Part shown: positions 1 to 58,602 of the stretch, piece by piece
Layout of the letters: the number at the start of each line of letters is the position of its first letter
How positions within the stretch are numbered: position 1 is the stretch's first letter
IMG/VR virus record: IMGVR_UViG_3300030380_005307
Span: 1 to 58,602 of that record
Origin: a virus
Taxonomy: Duplodnaviria > Caudoviricetes
Reading direction: 5' to 3' (one strand)
Length of the DNA stretch: 58,602 bases
Notes under the pieces: generated by a model
Database searches by the model: none
What the model was told of the DNA's origin: nothing
What the model saw: the letters and a program-made list of their open reading frames with translations, nothing else
Made by a program: the position numbers and the translations under genes

Positions 1-98
1 AAATCTTTGTCGGCTTTTTTCTTTGTTATTTTATGTGCTTCCCATAGCTCATTTACCCTTTTTTCAATATCATCCATGCTTACTTTGTCTTCATCTTT
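1..98. repeat. Terminal overlap with 58504..58601 (circular assembly)
   Basis: Bases 1-98 are identical to 58504-58601; the next base differs (A99 vs G58602). groEL continues in frame across the join. Confidence 0.95.
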
Positions 99-1115
99 AA
101 GGATGATCGTGCTGTCTTTTCCTACGATAACCTTTTTGGCTCTACCCAAATCTTTAAAAGTCATAAGGCTCAGATCATCACCGGTGCTTTCTGAAAAATA
201 AGTAGCACCTACCGAGAGAGCGATGTCATGCATCAGCTCATGACGTTTGTATCCAAAATTGGGAGGTATTATGGTACAAAGTTTCAGATTGTTCTTCATG
301 ACGTTGGCCGCCAACGTATTTGTTACGTTTTGGGAACACGGTGCTACTATTAATAATCTCTTGTTCTCAGCGATAATTGGCTTTAGAACATTCTCAATAG
401 ATAGGATATTATTAATCTCAGAGTCAGAAACTAACACATGCACGTCCTCAAGTATACACTCATCCTTCTTGTGATTGTTTATGAACAGGTGGCTTGAGTA
501 CCCCCGGTCAACCTTTATTCCTTGGGTGGTTTCAAAAGTGGTATCAGAATTTTGACTCTTCTCAACTGTTACGATCCCATTGTCTCCTACCTGGTTATAA
601 GTATCTGATATAATCTTACCTATGCCAGGATCATTGTTGGATGAGATTGTTGCAACATCTAACAATAAATCTTTAGTGACTGGAATAGATCTCTTTTTTA
701 ATTTACTAACTACTTTATCACACAAAGTTGCAAGCTCACGCAATATTTTGGTTTTATTGTCAGTTGGACCTATATGGTCAAATGCATATTTTACAAGAGC
801 CTCTGTTAATACAATCGCTGTAGTTGTACCATCACCAGCTTCTGAAGCTGTCCGATCTGCAGCCTCTTTCATCATCTGTACCGAGAGGTTCTCAACTGCA
901 TCCAAAAGCTGAATGCTTTTAGCTACCGTTACTCCATCTTTAGTAACTGTGATTCCGTGAGTGTGCTGGGGACTCTCAATTAACACAGTGTTACCCATTG
1001 GACCCAATGTGCTCTTTACAGCATCTGATAATTTTGTAATACCTGAAATAAGTTTTGATCTGGCATCTTTTCCAAAATGCAAATCTTTTGGCGAATATCC
1101 TCCCGAATTTTCCAT
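1..1115 (-). CDS. groEL: Chaperonin GroEL, N-terminal part (continues at 58503..58014; 534 aa in total)
   Basis: Manual translation from ATG 1115: MENSGGYSPKDLHFGKDARSKLISG...STLGPMGNTVLIE...VTKDGVTVAK...AGDGTTTA. Joined length is 1605 nt, in frame. This part is missing from the ORF track. Confidence 0.96.
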   Translation of the reverse strand, partial: MENSGGYSPKDLHFGKDARSKLISGITKLSDAVKSTLGPMGNTVLIESPQHTHGITVTKDGVTVAKSIQLLDAVENLSVQMMKEAADRTASEAGDGTTTAIVLTEALVKYAFDHIGPTDNKTKILRELATLCDKVVSKLKKRSIPVTKDLLLDVATISSNNDPGIGKIISDTYNQVGDNGIVTVEKSQNSDTTFETTQGIKVDRGYSSHLFINNHKKDECILEDVHVLVSDSEINNILSIENVLKPIIAENKRLLIVAPCSQNVTNTLAANVMKNNLKLCTIIPPNFGYKRHELMHDIALSVGATYFSESTGDDLSLMTFKDLGRAKKVIVGKDSTIILKDEDKVSMDDIEKRVNELWEAHKITKKKADKD

Positions 1116-1140
1116 TTGATTTAATTTGATTTAATTATTA

Positions 1141-1148
1141 CAAATATA
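1141..1148 (-). promoter_or_regulatory. Bacteroidota-type -7 promoter element (TATATTTG) for groEL/groES
   Basis: Matches TAnnTTTG about 25 nt upstream of the groEL ATG. Confidence 0.7.
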
Positions 1149-1156
1149 TACAAAAG

Positions 1157-1457
1157 TGACGAGTGTCAATTTTTTTCCCCTATACTTATATATATTTTTT
1201 TTTATTTATTAGTAGTTTTCTTGAAGCTTACGCGAGGAATAATTAACATTTCTGACACATGTGTTGATTATCAATGATTTAGGTATTTAAAATTAACACA
1301 ATATCGTCACAATCCGTGTCAATAATGTTGGTTTTGATTAAATCTTACTTGTTAAATAGCCAAACTAACCAAAACAAAATAACAACACTAACGTAAAATA
1401 TCAAACTCTCCGATGTCATTACATAAATTTTTGACACAATGTGTCAACTTTTGACAC
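1157..1457. repeat. Origin-like region A: GTGTCA/TGACAC-type repeats flanking an AT-rich tract
   Basis: Non-coding, with multiple GTGTCA/TGACAC/YAACAC copies including the inverted pair TTGACACAATGTGTCAA at 1431-1447. Shares AATATCGTCACAAT (1300-1313) with 11201-11214. Confidence 0.55.
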
Positions 1458-1484
1458 AAAAAAAGGCTACCCTAAAGTAGCCTT
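1458..1484 (-). terminator. Intrinsic terminator
   Basis: GGCTAC/GTAGCC stem followed by a T-run on the - strand, downstream of ORF 1511..1726. Confidence 0.75.
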
Positions 1485-1510
1485 CCCACAATGAATAATT
1501 AACCAACAAA

Positions 1511-1726
1511 TCAAAAATTATCCAACAAACTCTTTCGCATTTCTGCCCTCCTTATTCCATCAGCTATCTTACTAACCTCACGATCCCTATCAATCGCCCT
1601 CTTAATGTCAGCCATCTGCTGTATTCCATTCATACTATTAGGCCGACCGTTGATCAACCTACCATCCTTTACGTACAACCCGTCTACCATGTCACTAATT
1701 GTACTGTTCTTATTCATATGTGCCAT
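1511..1726 (-). CDS. Hypothetical protein (71 aa)
   Basis: ORF track; followed by a terminator. Confidence 0.75.
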   Translation of the reverse strand: MAHMNKNSTISDMVDGLYVKDGRLINGRPNSMNGIQQMADIKRAIDRDREVSKIADGIRRAEMRKSLLDNF

Positions 1727-1865
1727 ATCCTTTAATTTTTATCGATATTAATCCTATATATATTATTAATTCACTCCAATTATGATCCTTATCCCTAGAA
1801 TAGTAGGACCAACCCAATGCAAACCCTACTCGTAATCTATTATACAACTCTAAAGTATAAGACAT
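1710..1865 (-). CDS. Small hypothetical protein (51 aa, MSYTLELYNRLRVGFALGWSYY...)
   Basis: Manual translation; a TATCTTTG promoter element lies immediately upstream (1869-1876). Confidence 0.6.
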   Translation of the reverse strand: MSYTLELYNRLRVGFALGWSYYSRDKDHNWSELIIYIGLISIKIKGYGTYE

Positions 1866-1868
1866 TAT

Positions 1869-1876
1869 CAAAGATA
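1869..1876 (-). promoter_or_regulatory. -7 promoter element TATCTTTG, first promoter of the - strand arm
   Basis: Consensus match at the point where the two transcription directions diverge. Confidence 0.6.
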
Positions 1877-2294
1877 CAAATTTATTAGATACATAGAAGC
1901 TTTGTATTATACTATACTATACGCGCGCTGGCCGTCAAAGCAAACGCATTTTTTTTGACTGGGGTGGGGTGACACATGATCGGTGCATTGCAGATTTTTT
2001 GCCGTTTTGTCTGACTGACTATCAGGTACTTACAAGGTCGTCAACTGGGGAGCATCCTTGGTGATCCGTATTTTGTTTGACGTTTCGCAAAAATAATCCT
2101 CTTTGAGGAACGCTCACTGCGTTCGCTTAATACCCCAAAAGAGCAATTTAAAACCTAATTAAAGTAGATAATCCAGTCCGGGATCCAGCCCGACCACCAC
2201 AAGATCCCGGTCAGATTTGACACAAAACAACATTTCAAACATTTGATCAAACAAATCAATGTAAATCTCATTAGTTATTTATATAAATTCTATG

Positions 2295-2302
2295 TATATT
2301 TA
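2295..2302 (+). promoter_or_regulatory. Putative early promoter -7 variant (TATATTTA)
   Basis: One mismatch to TAnnTTTG, in an AT-rich context upstream of the first + strand gene. Confidence 0.45.
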
Positions 2303-2384
2303 CATCATGAGAGACAAACAACATACTGAAATCAAACGTAACTCACTCACTCTCAGTGAGTTACCTAACTTAAACCCTATTAAA

Positions 2385-2879
2385 ATGAAAAATTCAACAA
2401 CAACAACAGGTTATCACTTCACCTACAAAAAATACGATGTACAGATTACTCGGCTTTTCTGGGGGGGGAACAAAGAAGGTGATTGGGCAGTCGATGTCTT
2501 CAGACCAAATGGTTATAGATTATCGAGTAAATGTTTAGCTACTACTGATGACTGCGAGTCGTTTGCCAAAGATCAGGTAGAAGATCACATCAATTCAATG
2601 ATTGATCCGGATATGATCGATTCAATCGTTTGGTATGGACTTAATTACAATCCTAACTTTATCGATGAATGTTGGTCAGATGATCCATCCTTAGCTAATC
2701 ATTTAAAAGACAAGTTTGCGATGTGTCATGAAGGAACTGATGAATTGAAAGGATGGGTAAAGATAAGGTTGTCATATGGAGTCTTCACAAGATTCTTAAC
2801 CATGTTGGACAATGGTAACAGAGAGAAGTTATACAAATACATTCTTGAGAGATATAGCCACAGAAAAGGATGGTTATAA
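2385..2879 (+). CDS. Early hypothetical protein (likely start MKNSTTTTG)
   Basis: ORF track gives 2292..2879, but the extension covers the promoter and a leader hairpin; ATG 2385 has an A-rich leader. Confidence 0.75.
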   Translation: MKNSTTTTGYHFTYKKYDVQITRLFWGGNKEGDWAVDVFRPNGYRLSSKCLATTDDCESFAKDQVEDHINSMIDPDMIDSIVWYGLNYNPNFIDECWSDDPSLANHLKDKFAMCHEGTDELKGWVKIRLSYGVFTRFLTMLDNGNREKLYKYILERYSHRKGWL

Positions 2880-2884
2880 TCAAT

Positions 2885-2940
2885 TGCCTAATTGGATGTA
2901 CCGGGGTTCGATTCCCCGGTAGGCATCGACAATAATGTCA
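2885..2940 (+). ncRNA. tRNA-like (T-arm minihelix) intergenic element E1
   Basis: TGCCT/AGGCA outer stem, ATTGGAT bulge, ACCGGGG-TTCGATT-CCCCGGT T-arm, then TC and a GACA-ATAA-TGTC hairpin. Confidence 0.75.
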
Positions 2941-2960
2941 AACAACAAACAACAAAAATT

Positions 2961-3908
2961 ATGAATAATCAAGACAAAATTTTCAAACAAGTAAACGACA
3001 TCGTTTTAGAGGGGCTAAAGCGAGATGGGATGAAATGGTTCATGCCATGGAAACCGGGTGAAGAGTTTCAACCTATGAATCACTCCTCCAAAACCTATTA
3101 CAAAGGGTTCAATGTGTTCATGCTCAATGCAGTCATGACCTATGAAAGATATGAGTTTAACCAATGGTTGACCTACAAGCAATGCAAAGCTAATGGTGGT
3201 CAGGTTAATAAAGGTGAGAAATCAACCCAGATATACTTTTGGAAGATCGGATACTTTGATCAAAAGACTGAGAAATACCTATCTGATAAAGAGATCAAGA
3301 AAGCTAATCTATCAGAAAAGATTGTGGTTGATGGTACAACACAAAACCGATACAAAAAGACATTCTCAGTCAGATATTACAATGTGTTCAATGTCGCCCA
3401 ATGTGATGGCATTGATCCAATTGTATTTGATCAGTCTGAGATCACAAAGGCAAACGAACCAATCAAGGTTGCTGATGATCTTGCAAAAAGCTATGTTGAC
3501 CGGGATGGTAAGTTAAGACTCGAACACCTACAAGATCGTGCATTTTACAATGTCAACAGAGACATGGTCAATATGCCTAAACTTGAATCGTTTGTAGACT
3601 CTGATTCGTACTACAAAGTACTTTTCCATGAGTTAGCCCATTCAACTGGACACAAGGATCGAATGGATCGTAAAAGTCTTACAGAAGTATCCAATTGGGG
3701 TGATAACACCTATGCCAAGGAGGAACTGGTCGCTGAGATTTCAGCGATGTACATCTCAGGGATGTTGGGGCTTGATCCGAAAGACTGTGATCAGAATAGT
3801 GTGGCCTACATCAAGGGATGGTGTAAGCATCTATCTGATAAGCCAAAGGAATGCTTGTATGCGATGCAACAAGCGACAAAGGTTGTTGCCTACATCCAAG
3901 GTAACTAA
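2961..3908 (+). CDS. ardC: ArdC-like anti-restriction protein (ssDNA-binding N-domain plus zincin-like domain)
   Basis: W..PW, Y.G.N, WLTYKQ...GGQV.KGEK, VFNVAQ, HELAHSTGH and YAKEELVAE motifs. Real start is probably MNNQDKIF at 2961. Confidence 0.9.
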   Translation: MNNQDKIFKQVNDIVLEGLKRDGMKWFMPWKPGEEFQPMNHSSKTYYKGFNVFMLNAVMTYERYEFNQWLTYKQCKANGGQVNKGEKSTQIYFWKIGYFDQKTEKYLSDKEIKKANLSEKIVVDGTTQNRYKKTFSVRYYNVFNVAQCDGIDPIVFDQSEITKANEPIKVADDLAKSYVDRDGKLRLEHLQDRAFYNVNRDMVNMPKLESFVDSDSYYKVLFHELAHSTGHKDRMDRKSLTEVSNWGDNTYAKEELVAEISAMYISGMLGLDPKDCDQNSVAYIKGWCKHLSDKPKECLYAMQQATKVVAYIQGN

Positions 3909-3913
3909 TCAAC

Positions 3914-3970
3914 TCCGGGATTGGATCATGGAGGGGATCGTTTCCCCTCCCCGGATCGACAATATTGTCA
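3914..3970 (+). ncRNA. tRNA-like intergenic element E2
   Basis: TCCGG/CCGGA outer stem, ATTGGAT bulge, GGAGGGG-ATCGTTT-CCCCTCC arm, then TC and a GACAATATTGTC hairpin; compensatory changes relative to E1. Confidence 0.75.
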
Positions 3971-3989
3971 TTAACTAACAACAATAATT

Positions 3990-4385
3990 ATGTTAAAATC
4001 AGTATCATTTAAAAACTTGCCGAACAAATGCAAGTGTGGTATGTGGAACGTTGACCCAAAGGATTATGATGTATCGAAGTATGTCGGTATTCGTGTGGTT
4101 GATATTCCTAAATGCCGATCAGCAAAGAAGTTCAATTCTTTAGGGATCGGAGTAGCTTGTTTCGATGGGATCGAGTATCAAGGGTTTGGAGTCAAACACT
4201 ATGTTGACTATCACCGAGGGTTTGGTGATAGCAATGGATGTTCTATGACAACTGGATTTGAGGATGGAACAATGGCTGATCTTCTTGACCATGTAACTTG
4301 TGGAAGTGAAGTTTATCTTCATTGGGAATATTTAAAGGGTCATCCTAAAGCGTATGATTGCGAATGTAAAACCGAGAAATCATGA
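3990..4385 (+). CDS. Cys-rich early hypothetical protein
   Basis: ORF track; A-rich leader after E2. Confidence 0.75.
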   Translation: MLKSVSFKNLPNKCKCGMWNVDPKDYDVSKYVGIRVVDIPKCRSAKKFNSLGIGVACFDGIEYQGFGVKHYVDYHRGFGDSNGCSMTTGFEDGTMADLLDHVTCGSEVYLHWEYLKGHPKAYDCECKTEKS

Positions 4386-4630
4386 AACAAAGACTATTAA
4401 AATTTATTTGGAACGCCTTGTCTAAAATGGACAAGGGAAGGAAATGGGATTATGAATCAGCACCATATTGTGGTCATCATCATCAGGGATTTGAAAACAA
4501 GTACATCTCTGAAAGCTATCACGAAGGTGAAGGTGGAGGATTCTCAAAAGTCTCATTGTTGGGTTACATCATTGAGATGGACAATGTGTACCAGTCAGGT
4601 ACAATGTATTATTTAGTTAAAAAGATGTAA
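4382..4630 (+). CDS. Early hypothetical protein
   Basis: ORF track; ATGA overlap with the upstream gene. Confidence 0.75.
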   Translation: MKQRLLKFIWNALSKMDKGRKWDYESAPYCGHHHQGFENKYISESYHEGEGGGFSKVSLLGYIIEMDNVYQSGTMYYLVKKM

Positions 4631-4657
4631 CCGATGTCAGGGAGGGTTACACCTCCC

Positions 4658-4708
4658 TCTGTCGATAGGTGTGTGCCTATCCTGATGAGATCAAAAGATC
4701 GAAACGGA
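4658..4708 (+). ncRNA. Type III hammerhead ribozyme (predicted cleavage after GUC, 4663)
   Basis: Stem III UCUGU/ACGGA; GUC 4661-4663; stem I GAUAGG-UGUGUG-CCUAUC; core CUGAUGA 4682-4688; stem II GAUC-AAAA-GAUC; GAAA 4701-4704. Confidence 0.9.
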
Positions 4709-4729
4709 TTATTAACTAACAACAAAATT

Positions 4730-5035
4730 ATGTTACATTCAAAATTTAACACATCGTTTGATCTGACTGAACGTTCAGTTACGATCCACATTACTTACCG
4801 AGTCAATGGTGAGAATCACTACTTATCACCTTGGTTTTTATTTGATGATCAAGGTAAGCTAATAATTGATGACAATCGAGTACTAAAGGATTGTTTTAAG
4901 TACATAGCAAGACATATTAAAACTACCATGTCAAAACTCCAACAATATTTAGAGAAAGGATATCAAGAGTATCAAGAGGAGTGGCTAATGAATTATGACC
5001 ATTTAGAAACCATCAAACAAACATTAAACGATTAA
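4730..5035 (+). CDS. Early hypothetical protein (start MLHSKF)
   Basis: The ORF-track extension from 4634 runs through the ribozyme. ATG 4730 has nearly the same leader as ATG 3990. Confidence 0.75.
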   Translation: MLHSKFNTSFDLTERSVTIHITYRVNGENHYLSPWFLFDDQGKLIIDDNRVLKDCFKYIARHIKTTMSKLQQYLEKGYQEYQEEWLMNYDHLETIKQTLND

Positions 5036-5039
5036 GATT

Positions 5040-5306
5040 ATGTCACACAAAATTTTTCATGGCTCTCTTCAAAAACGAGAGCAAAGGGAACTGGCGAATT
5101 GGAAGAAAGATTTGCCAAGTATAGTCAGAGAATTTATGGCTACCAATCCATCAGAGGATGCGATTGAGGACTTTTATACCACAAAGGTAATGCGATATAC
5201 CAAAGATAGTATAGAAGAGATTCTAAAGGATGATTTAAATAACATTGAGACTACTGTGGAAATAGTAAACCATTTCGGTAGTTTCTTCAAACCTAACAAC
5301 AAATAA
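5040..5306 (+). CDS. Hypothetical protein
   Basis: ORF track; tight operon spacing. Confidence 0.75.
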   Translation: MSHKIFHGSLQKREQRELANWKKDLPSIVREFMATNPSEDAIEDFYTTKVMRYTKDSIEEILKDDLNNIETTVEIVNHFGSFFKPNNK

Positions 5307-5316
5307 ACCAAACAAA

Positions 5317-5514
5317 ATGACAATAAAAGAATTAAAAGATGTTTTGAAAACTTACAACGACAATGATGTTGTTGTAGTAGAAGTACATGATACAATCCTT
5401 TATGAGGATTTGTATGAATTTGACATTGATTCCATAAAGATGGACAAGAATAGAAAAGAGATAAGGATTTGTCCAAAAAACCATAAAGAAGAAGTTAACT
5501 TAAACCAACAATAA
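5317..5514 (+). CDS. Small acidic hypothetical protein
   Basis: ORF track; A-rich leader. Confidence 0.7.
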   Translation: MTIKELKDVLKTYNDNDVVVVEVHDTILYEDLYEFDIDSIKMDKNRKEIRICPKNHKEEVNLNQQ

Positions 5515-5515
5515 A

Positions 5516-5713
5516 ATGAAAGAGCAAAGAGTGTATATGATAGACACAACATTTGATGATTTGGATATTCCAAAGTTTGATGATAAAAGAACAGACAAAA
5601 TTTTTATGGAAATATCTGAACAACAAGGCAATGTATATTCTTTAGGAGGATTTACAAAGGCATTTAATAGAGGAGAAATAAACTCGAACACCGATATAAT
5701 AAGAATAATTTAA
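5516..5713 (+). CDS. Small hypothetical protein
   Basis: ORF track. Confidence 0.7.
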   Translation: MKEQRVYMIDTTFDDLDIPKFDDKRTDKIFMEISEQQGNVYSLGGFTKAFNRGEINSNTDIIRII

Positions 5714-5724
5714 AAACCAATAAA

Positions 5725-5898
5725 ATGAAAGACAAGAAAACCTTTAGTTTTTATGTTCCTTGTAGTATGATGTATTACATAGAAGCAAAAAACGAAAAAG
5801 AAGCAAGACAAATTTTAATAGATCAAGGAGGGATTTCTATTCAAGGGGATTTACTAATTGATAAATCAGATTATTTAGAAGCTGAAATATATAATTAA
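5725..5898 (+). CDS. Small hypothetical protein (57 aa, MKDKKTFSFYVPC...)
   Basis: Manual translation; fills the operon gap. Confidence 0.7.
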   Translation: MKDKKTFSFYVPCSMMYYIEAKNEKEARQILIDQGGISIQGDLLIDKSDYLEAEIYN

Positions 5899-5913
5899 TT
5901 TAAAACCAATAAA

Positions 5914-6087
5914 ATGAAAGAATTAAATATTTGTTTACGTTGTGATCATTTATCTGAAGATGTATATGAAGATGAAACATTTGATATAGATGATTACCAC
6001 AGAATACAATGCCCAAAATGTTATAGTAGTGAATACTACCTTGCAACAGAGGTAGAAGAATTTATACATAAACTTAAATTAAAATAA
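5914..6087 (+). CDS. Small zinc-ribbon protein (57 aa)
   Basis: Manual translation with a CLRC...CPKC pair. Confidence 0.7.
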   Translation: MKELNICLRCDHLSEDVYEDETFDIDDYHRIQCPKCYSSEYYLATEVEEFIHKLKLK

Positions 6088-6088
6088 A

Positions 6089-6397
6089 ATGAGAATGATA
6101 GATTTAGATAAAGAAAAAGTTGAAGGAGGATGTCTTTATTGGACTGCTTTAGATGTAGCATATAAAGTAGAACATTGGGTAGAAATGCCTTCTGATGTTC
6201 AAGAAGTTTATCAAATAATCGATGAACACACAGAAGAACACCGAGAATATTTACAAGGATTAATGCAAGATGCTATTGAGGAAAATCACGAAACCATATG
6301 CGATAAAATTAATGAATGCCTTTGGGATTATATGATTGAAAATAAAACAGAAATAATCCAAACGCTTATTGAAAATAAATATTTAAAACTAAAATAA
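6089..6397 (+). CDS. Acidic hypothetical protein
   Basis: ORF track. Confidence 0.75.
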   Translation: MRMIDLDKEKVEGGCLYWTALDVAYKVEHWVEMPSDVQEVYQIIDEHTEEHREYLQGLMQDAIEENHETICDKINECLWDYMIENKTEIIQTLIENKYLKLK

Positions 6398-6398
6398 A

Positions 6399-6644
6399 AT
6401 GAAAATAATAACAAACACAAAAGTCATTGAAAAAGCTATCTCCTATGATGGGGATAGCTATATGGTATGGGAGTATACCAATGACAACAAGAACAAAGAG
6501 ATAGCCATCATGGATGATACCGGATATGATGTAAGCCTAAAGACCAAAGTACTGGAGGATGGTAAAGTAAAATCAGAAGTACATTTACTTTGTCCAGACC
6601 CGGAGGAGTACATACATGAACAATTTATAAACTTTAAAAATTAA
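6399..6644 (+). CDS. Hypothetical protein
   Basis: ORF track. Confidence 0.7.
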   Translation: MKIITNTKVIEKAISYDGDSYMVWEYTNDNKNKEIAIMDDTGYDVSLKTKVLEDGKVKSEVHLLCPDPEEYIHEQFINFKN

Positions 6645-6649
6645 ATAAA

Positions 6650-6808
6650 ATGAAAAAAAGATTTACAACAGAATTGGGAATATTTTTAAATGAATATGCA
6701 AAAAATAATTTTGACTGTGATGGTTATGACCAATTACCTGAAAACACAAAAATGTGGATTAGAAATGATATAGTTAATAAAATGGACGAATTATTAAATT
6801 TAAATTAA
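6650..6808 (+). CDS. Small hypothetical protein (52 aa)
   Basis: Manual translation MKKRFTTELGIFLNEYAK... Confidence 0.65.
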   Translation: MKKRFTTELGIFLNEYAKNNFDCDGYDQLPENTKMWIRNDIVNKMDELLNLN

Positions 6809-6813
6809 AAAAA

Positions 6814-6921
6814 ATGAGAATATATAAAGAACACAAAGATGGAGAGATCGTGGCAATTTTACACAGAGATTTTCCAAAGGTTTATGATCAGATATTAGAA
6901 TATTTAGATCAAGAAGGATAG
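6814..6921 (+). CDS. Small hypothetical protein (35 aa)
   Basis: Manual translation MRIYKEHKDGEIV...; its stop codon overlaps E4. Confidence 0.55.
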   Translation: MRIYKEHKDGEIVAILHRDFPKVYDQILEYLDQEG

Positions 6922-6973
6922 CATGGTGCATTGGGAGGTTCGATTCCTCCCTGTCCACGAGTAATAATGCTCA
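6916..6973 (+). ncRNA. tRNA-like intergenic element E4
   Basis: GGATA/TGTCC outer stem, TGG-containing bulge, GGGAGG-TTCGATT-CCTCCC T-arm, then AC and a GAGTA-ATAA-TGCTC hairpin. Confidence 0.75.
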
Positions 6974-6992
6974 ATAATTTAATCAACATATT

Positions 6993-7256
6993 ATGTCAGA
7001 ATTTGAAACAAAAAATTTAATTGTAAAATGGCAAAACTCAACAAGGAAGTTACTTGTTGGTAAAACGATCAAACACATCAGGTACTTAAATGATGAGGAA
7101 ATGGAGGCTCTTATGTGGCATTCAAGACCAATAGTAATTGTTTTTACTGATGGAAGTTTACTTATTCCCCAATCAGATGATGAGGGAAATGATGGTGGTG
7201 CAATGCTCTACCAAGACAAAGATGGTAATCATGATGTAATCCCAGTAATTTATTAA
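6993..7256 (+). CDS. Phage hypothetical protein (DDEGNDGG motif)
   Basis: ORF track. Confidence 0.8.
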   Translation: MSEFETKNLIVKWQNSTRKLLVGKTIKHIRYLNDEEMEALMWHSRPIVIVFTDGSLLIPQSDDEGNDGGAMLYQDKDGNHDVIPVIY

Positions 7257-7282
7257 GATGGCACATAACTACAACACTCCTG

Positions 7283-7600
7283 ATGAGAATATCAGGGAAG
7301 AAAATGAAGAGAACAAATAAAATAATGGTAATAATTAAAAACTTTGGTAAACGACATGGGTATGGCACAAATATCCATGTCGCTTTTATCATTAACGCTT
7401 TTTATAAACGTAGAGCGGGTGCAAATCTTGATATATTTGTAGAATCAATTGTTAATCATAATGGGATACAATTTATATCCTTACGAGAAAACGGAACTAA
7501 TAACTATTTAAATTTGGATTATATTGAAAAGTATGATCTGTACGAAATAATTATTAACGAAGTAAATAAAGACTATGAAAGCAGTTTTACAATATATTAA
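7283..7600 (+). CDS. Hypothetical protein (start may be 7325)
   Basis: ORF track. Confidence 0.6.
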   Translation: MRISGKKMKRTNKIMVIIKNFGKRHGYGTNIHVAFIINAFYKRRAGANLDIFVESIVNHNGIQFISLRENGTNNYLNLDYIEKYDLYEIIINEVNKDYESSFTIY

Positions 7601-7826
7601 AACCAAGCGAAAACAACGCAAATTGAGAATTGGTGAGCGTGATAAACTTTGGGATCAGTTAATAAAGAACGACCAAAAATGTAGAGAATTAAGGCTACAA
7701 CTGGCCAGGAAAAACAAGAAGGCTTTGACAAGACAAGATTACATTATTAACGACGATAAGGTTAGACAAATCATCTATTTATCACTACAACAACTTAAAA
7801 TTAAAAACCAACTAAAATATGATTAA
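7575..7826 (+). CDS. Basic hypothetical protein
   Basis: ORF track. Confidence 0.65.
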   Translation: MKAVLQYIKTKRKQRKLRIGERDKLWDQLIKNDQKCRELRLQLARKNKKALTRQDYIINDDKVRQIIYLSLQQLKIKNQLKYD

Positions 7827-7977
7827 AATTAAAGACGAATCGGTAGACAACCCAAACGATATAGGATATCTGCGGGCGAGTAATTATTTTTTACGCGAAG
7901 AAAATAAAAAATTAAAAGACAAACTATCGAATGTAAGTAAGTCATTGCATGATAGCTATCTTTTTACAAGAAAATAG
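7819..7977 (+). CDS. Small coiled-coil protein (52 aa)
   Basis: Manual translation MIKIKDESVDNPND...; ends before the terminator. Confidence 0.6.
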   Translation: MIKIKDESVDNPNDIGYLRASNYFLREENKKLKDKLSNVSKSLHDSYLFTRK

Positions 7978-8000
7978 TTTTGTTTGTTTGTTGATGATTG

Positions 8001-8029
8001 GGGGAAACTTTAGAGTTTCCCCTTTTTTT
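8001..8029 (+). terminator. Intrinsic terminator ending the early operon
   Basis: GGGGAAACT-TTAG-AGTTTCCCC followed by T7. Confidence 0.85.
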
Positions 8030-8030
8030 A

Positions 8031-8261
8031 TTATTTCTTAGCATCCAACAAACCTCGTTCGTATTCCAGTTGTTTTTCAATCTGAAGGATACGATCTTCA
8101 AGTTTATTTATAACAATAATCTTTTTGTCAAGACGTTCATGCACCATAGTTAGTTCATTCTTGATGGCAGTAAACTCAGCGAATATACCACCTGCAGTAA
8201 AGACTGCAACCAAAAAAGAAATGACCAGAGATAAGTTATTTTTTAGGAAAGTATCTGCCAT
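8031..8261 (-). CDS. Small membrane-anchored coiled-coil protein
   Basis: N-terminal hydrophobic helix followed by a heptad region; lone - strand gene. Confidence 0.7.
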   Translation of the reverse strand: MADTFLKNNLSLVISFLVAVFTAGGIFAEFTAIKNELTMVHERLDKKIIVINKLEDRILQIEKQLEYERGLLDAKK

Positions 8262-8282
8262 ATGGTAAAGGTAAAAAAAATT

Positions 8283-8440
8283 ACTTTCCCATTACAGAAC
8301 ACGTAAAAAATACGTTTTAAGCACGTTTTTAACACGTAGACAAAACAAGGGTTTGAAAAAAAAACATTGGTTTTTTCCATACTTTCCAAACTTTCCAACC
8401 TTTTATTTAAATTATATCAATAAAATATATTATCTTTATG
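8283..8440. promoter_or_regulatory. Divergent control region with phased repeats
   Basis: ACGT x4 at exactly 11-bp spacing (8301, 8312, 8323, 8334); TTTCCA x3 at 9-bp spacing (8374, 8383, 8392); TATCTTTA -7 variant at 8431. Confidence 0.55.
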
Positions 8441-8464
8441 AAAATTTAATTTAATATTAATCAA

Positions 8465-8656
8465 ATGCGTTTAACCAACAACCCAAGCATTGATGCGTTC
8501 GCTGATGACGAGTATCAATCCCAAGAGTTTATCAATAAACCAGAGAGAGAGCGAAAGCAAAAGCCTATCGCTACCTCTGATGATTTGATCTCTTTAGGTC
8601 GTGCAATCAGCACTGACCCTAACATTAACCCTTTATTTAAAATTTTATTCAAATGA
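8465..8656 (+). CDS. Hypothetical protein
   Basis: ORF track; first gene of the replication operon. Confidence 0.65.
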   Translation: MRLTNNPSIDAFADDEYQSQEFINKPERERKQKPIATSDDLISLGRAISTDPNINPLFKILFK

Positions 8657-8952
8657 AGCAGTACATTTTTGACCAGTTTGTTGAGAACATTCTCAAGCAT
8701 ACTGGGTTTACAAAGGAACAACTCTTTGCTAATAATCGTAAGAGTGATGTTTCGGATGCGAGAAAATTTTTGTATAAGCTATGTAAAGATCGAGGCCTAT
8801 CCAACAAAGCTATTGAAACGTACATGGAAGAGAATGGTTATATATGTTATTCAAACACCATCCCTCAAGCATTATCTACGCTTGAAAAACAAATAGCAAA
8901 TGATCCTGACTACTCGGTGATCTTACAAAAATTGTCTAACGTAGATGCTTGA
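8653..8952 (+). CDS. DnaA C-terminal (domain IV)-like HTH DNA-binding protein
   Basis: FTKEQLFANNRKSDVSDARKFLYKLCKDRGLSNKAI resembles the DnaA_C signature (L...R...V..AR...YL......S...I). Confidence 0.6.
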   Translation: MKQYIFDQFVENILKHTGFTKEQLFANNRKSDVSDARKFLYKLCKDRGLSNKAIETYMEENGYICYSNTIPQALSTLEKQIANDPDYSVILQKLSNVDA

Positions 8953-9328
8953 CCTGAAGGATATATATATTCAAGCTGAAGATGATCCTGCGACAACAAA
9001 TTTAGATGGCAAAGGATACGATGCTCAAATGTTGCATGGAGTACAAATTATGCGTGACCATGCTACAGAGAATATTAAAATTTTTAATCCAAGAGGTAAA
9101 GAATACTACGATGAACTCACTTCAGCTGAATATGAATTATTCAACCAAGGGTGGCGTAAAGGTGTTTTAAATTTAGTTCTCCAGGTATATAGAAATCGCT
9201 TGGATGTTATTGAAAAAAAAATACCTCAAGTATTAAATAACCACAAGACGTTGTCTGCTTTAAAAGAGAGAAGGAGTGGACTACTTAAAAAGTATTTCAA
9301 ACTAACACAAAAGTTAAACCAACTATGA
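8945..9328 (+). CDS. Hypothetical protein
   Basis: ORF track. Confidence 0.75.
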   Translation: MLDLKDIYIQAEDDPATTNLDGKGYDAQMLHGVQIMRDHATENIKIFNPRGKEYYDELTSAEYELFNQGWRKGVLNLVLQVYRNRLDVIEKKIPQVLNNHKTLSALKERRSGLLKKYFKLTQKLNQL

Positions 9329-9930
9329 AAAATTATTACAAAGCATTGGCAGGATTTCAACAAGAATGTCCTGTCTTATTAAAGGATACCGATGGGTACA
9401 ACTATAAATACATTGATCTGCCGAAGATCATCCACACAATCAATCCTCTGATGAAAAAGTACGGATTAGGTTTCACACAAAAATTAGGGACAAACAAAGA
9501 AACGCAACAACCATGTCTAACCACAACTATCTTTCACTTTGAGAGTGGTGAGTTTGATACCGATACTGTTGACATTCCTATAGTGGATATGAAGAGCCAA
9601 AACTTATATCAATCTCTTGGTTCGGGAACTACTTATTTCAGGAGGTATGCGTTGTCATGTCAACTCGGTATAGTTAGTGATAAAGACCTTGATGCGTATG
9701 GGGAAGAAACTAAACCAGTAGCTAAAAAGGAATTAGACTTAGGAGTTCCAAAAAAGAAAAGCAATGTTCCAACTGGTAATGTACCTGACGATTTAATTAC
9801 CATCAAAAAAGGTGTTGATAATGGTAAAGATTTAGAAAAGGATATTATTCCTTGGCTAAAAAAAACATACGATGATCTAACAATCAAACAAATTAAAAAA
9901 CAAGCACATGAGCAAGAAATTATCAAATAA
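9325..9930 (+). CDS. ERF-family single-strand annealing protein
   Basis: YKYIDL...GLGFTQ and QSLGSGTTYFRRYAL...GI...DLD ERF motifs. Confidence 0.85.
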   Translation: MKNYYKALAGFQQECPVLLKDTDGYNYKYIDLPKIIHTINPLMKKYGLGFTQKLGTNKETQQPCLTTTIFHFESGEFDTDTVDIPIVDMKSQNLYQSLGSGTTYFRRYALSCQLGIVSDKDLDAYGEETKPVAKKELDLGVPKKKSNVPTGNVPDDLITIKKGVDNGKDLEKDIIPWLKKTYDDLTIKQIKKQAHEQEIIK

Positions 9931-10720
9931 GCAAATTATTAAGAAACTAAGGGATGATGAAAACTACTACGGTGAGTTTGGTAAGCAATGGCTGTCTAAC
10001 TCAAACATCCAAGATTTACAACCAAAAACATTTAAGCAGTTTGGTAGGGCCCAAGAAGACAATGAAAACTTTATCAAGGGAAGGTATTTTCATCAGCTTA
10101 TTTTGGAACCCAACAAAGCAGTAAGTTTTCCAGTTTTTACAGAAACTAAAACAAGGGGGGCCAAATATGAAAAATATCTACAGGACAAAGGTATAACGTC
10201 TGCCATACTCGAACACGAGGCTATATTAATGGAAGAGTTAAGAGATGAATTATTAAACATAAAAAATTATGGTGGTGCTAAACAACAAGTGGCTGATCTT
10301 ATAACAGACAAGGATGCTGAGTATGAGGTTCCAATAATTGGGGAGATTTTTGGTCACCCCTTTAAAGCTAAAGCTGACATTATCTCACAAGGAATTATTA
10401 TAGATCTTAAAACTACAACGGCAAAGAACGACCAAGAATTTGTTTGGTTGGGCAAGAACAAATATTTCTATGACACCCAAGCTTACATCTATCAAACGTT
10501 ATTTGATAAGCCTATGACGTTTATTGCTATAGATAAAAATAAAAAAGTCTATGGCGATACTGGTGAAAGTTACCATGAGATATATGTCTGTCCAGTTAGC
10601 GAAGAAAGTGTTTTAGAGGGCAAAAAAAAGGTAGAATCTGCTATACAGATTTATGAACATTATTATGGTAAAGACAAAAAAGAAGACATTAGAAATGTAA
10701 TATATAATCTTAAATTTTAA
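9908..10720 (+). CDS. PD-(D/E)XK exonuclease (RecE/DUF3799-like)
   Basis: LSNS, G..FH..ILEP, E.P, KAKADI...IIDLKTT and Y..QAYIY motifs; adjacent to ERF. Confidence 0.8.
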   Translation: MSKKLSNKQIIKKLRDDENYYGEFGKQWLSNSNIQDLQPKTFKQFGRAQEDNENFIKGRYFHQLILEPNKAVSFPVFTETKTRGAKYEKYLQDKGITSAILEHEAILMEELRDELLNIKNYGGAKQQVADLITDKDAEYEVPIIGEIFGHPFKAKADIISQGIIIDLKTTTAKNDQEFVWLGKNKYFYDTQAYIYQTLFDKPMTFIAIDKNKKVYGDTGESYHEIYVCPVSEESVLEGKKKVESAIQIYEHYYGKDKKEDIRNVIYNLKF

Positions 10721-10723
10721 ACT

Positions 10724-10987
10724 ATGAGTGAATTTGTACATCAACCTGGAAGGGGAAGTATTTTTAAAAACGACAGTAAACAAGGCAAACAACCCGACTA
10801 TACCGGCAAAGGAAAAGATATTGAGGGAAGAGATATTGAAATAGCCGCTTGGGTAGCAACAAGTGAAAAAGGGAACAAGTATCTTTCTATTAAAATGCAA
10901 TATCCCAAAACAGAAGAAGATAAGGTACCAAAGAAGGCACCTGAGCCAAAGATAGAAGAGCCTGAAGACCCTGATTTACCATTTTAG
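10724..10987 (+). CDS. Putative ssDNA-binding protein (DUF736-like)
   Basis: FKN...QPDYTG...AAW...G.KYLS core with an acidic tail ending DLPF. Confidence 0.65.
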   Translation: MSEFVHQPGRGSIFKNDSKQGKQPDYTGKGKDIEGRDIEIAAWVATSEKGNKYLSIKMQYPKTEEDKVPKKAPEPKIEEPEDPDLPF

Positions 10988-11004
10988 GTAACCCCAACTA
11001 AACT

Positions 11005-11033
11005 AGGGGGAGTTATGCTCCTCCTTTTTTTTT
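11005..11033 (+). terminator. Intrinsic terminator
   Basis: GGGGGAG-TTATG-CTCCTCC stem followed by a T-run. Confidence 0.75.
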
Positions 11034-11214
11034 GTGTCAAGTGTTAAATTTATTTTACTTTACTTATTTATTTATTATTATATATATATTTACTTTTTTT
11101 AAATCTGTAATGAAACTCAAAACCAACATTTTCAACACTATGCAATCTATTGCAAGGATACACAAATAATAATCAACATAAATCCAACACCAACATGTCA
11201 AATATCGTCACAAT
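11034..11214. repeat. Origin-like region B upstream of the primase-helicase
   Basis: GTGTCAA-GTGTTAA, then a ~60-bp AT-rich tract, then CAACAT/CAACAC repeats; same layout as 1157-1313. Confidence 0.6.
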
Positions 11215-13609
11215 ATTTAAAAATATTAACTCAACTACCTCTCCTTTTTTTAGAGAAGTAGAAATAATTTTAAAAAGAATTAAAGAGGGTGCCTCAAAAG
11301 ATTTAGTAATATCGATCAGAAAAGAGCAAGATAAGTCAAAACGAAATGAGTTAAAAAAACAACTACCATCAATTTGTTTTAGCGGTCAGTTTAATAAAAG
11401 GTCAGACGTTTCTCTGCAAGAACATAGTGGACTAATATGTTTAGATTTTGATGGCTATTTAAAAAAGCAAGAACTCTTATCTGACAAAACTAAATTTTCT
11501 AAAAACAAATATGTTTATTCTGTATTCATATCTCCATCTGGTAAAGGGCTAAAAGTTTTAGTTAAGATACCACCCAAACCTGAAAACCACATTGGTTATT
11601 TTAATGCTTTAGAAAAACATTTTAAATCACAATACTTTGACAAAACATCAAAGAATATAAGCCGAGTCTGTTATGAATCTTATGATCCACTAATTGAAAT
11701 AAACCAAGACTCTTTTGTGTGGGAAGAATATGAGGAAATAGAATATAAAGAAGTAAACGCTAACAATGGTATAACTACCATACCTATTACAGATGAAAAC
11801 AAAATAGTAAGCATACTTGTTAAATGGTGGCAAAAAAAATATCCAATGACAGAAGGGCAAAGAAATCAAAATGCTTTTATTCTTGCAATGGCCTTTAATG
11901 ATTTTGGAATATCTTCTACAACAGCATCACTTGTTATAAGTCAGTATCAAAGCAAAGATTTTAATTCAACAGAAATATCTAAAACAATAAAATCTGCATA
12001 TGCAAATACTAAAAACTTTAATACTAAATATTACGAGGATCAAGATAAGCTAGATGAGATACAACAAAGGCTTAGAAGAGGTGAGTCAAAAAAAGTAATA
12101 CGTCAAGACTTAGAGGAGTCGAGCTTGGCGGATGAGGTTATAGACTCCGTGATCCAAACTGCTGAAGAAAATAATTCTGTAAAGTTTTGGACGTTAAGCA
12201 AAAAAGGTGTTGTAAAATCTATTCCTTTAATATTTAAAAGGTTTTTAGAATCCAATGGGTTTTTTAAATTTTGTCCAGAAGGGCAAAAAAATTATGTATT
12301 TGTTAAAGTTACTAACAATCTTATTGATCATACAACAGAAAAAGATATTAAAGATTTTATTCTTAATCATTTACTTGATTTGGAGGACATGGCTATATAT
12401 AACTACTTTGCTGATCAAACTAGGTTATTTAAAGAGGACTTTCTTTCGTTACTAGGAACTATTGATATTTATTTTATTGAAGATACACTAGATACTTCTT
12501 ATCTATATTATCAGAATTGTGCAGTAAAGATTACAAAAAACAAGGTTGAGGCCATTGATTATCTTGAATTAGATGGGTATGTTTGGAAAGATCATGTCAT
12601 AAACAGACCATACAAATCTTGCAAAGAACTAGACAATGATTTCAAATTGTTTTTGGATAATGTTGCTGATAAAAAAACAGACAGAATAATAAGTCTAGAA
12701 TCAACACTAGGGTATTTAATGCATGCTCACAAAAATATATCTTACTGCCCTGCTGTAATATTAAACGATGAACACATATCAGATACAGCAAATGGTGGAA
12801 CTGGTAAAGGTATTTGGCTACAAGCCGTAGGTCACATGAAAAAAGTAGTAATGATTGATGGTAAATCTTTTGCTTTTGAGCAATCCTTTCCATATCAGCT
12901 TGTGTCAGCCGATACGCAAGTGATTGTTTTTGATGATGTAAAAAAATACTTTGATTTTGAAAGACTGTTTAGTGTTGTCACCGAAGGACTAACCCTTGAG
13001 AAAAAGAACAAGGATGCTATTAAAATTCCTTTTTCAAAATCTCCTAAAGTTGTAATAACAACCAACTACACCATAAAGGGCGCAGGTACATCATTCGCCA
13101 GGCGTAGGTGGGAGCTAGAATTAGCATCCCATTATAACGATAAGTATACGCCTATGGATGATTTTGGTAGGTTTATATTTGGTGAGGAGTGGGATGAAAA
13201 TGATTGGTGTAAGTTTGACAATTATATGATAAGCAATCTCCAATTATACTTAAAGGAGGGATTAATTGTAAGTGAATCTGTAAATGGGGAAATGAAAAGA
13301 TTTATCATGGAAACCAACGGAGATTTTTGTGAGTGGTGTGGACTTACAGACACTAGTCAATCTAATCCTATGTTACAAGTAAACACTAGAATAAGGCTTA
13401 ATGATATATACTATGATTTTGTTAACGCATACCCTGATTATGCTAGAGGCTCAAAATTTTCTGTATCTCATTTTAAGTTTAAAAACTGGATGATTTCATA
13501 TTCTAAATATACCCAAGGAATAGAAGCCGAAATAGGTAGAAGTAATGATGGTAAATGGATAAGAATTCGTCCAAGTAGCGAAACTCAGATTCAACAAAAA
13601 CTTATATGA
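11195..13609 (+). CDS. Primase-helicase (BT4734/VirE-N-like primase domain, PriCT-like domain, SF3-type helicase)
   Basis: KKQLP...FSG.F...SGLICLDFD, FISPSGKGLK, EGQRN; Walker A GGTGKG and Walker B IVFDD. Likely ATG is 11195. Confidence 0.85.
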   Translation: MSNIVTIFKNINSTTSPFFREVEIILKRIKEGASKDLVISIRKEQDKSKRNELKKQLPSICFSGQFNKRSDVSLQEHSGLICLDFDGYLKKQELLSDKTKFSKNKYVYSVFISPSGKGLKVLVKIPPKPENHIGYFNALEKHFKSQYFDKTSKNISRVCYESYDPLIEINQDSFVWEEYEEIEYKEVNANNGITTIPITDENKIVSILVKWWQKKYPMTEGQRNQNAFILAMAFNDFGISSTTASLVISQYQSKDFNSTEISKTIKSAYANTKNFNTKYYEDQDKLDEIQQRLRRGESKKVIRQDLEESSLADEVIDSVIQTAEENNSVKFWTLSKKGVVKSIPLIFKRFLESNGFFKFCPEGQKNYVFVKVTNNLIDHTTEKDIKDFILNHLLDLEDMAIYNYFADQTRLFKEDFLSLLGTIDIYFIEDTLDTSYLYYQNCAVKITKNKVEAIDYLELDGYVWKDHVINRPYKSCKELDNDFKLFLDNVADKKTDRIISLESTLGYLMHAHKNISYCPAVILNDEHISDTANGGTGKGIWLQAVGHMKKVVMIDGKSFAFEQSFPYQLVSADTQVIVFDDVKKYFDFERLFSVVTEGLTLEKKNKDAIKIPFSKSPKVVITTNYTIKGAGTSFARRRWELELASHYNDKYTPMDDFGRFIFGEEWDENDWCKFDNYMISNLQLYLKEGLIVSESVNGEMKRFIMETNGDFCEWCGLTDTSQSNPMLQVNTRIRLNDIYYDFVNAYPDYARGSKFSVSHFKFKNWMISYSKYTQGIEAEIGRSNDGKWIRIRPSSETQIQQKLI

Positions 13610-14835
13610 AATTTAGAAACTACCAAAAGGATATTATATCTAAAGGTATAGATGTTGTTGGAGAGTATGGGTTTGTATATTTAGCTATGGAGGTTAGAAC
13701 AGGAAAGACCCTCACTAGCATGGGAATAGCTCAGGGTATGCAAGTTAAAAGCGTACTATTTATAACTAAAAAAAAAGCTATAAGTTCTATTGTATCTGAC
13801 TACAATTTGTTAAATCCTAGTTTTAAAATTGAAATTATAAACTACGAGAGTCTTCATAAAATAGAACCTAAAATTTATGATCTTGTAATACTAGATGAAG
13901 CTCATGGCATAGGAGCTTTCCCTAAGCCTAGTAAGCGTGCGAAAGATGTAAAATTTATTCTACAAAAGAACGACCCGATGGTTATATTATTGTCTGGTAC
14001 TCCTACTCCAGAATCATATAGTCAGATGTATCATCAAGTGTATGCCATACCTGGGAACCCATTTAGGGAGTACAAGAACTTTTATAGGTTTAGCGATACA
14101 CACGTAAATGTAACTCAGAGAATTATTAACGGCCTTAGTATCCGCGACTACTCCAAGGGTCAGGAAAGTATTATGGATGCCATGCAACCTTTCTTTTTGT
14201 CTTATAGTCAGAAGGAAGCTGGGTTCAAAGTTCGGACAAATGAAAAAGTAATGCACGTTAAGATGACTCCGTTTACTTATAACCTTGCTAATAAACTCAA
14301 GAATGACCTTGTGGTCCAAGGAAAAGATGAGGTGATCTTGGCTGATACCCCTGTAAAACTAATGATGAAACTACACCAGATATACTCAGGTACTGTAAAG
14401 TTTGAGAGTGGATCATCACAGATACTAGACCTAAGTAAGGCTAAGTTTATCCATAAAATTTTTAAAAATAAAAAGATTGGAATATTTTATAAGTTTAAGC
14501 AAGAGCTCCTAGCATTGAAGAAGGTATTCCAGGATAGCATTACCACAGAACTGGATGACTTTGTAAATGGCAATAAAAGTATAGCCCTGCAGATTGTAAG
14601 CGGCAGGGAAGGTATAAGTCTGAAACAAGCTGACTGTTTGGTATACTACAATATTGATTTTAGTGCAACAAGCTATTGGCAGTCACGTGATCGCATGACT
14701 ACCAAAGATAGAATTAATAATAATGTGTACTGGATATTCTCCAAGGGTGGGATTGAGGATCAGATATATAAAGCTGTAATCGGCAAGAAAGATTATACCC
14801 TCAATCACTTTAAAAAAGACTTACTTAGCTTATGA
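13606..14835 (+). CDS. SF2 (SNF2-like) DEAH helicase
   Basis: R.YQ, RTGKT, ILDEAH, LSGTP, GREGISL and QSRDR motifs. Confidence 0.9.
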   Translation: MKFRNYQKDIISKGIDVVGEYGFVYLAMEVRTGKTLTSMGIAQGMQVKSVLFITKKKAISSIVSDYNLLNPSFKIEIINYESLHKIEPKIYDLVILDEAHGIGAFPKPSKRAKDVKFILQKNDPMVILLSGTPTPESYSQMYHQVYAIPGNPFREYKNFYRFSDTHVNVTQRIINGLSIRDYSKGQESIMDAMQPFFLSYSQKEAGFKVRTNEKVMHVKMTPFTYNLANKLKNDLVVQGKDEVILADTPVKLMMKLHQIYSGTVKFESGSSQILDLSKAKFIHKIFKNKKIGIFYKFKQELLALKKVFQDSITTELDDFVNGNKSIALQIVSGREGISLKQADCLVYYNIDFSATSYWQSRDRMTTKDRINNNVYWIFSKGGIEDQIYKAVIGKKDYTLNHFKKDLLSL

Positions 14836-15626
14836 TATCAAGACCAATTATAGTTACCTCGTTATTTAATATAGGCAGGGATGTTTGGGATACATATACC
14901 GTATCCTATCACACCTACCTATGGTGGATGAAAAATACATTGTCATTAGATGCCGAGTTTGTTATATACACTGATGAACTATTGTATGACAAAATTATAG
15001 CAATTCGTAAAGAGTTTGATCCAACTATGATTAGCACTAAAATAATCAAGTGTAGTTTGAAGAACATACCGAGTTTTAAAATGTATAATAAGAGGCTTGA
15101 AATGCTAATGTACTCTGAAGACTTTAAGAAGAAAATTGTTCATCAAGTCCCTGAGATGACCAAGCCTTTGTACAATACTATTATATTTAATAAACTTGGA
15201 TTTATTAAAGATGCAAAAGATAATAAATATTTCCCTGGTGACTTTTATATTTGGGCTGACGCTGGTGGCCTTAGAGATGATCTTCAAAATTATAAAAGTA
15301 AGTCATGGCCCAACCTTGAAAAGCTAAATTTGTTGGCGTCAACAAATAAGGTTACCTTTTTTTCTCATCAACCTGATTTTAGTATAACTGATAGTGAGTA
15401 CCATGCTTTGTCTCAGATAAGATATATACAGGGGGGGAGCATCTTCTGCCCACCTGATTGCATTGATGATCTGCACGTTCAATTTAATCGAACTGTAAAC
15501 CAATGTTTAAATAGTGGATACATAGGTAGTGAAGAGAAGATTTTGGATATAACATATCACTCGGATAAGACTAAGTACAACCTAATTACTTGTGACTGGA
15601 GAGAATACTATGATAAATTTTTGTAA
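14832..15626 (+). CDS. HtrL/YibB/WlaTC-like putative glycosyltransferase
   Basis: IVTSLFNIGR, VIYTD, PE...PLY....NK..F, YIWADAG, GG.IF and SEE..L motif pattern. Confidence 0.7.
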   Translation: MISRPIIVTSLFNIGRDVWDTYTVSYHTYLWWMKNTLSLDAEFVIYTDELLYDKIIAIRKEFDPTMISTKIIKCSLKNIPSFKMYNKRLEMLMYSEDFKKKIVHQVPEMTKPLYNTIIFNKLGFIKDAKDNKYFPGDFYIWADAGGLRDDLQNYKSKSWPNLEKLNLLASTNKVTFFSHQPDFSITDSEYHALSQIRYIQGGSIFCPPDCIDDLHVQFNRTVNQCLNSGYIGSEEKILDITYHSDKTKYNLITCDWREYYDKFL

Positions 15627-15632
15627 AATGTC

Positions 15633-15872
15633 ATGACAGAACAGCAGATACAAGCCAAAAAGATTCAGCAACTAGAAGCTCAAGGGTACTACGTCCTAAA
15701 GCTAATTAAGACCAACAAGAATGGAATACCTGATCTAGTAGCACTGCATGTGGGTAGGCCTGCCTTATTTGTGGAGTGCAAAACAAAAAAGGGTAGGGTG
15801 TCAAAACTTCAAGAGTATAGGCTCAAGGAACTAGAGGATCTAGGATTTATATGTGAAATATACAGAGGATAA
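15633..15872 (+). CDS. VRR-NUC domain nuclease (resolvase-like)
   Basis: TEQQIQ, GIPDL, FVECK and S.LQ motifs. Confidence 0.88.
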   Translation: MTEQQIQAKKIQQLEAQGYYVLKLIKTNKNGIPDLVALHVGRPALFVECKTKKGRVSKLQEYRLKELEDLGFICEIYRG

Positions 15873-15897
15873 ATATATTTTTTATAATTTAGTGAGC

Positions 15898-16089
15898 ATG
15901 AATGGTTTGACTCCAATAGAAAACAAAAGAATACAAAATATAAATTTTGTAATGGGCGAACTTCACTCTTCACTTAATAATATATACGAACACTTGATGG
16001 ATAAAGAGTATACCACGCTTAGAGGTGAGGTAAATAATTTAACAAAAAAGCTTCGTAATGTTGGCGAGTCAGTGACCGATGAAGTTTGA
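15898..16089 (+). CDS. Small hypothetical protein
   Basis: ORF track 15853..16089; ATG at 15898. Confidence 0.6.
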   Translation: MNGLTPIENKRIQNINFVMGELHSSLNNIYEHLMDKEYTTLRGEVNNLTKKLRNVGESVTDEV

Positions 16090-16154
16090 CCCTAATTATG
16101 ATTTTGTAGGTGCTATCTGCATCACCCTTATAGTGATGTACCTGCTGTTCTTGC

Positions 16155-16328
16155 TTATCTTTTAGGCAAGCGTCGACGTCTCCTTTGTGAAATTAACGAT
16201 GGCCTTTTCTTTTTTGGATGTATTCTTTTTGGTAGAGACCCAGACACTGTCTCCTCCTCCCACCGCGCAGCTATCTCCGGCAGGTTCTTGTACATGTACG
16301 CTCGTTGCGCTTGACTTTTGAATGGCAT
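16155..16328 (-). CDS. Small basic protein (57 aa, MPFKSQAQRAYMY...)
   Basis: Manual translation; starts right after the stop of the giant gene. Confidence 0.7.
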   Translation of the reverse strand: MPFKSQAQRAYMYKNLPEIAARWEEETVSGSLPKRIHPKKKRPSLISQRRRRRLPKR

Positions 16329-16329
16329 A

Positions 16330-19300
16330 TTAATTATTAAATCGAGATGATTTTTTCTTATTAAATCTAGATGGCTTTTTCTTATTAAAACGTGATTTTT
16401 GTTTTACCCTTTTTCTTTTCTGTGGAGGTGTATAATTATACATCTCATCCTTTTGTTGTTGTTTTATTTGTCGTTGCGCTCTTTCAATTTCTTTAAGTGC
16501 CTGTCTTTCATCATAGCCTGGAGAGTTAGGACCAAAGGTTACATTCCACAACTCTCTGTCGTACCTCTTCATGTCCGACTCACTGTCGTAGCCTTGCAAC
16601 ATTTCTTTTTTGGCTTTCTGTTTGTCCTTAAGCTCTCTCTTGGCTCTAGAAAGATCTCCATAAATACGATCTAATGTAATCTTTCGCACGTCTTTGTAAA
16701 GAGGTATAAATCCTAGGTTACCAAGGAGTTCCAGGGGCAACCTTATAAACCTCTCCATGTCTTGACGTTCAATCGCTTCAGGTGTTTTCTTTTTGTCTTC
16801 TGTTAACTTTTTTATTAATAACGACCCTGCTCCAAGAGCGGGTCCGTATGCAGCGCCCACTCTTTTTATCAAATCTCCTATGTCATTACCCCTGCCAGAC
16901 GCAGTTTTAGGAAGAGGTGTATACTGTAAAGCGTCTTTAAAAGCATCATACTCACCATCCCTTAAGAAATCAAGTTGAGCTTCATTAAACTCTTCAACAC
17001 CTATATTAATAATTGATTTAGTTGCATTTCCAAAATCCCTACCTAAAAGAAGGGAGGTGAAGGTAGAAGCAAAGGCTTGACCCAACATTTTTTCTGGAGA
17101 CTTCATTCCCTCACCTGGCAATTCATCGTCGTCATCATCGTTTATTATAGATGTCATTCCCTCAGCTAAAAGCTGCCCTAGTATGGTATACAACATCATT
17201 CGGCTTATAACTGCGCCGATCAATCTACCGCCTTGTTTTTTGCTGAGCTCACCTTTGCCTATTAGATTGGCAACACCTGTACGTGCCGTTATATATTCAA
17301 ATATAAGGAACCGAGTCATAAAGTTGTTAAATGAATTAAACGCTCTAAGCAATGCGCTTTGATTTGGTTTAGCCGTACCCTTTAACATACCCATAAAAGC
17401 ATTGTCTGTAGCGCCCGCCATTACTGATTTTTTATCTGCTAAATTTGTAGCTTCATCTAAAGCGGATTGATTAGCCTGTATATAAGTTGAATCATTATCT
17501 GCGATTTTGTCAAAGTCAGGGGACTTACCGGTAATTCTTTTAAATTCATTCTCAAAAGCTCCAAACCACATTGGTCTCATTACGGCTTTATCAGGTGTAG
17601 AAATTAAAAAATCTGCAGCAGCCTCAACGCCCTTCTTCCAGCGCTGACCTGTCTTATTCCACATTTTGAGGATTTCGTTCTGTACGGGCGCAACAGCAGC
17701 ACCGCCTCGTACACCCGCCGCTTGATCAAGTATAGACTTGTCTATAAATCTTCCTGTCAGGCCATCAGCATATATTCGGGTTGTCTGTTTACTGTTTAAG
17801 TTATTTAAAACTTGTGCCCCTTTAGGAGAATTCAACCATCCCATCTTTGATCCGGCTATAAATCCTTTTGGATCTACAATCATTGCAAAGCTAACATTGG
17901 ATACGTATTCAGCAATAAATCTGCCAGTTCCCGCCAATATAGATCGGTATCCCGTTTTTTGTAAATAATTTAAAGCAGCATCGGCAACTGATGATTCGCC
18001 AAACATGTTAACCAATAAATTCTCTGTTGACTCTTCAAAGGCGCTTTCTATTGCATTGAAGACCCTGACGTTATCAAATGTGTATTTGCCTTGTTCTTTT
18101 AAAAGTTTTTTTGTTTGGTTTAGCGTTCCCCTTGCTGTCCTTAATGGAGATGTTAAATGGAAATCAATTAATGTGTTTTTGCTACCTCTTAGTGCTGAAG
18201 CGTAAATGTCAAAGTTCAGAGGCGACACATCTCCAGTCCTTTCAATCAAGGTCTTTGCTTTGGTGGATGGTTTTCTGCTAGTATTATAGGCCTCAATAAC
18301 AGTAAGCTGAGACGACTCCAAGGAATTTTTATTACCAGGAGGCAGTACGTTAAGGTGTACATAATTGTCTAGAGGATCATATTTTTCTCCTCTGATTAGT
18401 GTGGCGGCAACCTCAGCCTTTTCACCTAGACTATCATTTATGTCTCTTACGGTTTGAATAGATTGTTTTTCAGCCTTATTAAAAGAATCAAATAACGCTT
18501 GATTATCAAACTCGCCTTGGTCATTAGTATACGTATCAAGTATATCCTGAAGCATATCAGAATCGGCTTTTGTATATCGTGTTTTTTGTTCGTTAATTCT
18601 TTCTATAGTGGCTTTTAAAAATTCAGTAACTGGATTAACTTGTTTGCTATCAGGGTTACTCAGATACTCTTCTTGTATCATATAAGCCATTTGTTTATAC
18701 TTCGACTTGGTAAACTTGTTAGGATCACTACCTAAAGATTTACGTACATTAGCTTCAGCCTCATTTATCTTTTCTTGTATAACGTCAAACTCCGCTCTAA
18801 ATTTAGTTACAGCTTTTGAAGCCTCTCCAAAAACAGCGTTAAATATATTCTTGGTTTTAAAATCTCCAAAAACTTGGTCAATATAAAATAAAGGATTACG
18901 TCGTACCAATTCTTGAATGCTGTCTTTCCCTGTTATTAAGGCCTTAACCCTAGCATACATTGCACTAAAAGTTAGCGGTTTAGCAGTATTAATCGAAGTG
19001 GCCAAGCCGGAGGCTTTGTTGATTGATTCTAATTTTTCGTTATATCTCTGTATAAGATGAGGCGCATAGCCATTATTAATATTGTCTATTAGTTTTAATA
19101 CATTCTTTAATTCAACATTATCAAATTTATTAATTGCCTCTGTTTGTATTAGTTTTTTAAACTGTTTGGCTAAATCTCTAGCGTATGGTAAAGCCAATTC
19201 AGACACAGAAAAATCAGTTGATTCGTCTATACCCTCCAAAAGTAATTCTCTTTCAGCTTCTAATTCAGCCTCAGTTTTTGGTTCTTTAAGTTGGGGCGGG

Positions 19301-22300
19301 GAAATCTGTGACTTATATTTACGCATTACCTCAAGCTCCCGCTCGTTTATTTCACCGTTATCAAGCATTTTTTTAAGGGTAGCTGCATAATCTAACTTGT
19401 TGTCTGAGTCAAAGACCTTGCTATCTGTATTTGCAAATCTGTCAGCAAGATCAATTGCCATTGACTGCTCCTCATCTAACTGCTTCAATACCTTTTCAAC
19501 CTGTCTTTTTACCTCGGATATTGAGGGAAGAGACAATACCGCTTCGGCTTTGCTAAACGAATCAACTAAAGATATATACTGATCTAATACACTATCGGGT
19601 ATTAAGGTTGGATTAACACTAAACAACTCCAACAACTGAGGCACTATTGAATCAGCCATACCAATTTTAGACTGCGCCGCTTTTTTTGCTTTATTCCTAC
19701 GGGCTTTACTCGCAAAGTTTATTTTTGCTGCATACTCGGCATCAGCAAATACTTTAGCCATATAGTCCACAAATCGGTCTATAGAGGTAGGATTAAACAT
19801 ATTAACCTTAGAAAATCTATTAAGAACGGCGGTAAGTTGAGAGTCAGATATTTTGCCCCCACGTCTCATGTCCTTTATTTGAGAAGTCAACACCTTTTGA
19901 GCTTTAATAAACGAGGCTTTAGCGGTTCTAGCTCCTCGATTCAAAAGTTTTATTTGTGTTGCTATTGCCTGTCTTTGGGTCAGGGTAATCTTAGAGGGAT
20001 CTTTTATGTTTGTAAATAAACGTTCAAAGGTTTTAATAACGGAACTAACCGTTGGCGTTTTCCTTGGGATTTCTTTTCCTTTATTGTCAGTTCTTTTAAG
20101 GCCCTCTCTTACTCTTTGCTCCTGAGATTTTTCTCCTTTTCTCATCCTAACAGCAGCCCCTTTTGATTCTGCTTGAGCGTCAAAAGATGCAGAGACAGCC
20201 GTTCCTTTAAATAAATCTGCTAGACCAGTATTAATAAAATCATCTAAGGTCATTTTATTAATATCTTTTATTTTTAAATCTTTCGTTGTGGTAAACTTTT
20301 CTTTTATGTATTTAAACATAGCGTTCATCCACTCCTTAAACTTAGATCTTTGACTAGCATTTGCTATGGTCTCCCCTTTCGTAGCTAATAATTCTACTAG
20401 AGCTTCTTCCCTTGCAAGTTTTGTGTCACCATATTTTTGTATAGCTTTTGTAAGTTCTGGCGTTCCTTCAACAAGCTTTAACCCTCTCGCAAGAAGCTTA
20501 TCTCCTTTCCTTCCACTATCTTTTGATCTTAAAAAATCTAACCATATATGACCAAACTCATGTATAGGGGTGCCTAAAGATTGTACTTCCGGGTTTAAAT
20601 AAATTTTACCGTCAGTTGTTAGTCCTAGTATTACTCTGCCCTTTGACTCTTTGGTACGGACTCCTGGCTGTGACAATATATTATTAAACTCTTCTATAGT
20701 TGTAGTTACGCTAACGCCAGGAAAAGCAAACTTTAATTTTCCTATAAGAATATCGAGAGGACTCATTTCGGTAGTGACAACATCTCCTTGAAAAGCTTCA
20801 TCATTAGCAACAGTCCCCATGGTCTGAGCTGCCACTTCCTTATCTCCAGGCCTTTTACCGCGAATATTCTTTTTAAAGACTCTGTTAGACTTGGCTTTCC
20901 ATGTAGGGAAAACCTCCATCCCGTTTGTAGGATTTTCTATTAAAGCAATGGGTCTACCCTTAGGTCCCGTCCCATAGTTTTCATGATTAATATCTATAAC
21001 CCCTCCATTTTTTACATCAACACCAACTACAGCAACAACATCTCCTTTATTAGCCTTAAGCATAGAAGGCTCCCCGATAGAATTGTAGAGATTATCTGCC
21101 GTAAACATAGTTTGATTAACTTCACCTCCTTTGTATAATGATTTAATAAAAGGCTTGTTTGCCTTTTTAACCCCCTCACCAGAAATTAAATTGTCAAAAA
21201 TAAACGCTCTTTCTTTTAGAGATAATGTATTTTTATTTTTTTTAGACCTCTGGTTAGCATCACTAACTATAGCATCAAAAAATTGACCTAATGTTGTTAT
21301 ATTATTTCTATTTATAAATGCAAGAACAGCATCAGCTTCAGTACGTTGTTTATCTGGTTTGTTTTCAAACAGCGATTTAACATCGTTCATTGCCTCGGTT
21401 TGATTTTCTTTTGACTGAGAGTTTATTTCAGCAGAGAAAAATCTAAATGAAGCTTCATTTGAATGAACGGCTTCATTGCCCATTTTTATAATAGCCATAG
21501 GTATATGTCCATCTGGTATCTTACCCTCTTTCCATAGCCTATCAAATAGTTCTTTGTTATTTTGGTAGGTCCTAACAGCGTTATCATACTGCCCTTGTGA
21601 CTTGTCTCTTGCAACCCCTGCCCATGCAGCATTTTTATTGTCTCCCTTAACATTAAACAGTAATCCTCCGCTAACCTTCATATCATTCCCTTTCGAGTCT
21701 TTAACTGTGCCCGTGGAAAGCATATCTGATATAGCTGTGATCATAGGAATACCATCGAAATAAGATATAGGCTTAACTAGATCATCGGTGGTTTCATATC
21801 CAAGCTCTGTAAGTTCCTCTTCTGTTATTGTTTCAGGCGTCGTGCTTTCTTTTAAAGGGTTGACGGTAACGGTAGTCTCTCCTTCTGGAGTAGTAAAGTT
21901 TACTTCTTCAGGATCCATTGCGTTCATCTCTTCAGCTATCGCATCTACATCTTCTTCCGTTGACTGAATTATAGCATCTACCTCTACGTCATCTTGCATG
22001 CTAAATCTCGCACGTCCCGCTTCTACCTCTACCTCTTCTTGTAAGGGAGTGGCTTGCAAGTCTTTCATTTGTTGCCTTAGTAAAGAAGCTTTTTCTTTGG
22101 CTGGCTCTGTTTTGTTTCCTTCTAGCTCGTTTAATTCTAACTGAAGATCAGTCAATGCTTCGAGTGTAGGCTTGTTTAAATCTGGGTTAGCTTGTAAAAG
22201 TTCACGCTCCACAGACAACCTTATCACCCTATCGTTTAACTCCTTAGATTTTCCGGAGTAATCATTGTCAATATCTATCTTAGTAGCTTGTATTTGCTCT

Positions 22301-23544
22301 AAAGTAAAATTATTAATTACATTATCAATCTCTTCTACGTCTACTCTCTGACCGTTTATCTTATATTTAGGTTTGCTGAATCTAGCCGAGACTATGTCTT
22401 TTATCCCGCCTGGGGTTTCAGCCAATCCCTCTAAAGCAATCTCAGATATGTCCATCTCCTGACCAATCAGCCCTCTAGCAGTGGCTTCTCCAATTGACCC
22501 GCCAGCCCCCTCTATTAACCCAGCCGCGCCAACGGATTTAATCTTGTCTAATTTACTTGCGGCAGAAAGACTCTTACCACCTTTAGTTAAAAGTTTTGCG
22601 CCTACGCCTCCCGCCAGTTTACCCGTAAACGCATCTATTGTTCCAATAGCAATACCTCTAGTAATCGCCTTGTTTCTTATATTATTAAAGGCTTCCGGAT
22701 CTTCTAAAACAGCTCTGACGTTTTCAGAAGTTAAATCTTTACCTTCAAGTTCTTCTTGTAATAATTCCGAGAATGTAGCGCCCATCTCTAAAGCGGAGCT
22801 TGCCGCTCCAAAAGCAAAAGGTATGGCAGCAGCTGCGCCTGGAAGACCTCCTCCGACTGCTGCTCCGGTACCTATAGTAGCTGCACCGGCTAAAAGAGAG
22901 TCCGTGTTTGTTGCCATAGATGTAAGTGAACTTACAATTAACTCTGGCAATATAGTTAGACCACTTTTACTTAAGCCTTTTACAACACCCCAAAAGCTTT
23001 TACCTTCATCTTCGTAAGCCTTTTGATACTCCTGCATCTCAGCTGATGGGCCGTATATCTGTGTGTTTTTATTTGCCTCTATAAAACTAGCTATATCTTC
23101 TTCCGAAGCCATTGACCCTGCAAGGAGAAGGTCGGATGCGTTTTCTGAAGCAACGCCCTGATAATAACCCGACGCTACACTACGCGCCATGTCATCTACA
23201 AAATCACCTAATCCTGTCTGTGTAACGTTATCAAACCCTCGAAGTATGTCGCCAAAGGTTCCTTCAAAGTAATCTTTTTCAGTGGGCTGCTCTGGAGACT
23301 CTGGTAAAACCGAAGAACCATCCTCCGATACGGAAGCCATAGCGATCGGGTCTTTTTTTTTTACGCCTATTAAGATTTGAAAGTCGTCAATACTATCTTC
23401 ATATCCCTCATCTTGAAAAATAGTAAAAGCATCATTTACTGCTTCCGAATTACTTTGCATTAAACTAATAAACTCTTCAATAGATCCCTCATACCCCTCG
23501 GCACGAAATAAATTATAAGCGTCTTTTAAAGCTTGTTCGTTCAT
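16330..23544 (-). CDS. Giant internal-virion/ejection protein with zincin-like HExxH domain (2404 aa)
   Basis: Gly/Ala-rich hydrophobic N-region, IYLNP...TPIHEFGH...EEAL motif, last position in the virion operon. Confidence 0.7.
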   Translation of the reverse strand: MNEQALKDAYNLFRAEGYEGSIEEFISLMQSNSEAVNDAFTIFQDEGYEDSIDDFQILIGVKKKDPIAMASVSEDGSSVLPESPEQPTEKDYFEGTFGDILRGFDNVTQTGLGDFVDDMARSVASGYYQGVASENASDLLLAGSMASEEDIASFIEANKNTQIYGPSAEMQEYQKAYEDEGKSFWGVVKGLSKSGLTILPELIVSSLTSMATNTDSLLAGAATIGTGAAVGGGLPGAAAAIPFAFGAASSALEMGATFSELLQEELEGKDLTSENVRAVLEDPEAFNNIRNKAITRGIAIGTIDAFTGKLAGGVGAKLLTKGGKSLSAASKLDKIKSVGAAGLIEGAGGSIGEATARGLIGQEMDISEIALEGLAETPGGIKDIVSARFSKPKYKINGQRVDVEEIDNVINNFTLEQIQATKIDIDNDYSGKSKELNDRVIRLSVERELLQANPDLNKPTLEALTDLQLELNELEGNKTEPAKEKASLLRQQMKDLQATPLQEEVEVEAGRARFSMQDDVEVDAIIQSTEEDVDAIAEEMNAMDPEEVNFTTPEGETTVTVNPLKESTTPETITEEELTELGYETTDDLVKPISYFDGIPMITAISDMLSTGTVKDSKGNDMKVSGGLLFNVKGDNKNAAWAGVARDKSQGQYDNAVRTYQNNKELFDRLWKEGKIPDGHIPMAIIKMGNEAVHSNEASFRFFSAEINSQSKENQTEAMNDVKSLFENKPDKQRTEADAVLAFINRNNITTLGQFFDAIVSDANQRSKKNKNTLSLKERAFIFDNLISGEGVKKANKPFIKSLYKGGEVNQTMFTADNLYNSIGEPSMLKANKGDVVAVVGVDVKNGGVIDINHENYGTGPKGRPIALIENPTNGMEVFPTWKAKSNRVFKKNIRGKRPGDKEVAAQTMGTVANDEAFQGDVVTTEMSPLDILIGKLKFAFPGVSVTTTIEEFNNILSQPGVRTKESKGRVILGLTTDGKIYLNPEVQSLGTPIHEFGHIWLDFLRSKDSGRKGDKLLARGLKLVEGTPELTKAIQKYGDTKLAREEALVELLATKGETIANASQRSKFKEWMNAMFKYIKEKFTTTKDLKIKDINKMTLDDFINTGLADLFKGTAVSASFDAQAESKGAAVRMRKGEKSQEQRVREGLKRTDNKGKEIPRKTPTVSSVIKTFERLFTNIKDPSKITLTQRQAIATQIKLLNRGARTAKASFIKAQKVLTSQIKDMRRGGKISDSQLTAVLNRFSKVNMFNPTSIDRFVDYMAKVFADAEYAAKINFASKARRNKAKKAAQSKIGMADSIVPQLLELFSVNPTLIPDSVLDQYISLVDSFSKAEAVLSLPSISEVKRQVEKVLKQLDEEQSMAIDLADRFANTDSKVFDSDNKLDYAATLKKMLDNGEINERELEVMRKYKSQISPPQLKEPKTEAELEAERELLLEGIDESTDFSVSELALPYARDLAKQFKKLIQTEAINKFDNVELKNVLKLIDNINNGYAPHLIQRYNEKLESINKASGLATSINTAKPLTFSAMYARVKALITGKDSIQELVRRNPLFYIDQVFGDFKTKNIFNAVFGEASKAVTKFRAEFDVIQEKINEAEANVRKSLGSDPNKFTKSKYKQMAYMIQEEYLSNPDSKQVNPVTEFLKATIERINEQKTRYTKADSDMLQDILDTYTNDQGEFDNQALFDSFNKAEKQSIQTVRDINDSLGEKAEVAATLIRGEKYDPLDNYVHLNVLPPGNKNSLESSQLTVIEAYNTSRKPSTKAKTLIERTGDVSPLNFDIYASALRGSKNTLIDFHLTSPLRTARGTLNQTKKLLKEQGKYTFDNVRVFNAIESAFEESTENLLVNMFGESSVADAALNYLQKTGYRSILAGTGRFIAEYVSNVSFAMIVDPKGFIAGSKMGWLNSPKGAQVLNNLNSKQTTRIYADGLTGRFIDKSILDQAAGVRGGAAVAPVQNEILKMWNKTGQRWKKGVEAAADFLISTPDKAVMRPMWFGAFENEFKRITGKSPDFDKIADNDSTYIQANQSALDEATNLADKKSVMAGATDNAFMGMLKGTAKPNQSALLRAFNSFNNFMTRFLIFEYITARTGVANLIGKGELSKKQGGRLIGAVISRMMLYTILGQLLAEGMTSIINDDDDDELPGEGMKSPEKMLGQAFASTFTSLLLGRDFGNATKSIINIGVEEFNEAQLDFLRDGEYDAFKDALQYTPLPKTASGRGNDIGDLIKRVGAAYGPALGAGSLLIKKLTEDKKKTPEAIERQDMERFIRLPLELLGNLGFIPLYKDVRKITLDRIYGDLSRAKRELKDKQKAKKEMLQGYDSESDMKRYDRELWNVTFGPNSPGYDERQALKEIERAQRQIKQQQKDEMYNYTPPQKRKRVKQKSRFNKKKPSRFNKKKSSRFNN

Positions 23545-25559
23545 TATCCTCCTTTATTGTATTTTGATCCCAGCCCGCCTCGCTTTTTTACGTCAGCTTT
23601 TAATTTAAGCTTTTCTATCAAGTCAGGTCTTCTTTTAAGGGCGTTAGTTATAAATTCTCTAAGCTTTTGTATTTCAGCTAAGTCTCCTGAAGTAGTAAAA
23701 TTATTAGCATCTATTGTAATTGTCTTCGTAACCCCAGGGATTCTTACATTTACTTCATTATTCAGACCACCAGTATCTAAAGCAATTAAACCTATATCTT
23801 TAAAATCTTTATTTAATGCTGCCGCTAAGTCTTGATCATAGCCACCCAAATCTTGTTCACCAGCATCAGAAAACTCAGCCGTAACCGTTTTAATAACTTT
23901 ATCAAAATACTCATCAGCTGAAACATTATACGTGTCGGATTCAGCTAATGTTTCACCCTCTTCAATCGTTGTGGTGGCAGTAATCGGACTGTCGACCGAT
24001 GTCAGGGCTCGGTTATATAATAATTCACCGTCATCACCTCTCCTTTTTAATTCAGTTGACACGTCTTCACCTATTAATAGCTGTGAAGCTGCATTTATAA
24101 ACTGGGCCTCAGTCAATTGTCTACCTTTGACAAGCTTTGGATTTGTTTCACTTTCGGGTTGGCTTGGATCAAAGTCAGGGTTGGGGACATTGGTTTCTGA
24201 AGTGGCATCAGCCGTAAAGAAACTCACGGGCCTTGCTTGAACATTTCCATTTTCGTCTTCAAATGTAACAACAATTCCGGCATCATTTCTTTTAACCTCA
24301 AGAACATTAGTGTTCCCCCCGTAGTCTCTGTAGTAATCTACAGCCGCGTTAATATCGGCAGTTGTTCCAGAGTACAGGGTGCTTATAACTTGAGCTTTTG
24401 TTTTTAAGTCTGTCGCCTTGTCTCGATCTGGTTTCTTAAATTTATCTTTTTCTAAGTTTAGCTTGTCAAAGTCTAGTGCTAATCTTTGTTTTTTAAGTTT
24501 TAATTCTTCTTTTTGTACAGCAGTTAAATCTTGAGCCTCTTCTCTTGTTCCTCCTAGCCCAGCTTCAAACTGTGCAGATGCAAAGTCTTTTGCAGCTTGC
24601 AGTTGTTTTTTTCCGTTAGCAGTTGTAAAGTTGTTTGTACCGTCGGGGTTTACAAGAATAAGGTTCTCATTTATTTTTGCCTTATTCTCATCATATGTAA
24701 AAGTATAGGCTTCACCATTAGGTGCAAATCCCATGTTCTCAGTAAGGATACTAGACACATGGTCTGGGTTGGCAGTGAAAGACGCAACCATATTTAATTT
24801 AGCTTGGTCCAAAAGTCTTTGCTCCTTCTCCCCTAGAGTTCCATCTTGTATAGCTTGAAAAAACTGCTTAGTAGTTAATCCGCTGCTTTCTTTTATTAGA
24901 GTTGCGCCTAATCCCTTTATAGCTTTATTAATAGAACCATCCAGATCATATTTATTATACTTCGCTGAGGCTTGCTGAACAAGCTCGGAGGCGTTGGCAA
25001 ACTCCCCTGGTTTAGTTGATATTTGCCACTCTCCGTTCTCATCTTTGTACCTGCGTGCAACGTTTACCTCGCCCGTCAATGGGTTTATGTAAGCTCCGTT
25101 ATTAGCAAAAGCTAGGAACCCTTCAGTCTGTTGACGCATCCAGTTTTCTTTGGACTGACTTTCACCATCCGCAAACCTACGCATTGACTCGTCATACCCT
25201 TCGTTGAATTTTTTTCCAGCTTCAAACATAAGGTTCGTCCCTTGAGTGGCATTGGCTCTAAACTTATAAAAGTCTCTCTCTGACATGTTACCGCTTTTAA
25301 GCAGCCTCTCCGCGTTTCTCATGGCTTCTCCTGCGTCTGCAGAAAAATCCCCCATAAATCGATTAACCTCCGCATTTGTCCCCTGTGGTTGATTTAAGAG
25401 GTCTTTGTTATATTGTGTTAGTTGTTTATCAATATCGTCTTTTCTGTTTTGACGATCTGTTATTTCAGCTTGGATGCTGTCGGTCATTTGCTTACCAACC
25501 TCTTGCCAATTTATTTGCATTGGCTTTGCATCCCTAACGTACCCGTATCCTAGTGCCAT
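23544..25559 (-). CDS. Internal virion/ejection protein (671 aa)
   Basis: Helical, charged sequence; position in the three-gene ejection block. Confidence 0.55.
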   Translation of the reverse strand: MALGYGYVRDAKPMQINWQEVGKQMTDSIQAEITDRQNRKDDIDKQLTQYNKDLLNQPQGTNAEVNRFMGDFSADAGEAMRNAERLLKSGNMSERDFYKFRANATQGTNLMFEAGKKFNEGYDESMRRFADGESQSKENWMRQQTEGFLAFANNGAYINPLTGEVNVARRYKDENGEWQISTKPGEFANASELVQQASAKYNKYDLDGSINKAIKGLGATLIKESSGLTTKQFFQAIQDGTLGEKEQRLLDQAKLNMVASFTANPDHVSSILTENMGFAPNGEAYTFTYDENKAKINENLILVNPDGTNNFTTANGKKQLQAAKDFASAQFEAGLGGTREEAQDLTAVQKEELKLKKQRLALDFDKLNLEKDKFKKPDRDKATDLKTKAQVISTLYSGTTADINAAVDYYRDYGGNTNVLEVKRNDAGIVVTFEDENGNVQARPVSFFTADATSETNVPNPDFDPSQPESETNPKLVKGRQLTEAQFINAASQLLIGEDVSTELKRRGDDGELLYNRALTSVDSPITATTTIEEGETLAESDTYNVSADEYFDKVIKTVTAEFSDAGEQDLGGYDQDLAAALNKDFKDIGLIALDTGGLNNEVNVRIPGVTKTITIDANNFTTSGDLAEIQKLREFITNALKRRPDLIEKLKLKADVKKRGGLGSKYNKGG

Positions 25560-26348
25560 TTATTGAAAATTTGAAAATTGTCCACCCGCTGAAATACTTG
25601 GTATGTCTATTGATCCAGGAAACGCTATTTGTGGTGTTTGAAAATTCCTATCAAATATACTAGGAAACGGATCACCAAAACTTCTATTATTCTGAGGCTG
25701 TACAGTATTGACCATGCCTTGAATAGATGTATCCACATCTGGCAAAGTACCGCCAGGCAAAGGTGTTCCTTGTGCAACTTGTGACTGGGCACTACCATAC
25801 AATGAAGGAAGCTTCATTGCCTGTGTACCTAGATTTACTAATCCGCCGACGGCTGCCATATTAGCGGCTTGCTCGGCTGCTCTGGCGTCAGCGGCAATCT
25901 GCTGTTGTCCTACAACTTCAGCTAAATCTAAATTGGCCCTAGCATCGCGGAGTCTAGACTCCTCTTTTAGTGCTGCAGTTTCAAGGTTCTGAAGATCTTG
26001 AGCCATATCAGTTCTTGCTTGTGCTTGAGCTGCTTCATTAAACACTGCTGCTCTACCTGCTCCAACGGATGCTCCTCTTTGCTCACCCTCCCTAGCTGCT
26101 TGAACAATCTGAGCTGCACCTGTTATGCCAGCTTCTCTAGCTCGCTCGTACGCCTCTTTTTGGATTGATCTTCCCTCCATGTAATTAACTTCCAATTTAG
26201 CTTTGGCCGCGTCCATTGCTTCTTGAGCATCTATTTCAGCTTGCTTCTGCCTTTCTCTTTGCTTTGCAGCCTGGACAAAACTCCCCGCCGTTGATGCCGC
26301 GGACGTTGCTAATCCAATACCTGCTGCTATTGTTGTAAATCCCGCCAT
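25560..26348 (-). CDS. Small ejection protein (hydrophobic Ala/Gly N-terminus plus coiled coil)
   Basis: MAGFTTIAAGIGLATSAASTAG followed by a Q/A-rich helix, typical of podovirus pilot proteins. Confidence 0.6.
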   Translation of the reverse strand: MAGFTTIAAGIGLATSAASTAGSFVQAAKQRERQKQAEIDAQEAMDAAKAKLEVNYMEGRSIQKEAYERAREAGITGAAQIVQAAREGEQRGASVGAGRAAVFNEAAQAQARTDMAQDLQNLETAALKEESRLRDARANLDLAEVVGQQQIAADARAAEQAANMAAVGGLVNLGTQAMKLPSLYGSAQSQVAQGTPLPGGTLPDVDTSIQGMVNTVQPQNNRSFGDPFPSIFDRNFQTPQIAFPGSIDIPSISAGGQFSNFQ

Positions 26349-26349
26349 A

Positions 26350-26760
26350 TTATAATACTTTAATCATTTCTTGTGTGTAATTGTCTGCTTTAATATATCC
26401 AAGCTTCTCATATGTTCCCATCAAACCCTTATGTTTTATAAGAGCATATGAATATTTTTTTCCTGAGTTCTTAGCCAGATTAGTTAAAGTGTCAACTAAT
26501 AGGATTACAGCGCTATGCTTTTTCTTCTTGCTGTCGTAATTTTTATTTGATATAATCCAATCCACCCAAGCTACTTTTGAATTTGTTACATATATAAATC
26601 CTGCACATACAGGAATGTCTTCGTCTAACACTAAAAACCCTCCTTCGCCGTCATCTGGCAGAAAGTCTTTGGCTGGAGGCTCCCATCCCCAGTCCTTCCA
26701 CCAACCAACTAATACTTCGTCATAGTCAGTGGAATTTAGTTTTCGTATATCAAACTCCAT
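26350..26760 (-). CDS. GNAT-fold protein preceding the ejection genes
   Basis: PVCAGF.Y...AWVDWIISN...YEKLGY; positionally like T7 gp13. Confidence 0.6.
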   Translation of the reverse strand: MEFDIRKLNSTDYDEVLVGWWKDWGWEPPAKDFLPDDGEGGFLVLDEDIPVCAGFIYVTNSKVAWVDWIISNKNYDSKKKKHSAVILLVDTLTNLAKNSGKKYSYALIKHKGLMGTYEKLGYIKADNYTQEMIKVL

Positions 26761-26782
26761 ACACTAACAAAGATACTATTTT

Positions 26783-28171
26783 TTATGGATAGCTTTTCAT
26801 GATCTCAGCTTGTACAGCAAAGAGCTCTGTGGGTGATGGCCCTTTGTTTTCTATTTGGAACCTACAAAAATGTCCTAGTAGCCCATACGATTCTGCTGTA
26901 TTGTTTTTTACACCTATAACATATGGATCACCTACTGTTGGATCTTTAGCTCCATTTATACTCGCATCAACTACTATGTTATTAATATTAGATTTTAAAT
27001 CAATATTAATTTGTGTGACTTTCCCTGCTAGTTCAGGCGTATTAGTAAATTCGTCGTTAAAATACAAGAAATCACCAACACTAAGTATGGAGCCAATATT
27101 AATCGTTGGGCTTGATAAAAAATCAAATTGCCTAGCAGAAGCCAAGCCGCTAAATGCACTTGATCTACCTATACCGTTTATAGCTCTAGATGCAAAGTTT
27201 GATATTAACGTTGGTGACTGAGTAGTATTTTTAATGTCAGCGTACCAGGATCCCTCTTTAAGCTGAAACCATTCATTACTTATAAATCCACCGCCTTGTA
27301 TATCAGTGTTTAAAGTCACAGTCCACGGTTCATCAGATTGAAGGTTAATAGTCTTAAATAGCTTTGTAACAATCGGCAACTCATTAATGACACTAGTTAC
27401 TGTGGAATTATATTGTCTACCGTAAAAGTTGTTTCTGAGTTGATTGGTGTTATGTCTGTATAAATTACCTCCGTTAAATGTGTAAAAAAAGCTGTTCATT
27501 CCAACCATATAATCAGGGTTGTATGAATAGAAAGACGGCCATCCTTTTGCCTTTTCACTATACGTTAAGGTATATTGTGGTCCCAAAGGCACAATAGGGC
27601 GTGGGACAGGATTTTCAGGTATAACTGTTGGAACTGGCGTAGGAGTAGGATGGGGTGTAGGCGTTGGGGTTGGAGCGGGAGTTGAAGTAGGTGTGGCGGT
27701 AGGGTTAAAAGTAGGTGTTGGTGTAGGTGTAGCTTGAACTTCACCCTCTAAACATATTTGACCAAAACCTGATGCTGCTCCAGCTTGGGGAACAATTTCA
27801 AATACTAAAATTTCGTAACTTCCTGCAGCTAAAGTGTCTCCAACTACAGGTGCAAACACTGTAACATTAGGGTCAGTGCTAAAAGCTTCAGCCGCTCTAA
27901 TATCAGGATAAAATCTAACTACTTCTCCTCCATTAGCGTCAAGAATAACACCTTGAGCGCTAATAAATGCATTGTTTCCTCCTGGAGTTAATGAACCACT
28001 TTCATATTGGGCGGTAATATTGGGTCTATTATTTGCAGTAAAGGTAAGGTCCGATGGGACATTAACTGACTGCCTAGAGCCAATTATATATTTACCTGTA
28101 CCGCCTTCATAAGTTTCACCTGTGTTTTGAAACTCATAAACTTCATCACTACAAACCTTAAAAGTAGACAT
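26783..28171 (-). CDS. Tail protein: accessory N-domain, Pro/Thr linker, then C-terminal segment of nozzle/stabilisation protein
   Basis: TPTPTPTFNPTATPTSTPAPTPTPTPHPTPTPVPT linker, then YTLTYSE..KGWPSFYSY.PD...KLFKTI.L...KEG.W...ELFAV. Confidence 0.65.
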   Translation of the reverse strand: MSTFKVCSDEVYEFQNTGETYEGGTGKYIIGSRQSVNVPSDLTFTANNRPNITAQYESGSLTPGGNNAFISAQGVILDANGGEVVRFYPDIRAAEAFSTDPNVTVFAPVVGDTLAAGSYEILVFEIVPQAGAASGFGQICLEGEVQATPTPTPTFNPTATPTSTPAPTPTPTPHPTPTPVPTVIPENPVPRPIVPLGPQYTLTYSEKAKGWPSFYSYNPDYMVGMNSFFYTFNGGNLYRHNTNQLRNNFYGRQYNSTVTSVINELPIVTKLFKTINLQSDEPWTVTLNTDIQGGGFISNEWFQLKEGSWYADIKNTTQSPTLISNFASRAINGIGRSSAFSGLASARQFDFLSSPTINIGSILSVGDFLYFNDEFTNTPELAGKVTQINIDLKSNINNIVVDASINGAKDPTVGDPYVIGVKNNTAESYGLLGHFCRFQIENKGPSPTELFAVQAEIMKSYP

Positions 28172-28205
28172 AAAACAAAATTACGAATTTATTTATTAGT
28201 GATTT

Positions 28206-29417
28206 TTATATTAAACCCTCTAGAGTTTCGCTCCACCCTTTCTTTTTGCTATACGCCCATAACATCCAAGATGACGGTTTACTGATGTTTAAATCAACAG
28301 TTATAACAGGCTTGTTTAAAAGATAAGTAAAATTTTCATAGTCTTTTCGATAAACTTCTTCTTTTTTGTCGTTTTTAAGTATAAAGGCAGCAAAAGAATA
28401 ATCTTTTTGTTTAAATTTAGATGCATTAAATTCTATAGTATATTTGAATTTAGGCAAGTATTTGTGGCTTTCTAATCCAGGTGGGGTTAGGTTTTTAATG
28501 CAGTGGTCTGTTATCGATCTATCCTTAAATCTAAGGCCAGCGTAAATTTCATAATCAAAAATACTTCTTGCATTACCTACATTAAAACCATCAAAACTTT
28601 TTGCATTGCATGGACTGCACACATTGCCATCAACACCTAATAGTGTCCTAGTCCTGTCGTGGGCTCTGTTGTTTTTATCGCCCCAAGTTTTATCATCATC
28701 CCAATGCTTTGTCCTACCATTTCTTGTGTACTCATGCCAAGCAATAATTATATTAGGATGAAACAAATCATAGCCATGCGTATAAGCTCTTACAGCTATT
28801 GTTATTTCTTCCCCATGAAAATACAATAAAGGATCATGTGGTACTTCTTCACAAAATACTCCTAATGTAAAAGCAAAATGTGCGGAGTAAAATCTTGCAG
28901 GAATTGGCTCTTCTATTTTGTTTTGAATATAATAAGGTTTGAAAAATACTATACCCTCCGGTGTAAATTTATCAAATTCCATCCCCCAAGGTTGTTTGTG
29001 ACGCTCTGCTGGATCATTTTCTGGATTGAAAGACGGTATATAACTAGTGATTAGTGGTTTATTATGACCTTTTTTTTGTAAAGACTTTAGCATTTTAATG
29101 CTAGCTGTGTCCCATCCCTTAATAAATCTATGATGAGAATCTATTTGTAAAGTATATGTTTGTCCATTATAATGCTGTTGTATTTGATTTCGAGCCCAAC
29201 AAGCCCCTAAAGATTCATTGTGAGGTATATCTATAATAATAAAACGACCATCGTCTGCATATTTATGTAGTTTATCCCACTTATCATCTGCATGATGTTG
29301 ATGAGCAATACAGATTGTTAAATTTTCTGGATGGTCAGCTTTTAATAATAAATCATCTATCGTGGGTATAAGTTGTGGATCTCGATAACTTGCTATTTGT
29401 ACAAATATAGATTTCAT
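28206..29417 (-). CDS. GT60-family (GlcNAc, PF11397-like) polypeptide GlcNAc-transferase
   Basis: IFVQIASYRD, GACWAR, LQIDSHHRF..GWD (DxH), SAHFAF, VPHDP.LYFHGEE...RAYTHGYD.FHP and WHEY motifs. Confidence 0.8.
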   Translation of the reverse strand: MKSIFVQIASYRDPQLIPTIDDLLLKADHPENLTICIAHQHHADDKWDKLHKYADDGRFIIIDIPHNESLGACWARNQIQQHYNGQTYTLQIDSHHRFIKGWDTASIKMLKSLQKKGHNKPLITSYIPSFNPENDPAERHKQPWGMEFDKFTPEGIVFFKPYYIQNKIEEPIPARFYSAHFAFTLGVFCEEVPHDPLLYFHGEEITIAVRAYTHGYDLFHPNIIIAWHEYTRNGRTKHWDDDKTWGDKNNRAHDRTRTLLGVDGNVCSPCNAKSFDGFNVGNARSIFDYEIYAGLRFKDRSITDHCIKNLTPPGLESHKYLPKFKYTIEFNASKFKQKDYSFAAFILKNDKKEEVYRKDYENFTYLLNKPVITVDLNISKPSSWMLWAYSKKKGWSETLEGLI

Positions 29418-29473
29418 TAGATTTCATTTAATTTAATTAAAATATTATGTAATTAATTTTAAGGCGTAAACTA

Positions 29474-30610
29474 TTAACTGAATGAACCATCCCTTCCAGC
29501 ATTTCCTGCATAAACTAAATCTCTATCTCTTAAATTGAATGAATCGTCCACACCATCTGAAACTGTATTAGTACATTGAGAGCAGCTATCTACCTTATAT
29601 GAACCGCTTAATATTACTGCGTTTGCACCAGCAGTTCCAGTTCTTTCAGGTCCTAAAGTGTAACATCTTTGATTAGAAGGAGCATATATTACATCTCCAG
29701 TATTATAACCTCGTTGTTGCCAAAATAAAGCAGTTTGAGCGCTGATTTCATTGCCTCCACCGCCTATACATCTATTTAATACAAAGTAGGACTGATTATC
29801 AGGACAATTGCTAGCACATCCACTAAAGTTAGGATCAGACGGGCTTCTATTATCATTGTCAACACAGAAAAGGCCGCTGACAGATGGGAATAAAGAAGCG
29901 TTTCCAGTTTCTCCCGCTACGGTATAGAAGATACTACCATCTGTTAGTCTAGTAGAACCGCTATATACTGTGGTGGTGGAGAAAATAAAGGACTCATTTG
30001 TATCACATCTAGTCAATATATAATTAACAGTTGGAGGACCGACAGGAACTGTTGGGCATCCAGTTTGACCAGGATCTTCCGATATATTTATAATTAAACT
30101 TTGATCAACAGAAACTAAAGGAGGATAAGAAGAACTTTCAACATACTTGTAGAAGCATCCGGTCTGCGGTTCAATATACCTCTGATTGTCAGTCAAAGCA
30201 GACGTAGAGAATAAATATCTTATTTCAGTTGTATTACATGGAGGACACGGCTCTAATCTGTAATAATATCCTGCAATCGTAGGTGTTGGCGTAGGCGTAG
30301 GCGTAGGCGTAGGCGTAGGGGTTGCAGTAGGCGCTGACGTTGGCCCTGGTGTTGGTGAAGGGAATGGCGTAGCGGTAGGGGTAGGCACAGGTGTCGCTGT
30401 AATTGTTGGAGTAGGTGTAGCCGTGGGTGTGGGTGTAGCAGCACAGTTGCAGGTTTCTGCAGCTTGAAGTTTCCCACTTACTTGTTGTCTTGCTATTATG
30501 TCATCAGAATAAAAACCATCGGGGGCAATTTGAGTTAGCTGCTGATCTGTATAAACAGTGATAGCGTTAGCAAATGTTGCTGTGTCTAAAAAATATGTTC
30601 CTACTGCCAT
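29474..30610 (-). CDS. Virion protein with ~55-aa Pro/Thr mucin-like linker and Cys-rich repeats
   Basis: ATPTPTATPTPTITATPVPTPTATPFPSPTPGPTSAPTATPTPTPTPTPTPTPT, followed by three Y.L..C-initiated modules. Confidence 0.75.
   Translation of the reverse strand: MAVGTYFLDTATFANAITVYTDQQLTQIAPDGFYSDDIIARQQVSGKLQAAETCNCAATPTPTATPTPTITATPVPTPTATPFPSPTPGPTSAPTATPTPTPTPTPTPTPTIAGYYYRLEPCPPCNTTEIRYLFSTSALTDNQRYIEPQTGCFYKYVESSSYPPLVSVDQSLIINISEDPGQTGCPTVPVGPPTVNYILTRCDTNESFIFSTTTVYSGSTRLTDGSIFYTVAGETGNASLFPSVSGLFCVDNDNRSPSDPNFSGCASNCPDNQSYFVLNRCIGGGGNEISAQTALFWQQRGYNTGDVIYAPSNQRCYTLGPERTGTAGANAVILSGSYKVDSCSQCTNTVSDGVDDSFNLRDRDLVYAGNAGRDGSFS
30288..30317. repeat. (GGCGTA)5 in-frame microsatellite encoding Thr-Pro repeats
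   Basis: Perfect hexamer tandem repeat. Confidence 0.85.
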
Positions 30611-30621
30611 AATATTTTAAT

Positions 30622-33600
30622 TTATACTGGACATGATAATGTTACTGTCCACTGAGTACCAGACATTGGGGCAAATACTTTAAGTGTCGCTGTTGTTGTT
30701 GATGTGCTCTTAGTAAAGGTAGCGGTTCCGCTCCCCGATCCTTGTATAGTTTCTGGTGGCAAACCTCTTTCTGCCAAAGCAGTATTTAATGCCCCTTGGA
30801 ATTGTGAATCTCCTCTGTATCCTGTATTTATAACTTCAGACCCATCAAACTCAACTATAAATTTATCAGGAACTCCTCCAGCATTAAAGGTTAGCGTTAC
30901 AACTCCTGTAGCTGCCCCTAAATTAATAATTTGAGTAGAGGGGAAGCTTTCTCCACCACTGTATCCTGTTTGTGTATTACAATCGAACTCTGGACCAACT
31001 GGTACTGTTCCACAACAAGCATTTCTAGCTGATGTAGAGTCATAATTTAAAAACAGTTGAGTTGGACTTCTATAATCCCAAATTAAATATAAAAAGTCAC
31101 CTAAATTATTTGGCATTGCAAAATCAGCATAATGTAAATCATTAGAAGATACTATTGGTGAAGCCAAACTTGATGCGTTTAATAAAGATAATATTTCATT
31201 GGAGTTGTTGGAATATTTTGTGCTTGTTCTTAAAAATCTAAATTGATTAGTTGAGGTGTTAAATGTAAAATTATCGTTTGCTAACTTGTTGCTAATAATT
31301 TTTACGTTTGCACCCTCACTTGGTATTGCACCAGACCCTATAATTCCTGTAACTAATGAGTATTGTGAAACTATTGGATCAGATGATGTATCGGATGAAA
31401 AAGTTATTTGGTTTGAATGTAGAGGAGATGAAAAAGTACTGTCTTGCCAAGAATATTGATTATGAATAAATTGACCTGCCTCATTATTACTCGTTATTGC
31501 TATGCTATATATGTTCAATATATTTTGTGCTGGACACTCAGTTGTTACTTGTATAGTATCTGATACGGTCGAGGTTGTTGTAACTTTTAGAGTTACCTCT
31601 CTTACATCTACATTATTTTTATTAAACTCTAATGTACCACTTTGAAAAACCAATCCAGTTGAAAAACTAACATTATTATATATAGCTTCAATAGTATAAC
31701 CAACTCCAGAATTTGTTGCTTCTGTCCTTATATCTAAACCTGCTTCCGATATGACATCAACTAAACCAGCGCCAGCACTAGGGGTATCAGTTTCACTAAT
31801 AATGTTATCTTCTACAGAATTTGGAATAACATAATTAATAGCAACGGTGCCTACCTCTTGAGTCACGTTCACACAATATATAGTTTCTTCACCAGGATTT
31901 ACTAATACATTTTCTGTAGTGCCACATGGCAAACAGTTTGTAAAGGTTGTTACTTGCTCTGAATTACTAGCTAAAACATATTCATTCATATAGGGATCAA
32001 ACCCACCAAGCTTTTGATTTCCGATACAATCAACAAAGAAGTCTCTAAACCAAGACCTCATGCCAGATTCAGAAATGACTGTTAATATTTCAGGACCTGT
32101 GTCACCACCTGTTAATCTTATAACTGCTGCGCGCTTAGAATCAGTAAAAAATTTATTATTACCATAAACAGCAAAACTCTCTGGATTACTACTAATTCCA
32201 AACTCTTCATCACGAGCTACTTGTGTGCCTAAAACAGTAGGCACTGAAGTCAAAGCACCACCTCCACTAGCGTCTGTTAACAAGTCTTTGCCTTGTAAAA
32301 CATATGATATTTTATCTTCTTGTAGGGTAAGTATATCGGTTCTTCTGCCATGTAGCTTTTGTATTGGGCCATATAGGTCTTCAAGCGGTTTAAAATTTAA
32401 AAGCCCTAAATTAAATTCATTTAGCTTATTAACATTTGACTCATCATTAAAAACTCCGCTGTATGTAAGATCAGCAAATCTATGTGCTCTTTTATATATT
32501 TGAGAAGAGGTAGTGATAACCCTATTTCCAAAATTAATTTCCTTTCCTGTTATAGAGTCTCGGATCTTATAACTTTCGACTCCATTTCCGAATGTAATAC
32601 AGTTAGCAAACCCCGTGTTTACTATTGCATCTTGTGGAGTAATAGGTTGAGTTGAATTTTGAAAGTTTATAACTTGATTTTGAACATCGCCAGAGTGTTG
32701 ACCTTGAGAATCAATGGCAAATGATAAATCATTTTCATACCACACATCAGGTAGAGAATCTAGTGGAATGGTTTCAAAAACAATACTAGACTCTTGCCTA
32801 ACAACTTCTATCTGAAGCCTAACGGTGGAATCGTTACCAGAGGCTGATCCGGCAGCTGCTCGTGTTCCCGTAGCCATTAAAAATGTTTCACCCGTAGTTG
32901 TATTCTCAGCAAACCTCCAAAAATTGACAAACATCGCAGTGTCGATTTGCGCATTTCCTTTTCCTCGTAATATGTTTTCTGGATTGGATGTCGACTGAAA
33001 ATTTGAACTTGTGTACACATTAGTAGTATTAGCGTCTCGACAAGCCACATCTCTACCATCAGACAATGGAAATGGAGGCCAAGAATTACAAGAAACTCCG
33101 TTAGCGTTAATTCTGTCAATAACATTTTCTCCCTCGAAAAAAGCTTTAAAGTTAGCATAAGTAGCTGTTGCAACTATTTCATCTTCATATTCATAAAAAT
33201 GTCGTTCAACTGTAAAGCTGGTTCCAGGTCTAAGTTGGTGATATTTAATTTTTACCACACTTCCTTCAGGCAAAGTATAATCAGCATTAGTTACTGGACT
33301 TGTTGCCGAAGGATCAGGAACCGTTACAGGAAAATTAGCAACAGGATATCGATCATTATCGGAGGCTGTCACAGCAGCTTCAGGGTAAGAAACAAAATTT
33401 CCTCCTAACTCTGTAGAGTTCGTCGTAGAGAAGTTACTAGGGAATAACTTCATGTAAACACCTGACGGTATAGGTATTTTTTTTGTTGGGTCTAAAGGAT
33501 TATCAATCTCTAAGAACTGAGACGGTTGACTTTGTTTTTCTAAAACAGTGGTATACGCACATTGAGACAAAGGGCTCACGGAATCTCTCTTAACTATTAG

Positions 33601-35136
33601 GCGATCGCCCTCTTGTACTTTATTTGCATTTTCACCTTCTAACAAAAAATACACAAAATTACTGTCTGGATCTTGAAAGTAAACGTTAGTGTATATGGTA
33701 TCGTAATCAGTTTTATCTGGCTTAATAACAAATTTATACCTTGTAGCCCACTCCGGTGCTATTTGAGGCGGTGTCGTTATGCCTCCAGGTATTGTAACTT
33801 GAATGGTATTTTGAGTAACTGAATCGCCACAGGATACATGAACAGTGTTTTCAGAGCTGACAAGTGCCGTACTTGATCTATTAAATTCGTCCATGTAAAC
33901 TATTCCAATTTCATAGCCACGGTTACTGTGTAAGGAATAATTATTTACCGAACTAGAATAAGTTACTTGCGCTGATGTGAATCTATAATATTCGTAAAAA
34001 GTCTGTGTAGGTGAACTCAAACTGTCTACGAACTGCATTGCTATAAGCTGTAAACCTAAAAAGTTGCTGTTGGGTGCGCTAAATATTTGAATCGGTTCCC
34101 CTGCTGCTGCAATCCCACTAGCTTTTTTGAAATAACTATCTAGTTGGTTTGGAATAGTACAATTTAAAACATCAGTGTAAGTAGCTCCATTACAAGAATT
34201 TGCTACAGTTTGTATGTTAGTAGATGATCCCACCTTTGAAACAAAATCGGCACTTTGAGCAAGTTCATGAACGGAAGAGAAGTCTTGTGGCAAAATATAA
34301 ACAAAACTAAACTCTTGTTGTGTTGTTGTTTCGGAAGGAAAGGGTGTTTGACCTTGAAAGCTAGCGTGTTCAATTGGCAGCACAAAAGTCAAAGAGGACC
34401 CCGCTACTAACAGTGTTGGGTCTAATTCTATAGTCACGTCACTATCTGCAATAACAATATAACCCCCGAAATTATATCCACCATTTGCTGTTATAACTGA
34501 TACATCTTGAGAATTAATTGTATAAGCTTGTAGTGATGCACTAAAATTTAATTGTATTGGAGTATTAAACCTATCTACTAAATTATAACCTTCAACGTAA
34601 TTACCATAAATTAACCTATTACCCATCAAGGTTTGAGCCTTAGCTATAATCGGAACATTATCGTATAATCTTAAAATTTCGTTTTCTGGTAAAACAGTAA
34701 ATATTTTTTGACTATCGAATATAAAGGTGGATGTTTGATTATTAGCCAAACCTAAAGTTAACTTGTTTAGTTTTTCGATAACCTTTATTGTAGGATCATT
34801 AAATTCTTTAAAAAGTAACTCTATGGATTTAACTAAATTATCGCCCGTTTCAAATGTAATTTCTACAGCATTTGATGAGTTTAACATTCCTTCATTTAAG
34901 TAGCTATCAAGGCTAAAACGAAATGATTGCGTTGTAAAAGCTGGTGCACTAAATTGTGAAGTAGCTGAATACTCTCCATTAGCATATTGATATCTATAAG
35001 CAAAACAAACAAAACGGTCTTCTAAAAAATTATTATCTGTTGCAGACTTGAAAGGGCGTATAATAGGAGCACTTGTCGGTGGTTTTTTAACAACTAGTAG
35101 TGCGTCTGCGTTAAATTGATCTATATAACTAGCCAT
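30622..35136 (-). CDS. Tail nozzle/stabilisation protein, central segment with C-terminal accessory domains (1504 aa)
   Basis: FAYRYQY..GEYSA.SQF, GNRLIYGNY, GNGVES..IRD, YGPIQKL, GIS.NPESFA and LGGFDPY..EYVL motifs. Confidence 0.7.
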   Translation of the reverse strand: MASYIDQFNADALLVVKKPPTSAPIIRPFKSATDNNFLEDRFVCFAYRYQYANGEYSATSQFSAPAFTTQSFRFSLDSYLNEGMLNSSNAVEITFETGDNLVKSIELLFKEFNDPTIKVIEKLNKLTLGLANNQTSTFIFDSQKIFTVLPENEILRLYDNVPIIAKAQTLMGNRLIYGNYVEGYNLVDRFNTPIQLNFSASLQAYTINSQDVSVITANGGYNFGGYIVIADSDVTIELDPTLLVAGSSLTFVLPIEHASFQGQTPFPSETTTQQEFSFVYILPQDFSSVHELAQSADFVSKVGSSTNIQTVANSCNGATYTDVLNCTIPNQLDSYFKKASGIAAAGEPIQIFSAPNSNFLGLQLIAMQFVDSLSSPTQTFYEYYRFTSAQVTYSSSVNNYSLHSNRGYEIGIVYMDEFNRSSTALVSSENTVHVSCGDSVTQNTIQVTIPGGITTPPQIAPEWATRYKFVIKPDKTDYDTIYTNVYFQDPDSNFVYFLLEGENANKVQEGDRLIVKRDSVSPLSQCAYTTVLEKQSQPSQFLEIDNPLDPTKKIPIPSGVYMKLFPSNFSTTNSTELGGNFVSYPEAAVTASDNDRYPVANFPVTVPDPSATSPVTNADYTLPEGSVVKIKYHQLRPGTSFTVERHFYEYEDEIVATATYANFKAFFEGENVIDRINANGVSCNSWPPFPLSDGRDVACRDANTTNVYTSSNFQSTSNPENILRGKGNAQIDTAMFVNFWRFAENTTTGETFLMATGTRAAAGSASGNDSTVRLQIEVVRQESSIVFETIPLDSLPDVWYENDLSFAIDSQGQHSGDVQNQVINFQNSTQPITPQDAIVNTGFANCITFGNGVESYKIRDSITGKEINFGNRVITTSSQIYKRAHRFADLTYSGVFNDESNVNKLNEFNLGLLNFKPLEDLYGPIQKLHGRRTDILTLQEDKISYVLQGKDLLTDASGGGALTSVPTVLGTQVARDEEFGISSNPESFAVYGNNKFFTDSKRAAVIRLTGGDTGPEILTVISESGMRSWFRDFFVDCIGNQKLGGFDPYMNEYVLASNSEQVTTFTNCLPCGTTENVLVNPGEETIYCVNVTQEVGTVAINYVIPNSVEDNIISETDTPSAGAGLVDVISEAGLDIRTEATNSGVGYTIEAIYNNVSFSTGLVFQSGTLEFNKNNVDVREVTLKVTTTSTVSDTIQVTTECPAQNILNIYSIAITSNNEAGQFIHNQYSWQDSTFSSPLHSNQITFSSDTSSDPIVSQYSLVTGIIGSGAIPSEGANVKIISNKLANDNFTFNTSTNQFRFLRTSTKYSNNSNEILSLLNASSLASPIVSSNDLHYADFAMPNNLGDFLYLIWDYRSPTQLFLNYDSTSARNACCGTVPVGPEFDCNTQTGYSGGESFPSTQIINLGAATGVVTLTFNAGGVPDKFIVEFDGSEVINTGYRGDSQFQGALNTALAERGLPPETIQGSGSGTATFTKSTSTTTATLKVFAPMSGTQWTVTLSCPV

Positions 35137-36170
35137 CAGGATAAAGTGTATGTTACGTCCTCCGTTAAGGTAAGACCAGTTAATGTAACAGAGCCAACTG
35201 ACTCTGGTTGTTGTGTATCGCCGTTACCATCTGTATAAGACAGAGAGGTAGAATAATTACTAGACCAAGTGCCACTAGTGCCATTATCTCCTGCAATTGT
35301 ACCTGATATACTTGATGTCCCAGGATTAGATATAGTATTGGCATTAATTAAACCGATAGAAGTGGTCCCTGCAGTTACATCAGTAAAAAAATGTGTCAAA
35401 GCTAGTGAAGAAGCTAAATTATTACCTTGTAATCCAAACCCTTTTGTAAAAGTAGTTCCGGAGGTGTAGCAGTCAACACCAGGCAACGGTATTAGAGTTA
35501 TAGTAGGCGAAACGCCTACACCATATGGATCCAAGCTAGTCGGGCATCCTGAAAGAGTCCCCCGATGAAACCCAATAAATTCATCAACACCGACAATTGA
35601 TTTTTTGGCTTGAAACTTCCATAGTGCTGTTGTGCCTGATGGCGGTGTTCCGTCTAACAATGGCTCTTGATAACTAAAATTTACGTTTATAAATCTAGGA
35701 GGATTGAAATTGTCAGTAAAATATAAAAAATCTCCTATTTTATCAACGCCAGTTATTAACTTTTGTGGATTAAAATTTAAAGTAGTTTTTACTCCACTGC
35801 CATCATCAGTGCTTACCACGTGATATGTTAAAGCTGTCGTTACTGTATTAAAAGAACAAATCATATCACATTTACCAGTATCCACCAAAGTAAAATTTGG
35901 ATCATGGACAAACCAGTAAATTGTTTCATTAGCAGTATCAGCAAAAGAACCAATGCATCTAGCTCTAGAGCTTAGAGCTTGTTGGTCTAAAAAAAATAAG
36001 CTAGTTAGCTGTACATTACCCTTAGCGTTTTCGACGGAACCAATTTCGGAAGCTTCAGTAGACCCTAATCTAACGTTTAGAGCATCTTCATATTCACCAT
36101 TTGGTATAAGCCTCTCATCAAGGCTTTTATTCATACGGCCTGCAATAAAATTCCGTTGTGTCCGTGCCAT
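35136..36170 (-). CDS. Tail nozzle/stabilisation protein, N-terminal segment plus extra domain
   Basis: F.AGRMNKSLDERL.P.GEY.DALN and LYFTDN.NPPR.IN motifs, followed by an unrelated Thr/Gly/Ser-rich domain. Confidence 0.7.
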   Translation of the reverse strand: MARTQRNFIAGRMNKSLDERLIPNGEYEDALNVRLGSTEASEIGSVENAKGNVQLTSLFFLDQQALSSRARCIGSFADTANETIYWFVHDPNFTLVDTGKCDMICSFNTVTTALTYHVVSTDDGSGVKTTLNFNPQKLITGVDKIGDFLYFTDNFNPPRFINVNFSYQEPLLDGTPPSGTTALWKFQAKKSIVGVDEFIGFHRGTLSGCPTSLDPYGVGVSPTITLIPLPGVDCYTSGTTFTKGFGLQGNNLASSLALTHFFTDVTAGTTSIGLINANTISNPGTSSISGTIAGDNGTSGTWSSNYSTSLSYTDGNGDTQQPESVGSVTLTGLTLTEDVTYTLS

Positions 36171-36171
36171 G

Positions 36172-37083
36172 TTATTTTATCCACTTATTTTCACCCCTCA
36201 AATTCATAAGCAATCTTCCAGGATGAATATTACTCAAGCGTATTTTAGCATTACGTAGTAATGCCGTCTTATCTTTACGTGCGCGATTAACAATGTATTC
36301 TTGGACTCCAAATTTATTATTTAGCAAAGAATATTTAATGTAAGCGTATATGTAATCTTCGAATAATTTATTTAGAGTTATTAAAGAATCGTCACCATTC
36401 TCCATGCCATCAGAAATATACTCTAAAATACACTCCTCATTTGCCATCGTAGAATTAAAATTGATAACCCCAGCTTTCTTATCTATCGTAAAGGTAGGGT
36501 TTATATTAGCTGTCTCCGTATTAAGGCCGTATCGAGCTCCCATGAAGGTATCATAATAATCCTCATTAAATGGAGGTATATTATCTTGATCTAGTTTTGC
36601 TTGATTCAAGTATATGCTATTAAGTGATCCATCTGTTCTTGCCGTGTCTAGGCTAGATGTTTTAGTTTGCACATTGTTACCATCGTAAGTAAAGCTAGCG
36701 GTTGCTGTTTGTACATAAGATAAAGCTGACTGTACTTGAATATTTTCCACTAGAGGTCTAATTGTATTGTCCTTAAACATAGATACTCTTACCCAATTTA
36801 CATAGTCGGGAGGTAAAACGAACCTTAAATCAGAATAAACTGTTAATTGTAGAGATTTAATTTCTTTAAATGCATCATAATTTAATTCTTGTATACCTCT
36901 TTTTGCGTGAAATAATATTTTAAAACGATTAACATTATTAACAAGAGCATGATTGCCACTATACATTAGCATAAAATTAGTGACTATATCGCTAAGACTT
37001 ACATATTGATAAGATCCCCAATTTGCATCTGTAGGCGTAACTCCATCATTTGAATAATATTTTTTTTGAGTTATATACGTCAT
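36172..37083 (-). CDS. Tail adaptor/ring structural protein
   Basis: Position between capsid and nozzle genes; LPPDYVNWVR and LEYISDG motifs. Confidence 0.6.
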   Translation of the reverse strand: MTYITQKKYYSNDGVTPTDANWGSYQYVSLSDIVTNFMLMYSGNHALVNNVNRFKILFHAKRGIQELNYDAFKEIKSLQLTVYSDLRFVLPPDYVNWVRVSMFKDNTIRPLVENIQVQSALSYVQTATASFTYDGNNVQTKTSSLDTARTDGSLNSIYLNQAKLDQDNIPPFNEDYYDTFMGARYGLNTETANINPTFTIDKKAGVINFNSTMANEECILEYISDGMENGDDSLITLNKLFEDYIYAYIKYSLLNNKFGVQEYIVNRARKDKTALLRNAKIRLSNIHPGRLLMNLRGENKWIK

Positions 37084-37085
37084 AA

Positions 37086-37814
37086 TTATTGCTCTTGATT
37101 TTGTGTTTGTTCTTCTACTTGACCAAATCTAAATATATCTGCTTCTCTAATAGATATACCTGCATATTGTAATATTTTAGATACTAAATCATTACCATCA
37201 TCTAAGGGTAATTCAAAGTCTTGAAAATCAGGTTGGCTTTGATCAAATACAGGCTCACCATTAGATATTGTTTGGAATGTCCATTTCGGGTCTTTAGGGT
37301 ATCGTATATACTGGCACTCTATATCACTAGCTCCATTAAATGTATTAGGAAATATTGCAATAGATCCAGCTTCTTGAGTATATGCCGGAAAAGCAACAGA
37401 AGGTGCAGTGAGTAAAGAATTGTTTAGTAGCGTAATATTATTGTTAGAAACTAGCTCTGCTATACCTTTAAAGACTCCTCCGCTAGAGCATCTAACTTGA
37501 TTTATTAAATAATAATCAGAACCAGTAGTTGCAGCAGATGGAAGAAAATATACATTTGAAGCATTTTGTGTTAGTGCGCTTGTAACTGAAAAAGTGTCTA
37601 TGACCTCCTCATACCCTTTTTTAATATCTGCATATCCTGTACCTGATAATCTAGCGTTTTCTTCATTTATTTGTTGATTATATTGAAAAAAATACTCATC
37701 GAATAAATCAAGTTGCGCTTGTTTAGCAAATAAATTAAAATCATTTGGTGATAAATAACCATAATTGTTTTTGTTAATGATTGCTAAAACTGTATTTCGT
37801 ACAGAATTTATCAT
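37086..37814 (-). CDS. Tail adaptor/ring structural protein
   Basis: MINSVRNTVL...GYLSP.DFN.FA..AQ...YIRYPKDPKW; promoter element at 37830-37837. Confidence 0.6.
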   Translation of the reverse strand: MINSVRNTVLAIINKNNYGYLSPNDFNLFAKQAQLDLFDEYFFQYNQQINEENARLSGTGYADIKKGYEEVIDTFSVTSALTQNASNVYFLPSAATTGSDYYLINQVRCSSGGVFKGIAELVSNNNITLLNNSLLTAPSVAFPAYTQEAGSIAIFPNTFNGASDIECQYIRYPKDPKWTFQTISNGEPVFDQSQPDFQDFELPLDDGNDLVSKILQYAGISIREADIFRFGQVEEQTQNQEQ

Positions 37815-37840
37815 ACGTAGTCTTTTACACAAAGATAAGT

Positions 37841-37873
37841 AAAAAAAAAAGAGGTCAATTTTACTTGACCCCT
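37841..37873 (-). terminator. Intrinsic terminator
   Basis: GGTCAA/TTGACC stem followed by T10 on the - strand. Confidence 0.8.
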
Positions 37874-37912
37874 AACTTCAAAATTGAAAAAACAATAAAA
37901 AAATGTGTAGTA

Positions 37913-38194
37913 CTAACCGATAGCTACCCCAGTCACAGTCATATCGTCTTCTAGATCGACCGCGACAGTAGCATTGGTCCAGCTAGTTTGAGCTGCTGTT
38001 ACCATTGCTGCATTTACGTTCTCTCCAAAACCAGACGTTAAGTTTGTTCCAGTGATTGCAATATGCTTAGTTCCGTCCATTAAAAATATCTTGGCTGCTG
38101 TAGACGAATTGGTCTCAGCAAACAAAATCTTATCTATTGCGATGTGTACATTTCCAGCGTCAGCTGAACTGCTAATAGTTATATATTTTGCCAT
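37913..38194 (-). CDS. Small virion (decoration-like) protein
   Basis: Has its own promoter element (38225-38232) and terminator; Ala/Thr-rich. Confidence 0.55.
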   Translation of the reverse strand: MAKYITISSSADAGNVHIAIDKILFAETNSSTAAKIFLMDGTKHIAITGTNLTSGFGENVNAAMVTAAQTSWTNATVAVDLEDDMTVTGVAIG

Positions 38195-38253
38195 ATTTAA
38201 AAAATTAATGGGTTAAACAAAGTACAAATATACAAAAAATAAAAAGGTAGTAT

Positions 38254-39006
38254 TTATACGTTTTTAGATAGATTAGATAAATGCTTTAGTGCTTCCAAGC
38301 CATCATCGCTTTGAAAATATGATCCTATAATGTAATATGGATCCTCTTGAAAAGGTACATTTAACATTTTCTTTTTATTTGAAGGAGTATTAAACCATAC
38401 TTCTTTTTGACTGTTACGGAACTGTAATAAATTTTTATCAAAGAAAAGTTGAATCTTAGAATTTAATTTAAGTGAAGGATCTTTTAATAATGTTAAAAAA
38501 TCTTTAGGTTGATTCTTTGCAAAAACTAAAATATCTCTCCTTAATTCAGCTGTGGTTACTTTGGATATATCATGTTGAAATAAAACTCTAGATATGTTCT
38601 CTACTTGATCAACGGTTAACTGCCTTGCTTCTATTAAAGCGTCAACTTCTTCATTTAAATTATCGACAACCTTTGCCGCATCTTTTGCTTTATCGACTTC
38701 AACATAAACCCTGCCTTTACCTGGATGGTATTCTAAAAATTTTTGTAATACTTGATTTTCTTTTTTAACAGTTAAAAATCCATTTTCAAACACAATAGGC
38801 TCTAAAATAGCATTATCGTCTTGCTCCTCTTGAAAAGGGGAGTTCTGATTACGTGCATATCTTAGGGCTTTGTTTGTGCCTGTTTCTTCGTCAAACCACA
38901 AGAGGGGAAATCTTTGTGTATGACGAGATGCTAAAATTAAAGAAAGTGGAGCGCTTTCACGCGTAAGTTTGTAGATTTTATCTACATATTTTGTAGTAGT
39001 ACTCAT
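38254..39006 (-). CDS. Hypothetical protein downstream of the major capsid gene
   Basis: ORF track, 250 aa. Confidence 0.8.
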   Translation of the reverse strand: MSTTTKYVDKIYKLTRESAPLSLILASRHTQRFPLLWFDEETGTNKALRYARNQNSPFQEEQDDNAILEPIVFENGFLTVKKENQVLQKFLEYHPGKGRVYVEVDKAKDAAKVVDNLNEEVDALIEARQLTVDQVENISRVLFQHDISKVTTAELRRDILVFAKNQPKDFLTLLKDPSLKLNSKIQLFFDKNLLQFRNSQKEVWFNTPSNKKKMLNVPFQEDPYYIIGSYFQSDDGLEALKHLSNLSKNV

Positions 39007-39029
39007 TAGATTAAATTTAAAATTTATAT

Positions 39030-39055
39030 AAAAAAGGGAGCCCGAAAGCTCCCTT
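39030..39055 (-). terminator. Intrinsic terminator after the major capsid gene
   Basis: GGGAGC-TTTCGG-GCTCCC followed by a T-run. Confidence 0.85.
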
Positions 39056-39068
39056 GAACAAAAATATA

Positions 39069-40526
39069 TTACTCTTGGAAGATAAAGAAATTATTTGCAC
39101 CCATAGTACAAACTGCTCTTTCTGACAAGAAGTTAACTTGCATGTTATCAACATCACTTGTTCTTGCGCCACCAGCAGAACCAGTGATCCAAGTTTTGTA
39201 ACGTCTGTCTTCTGTTTCAGAAGCTCTATATCTAACATGGAGGAACGGTCTTTTAGCATTTTTGCCTAAAATTTGATCATAAACACTGGTAGATCCCGCA
39301 GGGACTAATAGACCATTTACACGTCCTGATCCAGCGCCTGTAGGAAGACCTCCACGCATAGTTGGATCGTTTAGGTATTTCCAATCTGTTTTATAGAAAT
39401 CATATCCTCTTCTAAAACCAGAAAAACCTAAATTCAGTGCCATTTCTTCGTCATTATCAAATAGTCCATAAGAAGTTCCGCCTGCTCCGTAAGCATTTTG
39501 TGCTGCTAACATATCGTCAATATCAAAAGCAAACTGTCTGTCAACGAATAAAACATTTTCTTCAATTGCTCCTTGCTTGTCGAGTCTGCTAATAACGTTA
39601 TCAAAATCTGCTAGTACAGTAGGGTTACCACCGTCCCAGATATTTCCTCTCTGTTGTACAGAAAAGAAAATACCATCTGATCCAGCGCCAGGATTTGCAG
39701 CAGCACCTGAGCTTCCAAGTATAGCAGCAGCACCAGAGTTTTGCTCAGCTGGTACAGCCTCAATCATTGCAGTCTCTAGGTAATCATCAAATCTCAACCT
39801 TGTTTCATGCTCTGATTTTAAATACCATAAATATCCTGTAGCTCCATCTTCAGTTGTAATCTCTACCCATCCGATTTGAGCCATATCAGATCCAGATACA
39901 TTATATGTATCTTTAATAATAATAGGCTTGTTATCGAAGATAAAGTCATTAGATTCAAGAGAACCTTCCATTCCGGCAGTTCCTTTCTTAAATTCAGATC
40001 CATAAATAAATACAGTTACATCAGCATTACCTGCACCAGTACCAGCGGTAACTAAACCACCAGCTTCGTAGAAATCAGCAGTAAACTGTCCTCTTCCACC
40101 ACCAGCATTATTAACTGCGCTTACAACAGCCTTATTAGATCCTGATCCGTCATTTTGAACAACAACAATTGTTTGTCCAACTCTAATTACTTGCTCTGCA
40201 GCTGTAGGGTCTAGTGTGTCATTAACTTGAAAAGTCACTTGATCCGCACCTTGAGCACCTGCAGTTCCAACTGAAGTATATTTTGTATGTAATCTACCTT
40301 GCTCTGCCCATTTAATTAAGTCAGAGTTAGTAGGCATCTCAGCTCCTACCATACGTAGGAATGAAGAGATAGTTCTGTTTCCATAACGCTCAAACTCTTT
40401 TTCATAAGTATCAGGTAGATACTGGTTTAAAAAGTCAAAGTTAGTTATGTAATTTTCCGCTGTTGGAGTTCTTTCTGAACTCGGTGTTAGCGCAAACGTA
40501 GGGGTTGATTTAACTTGTCCCGGCAT
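39069..40526 (-). CDS. Major capsid protein
   Basis: 485 aa; follows portal and scaffold and ends at a strong terminator; sequence resembles capsid proteins of marine Bacteroidota podoviruses (from recall). Confidence 0.8.
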   Translation of the reverse strand: MPGQVKSTPTFALTPSSERTPTAENYITNFDFLNQYLPDTYEKEFERYGNRTISSFLRMVGAEMPTNSDLIKWAEQGRLHTKYTSVGTAGAQGADQVTFQVNDTLDPTAAEQVIRVGQTIVVVQNDGSGSNKAVVSAVNNAGGGRGQFTADFYEAGGLVTAGTGAGNADVTVFIYGSEFKKGTAGMEGSLESNDFIFDNKPIIIKDTYNVSGSDMAQIGWVEITTEDGATGYLWYLKSEHETRLRFDDYLETAMIEAVPAEQNSGAAAILGSSGAAANPGAGSDGIFFSVQQRGNIWDGGNPTVLADFDNVISRLDKQGAIEENVLFVDRQFAFDIDDMLAAQNAYGAGGTSYGLFDNDEEMALNLGFSGFRRGYDFYKTDWKYLNDPTMRGGLPTGAGSGRVNGLLVPAGSTSVYDQILGKNAKRPFLHVRYRASETEDRRYKTWITGSAGGARTSDVDNMQVNFLSERAVCTMGANNFFIFQE

Positions 40527-40548
40527 GATTTTTTAATTTTAAATTAAA

Positions 40549-41718
40549 CTAAGTTTTCTTAATACTTTTAATTCTCAGCCCATTACTCGAAGGCGATGAA
40601 ACTGATTTTACTTGAAACCCTGACTTTACTGATACTTCTGGCGTTTTGCGTGTACTCATATTTATATTTTTAGTTTTACGCATAACATCCTCTGTAGCAC
40701 TAGACTTTCCTTGCTCATAAAAAAACTGAGCAAATTTTTCAGGGTTCATAGCAATAGCTAAAGATCTGTGGTAACCTTCCGCATCTTTTAAAAGACCACT
40801 TGAGTCTAAAAATTTATTTACAAAATTCATAGGTGTCTCTTGTGCTTTTTTTAGTTCGGAAGTCCCCCCAGGGGTAAAGTAAACTTCGCTTTCATCCAAA
40901 TTAAATTTAAAACCTTTAAATTCATTGTTAAATAATTCATCACTCTTTTTGATAAACCATTCGCTCTTGCGCTGTGCTTCTTCCTGTTGACTTTGAGCTG
41001 TTTTTATATATTGCTGATAAGTTTTATATTCTTCAGTATCTGAAAAACTGTTTTCTCTTGACTCAAGAGGCAACTTATACTGTTCTTGCTGATCTTTAAA
41101 GAATCTTTTTGCTTTAGCAACAATTTTTTTCTTTGCTAATTTAGTTTTCTTAATTACCGATTCATCGTCTATTTCCTCATCATAAACATAGTCTTCCATT
41201 AATGACTCAATGTCTTCTGGATCTAGACCTTCTTCTGTAACTGTGAGATACTCTCTTAACAAAGCGTCGGGATGAAGATCTGAATAATCTCTTTGTAGTC
41301 TTACAAAGTCTTCTATACTTCGTCCCGTTTCTTTTTTGTATTTAAAGTAAGCAGCTACGTCAGTTGGCATCTCAGGAGTTTCCTCTCTAGCCGCAACTAA
41401 CTCATCTATAGAATTTATCTGCTTACCATACCTGTCTCCAATATATGAAAGAACTTCTTCTTCTGAAAGAGGCTTAGCTTCATCAACCGCCTCCTGTTTT
41501 GCTTCTTCCCTAATCTCTTCTTTTTTTGGCTCCTCCTTTGTACTATTTGCGTCTTCGGATTTGCTTGAAGATTCAGCATCTTTATTCTGTACTTCTATTT
41601 TAGGGTCTTCATCAAATTTTATTTCTTGCTGAGCTTCATGTTTTTCTAACAACTCTTGCTCAACTTGTTGTACTGATTTTTCTTCAACATCAGTTAGTTC
41701 TCTTACTTTAATTTCCAT
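40549..41718 (-). CDS. Capsid scaffolding protein
   Basis: Very acidic and helical; lies between portal and capsid genes. Confidence 0.7.
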   Translation of the reverse strand: MEIKVRELTDVEEKSVQQVEQELLEKHEAQQEIKFDEDPKIEVQNKDAESSSKSEDANSTKEEPKKEEIREEAKQEAVDEAKPLSEEEVLSYIGDRYGKQINSIDELVAAREETPEMPTDVAAYFKYKKETGRSIEDFVRLQRDYSDLHPDALLREYLTVTEEGLDPEDIESLMEDYVYDEEIDDESVIKKTKLAKKKIVAKAKRFFKDQQEQYKLPLESRENSFSDTEEYKTYQQYIKTAQSQQEEAQRKSEWFIKKSDELFNNEFKGFKFNLDESEVYFTPGGTSELKKAQETPMNFVNKFLDSSGLLKDAEGYHRSLAIAMNPEKFAQFFYEQGKSSATEDVMRKTKNINMSTRKTPEVSVKSGFQVKSVSSPSSNGLRIKSIKKT

Positions 41719-41779
41719 TAGATTTAAATTAGATTTTACTAATTACAAAGTTATATAAAAAATATATACGTTTTTGAGC

Positions 41780-44215
41780 CTATCGTGGGGAGAACTCAGC
41801 TAAATCAAAACCATCTAAACTATCTTCATTAGATTCAAAATTTTGAGGGGGAAGATTGTTTTTTCGCTGATTAATAAGTTTAGACTGCTCAGTGTTTTGT
41901 TGACTAATACGTTGACTCTTTGCATCTTCCCGACTCTTTTCTCTGTTAGCGAGTGCCATACCGTCCATATTGCGAAGTTGTAAATTGTACTGAAACTCTT
42001 GCTCCATAAGTTGGCTTTTAAGTTGAGCTTCTGCTTTATTTCTTTCAATTTCTAATTGTATCTCGCCTTGCTTATATTTTAACTTGCCTTGAGTTTCTAA
42101 TTCAATTTTTTGTACCGCAACCTGTGCAGCTAACTCTTGAGATTTTAATTGTTGCTGAGATATCATAGCCTGCTTTTGCATCTCTCTCTGCTCGTCTTTT
42201 TCTTGTTTAGCTTTTCGTTTTACTTTTAATAATTGGTTAGCTAATTTAAGATTTTTAATTTCTCTAATATCGATTGCATCTTCGAGATTTATATCGCCTT
42301 TAGATAAAGCCATTTGTATATTTTCCTCTAGTTTGGCTTGTTGTTCTTCATCAGGTGATAGCTCAATAAACACACCAAAATCATAGATATATAATTGAGA
42401 TATTTCTCCAAGTATACTTACGTTATACTTGCCAATTTTATTAACAAAGTCTTCTTTAAAATCTGAAAACTCTAATACATCAGCTACCCTATACGTTAAG
42501 GCTTCTGCCAAAGTACGATATATGTAAAGACTTCCGTCTAATATATGTCGGGTAGCTGTATTAGATGATAATGCCGCTAGCTTCTGAACTCCAACTAAAG
42601 CATCTGGATTTGGCGTGCTACCATCTCTAGCCTCATTTAATCCAGTAACAGATCTTATCATATCTAAATAATGGTTATAATTGGCTATAAGCATTTGTGT
42701 TTTAGATGCCCCAGAGTTGCTTGTAAGTTGTTGTATTGGAACTCTTCCTTGATTGAACTCGCCCTCTTGGGTATAACTTCGGCCAATAACACTCCCTGTT
42801 TGGAAATATAATCTTAATGCATCCTCTGGATTATAGGCCGAACCAGTACCAAGATCTACTTCATTTAATCCATCTGCATCGATATAAACACCATCAGGAA
42901 CAGTACGAGCTATTACTTGTTGTAACTTTAAATGAGTGATCTGAATTAAATCAGCAAAAGGAATCATTCTTCTTACAAGAGATTCTATAACACCTTTATA
43001 CATACGTGGGGCTGCTGCAACATAATTAGGTAAAGCGTGTTGAGAAGAAGACTTAGGTCTAACCATGTTTTTAGCTAACTCCCATTTTAGTATTATGTTT
43101 GTTCCCATAACCATAACACCATCATACCATACATCTATAGTCTTTTCTATTTTTTCAAAATTACCTTCATCCATCATCTCCTCAGGAGGATTAAATGAAT
43201 CATCTTTTTCGATCATTCTCGTAGCGCCATTATCATTGATCTTTTTCTTATATACCATCTTTTTAGTGGTTTTATAATTAAAATACATCAATGTACAGGT
43301 GTCCCTGTAAAATATATCATTTTCATAATATTGAGCTGTATTAAAATAATCATACCAGCTCTGGCTATATTGAGATATAATTTCTAAATCTTCTGTTGTT
43401 AAAGTGGGATCGATTTTATTTAATTCAGTTATTGAAACAGTTTTAATTTCACCCCAATAAAAACAATCCTTAAAAAATGGATCCTCGGTATAACTGTAAA
43501 CAACATTAGCAGGATCCACATAGGATATTTGCACTCCTGCTCCAGCTAAAAATTCATGTTTAGCCATACCGACACCTACAACCATTTGATCATAATCTAT
43601 TCGCTTTCTTATATCTTCATAATGATTTTCAGCAAACATAGTATCTATAGCCTCTTCTTCAGCTATTTCTATAGCAGGCTTATAATTGAGATTCATATAT
43701 AGAGACAACTCTTCATCAGTAGATGGTAAGTCATCCGGATTCATAATAAAGGGATCGAAACCGGTGTTCTGTTGTACCGTATTTAAAATATCTTTGGCAG
43801 CCATTTGCCCTTCAATCATGTCTTGATATTTGCTTCTTTTAGCTTGAGACAAGGCATCTTGAGCATATGCTTTTACTTTAAATAAACGATCTTGCATTCC
43901 ATTGACAACAACATCCACAAATTTGGGAAGTATTGGAACTGGTGTCCAATCAAGATTTAAATAGGAAAGGTCACCATCTACAGCAAGCTCATTTTTATAC
44001 TTAGCCACAGATTGTTCTCCGCGTGCGTATAAACGAAGCCTGTTGAAATCTCTCCACTGACTATAGTAGCGGGAGCCATTGGAATCTTTACGAAACCATT
44101 CATATTGTATCGCTTGTCCTATCTGTAATCCAAATTCTTTGGTGGCCTTTTCTGAGTCTGATACAAACTGACTTGGAAAACCTACAGATGAAATATTAAT
44201 TTTTACGTCTTCCAT
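41780..44215 (-). CDS. Portal protein
   Basis: 811 aa immediately after terL; long C-terminal coiled coil typical of podovirus portals. Confidence 0.85.
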   Translation of the reverse strand: MEDVKINISSVGFPSQFVSDSEKATKEFGLQIGQAIQYEWFRKDSNGSRYYSQWRDFNRLRLYARGEQSVAKYKNELAVDGDLSYLNLDWTPVPILPKFVDVVVNGMQDRLFKVKAYAQDALSQAKRSKYQDMIEGQMAAKDILNTVQQNTGFDPFIMNPDDLPSTDEELSLYMNLNYKPAIEIAEEEAIDTMFAENHYEDIRKRIDYDQMVVGVGMAKHEFLAGAGVQISYVDPANVVYSYTEDPFFKDCFYWGEIKTVSITELNKIDPTLTTEDLEIISQYSQSWYDYFNTAQYYENDIFYRDTCTLMYFNYKTTKKMVYKKKINDNGATRMIEKDDSFNPPEEMMDEGNFEKIEKTIDVWYDGVMVMGTNIILKWELAKNMVRPKSSSQHALPNYVAAAPRMYKGVIESLVRRMIPFADLIQITHLKLQQVIARTVPDGVYIDADGLNEVDLGTGSAYNPEDALRLYFQTGSVIGRSYTQEGEFNQGRVPIQQLTSNSGASKTQMLIANYNHYLDMIRSVTGLNEARDGSTPNPDALVGVQKLAALSSNTATRHILDGSLYIYRTLAEALTYRVADVLEFSDFKEDFVNKIGKYNVSILGEISQLYIYDFGVFIELSPDEEQQAKLEENIQMALSKGDINLEDAIDIREIKNLKLANQLLKVKRKAKQEKDEQREMQKQAMISQQQLKSQELAAQVAVQKIELETQGKLKYKQGEIQLEIERNKAEAQLKSQLMEQEFQYNLQLRNMDGMALANREKSREDAKSQRISQQNTEQSKLINQRKNNLPPQNFESNEDSLDGFDLAEFSPR

Positions 44216-46492
44216 CTATTTGATTAATTCACTATATATTCCATTATTAGCATATCTTGCAAAGTTAAGATTTATTTTGTTTTGTTTTTGTTCAGGTAAA
44301 TACAGGTTTTTTTGATTTGCCATGACCGCTAAACCTGAACTTATCGTGGCATCAAACTTTGTACGATTGTTTATATCAAACCTTGCCCACTCTTCTAATG
44401 TTTGAGAAAAATACATAGTTCCCATTTCCGTAGGCTCTCGATAAGCGCCCGACAAATCTAAACCAATATGCTTTTCAATATAAGACTCTATTGCAGATGC
44501 ATGTGATTGTTTTACGTCTTCAGATGTATTGGGAATGCCTCCTAATTCTTTTTCTGTTTTAGATAATTTAGTGTAATGCTTATCTGGTCTATTCATGCAA
44601 AATCCTCTATATCCTCTGTTTTTAAAATGATACAAAAGTCTAGGTTTATTGTTTTCTATAAGAATAGGCATGCTATAGAACACACAAGCCATCAACACCT
44701 CTTCAAAAAAAACCTCTGCTGTTTGAGGTCTTGCAACGTATTCTAAAAAAAACTCGTTACTAGGCGCTTCTTCCATGTTAAACTTTGTCAAACCATGTAA
44801 GGCACCATTAGAACCCCTGCCTACCACAGTACCTGATATGTCGTAAGAATCACAGCCAAATGCACCTATATGTTCATTAAGTGGAAAATATTGGTTATAT
44901 TTTTTATATTTTTTATTAGTTATGTTTTTATTTGGCATCCAAGAAACTTTAAACCTACCTTTAGGATCAGGAGTAAATATTACTTTGGAGTCTTGTATTC
45001 CATTTTCCCAATAGAATCTTCCCCTAGTCACGTGATGCTGAATCACTAAAGAATCATTGTAATCTATTTGCTGATATATTTTTGTAAGATTAAAAAGTGA
45101 AGTTTTGCTTTCGTCCCGAAATGCATGGGATTCTGTCCTAGGAAATTGTCTATAAAATTCATTTAGGGCATCGGGATCGCTTTTAAATGAATCTACTTCC
45201 GCTTGCCAATAGTCAATAGCTCCGTTATAAATATATTCATCATCCACACCTAAGACTTTTGTTTCTGGTTTATAAAAAACAGGCATACCGTATTTATCTA
45301 TAAATCCTTCCATATTCCATTCCATAGGAATAAAAAGTGAATACATGCCACTTTTTGTCTGTCCATTTGTGTTTCGTGTTTCTACATTACTATCTTCATA
45401 AAGCTTTTTAAAATTATCTCCACCTTTGCTCAAAGAATTTGACGTGGAACCCATCATACATTTACCGATGATCTTACTACCTAATCGCAAACAGGTTTTG
45501 GTAACCCTCCAATTATTTAAAATGTTGTTAGGCCTTACCCATTTACCGCTCTCATCGTGTACTAATAAAAGTAATTTTTCACCATCATAAGAGTTTTCAT
45601 CAGTATTTTTCCAGTCTATAGTCGTATCTAAACCATAAAGCTCATCATCTACTGTGTCATACATGTTCTTTTTGGTTATTTTAGAAGCTGGTACCCTAAA
45701 TGCTAATTCAGTTTTAGGTTTATCCATTCCGTCTTGTATTGGCTTGAAAAAAAACGGAAGTCTGTTTGCGATTGGTACAACTTTGTCTGTAAACATTTTT
45801 TTGGCATCAGATCCAGTTTTTGAAAGTATGCCAACTCTTGAATCTTTAACTAACGTTCCCGTATTAACACATTCAGAAGATCCCATAAAAGAAAAACCTG
45901 ACCGTCTGATCTTTAAATATACTAAACCAAAAGATCTTTTGTCAGCCTTACAAGCTTCCCAAAATATAAAAAATATACGATTAGCTTCACGAAAATCAGG
46001 GTACCCTACGTCAATACTTGTCCATTGAAGATACATGTAATGAGACCCTGTTATGTATGTTGGTTTTCCATTATTATAAAACCAATGTCCTAATTCTCTA
46101 TTATCAAATTCTGTTTCAATGTATTCTACCCATTTATTTTTAAAATTACTAGGCATTTCATTCCATTGAAATATTGAATGTATTCTACTTAATTCTTTTG
46201 GCAAATCTTTCCTTTCCCAAAATTGTTTAGATTTATTCTCAGATCTTTGAACAATATTCGATGCTTGGGGAGGTAAAGCTATATTAAGACCATTAATATT
46301 AACTATACTACCAATTTGTCCATTTTTACTAATTACGACAATATCATATTGTTCATTATAACCATAAATCCATGTTTTACCTTTATTTTTTTTGGAAAGA
46401 GCAGCTGCTGGTATTAAGTTTTTAACTACGTAGAATAATCTATTTTGATCTTCTTTCGGCAAATCCCTGTCTTGTTTCAACTTTATGGCCAT
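44216..46492 (-). CDS. terL: Terminase large subunit
   Basis: KIRRSGFS Walker A-like motif, LLVHDESGK Walker B, GST coupling motif, GCDSYD and IENN nuclease motifs. Confidence 0.9.
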   Translation of the reverse strand: MAIKLKQDRDLPKEDQNRLFYVVKNLIPAAALSKKNKGKTWIYGYNEQYDIVVISKNGQIGSIVNINGLNIALPPQASNIVQRSENKSKQFWERKDLPKELSRIHSIFQWNEMPSNFKNKWVEYIETEFDNRELGHWFYNNGKPTYITGSHYMYLQWTSIDVGYPDFREANRIFFIFWEACKADKRSFGLVYLKIRRSGFSFMGSSECVNTGTLVKDSRVGILSKTGSDAKKMFTDKVVPIANRLPFFFKPIQDGMDKPKTELAFRVPASKITKKNMYDTVDDELYGLDTTIDWKNTDENSYDGEKLLLLVHDESGKWVRPNNILNNWRVTKTCLRLGSKIIGKCMMGSTSNSLSKGGDNFKKLYEDSNVETRNTNGQTKSGMYSLFIPMEWNMEGFIDKYGMPVFYKPETKVLGVDDEYIYNGAIDYWQAEVDSFKSDPDALNEFYRQFPRTESHAFRDESKTSLFNLTKIYQQIDYNDSLVIQHHVTRGRFYWENGIQDSKVIFTPDPKGRFKVSWMPNKNITNKKYKKYNQYFPLNEHIGAFGCDSYDISGTVVGRGSNGALHGLTKFNMEEAPSNEFFLEYVARPQTAEVFFEEVLMACVFYSMPILIENNKPRLLYHFKNRGYRGFCMNRPDKHYTKLSKTEKELGGIPNTSEDVKQSHASAIESYIEKHIGLDLSGAYREPTEMGTMYFSQTLEEWARFDINNRTKFDATISSGLAVMANQKNLYLPEQKQNKINLNFARYANNGIYSELIK

Positions 46493-46721
46493 TTTCTTTG
46501 TTTGTTATTAGATTCTCTTGCTCTTGATCAATTTTATTTAATATGTCAAACGCATCAAATATTGCAAGCTTTTTAGTTGCCGCTGCATTCTTTAACCTAT
46601 CTGCAGCCAACTCATCTTCGGGATCAGGTTTAATTATATCCTCTTTTGCCACCTTGATTAACTGTTCCACAGCTTTTTTACCTGCTACTATTATTTGTTG
46701 TTTTAAAAGTTCTGAACTCAT
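46440..46721 (-). CDS. Putative terminase small subunit
   Basis: 93-aa helical protein directly upstream of and overlapping terL. Confidence 0.55.
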   Translation of the reverse strand: MSSELLKQQIIVAGKKAVEQLIKVAKEDIIKPDPEDELAADRLKNAAATKKLAIFDAFDILNKIDQEQENLITNKENGHKVETRQGFAERRSK

Positions 46722-47281
46722 ATTAACATAGTTATTTGGTGATCATACATCCTATAAAGCTTTTCTCCGTCAACATTAAACTCATACTCAGTATCTGGCT
46801 GAAAACTAACTAGTGCCCCTGGTTTTATTCCATGAGATAAAATATACTCATTAGGGTAAATCATTTCCCCCATAAGTGGCTCTTCTTTACCACGTTTAAA
46901 CATAAATGACTTTTGTTTTTTTATTGGCCTTACAAAACAATATTTATCATGACTAATCCACTGATTATTATGATTATACATAAAAAACTGACTATTATCT
47001 ACAAAAAATAAATTGTCCTTAAAAAAGCTTTTACCACTTTGCTGCCTGCCTTTCATGTCATTGTAATATTTAAATACATTATGATGAACTAGAAGAATAT
47101 CTCCTACTTTAACCGGACCTTTATAATTTAAAGGAACTGATATAACTATACCTTTTCTATTTGACACTGTAAAGTCCTCTTCGCTTGTACTAGTAATAAA
47201 ATCAATACCCGAAATATTTTTAGTATTATTATATCGTTTGCCTTGTACAGGCTCCACAATAAAGTAGAAGGGTGACTTCAT
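46718..47281 (-). CDS. Tandem GroES-like co-chaperonin
   Basis: Two GroES-like halves: FIVEP...GIVISVP...VKVGDILL and CFVRP...GIKPGALVSF...EFNVDGEKLYRM. Confidence 0.55.
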   Translation of the reverse strand: MKSPFYFIVEPVQGKRYNNTKNISGIDFITSTSEEDFTVSNRKGIVISVPLNYKGPVKVGDILLVHHNVFKYYNDMKGRQQSGKSFFKDNLFFVDNSQFFMYNHNNQWISHDKYCFVRPIKKQKSFMFKRGKEEPLMGEMIYPNEYILSHGIKPGALVSFQPDTEYEFNVDGEKLYRMYDHQITMLI

Positions 47282-47505
47282 TAAAAGTTAATATTATATT
47301 CTATAGAAATAGGTACTGATGATGTAAATTCTTTCCACAATAGTATTTCATCTTTTCTTTGTATCCATATTCTAATTGAGTCTACATCATTATCGTGCTG
47401 TATTAAATGAATAAAATATTTTCCATTTAAAACTTCTTGACCCACTATGTAGTGCATTGCTCCGGATTTATAGTCTGGACCAACAGATATTTTTCTAATA
47501 TCCAT
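47281..47505 (-). CDS. Hypothetical protein
   Basis: ORF track. Confidence 0.75.
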   Translation of the reverse strand: MDIRKISVGPDYKSGAMHYIVGQEVLNGKYFIHLIQHDNDVDSIRIWIQRKDEILLWKEFTSSVPISIEYNINF

Positions 47506-47542
47506 TAGATTAGATTTAATTAAAGTTAAATATACAAATATT

Positions 47543-47671
47543 TTATCTGCCCTGCCCTCGGTATAACTTACGGTAATTACGAGAGGACTTTAATGAAGAA
47601 GTTTTGGTTTTAGCATGAACACCAGGTCTTTTAATATTAGGCTTCAAATTAGATTTTTTATAATTTATCAT
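47543..47671 (-). CDS. Small basic protein (42 aa, ...KRPGVHAKTK...YRGQGR)
   Basis: Manual translation. Confidence 0.6.
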   Translation of the reverse strand: MINYKKSNLKPNIKRPGVHAKTKTSSLKSSRNYRKLYRGQGR

Positions 47672-48158
47672 TATCTGAGCTTGTATTAATTAAATGTGTT
47701 TTTTGCTTACTACCTGCGGAAGATCCAAAATAATAACCTATAACTTGAGTAAAGGCAGCTACTACTGCACCAAAACCCATATCAAACAATCTCTGTGATT
47801 CTTTAGGTATTTCCCATAGTCCAATAGCCCCTGCAACTACGCCGATAAAACACAAAGTAATACCCCAGCCGACCGTTTTAAAAAGCAAGTCGTTTGATCC
47901 TGCAGCTAAAGCCGTCATTTCTCTTTGTCTAGCTGAGGCTCTATCAGCCACTTCAGCTTCATACGCCTCTAGCACCATTTCTTGAGCTCTTATTTTGTCC
48001 TCTGGTGGAGCGTCAGAATTTTTAATAGAATTTACGACTTCCTCTACAGACATATCACCTTGAACTAATTTACCTAAAGTTGGGTTTATCAATCCAATAG
48101 AAGCTTTTAATATACGTCCAACTGTTGTTTGTCCAAACTTTTTTTTAGGCTTGCTCAT
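47658..48158 (-). CDS. Holin-like membrane protein
   Basis: DRASAR.RE...two TM helices...YYFGSS pattern, adjacent to the endolysin. Likely start is MSKPKKK at 48158. Confidence 0.65.
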   Translation of the reverse strand: MSKPKKKFGQTTVGRILKASIGLINPTLGKLVQGDMSVEEVVNSIKNSDAPPEDKIRAQEMVLEAYEAEVADRASARQREMTALAAGSNDLLFKTVGWGITLCFIGVVAGAIGLWEIPKESQRLFDMGFGAVVAAFTQVIGYYFGSSAGSKQKTHLINTSSDNDKL

Positions 48159-48615
48159 ATAATTTATATTTTGTTTTTCCGTCTTGCTTATATGCTTGAA
48201 GTATTTTTCCTCTGTTTTCTTCATTAGATACATAGCTAACATGAATCCAGTCAGGATTTTTATCATCTCCAAACTCCCAAATTATCTGATCAAAATTTAA
48301 TTCATTTTTAATATAATTAAACATTTCAGCATTGGTTTTATATCCGAAAGTATCGTCTAAATCCATAGCTCTACCTTGGCAATGCTGAGACTGGCTACTA
48401 CCTCCAATAGCAGTATTTAAATCTTCACATCTATAAAATGAATTTATTTTGATTGGACCACCAACATAACGCCTAAGTGGTTCAAATATGTTTATAGCAA
48501 CTGCAGTCATGTTGCTAAGGGCATAAGCCGTAGGTGTATTGTCTATGTTTAGCCTTGTTGCGGTATTAGATTTAGTTGCTTCTTTATATGAAACATGATT
48601 ACTTATTCTTTCCAT
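48145..48615 (-). CDS. Peptidase M15 endolysin
   Basis: SFYRC..LN..IGG...SQH..GRAMD...WIHVS zinc-peptidase motifs. Confidence 0.88.
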   Translation of the reverse strand: MERISNHVSYKEATKSNTATRLNIDNTPTAYALSNMTAVAINIFEPLRRYVGGPIKINSFYRCEDLNTAIGGSSQSQHCQGRAMDLDDTFGYKTNAEMFNYIKNELNFDQIIWEFGDDKNPDWIHVSYVSNEENRGKILQAYKQDGKTKYKLYEQA

Positions 48616-48784
48616 ACATTATGTACCACTTATGTAAAGTATAGCCGATTGCAATAGCTGTAGCTAAGATTTTCAGCGCTACATCAATATCAGTCATAGA
48701 GGTGGCTAAAGCACCAATATTAAGACTGTATATTTTTAGGTCTGTCAATTTCTCCGTTTTTAGATTCAACATAATCATAAACAA
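48599..48784 (-). CDS. Small membrane protein (lysis module)
   Basis: Hydrophobic helix; overlaps the endolysin start. True start probably slightly downstream of 48784. Confidence 0.55.
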   Translation of the reverse strand: MFMIMLNLKTEKLTDLKIYSLNIGALATSMTDIDVALKILATAIAIGYTLHKWYIMYGKNK

Positions 48785-48824
48785 AATTAATATTACCAGC
48801 AGAAGTATTTGTAAAAAACATAAA

Positions 48825-49124
48825 CTATCTTTTTTTGATTTTTTTGCCTATTCTTTTTTGTCCTTGAACAGCTTTGGGAACATGGCTTATTTGTTTACCA
48901 ACTTCTTTAATTGCTATTGATACGTCTTTAAGTTCTTGACCTACTCTGTCTACCTTATTTGAAACATCTGCTTTAATATCCGCAAATTTTTCCTCTAAAA
49001 TGTCGGGGATCATATTGTTGTTTTCATCTTTAGTAAATCCTTTTTTTGCAAGCATAATAGCTACCACCATGTTAAGTACTATTAATACCCCTACCATTAC
49101 TATAATTATTATTATTATATCCAT
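48825..49124 (-). CDS. Membrane-anchored coiled-coil protein
   Basis: Long N-terminal TM segment followed by a helical region. Confidence 0.65.
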   Translation of the reverse strand: MDIIIIIIVMVGVLIVLNMVVAIMLAKKGFTKDENNNMIPDILEEKFADIKADVSNKVDRVGQELKDVSIAIKEVGKQISHVPKAVQGQKRIGKKIKKR

Positions 49125-49132
49125 AAATTATT

Positions 49133-52100
49133 TTATTTAAATGCCATATATAGGTATGTATCACCCGATTTATTCCATTGTACAGAAGATGCAACAGACC
49201 CTCTGGTTACACTAAATCCACCAGAAATAAATTGACCTGAGCCATAAGAAGAAGGAGTATTTGCGTTTTGATTAAAAGATTCGTTTGCATATAAATTATT
49301 TCCACCACCCCTTGCTTTGTCTATTATATCCCAATTGCCACCGGCGCTATCTACATTTTTAACCATTACAAAACTTGGGTCAAAACCAAGCCCTGTTATT
49401 TGTTTACTATTATCATTTGTACCATCCCCTTCATAGGTCGATATAGAGCTTTGCCCCGATACTGAATGCCAAGAATACATTACATAAGTATTATTAGCAC
49501 CATTAACGAACCAATCAGTTTTTACTTTTACAACACTATCTGTAGCGGCGCCATTAAAAAAATAATTAATAGCAGTGTAATAAGCTGCGGATGAATTTAA
49601 ATAAAAAGCACCAGTCCAATTGTTTGAAGCTAAAACGCCTGTTCCTACAACCCAAGCCCCTGCACCTCCACTTTGTCCAGTTCCGCCAGTTCCTTTAATA
49701 AAAACTATATCAGGGGCTTGAGTCAGCCCGTGACCAACTTCAGCGTTAGTTGCATTAGGATAGCCAACACCTGTAAATGTTGCAATACTAAACCCTGAGC
49801 CAGTATTGGCACTAACTTGACTGTCAATAGTGCCTTCTTCGTTTAAGACCGCATTACCTCCTGCTTTCCAATTCCAAGCTACAAAGTCTTGACCGCTTTG
49901 ATTTACATCACCAGCTTGCAAAGGAGCGATAAATCCATTTGCTTCAAAGCTAGTTATTATCTGTCCAGAAGCTGTTGCATTTACAGCTGTCTGATTAGAA
50001 GATAGTGACCCTGCACTTGCTGTTCTTACAACATCAAAAAGTCTATTATTACTTGAAAAAGTTATACCCTTAACCCATAAAAGGTCAGGCTGAAAACCTA
50101 CGTTTGAAACGTAAGATGAATTGCCCTCATACAATGTAGCTGCAAAGTTAGATGTATCAGCACAAGGCTTTTCGTTGTAAAGTTCGGATACTTGGCTACT
50201 TGTAAGCGCAGTTTCAAATATCCTTACTTGGTCAATACTACCTTCAAAAAACCTTGCCGCACTGCCACTCCAAGTTCCTCCAATAGATGTATTGTAAGTT
50301 GTGTTATCTACAAATGAACCGGAAATTCCATCTACAAGACTTGTGTCCTCTGTACCATTTATATACATTTTAATACTATCAGTAACACTGCTAAAATCTA
50401 CACTTACTGCAATATGTGTCCAAGTATCATCAGCAATAGATACTGAACTATAAGTTTGTTGTACCCCTCCCATAGCTGAACTTGCTACAGAAAAAGAAAG
50501 CCTTTGATTTGGTGCATTGCCATAGCCAGTAGAAATACCCCACCCTCCCGTAGCTGTTGTAAGTCCATCTCCGATAATCATATTATCGTTAGAATTATCG
50601 GTTACAAATATCCAAGCAGAAAAAGTCATAGTTTTGGTTGCATAAGTAAACCCACTCCCCAAAATATCTTTTATGATACTACTACTTCCATTAAACACCG
50701 CAGCTTGATTAAAACGGCCAAAGGCATAGAAAACGTCTGTAGAGGTTCCATCATAAACTCCAGTCTCGTCATCAGCGGAGTTGTCTAATTTGTAATATGC
50801 AAGGTTTGTAGTAGGGTAATTTGTAGTGTCTGTTGTACAAGTGTAATTACAAGGGTTTTCTGCGACAAGAACGTCAATTTCTTCCTGGGATAACGATTTT
50901 CTAAAAAATCTTACTTGATCTATATCCCCAGTAAAGTAGTAATTTGAACTAAACCACGATCCAATGGATGCGGTTTGCGTTCCCGAATCTACTCCATTGT
51001 TATTAGTAGCAGTACCTATAGAACTTCCATTTACAAAAGCTTCATAACTACTGCCCGATACAACCAAAGCAAAATGATACCAAGTATTTGCCGATATAGT
51101 GCTTGTTGGATTACTTCCCGCAGTCCCGGAATAAGCGGTTATTGTCCCATTTGAATTAGTTATTTGCACTCCAATTCTTCCGTTTGATAGACCAGTTCCA
51201 TTCATAAAAAAAGGCATTCCATAGCCGTTTGATCCGGGATTTGAGCCATCCCAATTAAACCAAAGGGAAAAACTTTTATTAGCAACATCAAAAGCAGATA
51301 TAAAAGAACTTCCTAAAACAATATCTGCCGCTACCGTACTACCATCAAAAAATCCTGCTGTATTTATCTGTCCTTCTACTCCGAACAGAACGTTTGAAGG
51401 TGTGCCATCATATAATCCTCCAGCGTCTGAAGCATCATAATCGAGAGTGTATAAAGCTACACCTGCACCTTCGTTAAAAAGGTTTGTGTTTGAGGTTGTT
51501 GAATCTGTTTCGTTATAAAGAACATTTAGTTCAGAGGCAGAAAGCGCTCTGTTAAACACTCTCACTTGGTCTAAAAGACCATACATTGTTCTGCTAGCAT
51601 TATATGGCCCTAAATTCCCTAAAGTTAAATTTATACTATTAGAGCGCAATGAAAGACTTACGGCTGATGTAGTTATAGCACCATTTAAATTAAGGGATAT
51701 TTGGTTTTTGTCGTCAATTGAAAAAGCAACAAAATTCCATTGATTTAATGGAACAGTGCCTCCAGTAACAGTAATACTGCCAGAAGTTAAATTACTAAAA
51801 AAACTTAAAGTGCCGTTATTGACATAAAATATCCAAGATTGATTACCCGAACTTCCGTTCCAATAAGCACCTGCAATTGAATAATAATCACTACCTCCAC
51901 TATTTTGTGTAAAATACACCCAAGCAGACAAAGAAAATGAGTTGCCTAATATTGTGGGAGATATACTTGTTGTAAAATAATCAGTATCGCTGTTTGATAA
52001 AGAAGCGGCTTGACCAAATTTTCCAGTTACATATGAAGGACTTCCTTGGGTAGTCGCATTATAATTTGTTGTTGCATCATTTGCATTACCGTTAAACTGA

Positions 52101-52210
52101 TATACAGCTATATTGCTACTATATGCACCGTCAGCGCCAAATACTTGTACTGAGTCTGTCAAGCATTGAGCTACTCCTCCTGTTGCAAGTAATTGTCCAT
52201 TAAAACTCAT
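49133..52210 (-). CDS. Tail fibre / receptor-binding protein with three LamG (ConA-like) domains
   Basis: Three repeats of F/SxSAW...W.H.A...G.IDQVR.F..AL; C-terminal VGFQPDLLWVK...VAWNWKAG domain. Confidence 0.8.
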   Translation of the reverse strand: MSFNGQLLATGGVAQCLTDSVQVFGADGAYSSNIAVYQFNGNANDATTNYNATTQGSPSYVTGKFGQAASLSNSDTDYFTTSISPTILGNSFSLSAWVYFTQNSGGSDYYSIAGAYWNGSSGNQSWIFYVNNGTLSFFSNLTSGSITVTGGTVPLNQWNFVAFSIDDKNQISLNLNGAITTSAVSLSLRSNSINLTLGNLGPYNASRTMYGLLDQVRVFNRALSASELNVLYNETDSTTSNTNLFNEGAGVALYTLDYDASDAGGLYDGTPSNVLFGVEGQINTAGFFDGSTVAADIVLGSSFISAFDVANKSFSLWFNWDGSNPGSNGYGMPFFMNGTGLSNGRIGVQITNSNGTITAYSGTAGSNPTSTISANTWYHFALVVSGSSYEAFVNGSSIGTATNNNGVDSGTQTASIGSWFSSNYYFTGDIDQVRFFRKSLSQEEIDVLVAENPCNYTCTTDTTNYPTTNLAYYKLDNSADDETGVYDGTSTDVFYAFGRFNQAAVFNGSSSIIKDILGSGFTYATKTMTFSAWIFVTDNSNDNMIIGDGLTTATGGWGISTGYGNAPNQRLSFSVASSAMGGVQQTYSSVSIADDTWTHIAVSVDFSSVTDSIKMYINGTEDTSLVDGISGSFVDNTTYNTSIGGTWSGSAARFFEGSIDQVRIFETALTSSQVSELYNEKPCADTSNFAATLYEGNSSYVSNVGFQPDLLWVKGITFSSNNRLFDVVRTASAGSLSSNQTAVNATASGQIITSFEANGFIAPLQAGDVNQSGQDFVAWNWKAGGNAVLNEEGTIDSQVSANTGSGFSIATFTGVGYPNATNAEVGHGLTQAPDIVFIKGTGGTGQSGGAGAWVVGTGVLASNNWTGAFYLNSSAAYYTAINYFFNGAATDSVVKVKTDWFVNGANNTYVMYSWHSVSGQSSISTYEGDGTNDNSKQITGLGFDPSFVMVKNVDSAGGNWDIIDKARGGGNNLYANESFNQNANTPSSYGSGQFISGGFSVTRGSVASSVQWNKSGDTYLYMAFK

Positions 52211-52212
52211 GT

Positions 52213-52770
52213 TTATTCTGGTAATTCAGAGGGTGGAAAGAAAGTTTTATTATATTGTAATACTTCAGCATATGTTGTTAAAGCAGATACTTCAGCTTCT
52301 TTTCTATCACACTCGGTTAATATTTTAGCTCGCTCTGTTGCAGTAGCTGTACTTATTTCTACTCCTCTCTCAGCTTTACGTATAACTTCCCAATCAGTAG
52401 GTTCTAATAATACACCTGCTTTTGCTTTTAGTTCTATTATTGTTGTAGATTTTAATGCATCTATATCATAAACAGGAAGTTTATTACCCGTTGGATTACC
52501 CTCTTCGTCAACTTCATCATAAGTAGCATCAAAGTCTTTGTCAGTTATAGGAAATGTAAATATCTTGTTTTCTTCATCCCATTGTAATCCACCTTTATTT
52601 TGTGTGAGTGGGTTATAACTTGGCTTTACTAAATCATAAAAACCTTCGGCCTCTAGTTCTGCTGTATCCGATTTACTGAAGTTAAGCACCGCGCTGCCAT
52701 TTGATTTGGTATATGTATTGGGTAATTGCTTGTACGTTATAATATTTCCGTCTATTAGTTTTGCCTTCAT
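52213..52770 (-). CDS. Tail fibre assembly chaperone-like protein
   Basis: L..TDW.VIRK.E...R motif; lies between fibre genes. Confidence 0.6.
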   Translation of the reverse strand: MKAKLIDGNIITYKQLPNTYTKSNGSAVLNFSKSDTAELEAEGFYDLVKPSYNPLTQNKGGLQWDEENKIFTFPITDKDFDATYDEVDEEGNPTGNKLPVYDIDALKSTTIIELKAKAGVLLEPTDWEVIRKAERGVEISTATATERAKILTECDRKEAEVSALTTYAEVLQYNKTFFPPSELPE

Positions 52771-52771
52771 A

Positions 52772-54277
52772 TTATCCTGGTGTTGAATCGCTTTGGAATG
52801 TTGCTACTGAGTAATGATATACTTTTGCACCCACAGCATCATCCGTGCAAATAATTTGTATTAGATTGTTTGTGGTAGAATCATATTCCACTGAGCCCAC
52901 TCTGTTAAATGTGCTGCCTGTTTCTGCAAATGTCAGTGTATAATTACCACTAACAATTAAATCTACAACTTGTCCCTGAACAGCATTGCTAAAGTTAAAT
53001 GTAGCATTATTGCTTGCTGAAGCAGTAAATGTAGTAGCAGTCGCAAAATCTAAAGCGAAAGTTATACCAGAACCAAGTGCTGAAAGTCCCGTATATCTGT
53101 CGTTAAGAGAAACAATCGAACCACCCATTCCAGAGTGATTTGAGCAATAATAATAAAGTGCAGGTGAATTTTGATTAATTCTTATTCGAACTCTAGCTGT
53201 TCCAGTACCACTTGAATATGTAGTACTATTTGTAACATAATCTGTTTGAGTTACGGGTGTTAATGTGTTTTGTGATGCACTTCCGTAATATTGTATTCCA
53301 GTAGCATAAGGAGTAGATCCATCTAACACTTCTCCTAATTCTATGGGGTGTCCACTGTTAGTGGATGCATCTTGATTAAACTCATATGTAAAACCTTGTG
53401 GTAGATTTATAATAGGCTGGTAATCTCCATCTATATACAATAAATTTCCACTACCAGGATTTACCATGGTTACAACAAGCTCAGAAGTTTGATCTAATAA
53501 TAACTGGTCGGTAGCAGCAGCTTTTGTTTGAATCCCTCCACCGACTTGTACACTATTAACTACTGTTCCATCATTTTCTTTTATTTGAGCAAGATTGCCA
53601 GCTGTAATTAGCTGATTAGTTCCAGCTGAATCTCCACCGGCTAAAGTCCAAAGTGCTACTGTTGTGTCTAGAGTTATTGTAACTGTGTCAGTCGCAGAAA
53701 CAGCTGTATTTAAATATGTACCACCGGTAAAAGTAACAACATCACCATTGCCTATGGTCTCAGTATTAGAACCGTCGGAAATATCAAAGCCTGAAAACCC
53801 TCCCGCAGGAGTACCCCAAGTTCCGTCTCCCTTTAAAAAAGTAGAGCCAGTTCCCCCTGTGGGTACATAACCAATATTTGTTGTCCCCGCATATGAATGT
53901 GCGATTATCTTAACATCACCGGTCGTTGGTGAGACTGTGATAGGATCTCCAGTTGAAGTCAAAGTAGAACCTTTATCTACTGTAGTTACGGCCCCGGATG
54001 CACTTATAGTAAATCCAGAAGCTGTGACACTTGAGAAAGCTATTCCACTGCCTTTAGTAATTGTAATTATGTCATCCGTGGCTGTGCCTCCAGGTTTTGT
54101 GCCATCTAAGGTTAAAAGCACATTATCACCTGAAGAAGATGATTGTAGAGTATATGTTGTGTCTAAATTAGCTGGAGGTATTTGGACATTTAAGTTGCCA
54201 GATGCTGTATATCCTACAATTCTTGTAATATTAGCTGCATCTGTTTCTTGGGTAAACTGTGAAAACTTAACTGCCAT
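52772..54277 (-). CDS. Tail fibre/structural protein with cupredoxin-like insert
   Basis: Thr/Gly-rich; FLKGDGTW; YEFNQ...N.GHP...LYYYCSNHSGMGG. Confidence 0.7.
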   Translation of the reverse strand: MAVKFSQFTQETDAANITRIVGYTASGNLNVQIPPANLDTTYTLQSSSSGDNVLLTLDGTKPGGTATDDIITITKGSGIAFSSVTASGFTISASGAVTTVDKGSTLTSTGDPITVSPTTGDVKIIAHSYAGTTNIGYVPTGGTGSTFLKGDGTWGTPAGGFSGFDISDGSNTETIGNGDVVTFTGGTYLNTAVSATDTVTITLDTTVALWTLAGGDSAGTNQLITAGNLAQIKENDGTVVNSVQVGGGIQTKAAATDQLLLDQTSELVVTMVNPGSGNLLYIDGDYQPIINLPQGFTYEFNQDASTNSGHPIELGEVLDGSTPYATGIQYYGSASQNTLTPVTQTDYVTNSTTYSSGTGTARVRIRINQNSPALYYYCSNHSGMGGSIVSLNDRYTGLSALGSGITFALDFATATTFTASASNNATFNFSNAVQGQVVDLIVSGNYTLTFAETGSTFNRVGSVEYDSTTNNLIQIICTDDAVGAKVYHYSVATFQSDSTPG

Positions 54278-54287
54278 TTTATTTCTT

Positions 54288-54428
54288 TTATTCTATTATT
54301 AATTCTTGACTAGAAGCTTCCGTAACAATTTGATCGGAGGCTTCTGTTACTATTTTTTGCAAAGTAGGAGTGCCTCCGTTGTTGAAGGTCGATCCTATTA
54401 TATTTCCAATTGCAATGACACTTATCAT
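54288..54428 (-). CDS. Small virion-associated protein (46 aa)
   Basis: Manual translation with an IVTEAS duplicate. Confidence 0.55.
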   Translation of the reverse strand: MISVIAIGNIIGSTFNNGGTPTLQKIVTEASDQIVTEASSQELIIE

Positions 54429-54450
54429 TGTATTATTATAACAATACCTA

Positions 54451-54954
54451 TTACCACAATGCTATAATATTAGTGGCAGTCGTACCAGTGCTAAAAACCT
54501 TTTGAACCTGTACAGGGAAGAAAGTTCCTTGTAGTACACCCACAAAAGTAACTTCATCACCAGCGATTGTTGTAACTTTAATATTCCCAGCTCCACCAAT
54601 ATATAAAACCGAACCCTCTTGAGTCCCACCGTATATAGCATAATCTTTTCCGCTAACCGAAAATATGTTATCATCTACATTTAATGTCGTACCATCAACC
54701 ACATTTTTAACGGTTGTTTGGCTGCCATCTGAAGTATTAACTATGACCATACCTGGTTTTATGCCAGCCAAAAGGAAACTTAAAGTAGCCATATTATCAG
54801 GATCAGTCCCTACTCTATTAGCGTCAATAAGCTGAGTGGTGCTACCTGAAGTCGTAGTTCCCGTAGCCCCTCCTACACCAATATCTGGTATTACTGTATT
54901 ATCACTTGGATATACTGACCATGCTTTTCCTGCTTGTAATTTTTGATATGCCAT
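54451..54954 (-). CDS. Virion structural protein
   Basis: LYIGGAGNIKV...F..V..GTFFPVQV..V..TGTTATNIIALW. Confidence 0.65.
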   Translation of the reverse strand: MAYQKLQAGKAWSVYPSDNTVIPDIGVGGATGTTTSGSTTQLIDANRVGTDPDNMATLSFLLAGIKPGMVIVNTSDGSQTTVKNVVDGTTLNVDDNIFSVSGKDYAIYGGTQEGSVLYIGGAGNIKVTTIAGDEVTFVGVLQGTFFPVQVQKVFSTGTTATNIIALW

Positions 54955-54955
54955 T

Positions 54956-55114
54956 TTAATATCTTTTATAAGGGAAAACTCGATTTAAAGTGTCGCGTCT
55001 TTCATCGCATCCGCAGTCGGTGTTAGTTGCCTCGGCAACTTTATCAACGACGTATTTTATTCCGGTCGCTTTTGTAAATTTAGCTACACTATCTCCGAGA
55101 CCTCTTGATTTCAT
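54956..55114 (-). CDS. Small protein (52 aa, GLGD...CGC..R...LN)
   Basis: Manual translation. Confidence 0.7.
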   Translation of the reverse strand: MKSRGLGDSVAKFTKATGIKYVVDKVAEATNTDCGCDERRDTLNRVFPYKRY

Positions 55115-55116
55115 AT

Positions 55117-55323
55117 TTATTTTTTACAGCCAAAATTGTTAGCAAAGTTAGCCATTGCTACAACATTCTTGGAATATTTTCCCTTATTGCGCATAACAGC
55201 TGAAGCGGCACTACATGTGCTTTTGCCAGGCATGTTATTTTTTACCCAACGAGTAAATTTCCCCTGGTTTTTATCCTTAATCATAGGAAAAGCATCCTTG
55301 CTAGTTCTGCCTCTTTTAGCCAT
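55117..55323 (-). CDS. Small basic protein
   Basis: ORF track; coupled start/stop. Confidence 0.7.
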   Translation of the reverse strand: MAKRGRTSKDAFPMIKDKNQGKFTRWVKNNMPGKSTCSAASAVMRNKGKYSKNVVAMANFANNFGCKK

Positions 55324-55550
55324 TATTTTCTAATTAACATAGATAAATGATCCTTAACGCTTCTTTTTTCGCCATGAGATTCGTAAGTCATTGAGTGATC
55401 ACCTCCATAAGCATGTCCATATAATTTCTTAGACATCCCTTTGCTTTCATCTCTTCTAGCTTTCATGCTTTGAGATTTTTTTCCGTCCTTCATACCAATA
55501 GACTCATCGAGTCTGGCATTGTATCCTTGAGAATATTTTACTGTAGGCAT
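55323..55550 (-). CDS. Small basic protein
   Basis: ORF track; promoter element at 55579-55586. Confidence 0.7.
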   Translation of the reverse strand: MPTVKYSQGYNARLDESIGMKDGKKSQSMKARRDESKGMSKKLYGHAYGGDHSMTYESHGEKRSVKDHLSMLIRK

Positions 55551-55586
55551 TTTTAAAAATTTTTAATTAAACATATTACAAATATA

Positions 55587-55877
55587 CTAATATTTTCCTT
55601 GCCTATTTTTGGGAGAACTTTTTGTAGATCCTCCTGGACCAGACCATAATTTTTTACAAGACCAGTACCTTGCTGTAAGCTTTGATTTAGCTGTGCCACA
55701 TTTATGTCTAGCCCTAAAAGATTTTCTAGCTGCCGAAGAATAATTATGACCATAGCCCGTTGCACCAAAATGAATAAGTTTTTCTTTACCCCCCTCGCAA
55801 CCTTTTACCATTTTTTTCTTTCCAGCTCTGTCGCTTTTCATTACGACATTGCATTTCATTTTGGATTTCTCAGCCAT
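55587..55877 (-). CDS. Small basic protein (K.IHFG...RKSFRARH.C...ARYWSC)
   Basis: ORF track. Confidence 0.75.
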   Translation of the reverse strand: MAEKSKMKCNVVMKSDRAGKKKMVKGCEGGKEKLIHFGATGYGHNYSSAARKSFRARHKCGTAKSKLTARYWSCKKLWSGPGGSTKSSPKNRQGKY

Positions 55878-56110
55878 TATGCATTTCTTACGGTTGAAGT
55901 ATTTTTTACGAATTGGCGTTTCCCACCTGATGCTTTTTTCTTTCTAGCTGTTGCCGCTAGTGCTCTTTTTGAAAGCCTTTTAGCTTTGGATAATGGCAAA
56001 CATCTATCTGGATTTTTTTTGTTTTTGCTAGTTCCACATGGTCCTTTTATTTTGCCATCTGTTCCTATACGAACCCACTTTTGTTCTCGCCATTTTTTTA
56101 ATTCACCCAT
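55877..56110 (-). CDS. Small basic protein (L.KW..QKW...CG...CLP)
   Basis: ORF track. Confidence 0.75.
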   Translation of the reverse strand: MGELKKWREQKWVRIGTDGKIKGPCGTSKNKKNPDRCLPLSKAKRLSKRALAATARKKKASGGKRQFVKNTSTVRNA

Positions 56111-56111
56111 T

Positions 56112-56246
56112 TTATTTTTTCATTGTTGCACCAGCTATTCTATCAGCTTGTGTTGCATTCGGGTTGTTATCAATACCAGCTTTTACACTTAGCATTCCGA
56201 AAGTACTTCTTTTTTTCTTTCGGCTTTTTTTATCCATTTTACTCAT
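56112..56246 (-). CDS. Small basic protein (44 aa)
   Basis: Manual translation MSKMDKKSRKKKRSTFGMLSVKAGIDNNPNATQADRIAGATMKK. Confidence 0.65.
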   Translation of the reverse strand: MSKMDKKSRKKKRSTFGMLSVKAGIDNNPNATQADRIAGATMKK

Positions 56247-56248
56247 AA

Positions 56249-56329
56249 CTATTTATTTAAGTGCGATCCATCACAGAAACCTTCTGTATTAGATGTATTT
56301 CCGCATGCGCACATTGGTTCCTTTTTCAT
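56249..56329 (-). CDS. 26-aa CDGSH iron-sulfur motif peptide
   Basis: MKKEPMCACGNTSNTEGFCDGSHLNK; ATGA overlap with the upstream stop. Confidence 0.75.
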   Translation of the reverse strand: MKKEPMCACGNTSNTEGFCDGSHLNK

Positions 56330-56448
56330 TTCTTTTTACTTTTATTCATTGATTTTAGCATTCTGTCTATCTTTGCCGCTTGGCCTTTGTGCATAGCAGA
56401 AGCTTTTCTAAGTTGTGAAGCAATTTCTTTAAGTTTTTTACCGTCCAT
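56326..56448 (-). CDS. Small basic protein (40 aa)
   Basis: Manual translation MDGKKLKEIASQLRKASAMHKGQA... Confidence 0.65.
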   Translation of the reverse strand: MDGKKLKEIASQLRKASAMHKGQAAKIDRMLKSMNKSKKK

Positions 56449-56603
56449 TATCTTTTACTTTTTTTTGCGTAGTTAGGGTCTTTACAATATTTGCTTGCAG
56501 CCATATTTGCATAGGCTGATGGATATTTGTCAAAGGTACGCTTTGCCCAAGCAATTCCTGCTGGGCAAATTTTATTACCTTTTGTGCGTCCTTTCTTAGC
56601 CAT
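56448..56603 (-). CDS. Small basic protein (51 aa, YPSAYAN motif)
   Basis: Manual translation; TAATG coupling at both ends. Confidence 0.7.
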   Translation of the reverse strand: MAKKGRTKGNKICPAGIAWAKRTFDKYPSAYANMAASKYCKDPNYAKKSKR

Positions 56604-56755
56604 TAGTATCCAGACTTAGTTTTTTTCTCCATTCCATAACCAGGATTGTAAGAAATTTTTCCTTTCATCATTTTTGCAAATGAATCAGCCTGTGCTTTCC
56701 CTACAGCGTTGTAAGGAAATGTTCTAGACATGTTTTTAACTTTTACAGTCGGCAT
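56603..56755 (-). CDS. Small basic protein (50 aa)
   Basis: Manual translation MPTVKVKNMSRTFPYNAVGK... Confidence 0.65.
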   Translation of the reverse strand: MPTVKVKNMSRTFPYNAVGKAQADSFAKMMKGKISYNPGYGMEKKTKSGY

Positions 56756-56766
56756 AATATTTAATT

Positions 56767-56898
56767 TTAAAGTTCAACAATATCCCACCTTTCACCTGTC
56801 CAAACTCTCTTTGTTTTTGGAGAAGCGGGTTTCTTTTCTACAGGAGCCTCTTGTACTTTTGGCTCTTGTTTTTTAGCGGTCTTTTTTTTCGCTGCCAT
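56767..56898 (-). CDS. Small Lys-rich protein (43 aa)
   Basis: Manual translation MAAKKKTAKKQEPKV... Confidence 0.6.
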   Translation of the reverse strand: MAAKKKTAKKQEPKVQEAPVEKKPASPKTKRVWTGERWDIVEL

Positions 56899-56933
56899 AA
56901 TTTATAATTTTTAGTGAAGTTAAATTAAATTTT

Positions 56934-57296
56934 TTATTTTTTATTTTTTAACTCAAAATACACTCCAGCAATTGAAAGCTTATTTACTATTTCTTTTTGC
57001 ATTTCTATAAGCATTCCCTCTAACTCATCCTTCTGTTGAATTAATTGCTGAACCTGACCTTGTAGTTTTTCATTCCTGTTTTTAAGTTCTTGAACTTCAT
57101 TGGGGTTTCTTCCAATAATTGTAAAAAGTATTACTGATAATGAACCAGAAATAACCCCTACAATAGATACAAACAAATCTTTGTTTTCGGTTGGTATGGT
57201 ATTGTAAGATAAAAAAAACAGTAAGCCAATAACTACTAAAAATATACCTAGAGCTCCTGCATAATTTCTTATATCCTTACCAATATCCTTTTGCAT
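56934..57296 (-). CDS. Two-TM membrane protein with coiled coil
   Basis: ORF track; promoter element at 57320-57327. Confidence 0.75.
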   Translation of the reverse strand: MQKDIGKDIRNYAGALGIFLVVIGLLFFLSYNTIPTENKDLFVSIVGVISGSLSVILFTIIGRNPNEVQELKNRNEKLQGQVQQLIQQKDELEGMLIEMQKEIVNKLSIAGVYFELKNKK

Positions 57297-57341
57297 TTGT
57301 AATATTCAATATCTTTACACAAAGTTATAAAATTAAATCTA

Positions 57342-57794
57342 ATGAATATTTCGAGAAAAAGAGACTATCTAAAGTACTGGCGAGTTATAAGATACTTTGT
57401 CATGAGAAAATATAAAGTCAATACACAAGAACTTGACATGCTATTATTTTTATATAGTGAAGAATATTTTAACGTAGACAAATTTCAAGAGTTTAATAAC
57501 CTTTTGGGATGGAACAAAAATAGATTTAACAAGCTCAAGCAAGAAGGTTGGATTGAAGTTATTCGGCCTTACAACAGAAGAGAAAGAAAGAAAGCGCTTT
57601 ACGGATTGTCATTTAAAGCCGTTCGAATGTTAGGATCTATTTACGACAAATTGGATGGTGGAATGATACCTACTCACAAATCAAACAATCCTATGTTTTT
57701 AGCTAATGTTGGATTTAGTGACAAAGTATACAGAAAACAAATACTGAAAATGAACGAGGCTATTCGACAAGAACAATGTCATTCTCTCGAATAA
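57342..57794 (+). CDS. Putative winged-helix (MarR-like) regulator
   Basis: ELDMLLFLY...L.QEGWI....Y.LS.KA pattern; lone divergent gene. Confidence 0.5.
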   Translation: MNISRKRDYLKYWRVIRYFVMRKYKVNTQELDMLLFLYSEEYFNVDKFQEFNNLLGWNKNRFNKLKQEGWIEVIRPYNRRERKKALYGLSFKAVRMLGSIYDKLDGGMIPTHKSNNPMFLANVGFSDKVYRKQILKMNEAIRQEQCHSLE

Positions 57795-58017
57795 TTGTGT
57801 AGGGCTCATCGTGAATAAGCATAGTATATCCCGCGCGCTTATCGTAATATATAATACTATCCTTCTTTATGGGTATAACATCGTTACCTACTTCAACGAT
57901 CCTCCCCTTTTTATACCTAAGCTGGTTCGCATCTTCAGCAGAAAGAAGAAGTCCAGAAGAGGTTTTTAGTTCCTCCTCGATTGTTTTAATTACAACATAT
58001 TTCCCTATTGGCCTCAT
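57760..58017 (-). CDS. groES: Co-chaperonin GroES
   Basis: MRPIGKYVVI...TSSGLLL...G.IVEVG...IIRENDIV; ATGA-coupled to groEL. Confidence 0.92.
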   Translation of the reverse strand: MRPIGKYVVIKTIEEELKTSSGLLLSAEDANQLRYKKGRIVEVGNDVIPIKKDSIIYYDKRAGYTMLIHDEPYTIIRENDIVLVE

Positions 58018-58602
58018 GAGTTGTCAATTGTACGTGCCATAGTAACAATAGCATTTGTTGATAGTATCGTGGTTGCAACAGACACGGCATTTTGAAGAGC
58101 CGAACGTGTAACCTTCAAAGGATCTATAATCCCCATCTCAATCATGTCCCCAGTTTTCCCAGATTTTACGTCTAACCCTTGACCAACCTTCGCTGTATCA
58201 TGATAAATATTGTTTGGTAACCAATCAATTCCAGCGTTATCTAGTATTTGATTTAAAGGCGCTTCAAGCGCCTCCATCATTATCGCGTAAGCGATCGATT
58301 TTTTATTTTCATTTCTTATATCCTCGGCTGCCTCCCACAGCGCAAGGCCTCCTCCTGGAAGAATGCCTTCAACTAGAGCAGATCTTACAGCACATACTGC
58401 GTCGTCTACTCGATCATACAGTTCTTTCTGCTCTAAGTCAGTATTCCCGCCGACATAGATTACGCCTACACCGCCTGTGAGGGAAGCGATGCGAGACATG
58501 ATAAAATCTTTGTCGGCTTTTTTCTTTGTTATTTTATGTGCTTCCCATAGCTCATTTACCCTTTTTTCAATATCATCCATGCTTACTTTGTCTTCATCTT
58601 TG
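58014..58602 (-). CDS. groEL: Chaperonin GroEL, C-terminal part
   Basis: RIASLTGGVGVIYVGG.T..E.KE..DRVDDA, EGILPGGG and GIIDPLKVTRSALQNA motifs. Confidence 0.96.
   Translation of the reverse strand, partial: KDEDKVSMDDIEKRVNELWEAHKITKKKADKDFIMSRIASLTGGVGVIYVGGNTDLEQKELYDRVDDAVCAVRSALVEGILPGGGLALWEAAEDIRNENKKSIAYAIMMEALEAPLNQILDNAGIDWLPNNIYHDTAKVGQGLDVKSGKTGDMIEMGIIDPLKVTRSALQNAVSVATTILSTNAIVTMARTIDNS

Follow-up and report, generated by a model that had tools for sequence, protein, structure and literature searches.

The marine phage DNA analysed here (58,602 bases, hereafter the window) carries between its early genes three RNA elements of ~45 bases (E1, E2 and E4) that resemble the top half of a tRNA. 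Each combines a 5-bp acceptor-like stem, a UGG mini hairpin of 2–3 bp and a T arm of 6–7 bp with a tRNA-type T loop (Table 1). Sequence and comparative conservation place them in an RNA family that is widespread among phages and prophages. We consider it probable that they are tRNA-like signals at which host RNase Z, RNase P or both process the transcript, as the phage counterpart of plant mitochondrial t-elements.

An earlier sequence-only reading of this region had described a shared outer stem, T arm and T loops, with neither an anticodon arm nor CCA; the sequence of all three elements bears this out. Its statement that they begin at or just after a stop codon holds for E1 and E2, which have a TAA upstream, and fails for E4, where the TAG lies inside the element. 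The supposed D-loop-like bulge at TGG is instead a short hairpin whose 3 bp (2 bp in E1) covary and whose loop is UGG, and the unnamed 'E3' slot holds a predicted type III hammerhead and no fourth copy. A covariance model of the kind proposed there was built (R2; 72 training sequences, 3 of them from the window), and its scan of all 58,602 bases on both strands with filters off returned exactly three matches, at 48–51 bits, the next best score being 8.4 bits. Across the window and the five sister or related records searched, all element matches run in the same direction within each record.

Table 1. Elements, predicted ribozyme and neighbouring features in the window.
Feature	Position	Strand	Details
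Stop TAA upstream of E1	2877-2879	+
E1 mini-tRNA-like element	2885..2925	+	sequence read; R2 48.1 bits
E1 outer stem	T2885-T2889 with A2921-A2925	+
E1 insert	2890-2900	+	11 nt, AATTGGATGTA; contains UGG mini hairpin (2 bp)
E1 T stem	2901-2906 with 2914-2919	+	T arm 2901-2919
E1 T loop	2907-2913	+	TTCGATT
Hairpin 2 nt past E1	2928..2939	+	GACA-ATAA-TGTC
ArdC-like gene	2961-3908	+	flanked by E1 and E2; Pfam ArdcN and MPTase-PolyVal
Stop TAA upstream of E2	3906-3908	+
E2 mini-tRNA-like element	3914..3955	+	R2 50.3 bits, all modelled pairs formed
E2 outer stem	3914-3918 with 3951-3955	+
E2 mini hairpin	3919-3927	+	GAT-TGG-ATC
E2 T stem	3930-3936 with 3944-3950	+
E2 T loop	3937-3943	+	variant ATCGTTT
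Hairpin past E2	3958..3969	+	GACA-ATAT-TGTC
E2 leader	after hairpin, to ATG 3990	+	ATTAACTAACAACAATAATT
Hairpin just upstream of hammerhead cleavage site	4639..4658	+	AGGGAGG-GTTACA-CCTCCCT
Predicted type III hammerhead, 'E3' slot	4656..4710	+	RF00008 35.2 bits against a gathering threshold of 48.5, E 1.1e-6 (96-nt search)
Predicted hammerhead cleavage, after GUC	4661-4663	+
Hammerhead core CUGAUGA	4682-4688	+
Hammerhead GAAA	4701-4704	+
Hammerhead leader	to ATG 4730	+	TTATTAACTAACAACAAAATT
E4 mini-tRNA-like element	6916..6956	+	sequence read; R2 51.5 bits
E4 outer stem	6916-6920 with 6952-6956	+
Stop TAG of 35-codon ORF preceding E4	6919-6921	+	within outer stem and first mini-hairpin base
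E4 mini hairpin	6921-6929	+	GCA-TGG-TGC
E4 T stem	6933-6938 with 6946-6951	+
E4 T loop	6939-6945	+	TTCGATT
Hairpin past E4	6959..6972	+	GAGTA-ATAA-TGCTC; then leader to ATG 6993

The elements are not tRNA genes: ARAGORN predicts 0 tRNAs in the window, RF00005 yields no match even at E ≤ 10, and the acceptor-like and T stems stand too close together (9–13 nt in most members). The Rfam search, likewise proposed beforehand, gave no match to E1, E2 or E4 among the families of Rfam 15 at gathering. Ribozyme models (hammerhead, twister, twister-sister, pistol, hatchet, HDV-like and others) matched none of the three at gathering or at E ≤ 10 over positions 2500–7300. Of all Rfam models, only mascRNA-menRNA (RF01684) matched E1 at all, and too weakly for membership (17.5 bits, E = 7, against a gathering threshold of 42.5). 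The elements fit the top half of a tRNA as defined by an uninterrupted 3′ strand of ~12 bp, a 7-nt T loop (UUCRANY) with a closing G-C pair, and a partner loop containing GG, and all nucleotides conserved in the alignment are those that build the tRNA elbow. The plant t-element T-arm motif GGTTCRANYCC is matched by E1 and E4 (GGTTCGATTCC) and not by E2, which reads GGATCGTTTCC.

Elements were found in 54 of 235 viral loci fetched by pattern, and in prophage-like regions from several bacterial phyla. A model trained solely on the window and its sisters (R1) recovered unrelated contigs at 45–52 bits. Among 90 distinct sequences, in an alignment fitted to the model, pairing holds in 94.1% of cells, compared with 56.3% in shuffles and 45–50% in slid controls, and double changes are seen at 14 of 15 pairs; the stem sequences vary freely while pairing is kept, as the first reading had noted for the window. 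The closing G-C pair of the T loop is invariant (90/90). The patterns by which members were fetched fix both the UGG hairpin and the T loop, which confines sampling to these two variants; within it the UGG loop is conserved inside a covarying mini hairpin, and 59 of 82 T loops read TTCGATT. The outer-plus-T stack measures 11–13 bp in 76 of 82 members (12 in tRNA). Two features count against the processing reading: the commonest stack is 13 bp and not 12 (37/82, by maximal-pairing count), and CCA follows the stem inconsistently (10/82).

In 44 of 61 cases the next ATG-initiated ORF begins no more than 80 nt away, and a stop codon falls between −8 and +20 nt of the element in 31 of 58; in E4 and several other lineages stop codons lie inside the 5′ strand. 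One contig (L131) has 11 consecutive small ORFs with an element after each, and contigs of Agathobaculum and Dehalococcoidia carry 5 elements each. Among the sister phages, L004 and L005 possess syntenic E1 copies with compensatory T-stem changes and, in the E2 slot, a copy whose outer and T stems differ from those of the window. In L012 and L013 the ArdC homologue is followed by E4-like copies, which L004 also has, and the gene cassettes at element boundaries differ. Three GenBank relatives lack any element, which counts against the processing reading. As the hosts are unlike in translation signals and GC content, the distribution points to universal host machinery. The family is compact (~45 nt) and apparently uncurated, no earlier account of it was found, and annotation pipelines miss it. 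Element neighbourhoods are early regions adjoining anti-restriction and takeover-type genes.

In the window and its sister phages, intercistronic slots are shared by the elements and predicted hammerhead and pistol ribozymes. The window's hammerhead scores below gathering and was unlisted in wider searches (Rfam gathering; E ≤ 10 over 2500–7300); it passes a strict scan with all core positions (C3–A9, G12–A14, A15.1–U16.1, H17) and three helices. The hairpin preceding its cleavage site would serve the upstream fragment as a 3′-terminal cap. Sister phage L003 has the same type III hammerhead and, directly before its ArdC homologue, i.e., in the slot of E1, a hammerhead I. In L012, a pistol ribozyme scoring 67.5 bits (gathering threshold 34.5) is separated from the downstream ArdC homologue by one small ORF. 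Of the 54 pattern loci that carry elements, 7 have complete hammerheads, compared with 0 of the 181 other loci; this association comes from ~4 independent lineages. The earlier proposal of early-polycistron processing signals draws strong but indirect comparative support from this slot sharing, from the elbow-only conservation and from the downstream hairpin, and the role itself stays putative. Among RNA runs, none was found to contain the sequence.

A small hairpin follows each of the three elements in the window. Past the E1 hairpin, the leader to the ATG (2961) of the ArdC-like gene is A-rich and has no Shine–Dalgarno sequence, and the E2 and hammerhead leaders have the 15-nt ATTAACTAACAACAA in common. 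A hairpin lies ≤6 nt downstream of the element in 42 of 94 members, against 10.7% in shuffles. The predicted hairpin is lineage-specific and not universal; its absence from more than half of the members counts against processing. Visual inspection showed no hairpin downstream of the cleavage sites of type I hammerheads, where leaders are 21–23 nt (35 nt once). A 5′-phosphate end needing protection and a 5′-OH end not needing it would fit this difference between elements and hammerheads. The protective 5′ hairpin suggested at first fits the enrichment and the hammerhead comparison, but only in certain lineages.

We hypothesize that the elements would be transcribed within the early polycistronic mRNA and recognized by shape by host tRNA-processing endonucleases, the mimic comprising only the acceptor/T-arm stack and the elbow, with the UGG mini hairpin replacing the D loop and a G53–C61-like pair closing the T loop. 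The cistrons would be separated by RNase Z, cutting directly 3′ of the acceptor-like stem, by RNase P, cutting at the stem's 5′ edge, or by both. The downstream mRNA would be left with a short leader lacking a Shine–Dalgarno sequence and, in this phage, headed by the small hairpin, which may shield the new 5′ end. Functionally, the element would correspond to the hammerhead and pistol ribozymes in the same slots, with an enzyme needed for the cut. A cut by RNase P at a stop-bearing 5′ strand (E4 and other lineages) would remove the stop codon, which counts against the hypothesis; in plant nad6 and ccmC, as described in PMC1920247, the processing cut likewise removes the stop codon.

Plant mitochondrial t-elements are described as signals at which RNase Z and RNase P cut to generate the 5′ and 3′ ends of mRNAs, sometimes inside reading frames, the released elements gaining non-templated C/A (Forner et al. 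2007, PMC1920247). As there, the phage element is tRNA-like, would lie inside mRNAs and has a conserved T arm; in contrast to those ~74-nt non-canonical, organellar cloverleaves (PMC1920247), it is ~41–45 nt long, has no anticodon arm and carries a 3-bp UGG mini hairpin. It is also spread over phages and prophages from many phyla, frequently with one copy to each gene, and its processing is predicted only. Hammerhead and pistol ribozymes of prophages occupy the same niche, the intergenic boundaries of early phage genes; their proposed role is to divide long phage transcripts into mRNAs the length of a gene (Perreault et al. 2011, PMC3088659; Harris et al. 2015, PMC4604425). The hammerheads reported to flank prophage genes, including the anti-restriction gene ardA (PMC3088659), resemble the arrangement of E1 and E2 around the ArdC-like gene. 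Self-cleavage by these ribozymes leaves 5′-OH and 2′,3′-cyclic phosphate ends, whereas the tRNA-like element lacks a ribozyme core and would need host enzymes.

Other tRNA-like structures embedded in longer transcripts are mascRNA, processed by RNase P and RNase Z, and MEN-beta (RF01684); unlike the phage element, they belong to vertebrate nuclear RNA and have a cloverleaf-like fold. The TMER genes of murine gammaherpesvirus 68 are viral tRNA-like units with hairpins directly after them, between which the host tRNase Z cuts; they differ in being eukaryotic Pol III transcripts with full tRNA-like cloverleaves that yield miRNAs and not mRNAs. The early transcript of phage T7 is divided by RNase III sites between cistrons, and animal mitochondrial transcripts by tRNA punctuation (PMC3790967). 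Both place host endonuclease sites between cistrons of a polycistronic transcript, as proposed here, but mitochondria employ real tRNAs and T7 double-stranded RNase III hairpins.

We regard it as unlikely that the function resides in the ~45-nt mini-tRNA once released, as a decoy, sponge or chargeable minihelix, with the mRNA cut serving only to free it. Its imagined targets would be elbow and acceptor-end binders (defence nucleases, modification enzymes, the CCA-adding enzyme, RNase P), and the high copy number per transcript (11 in L131, 5 in each of the Agathobaculum and Dehalococcoidia contigs), the location in early regions with anti-restriction and takeover-type neighbours, and the strict conservation of elbow features would all suit it. 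Freely varying stems, which keep no sequence identity, speak against sequence-specific decoys; an anticodon nuclease target cannot be mimicked without an anticodon arm, the ribozymes in the same slots release no such RNA, and CCA is not consistently encoded. We likewise give little credence to a broader scheme in which RNA cleavage is a swappable phage module, with elbow-only mimics, hammerheads and pistols as interchangeable 'punctuation marks', and in which each cut frees a stable CCA-tailed mini-tRNA, these products building up from arrays of up to 11 per transcript to titrate host elbow and acceptor-end readers, including tRNA-directed defence enzymes.

The elements might also stay uncut, as folded insulators forming a 3′ exonuclease barrier, blocking translational coupling or read-through, or aiding initiation as a tRNA mimic that binds the ribosome or a factor. 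Their position right behind stop codons and 35–45 nt ahead of starts agrees with this, as do fold z-scores in the window of only −1.3 to −3.0 and the stop in the 5′ strand, which forces the terminating ribosome to unfold the element. We doubt it: equivalent slots hold self-cleaving ribozymes, whose sole known activity is cleavage, and a plain hairpin would suffice as a barrier, yet the tRNA-specific T loop and UGG loop are kept across phyla.

A new self-cleaving ribozyme class on a T-loop scaffold is very improbable. Co-occurrence and slot swapping with hammerhead and pistol, along with the missing Rfam match, would be expected of one, and other ribozyme classes were discovered through similar genomic context (PMC4604425). 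Against it, the tRNA elbow explains all conserved nucleotides, leaving no extra conserved junction nucleotides for an active site, and the tRNA likeness is so close that the t-element motif (PMC1920247) matches E1 and E4. It is also highly improbable that the elements lack any function as RNA and are mere recombination boundaries, remnants of attachment sites or pieces of decayed tRNA genes. The tRNA-like T arm, the cassettes that differ between sisters at the boundaries and the sequence shared by the E2 and hammerhead leaders would suit such origins, which are already disfavoured by covariation, with compensatory changes keeping all helices, the non-tRNA mini hairpin included, and by the single direction within each record and the tandem arrays of one element per gene.

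The role of self-cleaving ribozymes in bacteria and phages is still called undefined (PMC6765202). Since a putative tRNA mimic that would depend on host enzymes occupies the same slots as two unrelated ribozyme classes, we argue that the cut itself, and not ribozyme-specific chemistry, may be the selected function. A minimal natural elbow-only tRNA mimic would lend itself to recognition studies with RNase P, RNase Z and the CCA-adding enzyme, and the element could be used as a processing part in polycistronic constructs. If the processing reading is true, tRNA punctuation and t-element processing would extend from organelles to phages of many bacterial phyla.

E1, E2 and E4, three mini-tRNA-like RNA elements lying between early genes of the window, are present exactly as the sequence-only reading had described them. 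Each begins with a 5-bp outer stem and an 11–12 nt insert carrying TGG, followed by an inner stem of 6–7 bp with a 7-nt loop (TTCGATT, ATCGTTT and TTCGATT, respectively), after which the 3′ strand of the outer stem resumes with a gap of 0–1 nt. Two nucleotides further 3′ stand a 4–5 bp hairpin and an A-rich leader ending in ATTATG. The insert, previously taken for a bulge, is really a hairpin of 3 bp around a UGG loop, and its stem appears in varied paired forms among family members. Single-copy folds in ViennaRNA gave modest z-scores (−1.3 to −3.0), and for E1 and E2 the outer stem is missing from the minimum-energy fold; the plain motif GGNTCGWTTCC occurs four times in the window against 2.5 expected, which is not significant alone. 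R1, the first of two successive covariance models, gave exactly three matches in the window. R2, the later and broader model (15 pairs, mini hairpin included), run over the whole window with filters off, scored E4 at 51.5, E2 at 50.3 and E1 at 48.1 bits, the next best match reaching 8.4 bits. ARAGORN found no tRNA in the window, and Rfam 15 at gathering thresholds gave no match over its whole length. At E ≤ 10 over 2500–7300 there were chance-level matches only, including one of E1 to mascRNA (17.5 bits), so that the comparison with described Rfam families, proposed as a check on the original description, returned none for the elements.

The viral record appears complete (58,602 bp; 98% by CheckV). 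The plus-strand block that holds the elements goes on to encode an Erf-like annealing protein, an exonuclease VIII-like protein, a primase/helicase and a SNF2-type helicase, and is the early/replication operon assumed at the outset. The closest named relatives of the primase/helicase belong to phages of Flavobacterium, Polaribacter, Cellulophaga, Maribacter and Bacteroides. Shine-Dalgarno sequences are absent from the leaders, and the host is therefore likely a member of Bacteroidota.

Positions of the elements, ribozymes and neighbouring features (L-numbers are fetched loci, either sister phages with an ArdC homologue or loci found by pattern)
Record	Feature	Position	Strand	Remark
Window	E1	2885-2925	+	
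Window	E2	3914-3955	+	
Window	E4	6916-6956	+	
Window	Early block, small ORFs	~2.3-15.6 kb	+	
Window	ArdC-like gene	2961-3908	+	Pfam ArdcN and zincin peptidase domain
Window	Hairpin	4639-4658	+	just 5′ of hammerhead cleavage site
Window	Type III hammerhead	4656-4710	+	candidate; between ORF 4382-4630 and ORF 4730-5035; upstream stop 4628-4630
Window	ORF running off window end	3-1115	-	matches phage GroEL-like chaperonin family phrog_5725, E 6e-83
Window	T-loop variant	3937-3943		
L064	T-loop variant	2518-2565		
L137	T-loop variant	9057-9104		
L101, L124, L147	T-loop variant			second elements
L131	Eleven elements	2941-6966	+	
L022	Six elements	1794-4925	+	
L006	Genuine tRNA gene	3163-3236	+	early region; RF00005, 71.4 bits
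L012	Pistol ribozyme	3788-3854		
L006	Third motif	~4936-5002		
L009	Third motif	~4958-5016		
L010	Third motif	~1864-1916		
L011	Third motif	~3908-3968, ~4955-5012		

Sister phages were collected through the ArdC-like protein (11 loci, 51–77% identity), RNA structure playing no part in the choice. Two of them, L004 and L005, carry copies in the E1 slot with compensatory T-stem changes and, in the E2 slot, a copy whose outer and T stems are wholly different while the insert is unchanged; L012 and L013 have an E4-like copy 3′ of the ArdC homologue. L006, the sister phage with a genuine tRNA gene, has no mini-tRNA-like elements near its ArdC homologue. Trained on 12 sequences from sister-type copies, R1 found 1–5 matches in each of five viral records (related or pattern-found), confined in every record to one small region and one strand, and scored 45–52 bits on contigs outside the training set. 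Pattern scans, two of IMG/VR and one of GTDB genomes, supplied further loci, on which R1 and then R2 were run. Among the 235 pattern-fetched viral loci listed, 54 bear at least one element (R2, E ≤ 1e-4; 41/100, 11/100 and 2/35), and the remaining 181 served as controls. In GTDB, 10 of 27 genome loci (9 contigs) have an R2 match at E ≤ 0.001: Agathobaculum (five copies), Dehalococcoidia (five on one contig), Streptomyces (two), Actinoplanes, Cytophagaceae, Corynebacterium tapiri and Bacteroides sp. GM023; one Thermoplasmata and one Clostridia MAG have weaker matches. With genes for Erf, a replication initiator, a DnaC-like loader and an HNH/endonuclease VII protein, the Agathobaculum region is the early region of a prophage; the Streptomyces and Bacteroides sp. 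GM023 regions are prophage-like too. Positions 2200–7300 gave no blastn match among GenBank phages and were listed for no RNA run, and R2 found no full element in the whole genomes of three GenBank relatives identified through the primase/helicase (NC_055853.1, MW202828.1 and PP540027.1); PP540027.1 has a single 19.8-bit match covering the T arm only. A literature search over main texts found no such element described in phages; it may have been mentioned earlier elsewhere.

In alignments fitted to the model, with members fetched by patterns that fix the UGG hairpin and T loop, standard pairs fill 94.1% of cells against 56.3% after shuffling (90 distinct sequences), and the covariation score is 0.865 against 0.180. 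Covariation in homologues, which the sequence-only reading had proposed to look for with such a model, was found: pairing is kept, with changes on both sides at 14 of the 15 pairs. When partners are slid by 1–3 columns, pairing falls to 45–50%; the R1 alignment gives similar pairing and covariation values. Mini hairpin stems include GCA/UGC, GUA/UAC, GCU/AGC, GAU/AUC, UAU/AUA and ACA/UGU, and G-C closes the T loop in 90/90. TTCGATT accounts for 59 of 82 T loops, followed by TTCGACT (10), TTCGAGT (5), TTCGAAT (4), ATCGTTT (2), CTCGTTT (1) and CTCGCTT (1). The outer-plus-T stack spans 11 bp in 16, 12 bp in 23 and 13 bp in 37 of the 82, by a count that maximises pairing and may add one pair. Judged from these alignments, all conserved features of the element are those that would build the acceptor/T stack and elbow of a tRNA, and nothing else is conserved. 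Bases 1 and 5 of the T loop, the two that pair inside a tRNA T loop, are altered jointly in a variant (ATCGTTT, CTCGTTT or ATCGTTC in place of TTCGATT) seen repeatedly in unrelated lineages.

The elements sit between cistrons, on the coding strand. A simple ORF caller places the start of an ATG-ORF no more than 80 nt 3′ of the element in 44/61 cases (median 40 nt) and an upstream stop within −8 to +20 nt in 31/58; several lineages, among them that of E4, have the stop codon inside the element's 5′ strand. The pattern-found locus L131 has its 11 elements at ~350-nt spacing, one 3′ of each of 11 successive small ORFs, which end 4–8 nt 5′ of the element or, in two cases, overlap its first bases; the next ORF starts 2 to ~65 nt past the element, mostly ~40 nt. 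Most L131 elements are followed by CCCA, a 6–8 bp hairpin (covarying by eye), GTTGTAAACCAAT and then ATG. Across the family, a hairpin starts within 6 nt 3′ of the tRNA-like element in 42/94 cases versus 10.7% of shuffles. In L022, five of the six elements along the operon score 39–43 bits and one 25.9, the leaders are of Shine-Dalgarno type (AAAGGA), and some copies have, where the UGG mini hairpin would be, a longer 6-bp hairpin that differs between two of them by a compensatory change. A promoter or terminator role was considered and rejected: no terminator-like site occurs at any element, and sigma-70-like sites number 36 versus 30 ± 5.8 in shuffled sequence, by a consensus that may not suit a Bacteroidota host.

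The same slots are also occupied by ribozymes. The window's candidate type III hammerhead shows a complete core and all three helices, and cleavage is predicted after GUC 4661–4663; a 96-nt search gives it 35.2 bits (E 1.1e-6), below the Rfam gathering score. It passes a strict scan and was missed in the wider Rfam searches (whole window at gathering; 2500–7300 at E ≤ 10). The leaders after E2 (3970–3984) and after the hammerhead (4712–4726) have in common the 15-nt ATTAACTAACAACAA, and in L004 an E2-like element directly precedes the homologue of ORF 5040, 3990–5035 being absent; repeated ATTAACTAACAACAA leaders seem to be sites of gene-cassette gain or loss. A type III hammerhead in L004 scores 40.6 bits. 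In L003 (77% ArdC identity) a type I hammerhead stands directly 5′ of the ArdC homologue, the position of E1 in the window, and the window's type III hammerhead is present further on. L012 and L013 carry a pistol ribozyme (67.5 bits; gathering score 34.5), separated by one 33-codon ORF from the ArdC homologue downstream; in L012, TAA in its first-hairpin loop may be the stop of the upstream ORF. Complete hammerheads occur in 7/54 element-bearing loci against 0/181 others among the 235 listed (one-sided hypergeometric p ~2.5e-5, hand calculation), five of the seven being one lineage, so that the association amounts to about three independent lineages plus the window's own. Three hammerheads of L093 went unreported by cmscan at E ≤ 0.1 and pass the strict core-plus-helix scan only. 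ATG follows the cleavage site of type I hammerheads at 21–23 nt, once at 35 nt, and inspection by eye showed no hairpin after these sites. In more distant sisters, these slots near the ArdC homologue contain a third motif, in which a CCACC-like 5′ strand is followed by a 7–10 bp hairpin, UUU, GGUGG and UAGAAAC. No Rfam model matches this motif, and the window lacks it; in a fold of five sequences the inner hairpin alone is supported (covariation term −0.2). The third motif may serve as a terminator, as an RNase III-type site or in some other kind of processing.

The tRNA mimic and two unrelated self-cleaving ribozymes are thus alternatives at the same gene boundaries, and what they have in common can be an RNA cut. 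RNase P, RNase Z and the CCA-adding enzyme read tRNA features that are all present in the mimic. Because of these features, the slots shared with ribozymes, the lack of a ribozyme-like conserved core and the diverse hosts (Bacteroidota, Firmicutes, Actinomycetota and Chloroflexi), we regard the element as, with moderate probability, a putative processing signal for host tRNA-processing endonucleases. That the element, once released, acts as a decoy appears unlikely, and an insulator left uncleaved in the slots where ribozymes also stand is equally so. A new ribozyme is less probable still for an RNA with no such core, and an inert remnant, for a structure whose pairing is kept, is very improbable.

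For a processing signal, the closest precedent is the plant mitochondrial t-elements, where some cuts fall inside reading frames and the released element receives a CCA-like tail (PMC1920247). Prophage hammerheads that flank ardA had already been suggested to divide phage transcripts into mRNAs of gene length (PMC3088659). A cut on the 3′ side of the mimic would parallel that by type I hammerhead and pistol; with a 5′-side cut at E4, the preceding ORF would lose its stop codon. Ribozyme cuts leave 5′-OH ends. The 5′-phosphate that a mimic cut would produce may explain the 5′ hairpin that follows the element in many lineages.

Follow-up and report, generated by a model that had tools for sequence, protein, structure and literature searches.

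Hammerhead ribozymes and tRNA-like elements in the early-gene spacers of a marine phage: candidate RNA-processing modules of two exchangeable kinds

We analysed a stretch of viral DNA of 58,602 bases (hereafter the window), which makes up an entire IMG/VR record of an estimated 98% completeness and occurs in DNA runs labelled marine metagenome. Genes on the + strand span positions ~2292 to 15626; the - strand carries the large structural genes. Four spacers in the + strand region concern us here: three hold tRNA-like elements (E1, E2 and E4) and one, E3, holds a hammerhead ribozyme (Table 1). E1 starts 4–5 nt after the TAA stop codon at 2877-2879, E2 starts 5 nt after the stop codon of the ArdC-like anti-restriction gene (3906-3908), the structured part of the hammerhead spacer begins 1 nt past the TAA at 4628-4630, and the TAG codon at 6919-6921, which ends a 35-aa reading frame of our own reading, lies inside the 5' strand of E4. 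The start codons are preceded by A-rich leaders that have no Shine-Dalgarno sequence, from which we presume that the host of this phage belongs to the Bacteroidota. A DNA search of a phage collection with positions 2200-7300 gave no match, and an ArdC protein search gave a top match of 35% identity, a close cultured relative being absent. A scan of 1100-7400 for sigma-70-type promoters was uninformative (36 sites versus 30.0 +/- 5.8 in shuffles), and the scan of the same region found no terminator-like sites at the four spacers.

Table 1. Positions of genes, structural elements and sequence motifs around the four spacers.
Feature	Position	Strand	Remarks
E1	2884-2925	+	TGCCTA/TAGGCA, bulge ATTGGATGTA, T arm CCGGGG-TTCGATT-CCCCGG; 12 stacked pairs
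Small hairpin GACA-ATAA-TGTC	2928-2939	+	2-3 nt after E1; then leader, ATG 2961
ArdC-like anti-restriction gene	2961-3908	+	Pfam ArdcN E 5e-22, MPTase-PolyVal E 1.7e-30
E2	3914-3955	+	TCCGGG/CCCGGA, bulge ATTGGATCATG, T arm GAGGGG-ATCGTTT-CCCCTC
Small hairpin GACA-ATAT-TGTC	3958-3969	+	after E2; then leader 3970-3989, ATG 3990
ORF P0003	3990-4385	+	ATG 3990, after E2 leader
ORF P0004, 82 aa	4382-4630	+	upstream of hammerhead spacer; stop TAA 4628-4630
CGATG	4632-4636	+	pairs with TGTCG 4660-4664; alternative to stem III
P0 hairpin AGGGAGG-GTTACA-CCTCCCT	4639-4658	+	abuts stem III; arms 4639-4645/4652-4658
Type III hammerhead	4658-4708	+	complete; predicted cleavage after C4663
Hammerhead stem III	4658-4662 with 4704-4708	+	open helix
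Cleavage triplet GUC	4661-4663	+	NUH directly 5' of stem I
Hammerhead stem I	4664-4669 with 4676-4681	+	GATAGG-TGTGTG-CCTATC (4664-4681)
Hammerhead core CUGAUGA	4682-4688	+	matches conserved C3-U4-G5-A6-N7-G8-A9
Hammerhead stem II	4689-4692 with 4697-4700	+	4 bp
Hammerhead GAAA	4701-4704	+	G12-A13-A14 present; A4704 pairs with U4662 (A15.1-U16.1)
A-rich leader ATTAACTAACAACAAAATT	4711-4729	+	precedes ATG 4730; near-identical to leader 3970-3989
ORF P0002	4730-5035	+	ATG 4730, after hammerhead leader
35-aa ORF ending inside E4	ATG 6815, stop TAG 6919-6921	+	own reading
E4	6916-6956	+	GGATAG/CTGTCC, bulge CATGGTGCATTG, T arm GGAGG-TTCGATT-CCTCC; 11 stacked pairs; R1 41.8 bits
Small hairpin GAGTA-ATAA-TGCTC	6959-6972	+	after E4; then leader, ATG 6993
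ORF	6993-7256	+	ATG 6993, after E4 small hairpin and leader

The ribozyme in E3, the spacer at 4631-4729, scores modestly against the Rfam models. In a 161-nt search the type III model RF00008 gave 35.2 bits (E 1.9e-6), below its gathering score of 48.5; a stem II of just 4 bp and loops of small size lower the score. At the gathering threshold there were no Rfam matches in the whole window, the hammerhead included; it was missed in E-value mode on positions 2800-7100 (4.3 kb), and an RF00008 profile search of the window's own record gave no match. In relatives, the orthologous spacer of L001/L017 scored 36.5 bits and another type III hammerhead, in L006, 40.6 bits, which lends independent support. 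The model RF00163 gave just a 15.6-bit partial match on five related records. The type I hammerhead of L001 matched RAGATH-1-hammerhead weakly (21.2 bits, E 0.31) and that of L009 had no match, and both were accepted on the descriptor described next and on covariation. To satisfy that descriptor a sequence must have the core, three helices and a UH site. Applied to 81 sequences totalling 540,336 bases, it identified 23 hammerheads, every one of them on the + strand, compared with 0–2 per set in 20 dinucleotide shuffles. An exact 30-nt pattern of the window's hammerhead had no matches in viral contigs; a 29-nt pattern shifted towards stem I matched six loci. In an alignment of five type III hammerheads (from the window, L017, L097, L101 and the one upstream of ArdC in L088), 99% of cells were paired, against 39–51% for controls with slid partners, and compensatory changes on both sides occurred in 7 of 21 pairs. 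The hammerhead of the window is more than a chance resemblance, and it is predicted to cleave itself after C4663, which would leave a 2',3'-cyclic phosphate and a 5'-OH.

The original prediction drew attention to a hairpin with a degenerate arm directly 5' of the ribozyme, and this hairpin, P0, is present as it described. P0 is paired in 100% of cells in the five aligned type III hammerheads and covaries, GGGAGG/CCTCCC in some copies corresponding to GGGGGT/ACCCCC in others. The window's hammerhead was found in four sequence contexts (the six loci plus the window), in each of which a GC hairpin abuts stem III. The loops of these hairpins are variable 6-mers (GTTACA, AGTAAT, AGCAAT and CGCAAG), none of them a T loop. 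Judged from these sequence comparisons, P0 is part of the hammerhead module.

The elements E1, E2 and E4 share a different plan, which consists of a 5–6-nt strand, a 10–12-nt bulge with TGG, a GC-rich stem of 5–6 bp, a 7-nt loop and a 3' strand that continues the stem to give 11–12 stacked pairs in total. The loop is of the GGTTCRANYCC type known from T arms, being TTCGATT in E1 and E4 and ATCGTTT in E2. The E2 loop has positions 1 and 5 exchanged relative to the other two, and since L017, L037 and L040 show this loop again, combined with different acceptor helices, we consider it a maintained variant and not the result of decay. A set of 20 different copies was assembled from the window and eight related phages. 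Pairing in its T stem reaches 98.3% and five of the six stem pairs show compensatory changes, the G-C pair that closes the loop (by position, tRNA G53-C61) is invariant in 20/20, TGG lies in the bulge of 20/20, and the total stack measures 11–13 bp in 19/20, the exception being L037, whose parse varied between analyses. The acceptor-like helix has a Fisher combined p of 1e-5 over 17 different elements, with single values of 0.005–0.39 (E1 0.39, E2 0.07, E4 0.20), and complementarity is kept across about 15 different acceptor sequences. The helix is only 54.8% paired in the model-fitted alignment, which we attribute to the bulge position shifting by a base or two between copies. A first flank-shuffle test of this helix was uninformative, as the long T hairpins already supply most of the pairs.

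A covariance model of these elements, R1, identified E1, E2 and E4 and nothing else in the 58.6-kb window at E values up to 10, with scores of 42.9 bits for E1 (a seed member) and 35.6 bits for E2. In 73 sources it returned 22 matches, all on the + strand. As these matches were its own seeds and their duplicates, with no further tRNA-like element in those sources, R1 adds no independent members. We also considered that the elements might be genuine tRNA genes and rejected this: ARAGORN found none in the window, Rfam gave no tRNA match, and there is no full cloverleaf. The only ARAGORN predictions across 27 related loci were three tRNA-Arg genes, which are real, and a 98-nt 'tRNA-Trp' that incorporates the E2 of L018. 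Rfam likenesses to mascRNA (17.5 bits, E 6.2) and to the T arm of tmRNA (11.9 bits, E 0.082) were insignificant. On the basis of the T arm, the acceptor-like helix and the TGG bulge, E1, E2 and E4 are best described as tRNA-like minihelices, in which the T loop and the bulge would form a putative tRNA elbow, with TGG mimicking G18/G19 of the D loop.

The distribution of the two kinds of element was examined in relatives. With ArdC as an anchor, 11 and then 80 loci were collected from viral contigs, which reduced to 66 distinct flank pairs. Automatic calls for the slot upstream of ArdC were tRNA-like element in 4, hammerhead in 3, core-less hammerhead site in 2, a third motif in 1, none recognised in 54, and not assessable in 2. 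In the slot downstream they were tRNA-like element in 9, third motif in 10, hammerhead in 4, core-less site in 2, none in 40, and not assessable in 1; one of the nine downstream tRNA-like slots received a third-motif call as well, a spurious one from coding sequence. The third motif (CACC-AA-hairpin-YTTTGGTGGTAGAA) had no Rfam match at E values up to 10 in a 121-nt search. By eye we found imperfect hammerheads upstream of ArdC in L027, L045 and L091 that the descriptor had missed, and a copy of the third motif in L028 that the automatic calls had missed. A candidate type II hammerhead in the upstream spacer of L040 was rejected by eye, its stem II being unpaired.

Hammerheads in the slots around ArdC belong to types I and III. 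At the position occupied by E1 in the window, L018 and L019, a type I hammerhead is found in L017, which is the closest relative, with 77% ArdC identity; this hammerhead ends 17 nt before the shared ATGAATAAT start, and its family (13 aligned copies) is paired in 95.8% of cells with compensatory changes in 10 of 13 pairs. L088, whose ArdC is only 36% identical, has a type III hammerhead on either side of that gene. The one immediately downstream is the window's own hammerhead, its stem-loop I unchanged and its stem II altered by two compensatory changes; a second one immediately precedes ArdC. Hammerheads and tRNA-like elements are both present in each of the window, L017, L018, L027 and L045. 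Within spacers the two kinds were always separate: no hammerhead core was found within 120 nt of any of 20 tRNA-like elements, and none of the 23 descriptor hammerheads coincided with an R1 match. Their placement is similar, with 13 of 20 tRNA-like elements starting at -6 to +7 nt from the stop codon and 12 of 18 type I hammerheads at -5 to +8 nt. Four of five type III hammerheads start 24–28 nt after the stop, a gap that P0 fills. The distance from the hammerhead end to the next ATG is 13–23 nt in 19 of 23, and the tRNA-like elements of the window's clade end ~35 nt before it, the small hairpin accounting for the difference. The 5' end predicted for the downstream product falls, in each of the four window spacers, at the small hairpin or 1–3 nt before it. 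The claim that the hammerhead occupies a slot equivalent to that of the tRNA-like spacers is therefore supported, each kind filling the space from the stop codon to ~20–35 nt before the ATG. The further claim of two interchangeable cutters agrees with the finding that the same ArdC-flanking slots hold either kind in relatives; comparison supports the description as interchangeable processing modules, in which each would be expected to cut.

The structures, their covariation, strand and position, and the mutual replacement of the two kinds among relatives are consistent with a mechanism that we consider reasonably probable, namely that the early-region spacers are RNA-processing modules of two exchangeable kinds on a polycistronic mRNA. 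The + strand early region (about 2292 to 15626) would most likely be transcribed as one such mRNA, with the four intergenic spacers serving as modules of the two kinds. At 4658-4708 the hammerhead would cut itself after C4663, so that the upstream mRNA would end in P0 with a 2',3'-cyclic phosphate and the downstream mRNA, bearing a 5'-OH, would open with the stem I hairpin. The tRNA elbow is recognised by RNase P, RNase Z and the CCA-adding enzyme. In E1, E2 and E4 a 41–42-nt minihelix would present such an elbow on an acceptor/T stack of 11–12 bp, and RNase Z of the host, or an equivalent enzyme, would probably cut just past the discriminator, 1–3 nt before the small hairpin. RNase P might also cut the 5' side. 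E4 and three elements of L035 have an acceptor 5' strand that runs over the stop codon of the upstream gene, and a 5' cut by RNase P there would give mRNAs that lack a stop codon. For this reason we favour a 3' cut, after which the upstream message would keep the tRNA-like element as a cap, in the way that P0 would cap it after hammerhead cleavage. Cuts of the two kinds would not be strictly equivalent because hammerhead cleavage yields a 5'-OH and a cyclic phosphate, and the enzymatic cut a 5'-phosphate and a 3'-OH. Phage lineages would exchange the two module types, together with gene cassettes, at the same positions. Counting against the processing reading, most slots in the wider set have no recognised element (54/66 upstream and 40/66 downstream).

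An alternative origin for E3 was part of the original prediction, according to which all four spacers are homologous and E3 is a tRNA-like spacer whose T loop decayed and which then gained a hammerhead core, with cleavage possibly gated by translation of the upstream gene through a helix between CGATG and TGTCG. Several observations behind this proposal are sound. The GTC and stem I at 4661-4681 do align with ATC and the GACA hairpins at 2925-2939 (E1) and 3955-3969 (E2), the leader ATTAACTAACAACAAAATTATGTTA (4711-4735) does differ from that at 3970-3995 by one base, an inserted T, and the spacer does start 1 nt past a stop codon. The pairing of 4632-4636 with 4660-4664 across the cleavage triplet appears in MFE folds, and at -25.1 (4 bp) or -24.2 kcal/mol (5 bp) it is roughly isoenergetic with the hammerhead secondary structure (-24.7 kcal/mol). 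The proposed gating is thus thermodynamically possible, but comparison does not support it, as the pairing is absent from two other contexts of this hammerhead (L097-099 and L101/102). The asserted resemblance of the G-rich/C-rich P0 arm to the arms of E2 and E4 stood against plain shuffling (local alignment, p 0.0065/0.014) but not against a null that preserves hairpins (p 0.22/0.31), and is therefore what would be expected of any hairpin of the same composition. The near-identical leaders of E2 and E3 fit cassette insertion equally well, since L006 and L007 skip three genes and E3: they lack window genes 3990-5035 along with that spacer, and their E2 joins the orthologue of 5040-5306. The R1 model had no match in the hammerhead spacer even at E 10, and as it finds exactly three elements in the window, we do not regard the P0 arm as a tRNA-like element. 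Moreover, P0 is kept in four contexts with unrelated 6-nt loops, which identifies it as a conserved part of the hammerhead, and a T-loop-bearing arm preceding a hammerhead core was not found in any of the relatives examined, leaving the proposed decay with no intermediates (0/20). Common ancestry of the four spacers is not supported by these results, and we consider the descent of E3 from a tRNA-like spacer, gating included, highly improbable.

Exchange of cassettes bears on a different explanation, in which the spacers are mainly module boundaries, conserved junctions where cassettes recombine between phages, the folds are passengers or selfish, and any RNA cutting is incidental. Because the spacers are breakpoints in gene content, a purely recombinational role has to be weighed. 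Gene content changes exactly at the spacers, as at the junction of E2 to the orthologue of 5040-5306 in L006/L007, and the window, L017, L018 and L019 have different genes ahead of E1. The almost identical leaders of E2 and E3, and the identical 18-nt stem-loop I of hammerheads whose neighbouring ArdC proteins are 36% identical, point the same way. However, recombination needs sequence identity and not structure, and here helices covary while sequence changes. In addition, the elements are always on the transcribed strand (23/23 hammerheads and 22/22 tRNA-like matches) and the catalytic core is intact in every copy. We therefore regard this explanation as unlikely. It is also conceivable that the tRNA-like elements are themselves products, small RNAs of ~42 nt that act as decoys or competitors for tRNA-binding enzymes or for tRNA-directed defence nucleases, or as CCA-tagged RNAs, and that the hammerhead is unrelated. 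The conserved T loop and TGG bulge imply a folded elbow that many tRNA-binding proteins recognise, the weak Rfam likeness to mascRNA and the tmRNA T arm is in the same direction, and the elements adjoin an anti-restriction gene in the earliest operon. Without an anticodon arm, though, they cannot decoy anticodon nucleases; their acceptor sequences vary freely over about 15 different helices; and the same slots are filled by hammerheads or by a plain hairpin motif, which a shared processing role explains more easily. A role as small-RNA products seems to us very unlikely.

As processing modules, the spacers can be compared with several known systems. Phage T7 has RNase III sites between its early genes, at which polycistronic mRNA is cut into hairpin-ended messages. 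The modules described here are likewise structured intergenic sites in an early polycistronic phage mRNA, as we propose it, although the T7 sites involve a different enzyme and a different fold. A close parallel is found in prophages, in which clustered hammerheads flank genes, the anti-restriction gene ardA among them, and a role in dividing long phage transcripts into mRNAs of gene length was suggested for these ribozymes (Perreault et al. 2011, PMC3088659). As far as that account extends, it shares with ours type I and type III hammerheads between genes of a phage operon, on the transcribed strand and beside an anti-restriction gene; the association of hammerheads with phage anti-restriction genes is thus already published there. 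The present locus differs in having an ArdC-like and not an ArdA gene, in coming from an uncultured marine phage, and in that tRNA-like elements alternatively fill the slots.

For the tRNA-like kind, a counterpart exists in the t-elements of plant mitochondria, which are signals for RNase P/Z and whose borders are mRNA ends (Forner et al. 2007, PMC1920247). By the description in that paper, mRNA precursors there likewise contain tRNA-like folds that are incomplete but conserve a GGTTCRANYCC T arm, and some of these overlie the end of a reading frame as E4 does. They belong to an organelle and their ends were mapped experimentally, whereas the elements here belong to a DNA phage and their ends are predicted; nor, in what the paper says of them, do t-elements alternate with ribozymes. 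Phage RNAs other than tRNAs that are substrates of RNase P include the C4 antisense RNA of P1/P7, M3 RNA and polycistronic mRNAs (review, PMC11143913). In the review's outline they resemble our elements in being phage or operon RNA with a tRNA-like feature acted on by a host tRNA-processing enzyme, a cut that is predicted in our case. They are single regulatory RNAs or ad hoc sites, unlike the repeated, covarying family of minihelices between genes reported here. Theta (HDV-like) ribozymes adjoin phage tRNA genes (Kienbeck et al. 2024, PMC10879173), and in the summary given there a small self-cleaving phage ribozyme replaces the protein enzyme of tRNA-type end processing, as our hammerhead would. 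Those ribozymes mature an adjoining real tRNA, whereas in the window ribozyme and tRNA-like element are alternatives that would serve mRNAs.

A literature search, with subscription journals and supplements lying outside it, did not turn up any account of phage mRNAs punctuated by tRNA-like elements, or of such elements alternating with hammerheads. For the many hammerheads in phage genomes, a 2019 review states that further work is required to define their purpose (PMC6765202). The occurrence at the same junctions in sister phages of either a hammerhead or a mimic of an RNase P/Z substrate points to one shared job. That job may be the formation of defined mRNA ends between early genes, beside an anti-restriction gene that needs immediate expression. 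The two modules, of which one would depend on the host and the other act on its own, form a pair that can be swapped and tested directly. If this is correct, punctuation of the tRNA type would extend from organelles to DNA phages, and phage hammerheads would gain a concrete function.

A separate arrangement was seen in L023, L058 and L085, each of which has one hammerhead core and, on the same predicted transcript, 4–6 core-less sites composed of a hairpin, GUC and a stem I strand. In the L023 locus the core lies at 1964-2000, its arms not counted, and core-less sites lie at 2154, 2715, 2970 and 3972. The boldest reading of our data would combine a mitochondria-like punctuation of marine phage mRNAs by tRNA-like elements, freely exchanged with hammerheads, with action in trans by the core in these three loci. 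Taken as a whole we think it quite unlikely; if true, it would provide a naturally occurring example of a hammerhead that serves multiple substrates in trans.

Each of three related phages (L023, L085 and L058, loci gathered through their gene for the anti-restriction protein ArdC) was found to carry four to six intergenic sites built on a common plan, which reads, 5' to 3', as a variable GC hairpin, three to five conserved nucleotides ending in GTC, a conserved word of 6-7 nt and a leader. A type I hammerhead has exactly these parts as its stem III 3' strand, C17 and stem I 3' strand. In cis, the catalytic core accompanies a single site in each of the three phages (the first of the series in L023 and in L085, the fourth in L058), and it is the single core in the entire L023 record (40.8 kb) and likewise in the entire, complete L085 record (32.3 kb). 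Throughout these two records the site words are confined to one strand, and reversed-word controls gave zero matches.

This arrangement makes the three phages candidates for a system in which one hammerhead core cuts several sites in trans. Alternatively, the sites could represent a conserved leader that has been co-opted by one hammerhead. Among the papers listed by a literature search, none described a natural hammerhead core that serves several sites in trans.

Locus coordinates of hammerhead-type sites and of the third spacer motif in related phages
Feature	Locus	Positions
Core-less and core-bearing sites, shared intergenic plan	L023	2026, 2154, 2715, 2970, 3972
Core-less and core-bearing sites, shared intergenic plan	L085	2101, 2507, 2966, 3954
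Core-less and core-bearing sites, shared intergenic plan	L058	2606, 2964, 3926, 4869, 5477, 6281
Third motif	L002	near 5960-6015, 6260-6310, 8480-8535
Third motif	L005	near 4000-4057, 6950-7006
Third motif	L009	near 5905-5960, 6950-7003
Third motif	L025, L026, L029, L031, L032, L077	

The slots that hold hammerheads and tRNA-like elements in the related phages are also occupied by a third motif, composed of CACC-AA, a covarying GC hairpin, YTTT-GGTGG and then TAGAA, and lying ~25-40 nt upstream of the next ATG. Ten of the 66 distinct loci have a call for it in the slot that follows ArdC; the motif had no match in an Rfam search and is absent from the intergenic regions of the window.

In the window's tRNA-like element E4, the upstream gene ends inside the acceptor-like helix, with its stop codon in the helix's 5' strand (GGATAG, 6916-6921), and therefore a terminating ribosome must melt the element. 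The same overlap occurs in L035 at 3874-3879 and in two further elements of that locus, where the gene ending inside a tRNA-like element is ArdC itself. A 5' cut at such elements would cost the gene its stop codon.

The window's E2 element (T loop at 3937-3943) and the E2-type elements of L017, L037 and L040 have the T-loop variant ATCGTTT versus TTCGATT, in which loop positions 1 and 5, the T54-A58 reverse-Hoogsteen partners of tRNA, are exchanged. Because the variant is retained on three different acceptor helices, it looks like intraloop covariation rather than decay. ARAGORN called a 98-nt 'tRNA-Trp' at 3906-4003 of L018, reaching from the ArdC end across the E2-type element, and made no call on the same element in L019; the L018 call is probably spurious, its basis being the T arm.

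A type III hammerhead (40.6 bits) at 5100-5160 of L006, equivalent to 2103-2157 of L018, is not intergenic: the early operon's first gene has it in its 5' untranslated region, where it would remove the primary 5' end ~23 nt upstream of the ATG. Within the long non-coding stretch that separates divergent gene blocks in the window, several TGACAC / GTGTCA half-sites at ~1240-1460, with the palindrome TTGACACAATGTGTCAA among them at 1431-1447, look like repressor operator sites.

Follow-up and report, generated by a model that had tools for sequence, protein, structure and literature searches.

Results

The hammerhead locus and its flanking genes

The analyzed stretch of DNA, hereafter referred to as the window, is a 58,602-bp IMG/VR virus record with an estimated completeness of 98%. 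The large terminase it encodes shares 74.7% identity with that of MW202828.1, an uncultured freshwater-spring podophage, 45% with those of the Flavobacterium 'elemo' phages and 37% with those of Cellulophaga phages; the host is presumed to belong to the Flavobacteriia. A + strand block at ~ 2.3–15.6 kb contains genes for an ArdC-like anti-restriction protein, an Erf-like annealing protein, an exonuclease and primase/helicase functions. Two genes downstream of the ArdC-like gene, between a stop codon ending at 4630 and ATG 4730, the + strand carries an intergenic hammerhead ribozyme motif, and both flanking genes have the same orientation. The initial annotation had placed this motif between two early genes. 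The intergenic site proved correct, while the word 'early' is taken only from the neighboring genes (ArdC-like, Erf, exonuclease, primase/helicase), from which an early operon can reasonably be inferred. A megablast search of positions 3900–5400 against named phages gave no match, and a search for RNA sequencing runs over positions 2200–9200 listed none. When related loci were sought with the flanking proteins, the downstream protein retrieved no relative, and the sole relative found with the upstream protein was the IMG/VR locus L001. The features discussed below are as follows.

3914–3955, + strand: ribozyme-free hairpin of the large intergenic gap preceding that of the hammerhead, with the leader 3971–3984 and ATG 3990 after it
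4382–4630, + strand: upstream gene, 82 aa, no Pfam or PHROG family, stop codon at 4628–4630
4640–4657, + strand: GC-rich hairpin GGGAGG-N6-CCUCCC, no U-tract after it, ending exactly at the start of stem III
4658–4708, + strand: type III hammerhead ribozyme, predicted from its core, a descriptor, a short RF00008 scan, the family model R1 and family covariation
4670–4675, + strand: loop 1, UGUGUG, fitting the U-Nm-Y-N docking motif by sequence
4693–4696, + strand: loop 2, AAAA, fitting the R-Nn-A docking motif by sequence
4709–4729, + strand: A-rich leader of 21 nt, predicted to be unstructured, running to ATG 4730
4730–5035, + strand: downstream gene, 101 aa, no Pfam or PHROG family, true start at ATG 4730 and not at 4634
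6933–6951, + strand: ribozyme-free second copy of the GGGAGG...CCUCCC hairpin in the gap ahead of ATG 6993, with UGUC after it

At the left end of the window, a GroEL-like chaperonin is encoded on the − strand at 3–1115 (PHROG 5725, E 6e-83), and the annotation of MW202828.1 likewise includes groEL and a 10-kDa co-chaperonin. The divergent control region at 1150–2240, between the GroEL-like gene (−) and the early operon (+), contains several TTGACAC / GTGTCAA words, among them one perfect palindrome, TTGACACAATGTGTCAA, at ~ 1431–1447. These words are candidate sites for an operator or a promoter.

Core and stems of the ribozyme

Read as RNA, positions 4658–4708 of the + strand give UCUGUC / GAUAGG-UGUGUG-CCUAUC / CUGAUGA / GAUC-AAAA-GAUC / GAAA / CGGA. 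Three helices surround the core; loops close stems I and II, and stem III is open. There are 6 bp in stem I (4664–4669 with 4676–4681), 4 bp in stem II (4689–4692 with 4697–4700) and 5 bp in stem III, namely, U4658-A4708, C4659-G4707, the wobble pair U4660-G4706, G4661-C4705 and U4662-A4704. The core segments CUGAUGA and GAAA occupy positions 4682–4688 and 4701–4704, respectively. A type III core was defined by C3 U4 G5 A6 N7 G8 A9, G12 A13 A14, an A15.1-U16.1 pair and a non-G nucleotide at position 17. All invariant bases are canonical, the A15.1-U16.1 pair is U4662-A4704, and the cleavage nucleotide at position 17 is C4663, which places the predicted cut between C4663 and G4664. Every coordinate and motif that the initial annotation had given for the core (CUGAUGA, GAAA, GUC), the three stems and the two loops was correct, and its assignment to type III with a predicted cut at 4663/4664 agrees with the sequence read-out, the descriptor and the short Rfam scan.

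Chance level and detection by Rfam

Searched on both strands with a type III descriptor that required stem I ≥ 4, stem II ≥ 3 and stem III ≥ 3, the 58,602-nt window gave exactly one match, at 4658–4708; the word CTGATGA occurs 11 times on each strand. Across 200 first-order Markov randomized windows, there were two relaxed matches in total and none with stems of the observed length.

The Rfam hammerhead models, which the initial annotation had named as a means of verification, found the site in one of the scans only. RF00008 (Hammerhead_3) scored 35.2 bits (E 8e-07) in a 67-base scan, below its gathering score of 48.5, with an alignment that spanned all 54 model positions and had a canonical core; scaled × 875 to the whole window, the E-value becomes ~ 7e-4 over all 4227 families. 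The larger scans gave no hammerhead match: the whole-window scan at the gathering threshold reported no matches, a 241-base scan with a permissive E-value returned noise matches only, and a search of the window's own IMG/VR record with RF00008 yielded 0 matches. Since the 67-base scan detects the site and the larger ones miss it, the site is below the threshold and lost to filters rather than absent, and standard Rfam annotation would miss the whole subclass for the same reasons. The family model R1 assigned 72.6 bits to 4658–4708, a score that is partly high by construction because the window sequence is part of the training alignment, and 10.8 bits to the next best place in the window. According to both the descriptor and R1, the window thus has a single hammerhead copy.

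A viral family with covarying stems

To define the family, we used a pattern in which GTC, CTGATGAG, CGAAAC and two spacings were fixed and the stem positions were left free. This core-plus-spacing pattern occurs at no fewer than 131 viral loci in IMG/VR. Pairing was not built into the search, and covariation was assessed in the 111 distinct 55-mers among the matches listed. Standard pairs occupied 97.4% of the 1665 stem cells of these 111 listed copies, compared with 33.9–45.0% in slid controls, in which the partners were moved by 1–3 columns. Cells changed on both sides numbered 560 in the same copies (again among the matches listed) and 33–93 in the slid controls, these cell counts referring to sequences and not to independent events. 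Twelve of the 15 stem pairs covary among the matches listed, that is, all pairs that the pattern left free; the other three were fixed by it. Covariation of the stems together with an invariant core indicates selection on the RNA fold.

The genes around the family members have little in common. A PHROG scan of the genes flanking 75 family copies, among the matches listed, found no shared function: no PHROG family was assigned to 57 of 66 downstream ORFs (at E ≤ 1e-5) or to 46 of 64 upstream ORFs, both among the matches listed, and the only named hits in this listed set were one ArdC-like protein, HNH or homing endonucleases and one gamma-glutamyl cyclotransferase. In L018, another relative, the gene immediately after the hammerhead is ArdC-like.

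Five contigs of ~ 59 kb, chosen by pattern match, encode terminases 73–77% identical to that of the window and contain 1, 2, 3, 1 and 1 copies of the hammerhead; in the multicopy relatives, the two or three hammerheads are ~ 1 kb apart. Closely spaced copies of this kind would be compatible with excision or circularization of the intervening RNA, as in viroid-like or retrozyme-like elements. The window has only one copy, however, and the passages of PMC3088659 on clustered prophage hammerheads state that spliced and circular products were sought and none were found; we regard this explanation as extremely improbable.

Loop-loop docking and the hammerhead fold

According to the part of PMC2632901 that treats loop contacts, natural hammerheads dock a loop 1 of the form U-Nm-Y-N onto a loop 2 of the form R-Nn-A, the 5' U of the former pairing with the 3' A of the latter; the sTRSV(+) loops are given there as UGUGCUU and GUGA. 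The window loops UGUGUG and AAAA match this motif by sequence. Among the matches listed, a U-N3-Y-N loop 1 is present in 98 of the 111 family copies, an R-N2-A loop 2 in 94 of the 111, and both in 83. This fit to the docking motif argues for the hammerhead at 4658–4708 being a fast ribozyme that would be active under physiological conditions, and not a minimal relic.

The nearest-neighbor minimum free energy (MFE) fold of 4636–4712 (−27.8 kcal/mol) is not the hammerhead, for which the same model gives −24.7 kcal/mol. This energy model leaves out the tertiary contacts of the core and the loop-loop contacts, and the gap between the two folds amounts to a modest cost. The hammerhead of L001, a relative 92% identical to the window phage, differs from that of the window at 2 of 51 positions, and each change maintains a base pair: U-A becomes U-G in stem II, and G-U becomes A-U in stem III.

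Could the motif nevertheless be a chance match or a dead, noncleaving relic? Its sub-threshold Rfam score and an MFE fold that differs from the hammerhead fold would both fit such an origin. Nevertheless, the 200 randomized windows contained no equally good match, the core is fully canonical, both changes in L001 keep the pairing, and the loops match the docking motif, and we consider a chance match or relic very improbable. At the sequence level, 4658–4708 is thus confirmed as a genuine type III hammerhead, predicted to be self-cleaving.

The upstream hairpin and the downstream leader

The hairpin at 4640–4657, which is absent from the initial annotation, is a family-wide feature. A hairpin of ≤ −8 kcal/mol lies within the 40 nt upstream of 103 of the 123 family copies among the matches listed, as opposed to 25% of 612 control windows, and the mean upstream fold energy is −14.4 kcal/mol in the family (among the matches listed) versus −5.9 kcal/mol in control windows. 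Its position relative to the ribozyme is also constrained: among the matches listed, the end of the hairpin falls at the start of the maximal stem III or 1 nt inside it in 60 of the 103 copies, and cleavage would leave a tail of 3–6 nt after the hairpin in 91 of the 103. The hairpin stem is kept in L001, with an altered loop. An intrinsic terminator was considered for 4640–4657 and rejected, as UCUGUC and no T-run follows the hairpin, and the site is not among the 17 terminator-like sites found; ordinary terminators with a hairpin and a T-run, both counted among the 17, are present on the same strand at 8000–8023 and 11005–11025.

In a subset of the viral copies, the upstream hairpin has a distinctive top. 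The sequence GTGTC-N4-8-GACAC, with TTCAAA as a common loop, precedes the hammerhead in 36 of 123 viral copies among the matches listed (for example, in the IMG/VR loci L003, L008, L012, L014, L025 and others), and it was found in 0 of 140 genome-contig copies (among the matches listed) and not in the window. The sequence conservation of this top suggests a putative protein-binding site.

On the other side of the ribozyme, the ~ 20-nt A-rich leader before ATG 4730 has no Shine-Dalgarno sequence, and its 14-mer TTAACTAACAACAA at 4712–4725 is an exact repeat of 3971–3984. Among the matches listed, an ATG-initiated ORF (≥ 40 codons) follows 114 of 118 family copies at a median distance of 21 nt, and in 102 of these 114 listed copies the next ATG is 6–43 nt past the ribozyme. 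In 112 of the 118 copies among the matches listed, an ORF on the same strand terminates upstream of the ribozyme, at a median distance of 30 nt. An ORF of ≥ 100 aa on the opposite strand spans 14 of the 118 copies (among the matches listed), so that not all copies are cleanly intergenic.

The listed ORF 4634–5035 is in frame with ATG 4730, and the initial annotation had taken its N-terminal extension, which hides the ribozyme, to be spurious. The comparison with L001 bears this out. Because of a 1-nt indel in the L001 leader, the ATG equivalent to 4634 is not in frame with the gene and starts an ORF of just 42 aa, and the L001 downstream gene starts at the ATG matching 4730; the N-terminal extension of the window ORF is therefore spurious.

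The two hairpins at 3914–3955 and 6933–6951 lie in gaps of the same operon that have no ribozyme, which indicates that cleavage is not needed at every junction. A tRNA reading of the T-arm-like hairpin at 6933–6951 was rejected, since ARAGORN found no tRNA genes in the window.

A proposed RNA-processing cassette

The arrangement of a hairpin at the start of stem III, a 3–6-nt tail and a ~ 20-nt leader points to the making of mRNA ends and not to random insertion. We consider it probable that the hammerhead is the middle part of a hairpin/hammerhead/leader cassette, which would cut the operon RNA by itself and uncouple its two halves. A single long RNA would be made from the + strand early/replication operon, with the ribozyme folding co-transcriptionally, on emerging; loop 1 (UGUGUG) would dock onto loop 2 (AAAA) and stabilize the active core, and self-cleavage would occur after C4663, the site at which the early polycistronic mRNA is, judging from the sequence, most likely cut. 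The upstream product would be an mRNA ending in the hairpin 4640–4657 and a 6-nt tail with a 2',3'-cyclic phosphate. In the downstream product, a 5'-OH at G4664 would be buried in the stem I hairpin, to be followed by the unstructured leader and ATG 4730, and the short stem III should allow the two products to separate. The cut site and the end groups follow from established hammerhead chemistry; cleavage in vivo and its effects on stability and translation are what we infer. In bacterial RNA decay, a hairpin-capped 3' end and a 5' end paired in stem I should be poor substrates for end-dependent nucleases. With the halves of the operon physically uncoupled, the stability and translation of each would no longer depend on the other.

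The same cleavage chemistry could have the opposite outcome, with the ribozyme acting as a down-regulator and not as an insulator. Its 5'-OH end would then be attacked by a host 5'-3' exonuclease, for which the glmS ribozyme product and RNase J1 offer a precedent, and the distal genes would be expressed less or only briefly. The downstream genes, which are mostly small ORFans (57 of 66, among the matches listed), would fit dosage-sensitive accessory genes. However, the median spacing of 21 nt to the ATG (among the matches listed), the repeated leader and the placement of the 5' end in stem I look designed for translatability, and down-regulation therefore appears unlikely to us.

Mosaicism around the cassette

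The comparison between the window and L001 also revealed a sharp boundary. Nucleotide identity is 95% in both the upstream gene and the leader and 96% in the hammerhead, and it falls to 49% ~ 30 nt into the downstream gene, the value for the body of that gene; at the protein level, the upstream genes are 94% identical and the downstream genes only 38%. The small window genes at 5040–6397 (~ 1.4 kb) are missing from L001 (compared region, L001 3350–3870). The slot upstream of the 82-aa gene is likewise occupied by different genes, of 161 aa in L001 and 131 aa in the window, which share only the C-terminal end. The mosaicism between the two phages clusters at the gaps that hold the hairpins and the ribozyme.

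These data raise another question, namely, whether the cassette acts mainly as DNA, that is, as a homology patch for the swapping of accessory genes between related phages, with an RNA activity that is secondary or ancestral. The identity of 95–96% through the upstream gene, ribozyme and leader before the drop to 49%, the absence of the 5040–6397 genes from L001 and the presence of the leader 14-mer twice in the window would all fit. Such a role, however, rests on one pairwise comparison and leaves the stem covariation with an invariant core unexplained. We regard a mainly DNA-level function as rather improbable; it would not exclude the RNA-processing role, as the two are compatible.

Occurrence in cultured phages and prokaryote genomes

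No R1 match was found in MW202828.1, the closest named relative by terminase, in phi38:1 (Cellulophaga) or in Gundel_1 (Tenacibaculum), and a match of 13.9 bits in phi18:3 was not accepted. One convincing copy, of 33.6 bits, is present in the cultured phage vB_FspP_elemoA_13-1A, which grows on Flavobacterium sp. BAL314. Its cleavage site is GUA, its core reads CUGAAGA, and its loop 1 is 7 nt long, as in sTRSV(+); the copy lies 14 nt ahead of the start of a gene. A second match in the same phage (17.5 bits) is doubtful, its stem I being unconvincing on inspection. The two matches are at MT497065.1 16681–16788 and 18489–18545 (L142); the convincing one is unannotated, and the doubtful one is covered by phanotate43, a short ORF call on the opposite strand that is apparently spurious. 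Since MW202828.1 has no match, the hammerhead is dispensable in this phage group; judged from these genomes, it is common in the group yet dispensable. The elemoA_13-1A copy makes the processing hypothesis testable in a real infection.

The same fixed-spacing pattern was also found in at least 135 stretches of prokaryote genomes (loci L143 onward). The matches listed come mostly from metagenome-assembled genomes (MAGs) of Patescibacteria (Saccharibacteria, Paceibacterota and others), and, among these listed matches, the Patescibacteria copies often occur in groups of two or three at a spacing of ~ 0.7 kb. Full stems are present in 118 of 139 distinct prokaryote-genome copies among the matches listed. 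The word GTTCTTT lies within 30 nt downstream of 27 of 140 genome-contig copies; the corresponding counts are 19 of 2199 for control windows and 0 of 123 for viral copies (copies among the matches listed). By inspection, it is complementary to loop 2 and the 3' strand of stem II, which makes an alternative pairing possible. A literature search found, among the matches listed, no published link of hammerheads to Cellulophaga, to a Flavobacterium phage or to crAss, and none to Patescibacteria.

Discussion

Intergenic hammerheads of phages and prophages were described in 2011, together with cleavage in vitro and in E. coli, a proposed role of prophage hammerheads flanking genes in the processing of polycistronic RNA, and an ardA anti-restriction gene directly downstream of a hammerhead, as set out in sections of PMC3088659. 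A passage of a 2019 review (PMC6765202) still described as open what bacterial and phage hammerheads are for. The statement in the initial annotation that hammerheads occur in phage intergenic regions, with mostly unknown roles, agrees with these portions of both sources. The window element shares with the prophage hammerheads of Perreault et al. 2011 a location between co-oriented phage genes, an anti-restriction gene nearby and the proposed role in RNA processing. It differs from the examples in that text in being a single copy and not one of a pair or triplet flanking a gene or gene block, so that no gene is 'flanked' in the 2011 sense. It is, moreover, of type III with docking-motif loops, although the 2011 alignments may already include this subclass.

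The type III prototype with a solved full-length structure, sTRSV(+), has the same topology, a loop 1 that likewise starts with UGUG and a 4-nt loop 2 ending in A that fits R-Nn-A, according to the portion of PMC2632901 cited above. The loops themselves differ, with 7-nt UGUGCUU versus 6-nt UGUGUG and GUGA versus AAAA in sTRSV(+) and the window, respectively (PMC2632901, same portion). The setting also differs: sTRSV(+) is a rolling-circle satellite RNA, whereas the window hammerhead is part of a DNA phage operon.

A useful engineered parallel is the RiboJ-type synthetic insulator, in which a hammerhead is placed before a coding sequence and its cleavage gives a defined 5' end regardless of the upstream context. 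This device has an extra hairpin downstream of the ribozyme, whereas the window hairpin is upstream of it and would stay with the 5' product.

The hammerhead at 4658–4708 adds no new kind of ribozyme and is an ordinary member of a very common phage class. The present analysis contributes numbers for the hairpin/ribozyme/leader architecture, shows that the loops fit the docking motif, exposes a blind spot of Rfam and points to a cultured phage that carries a copy and could serve for a test. A bolder version of the processing hypothesis can be offered only tentatively: the cassette would be very widespread and distinct, extending over the terminase-related relatives of Flavobacteriia phages, other viral contigs and many Patescibacteria MAGs; the hairpin would stack on a deliberately short stem III, cleavage would serve as terminator-independent punctuation of the operon, and the cassette would double as a recombination joint. 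If this were true, ribozyme cleavage would manufacture a hairpin-capped mRNA 3' end, and standard Rfam annotation would be missing the cassette.

In practical terms, the gathering threshold and filters of Rfam overlook the phage hammerhead subclass to which 4658–4708 belongs. The architecture of the family is clear and testable.
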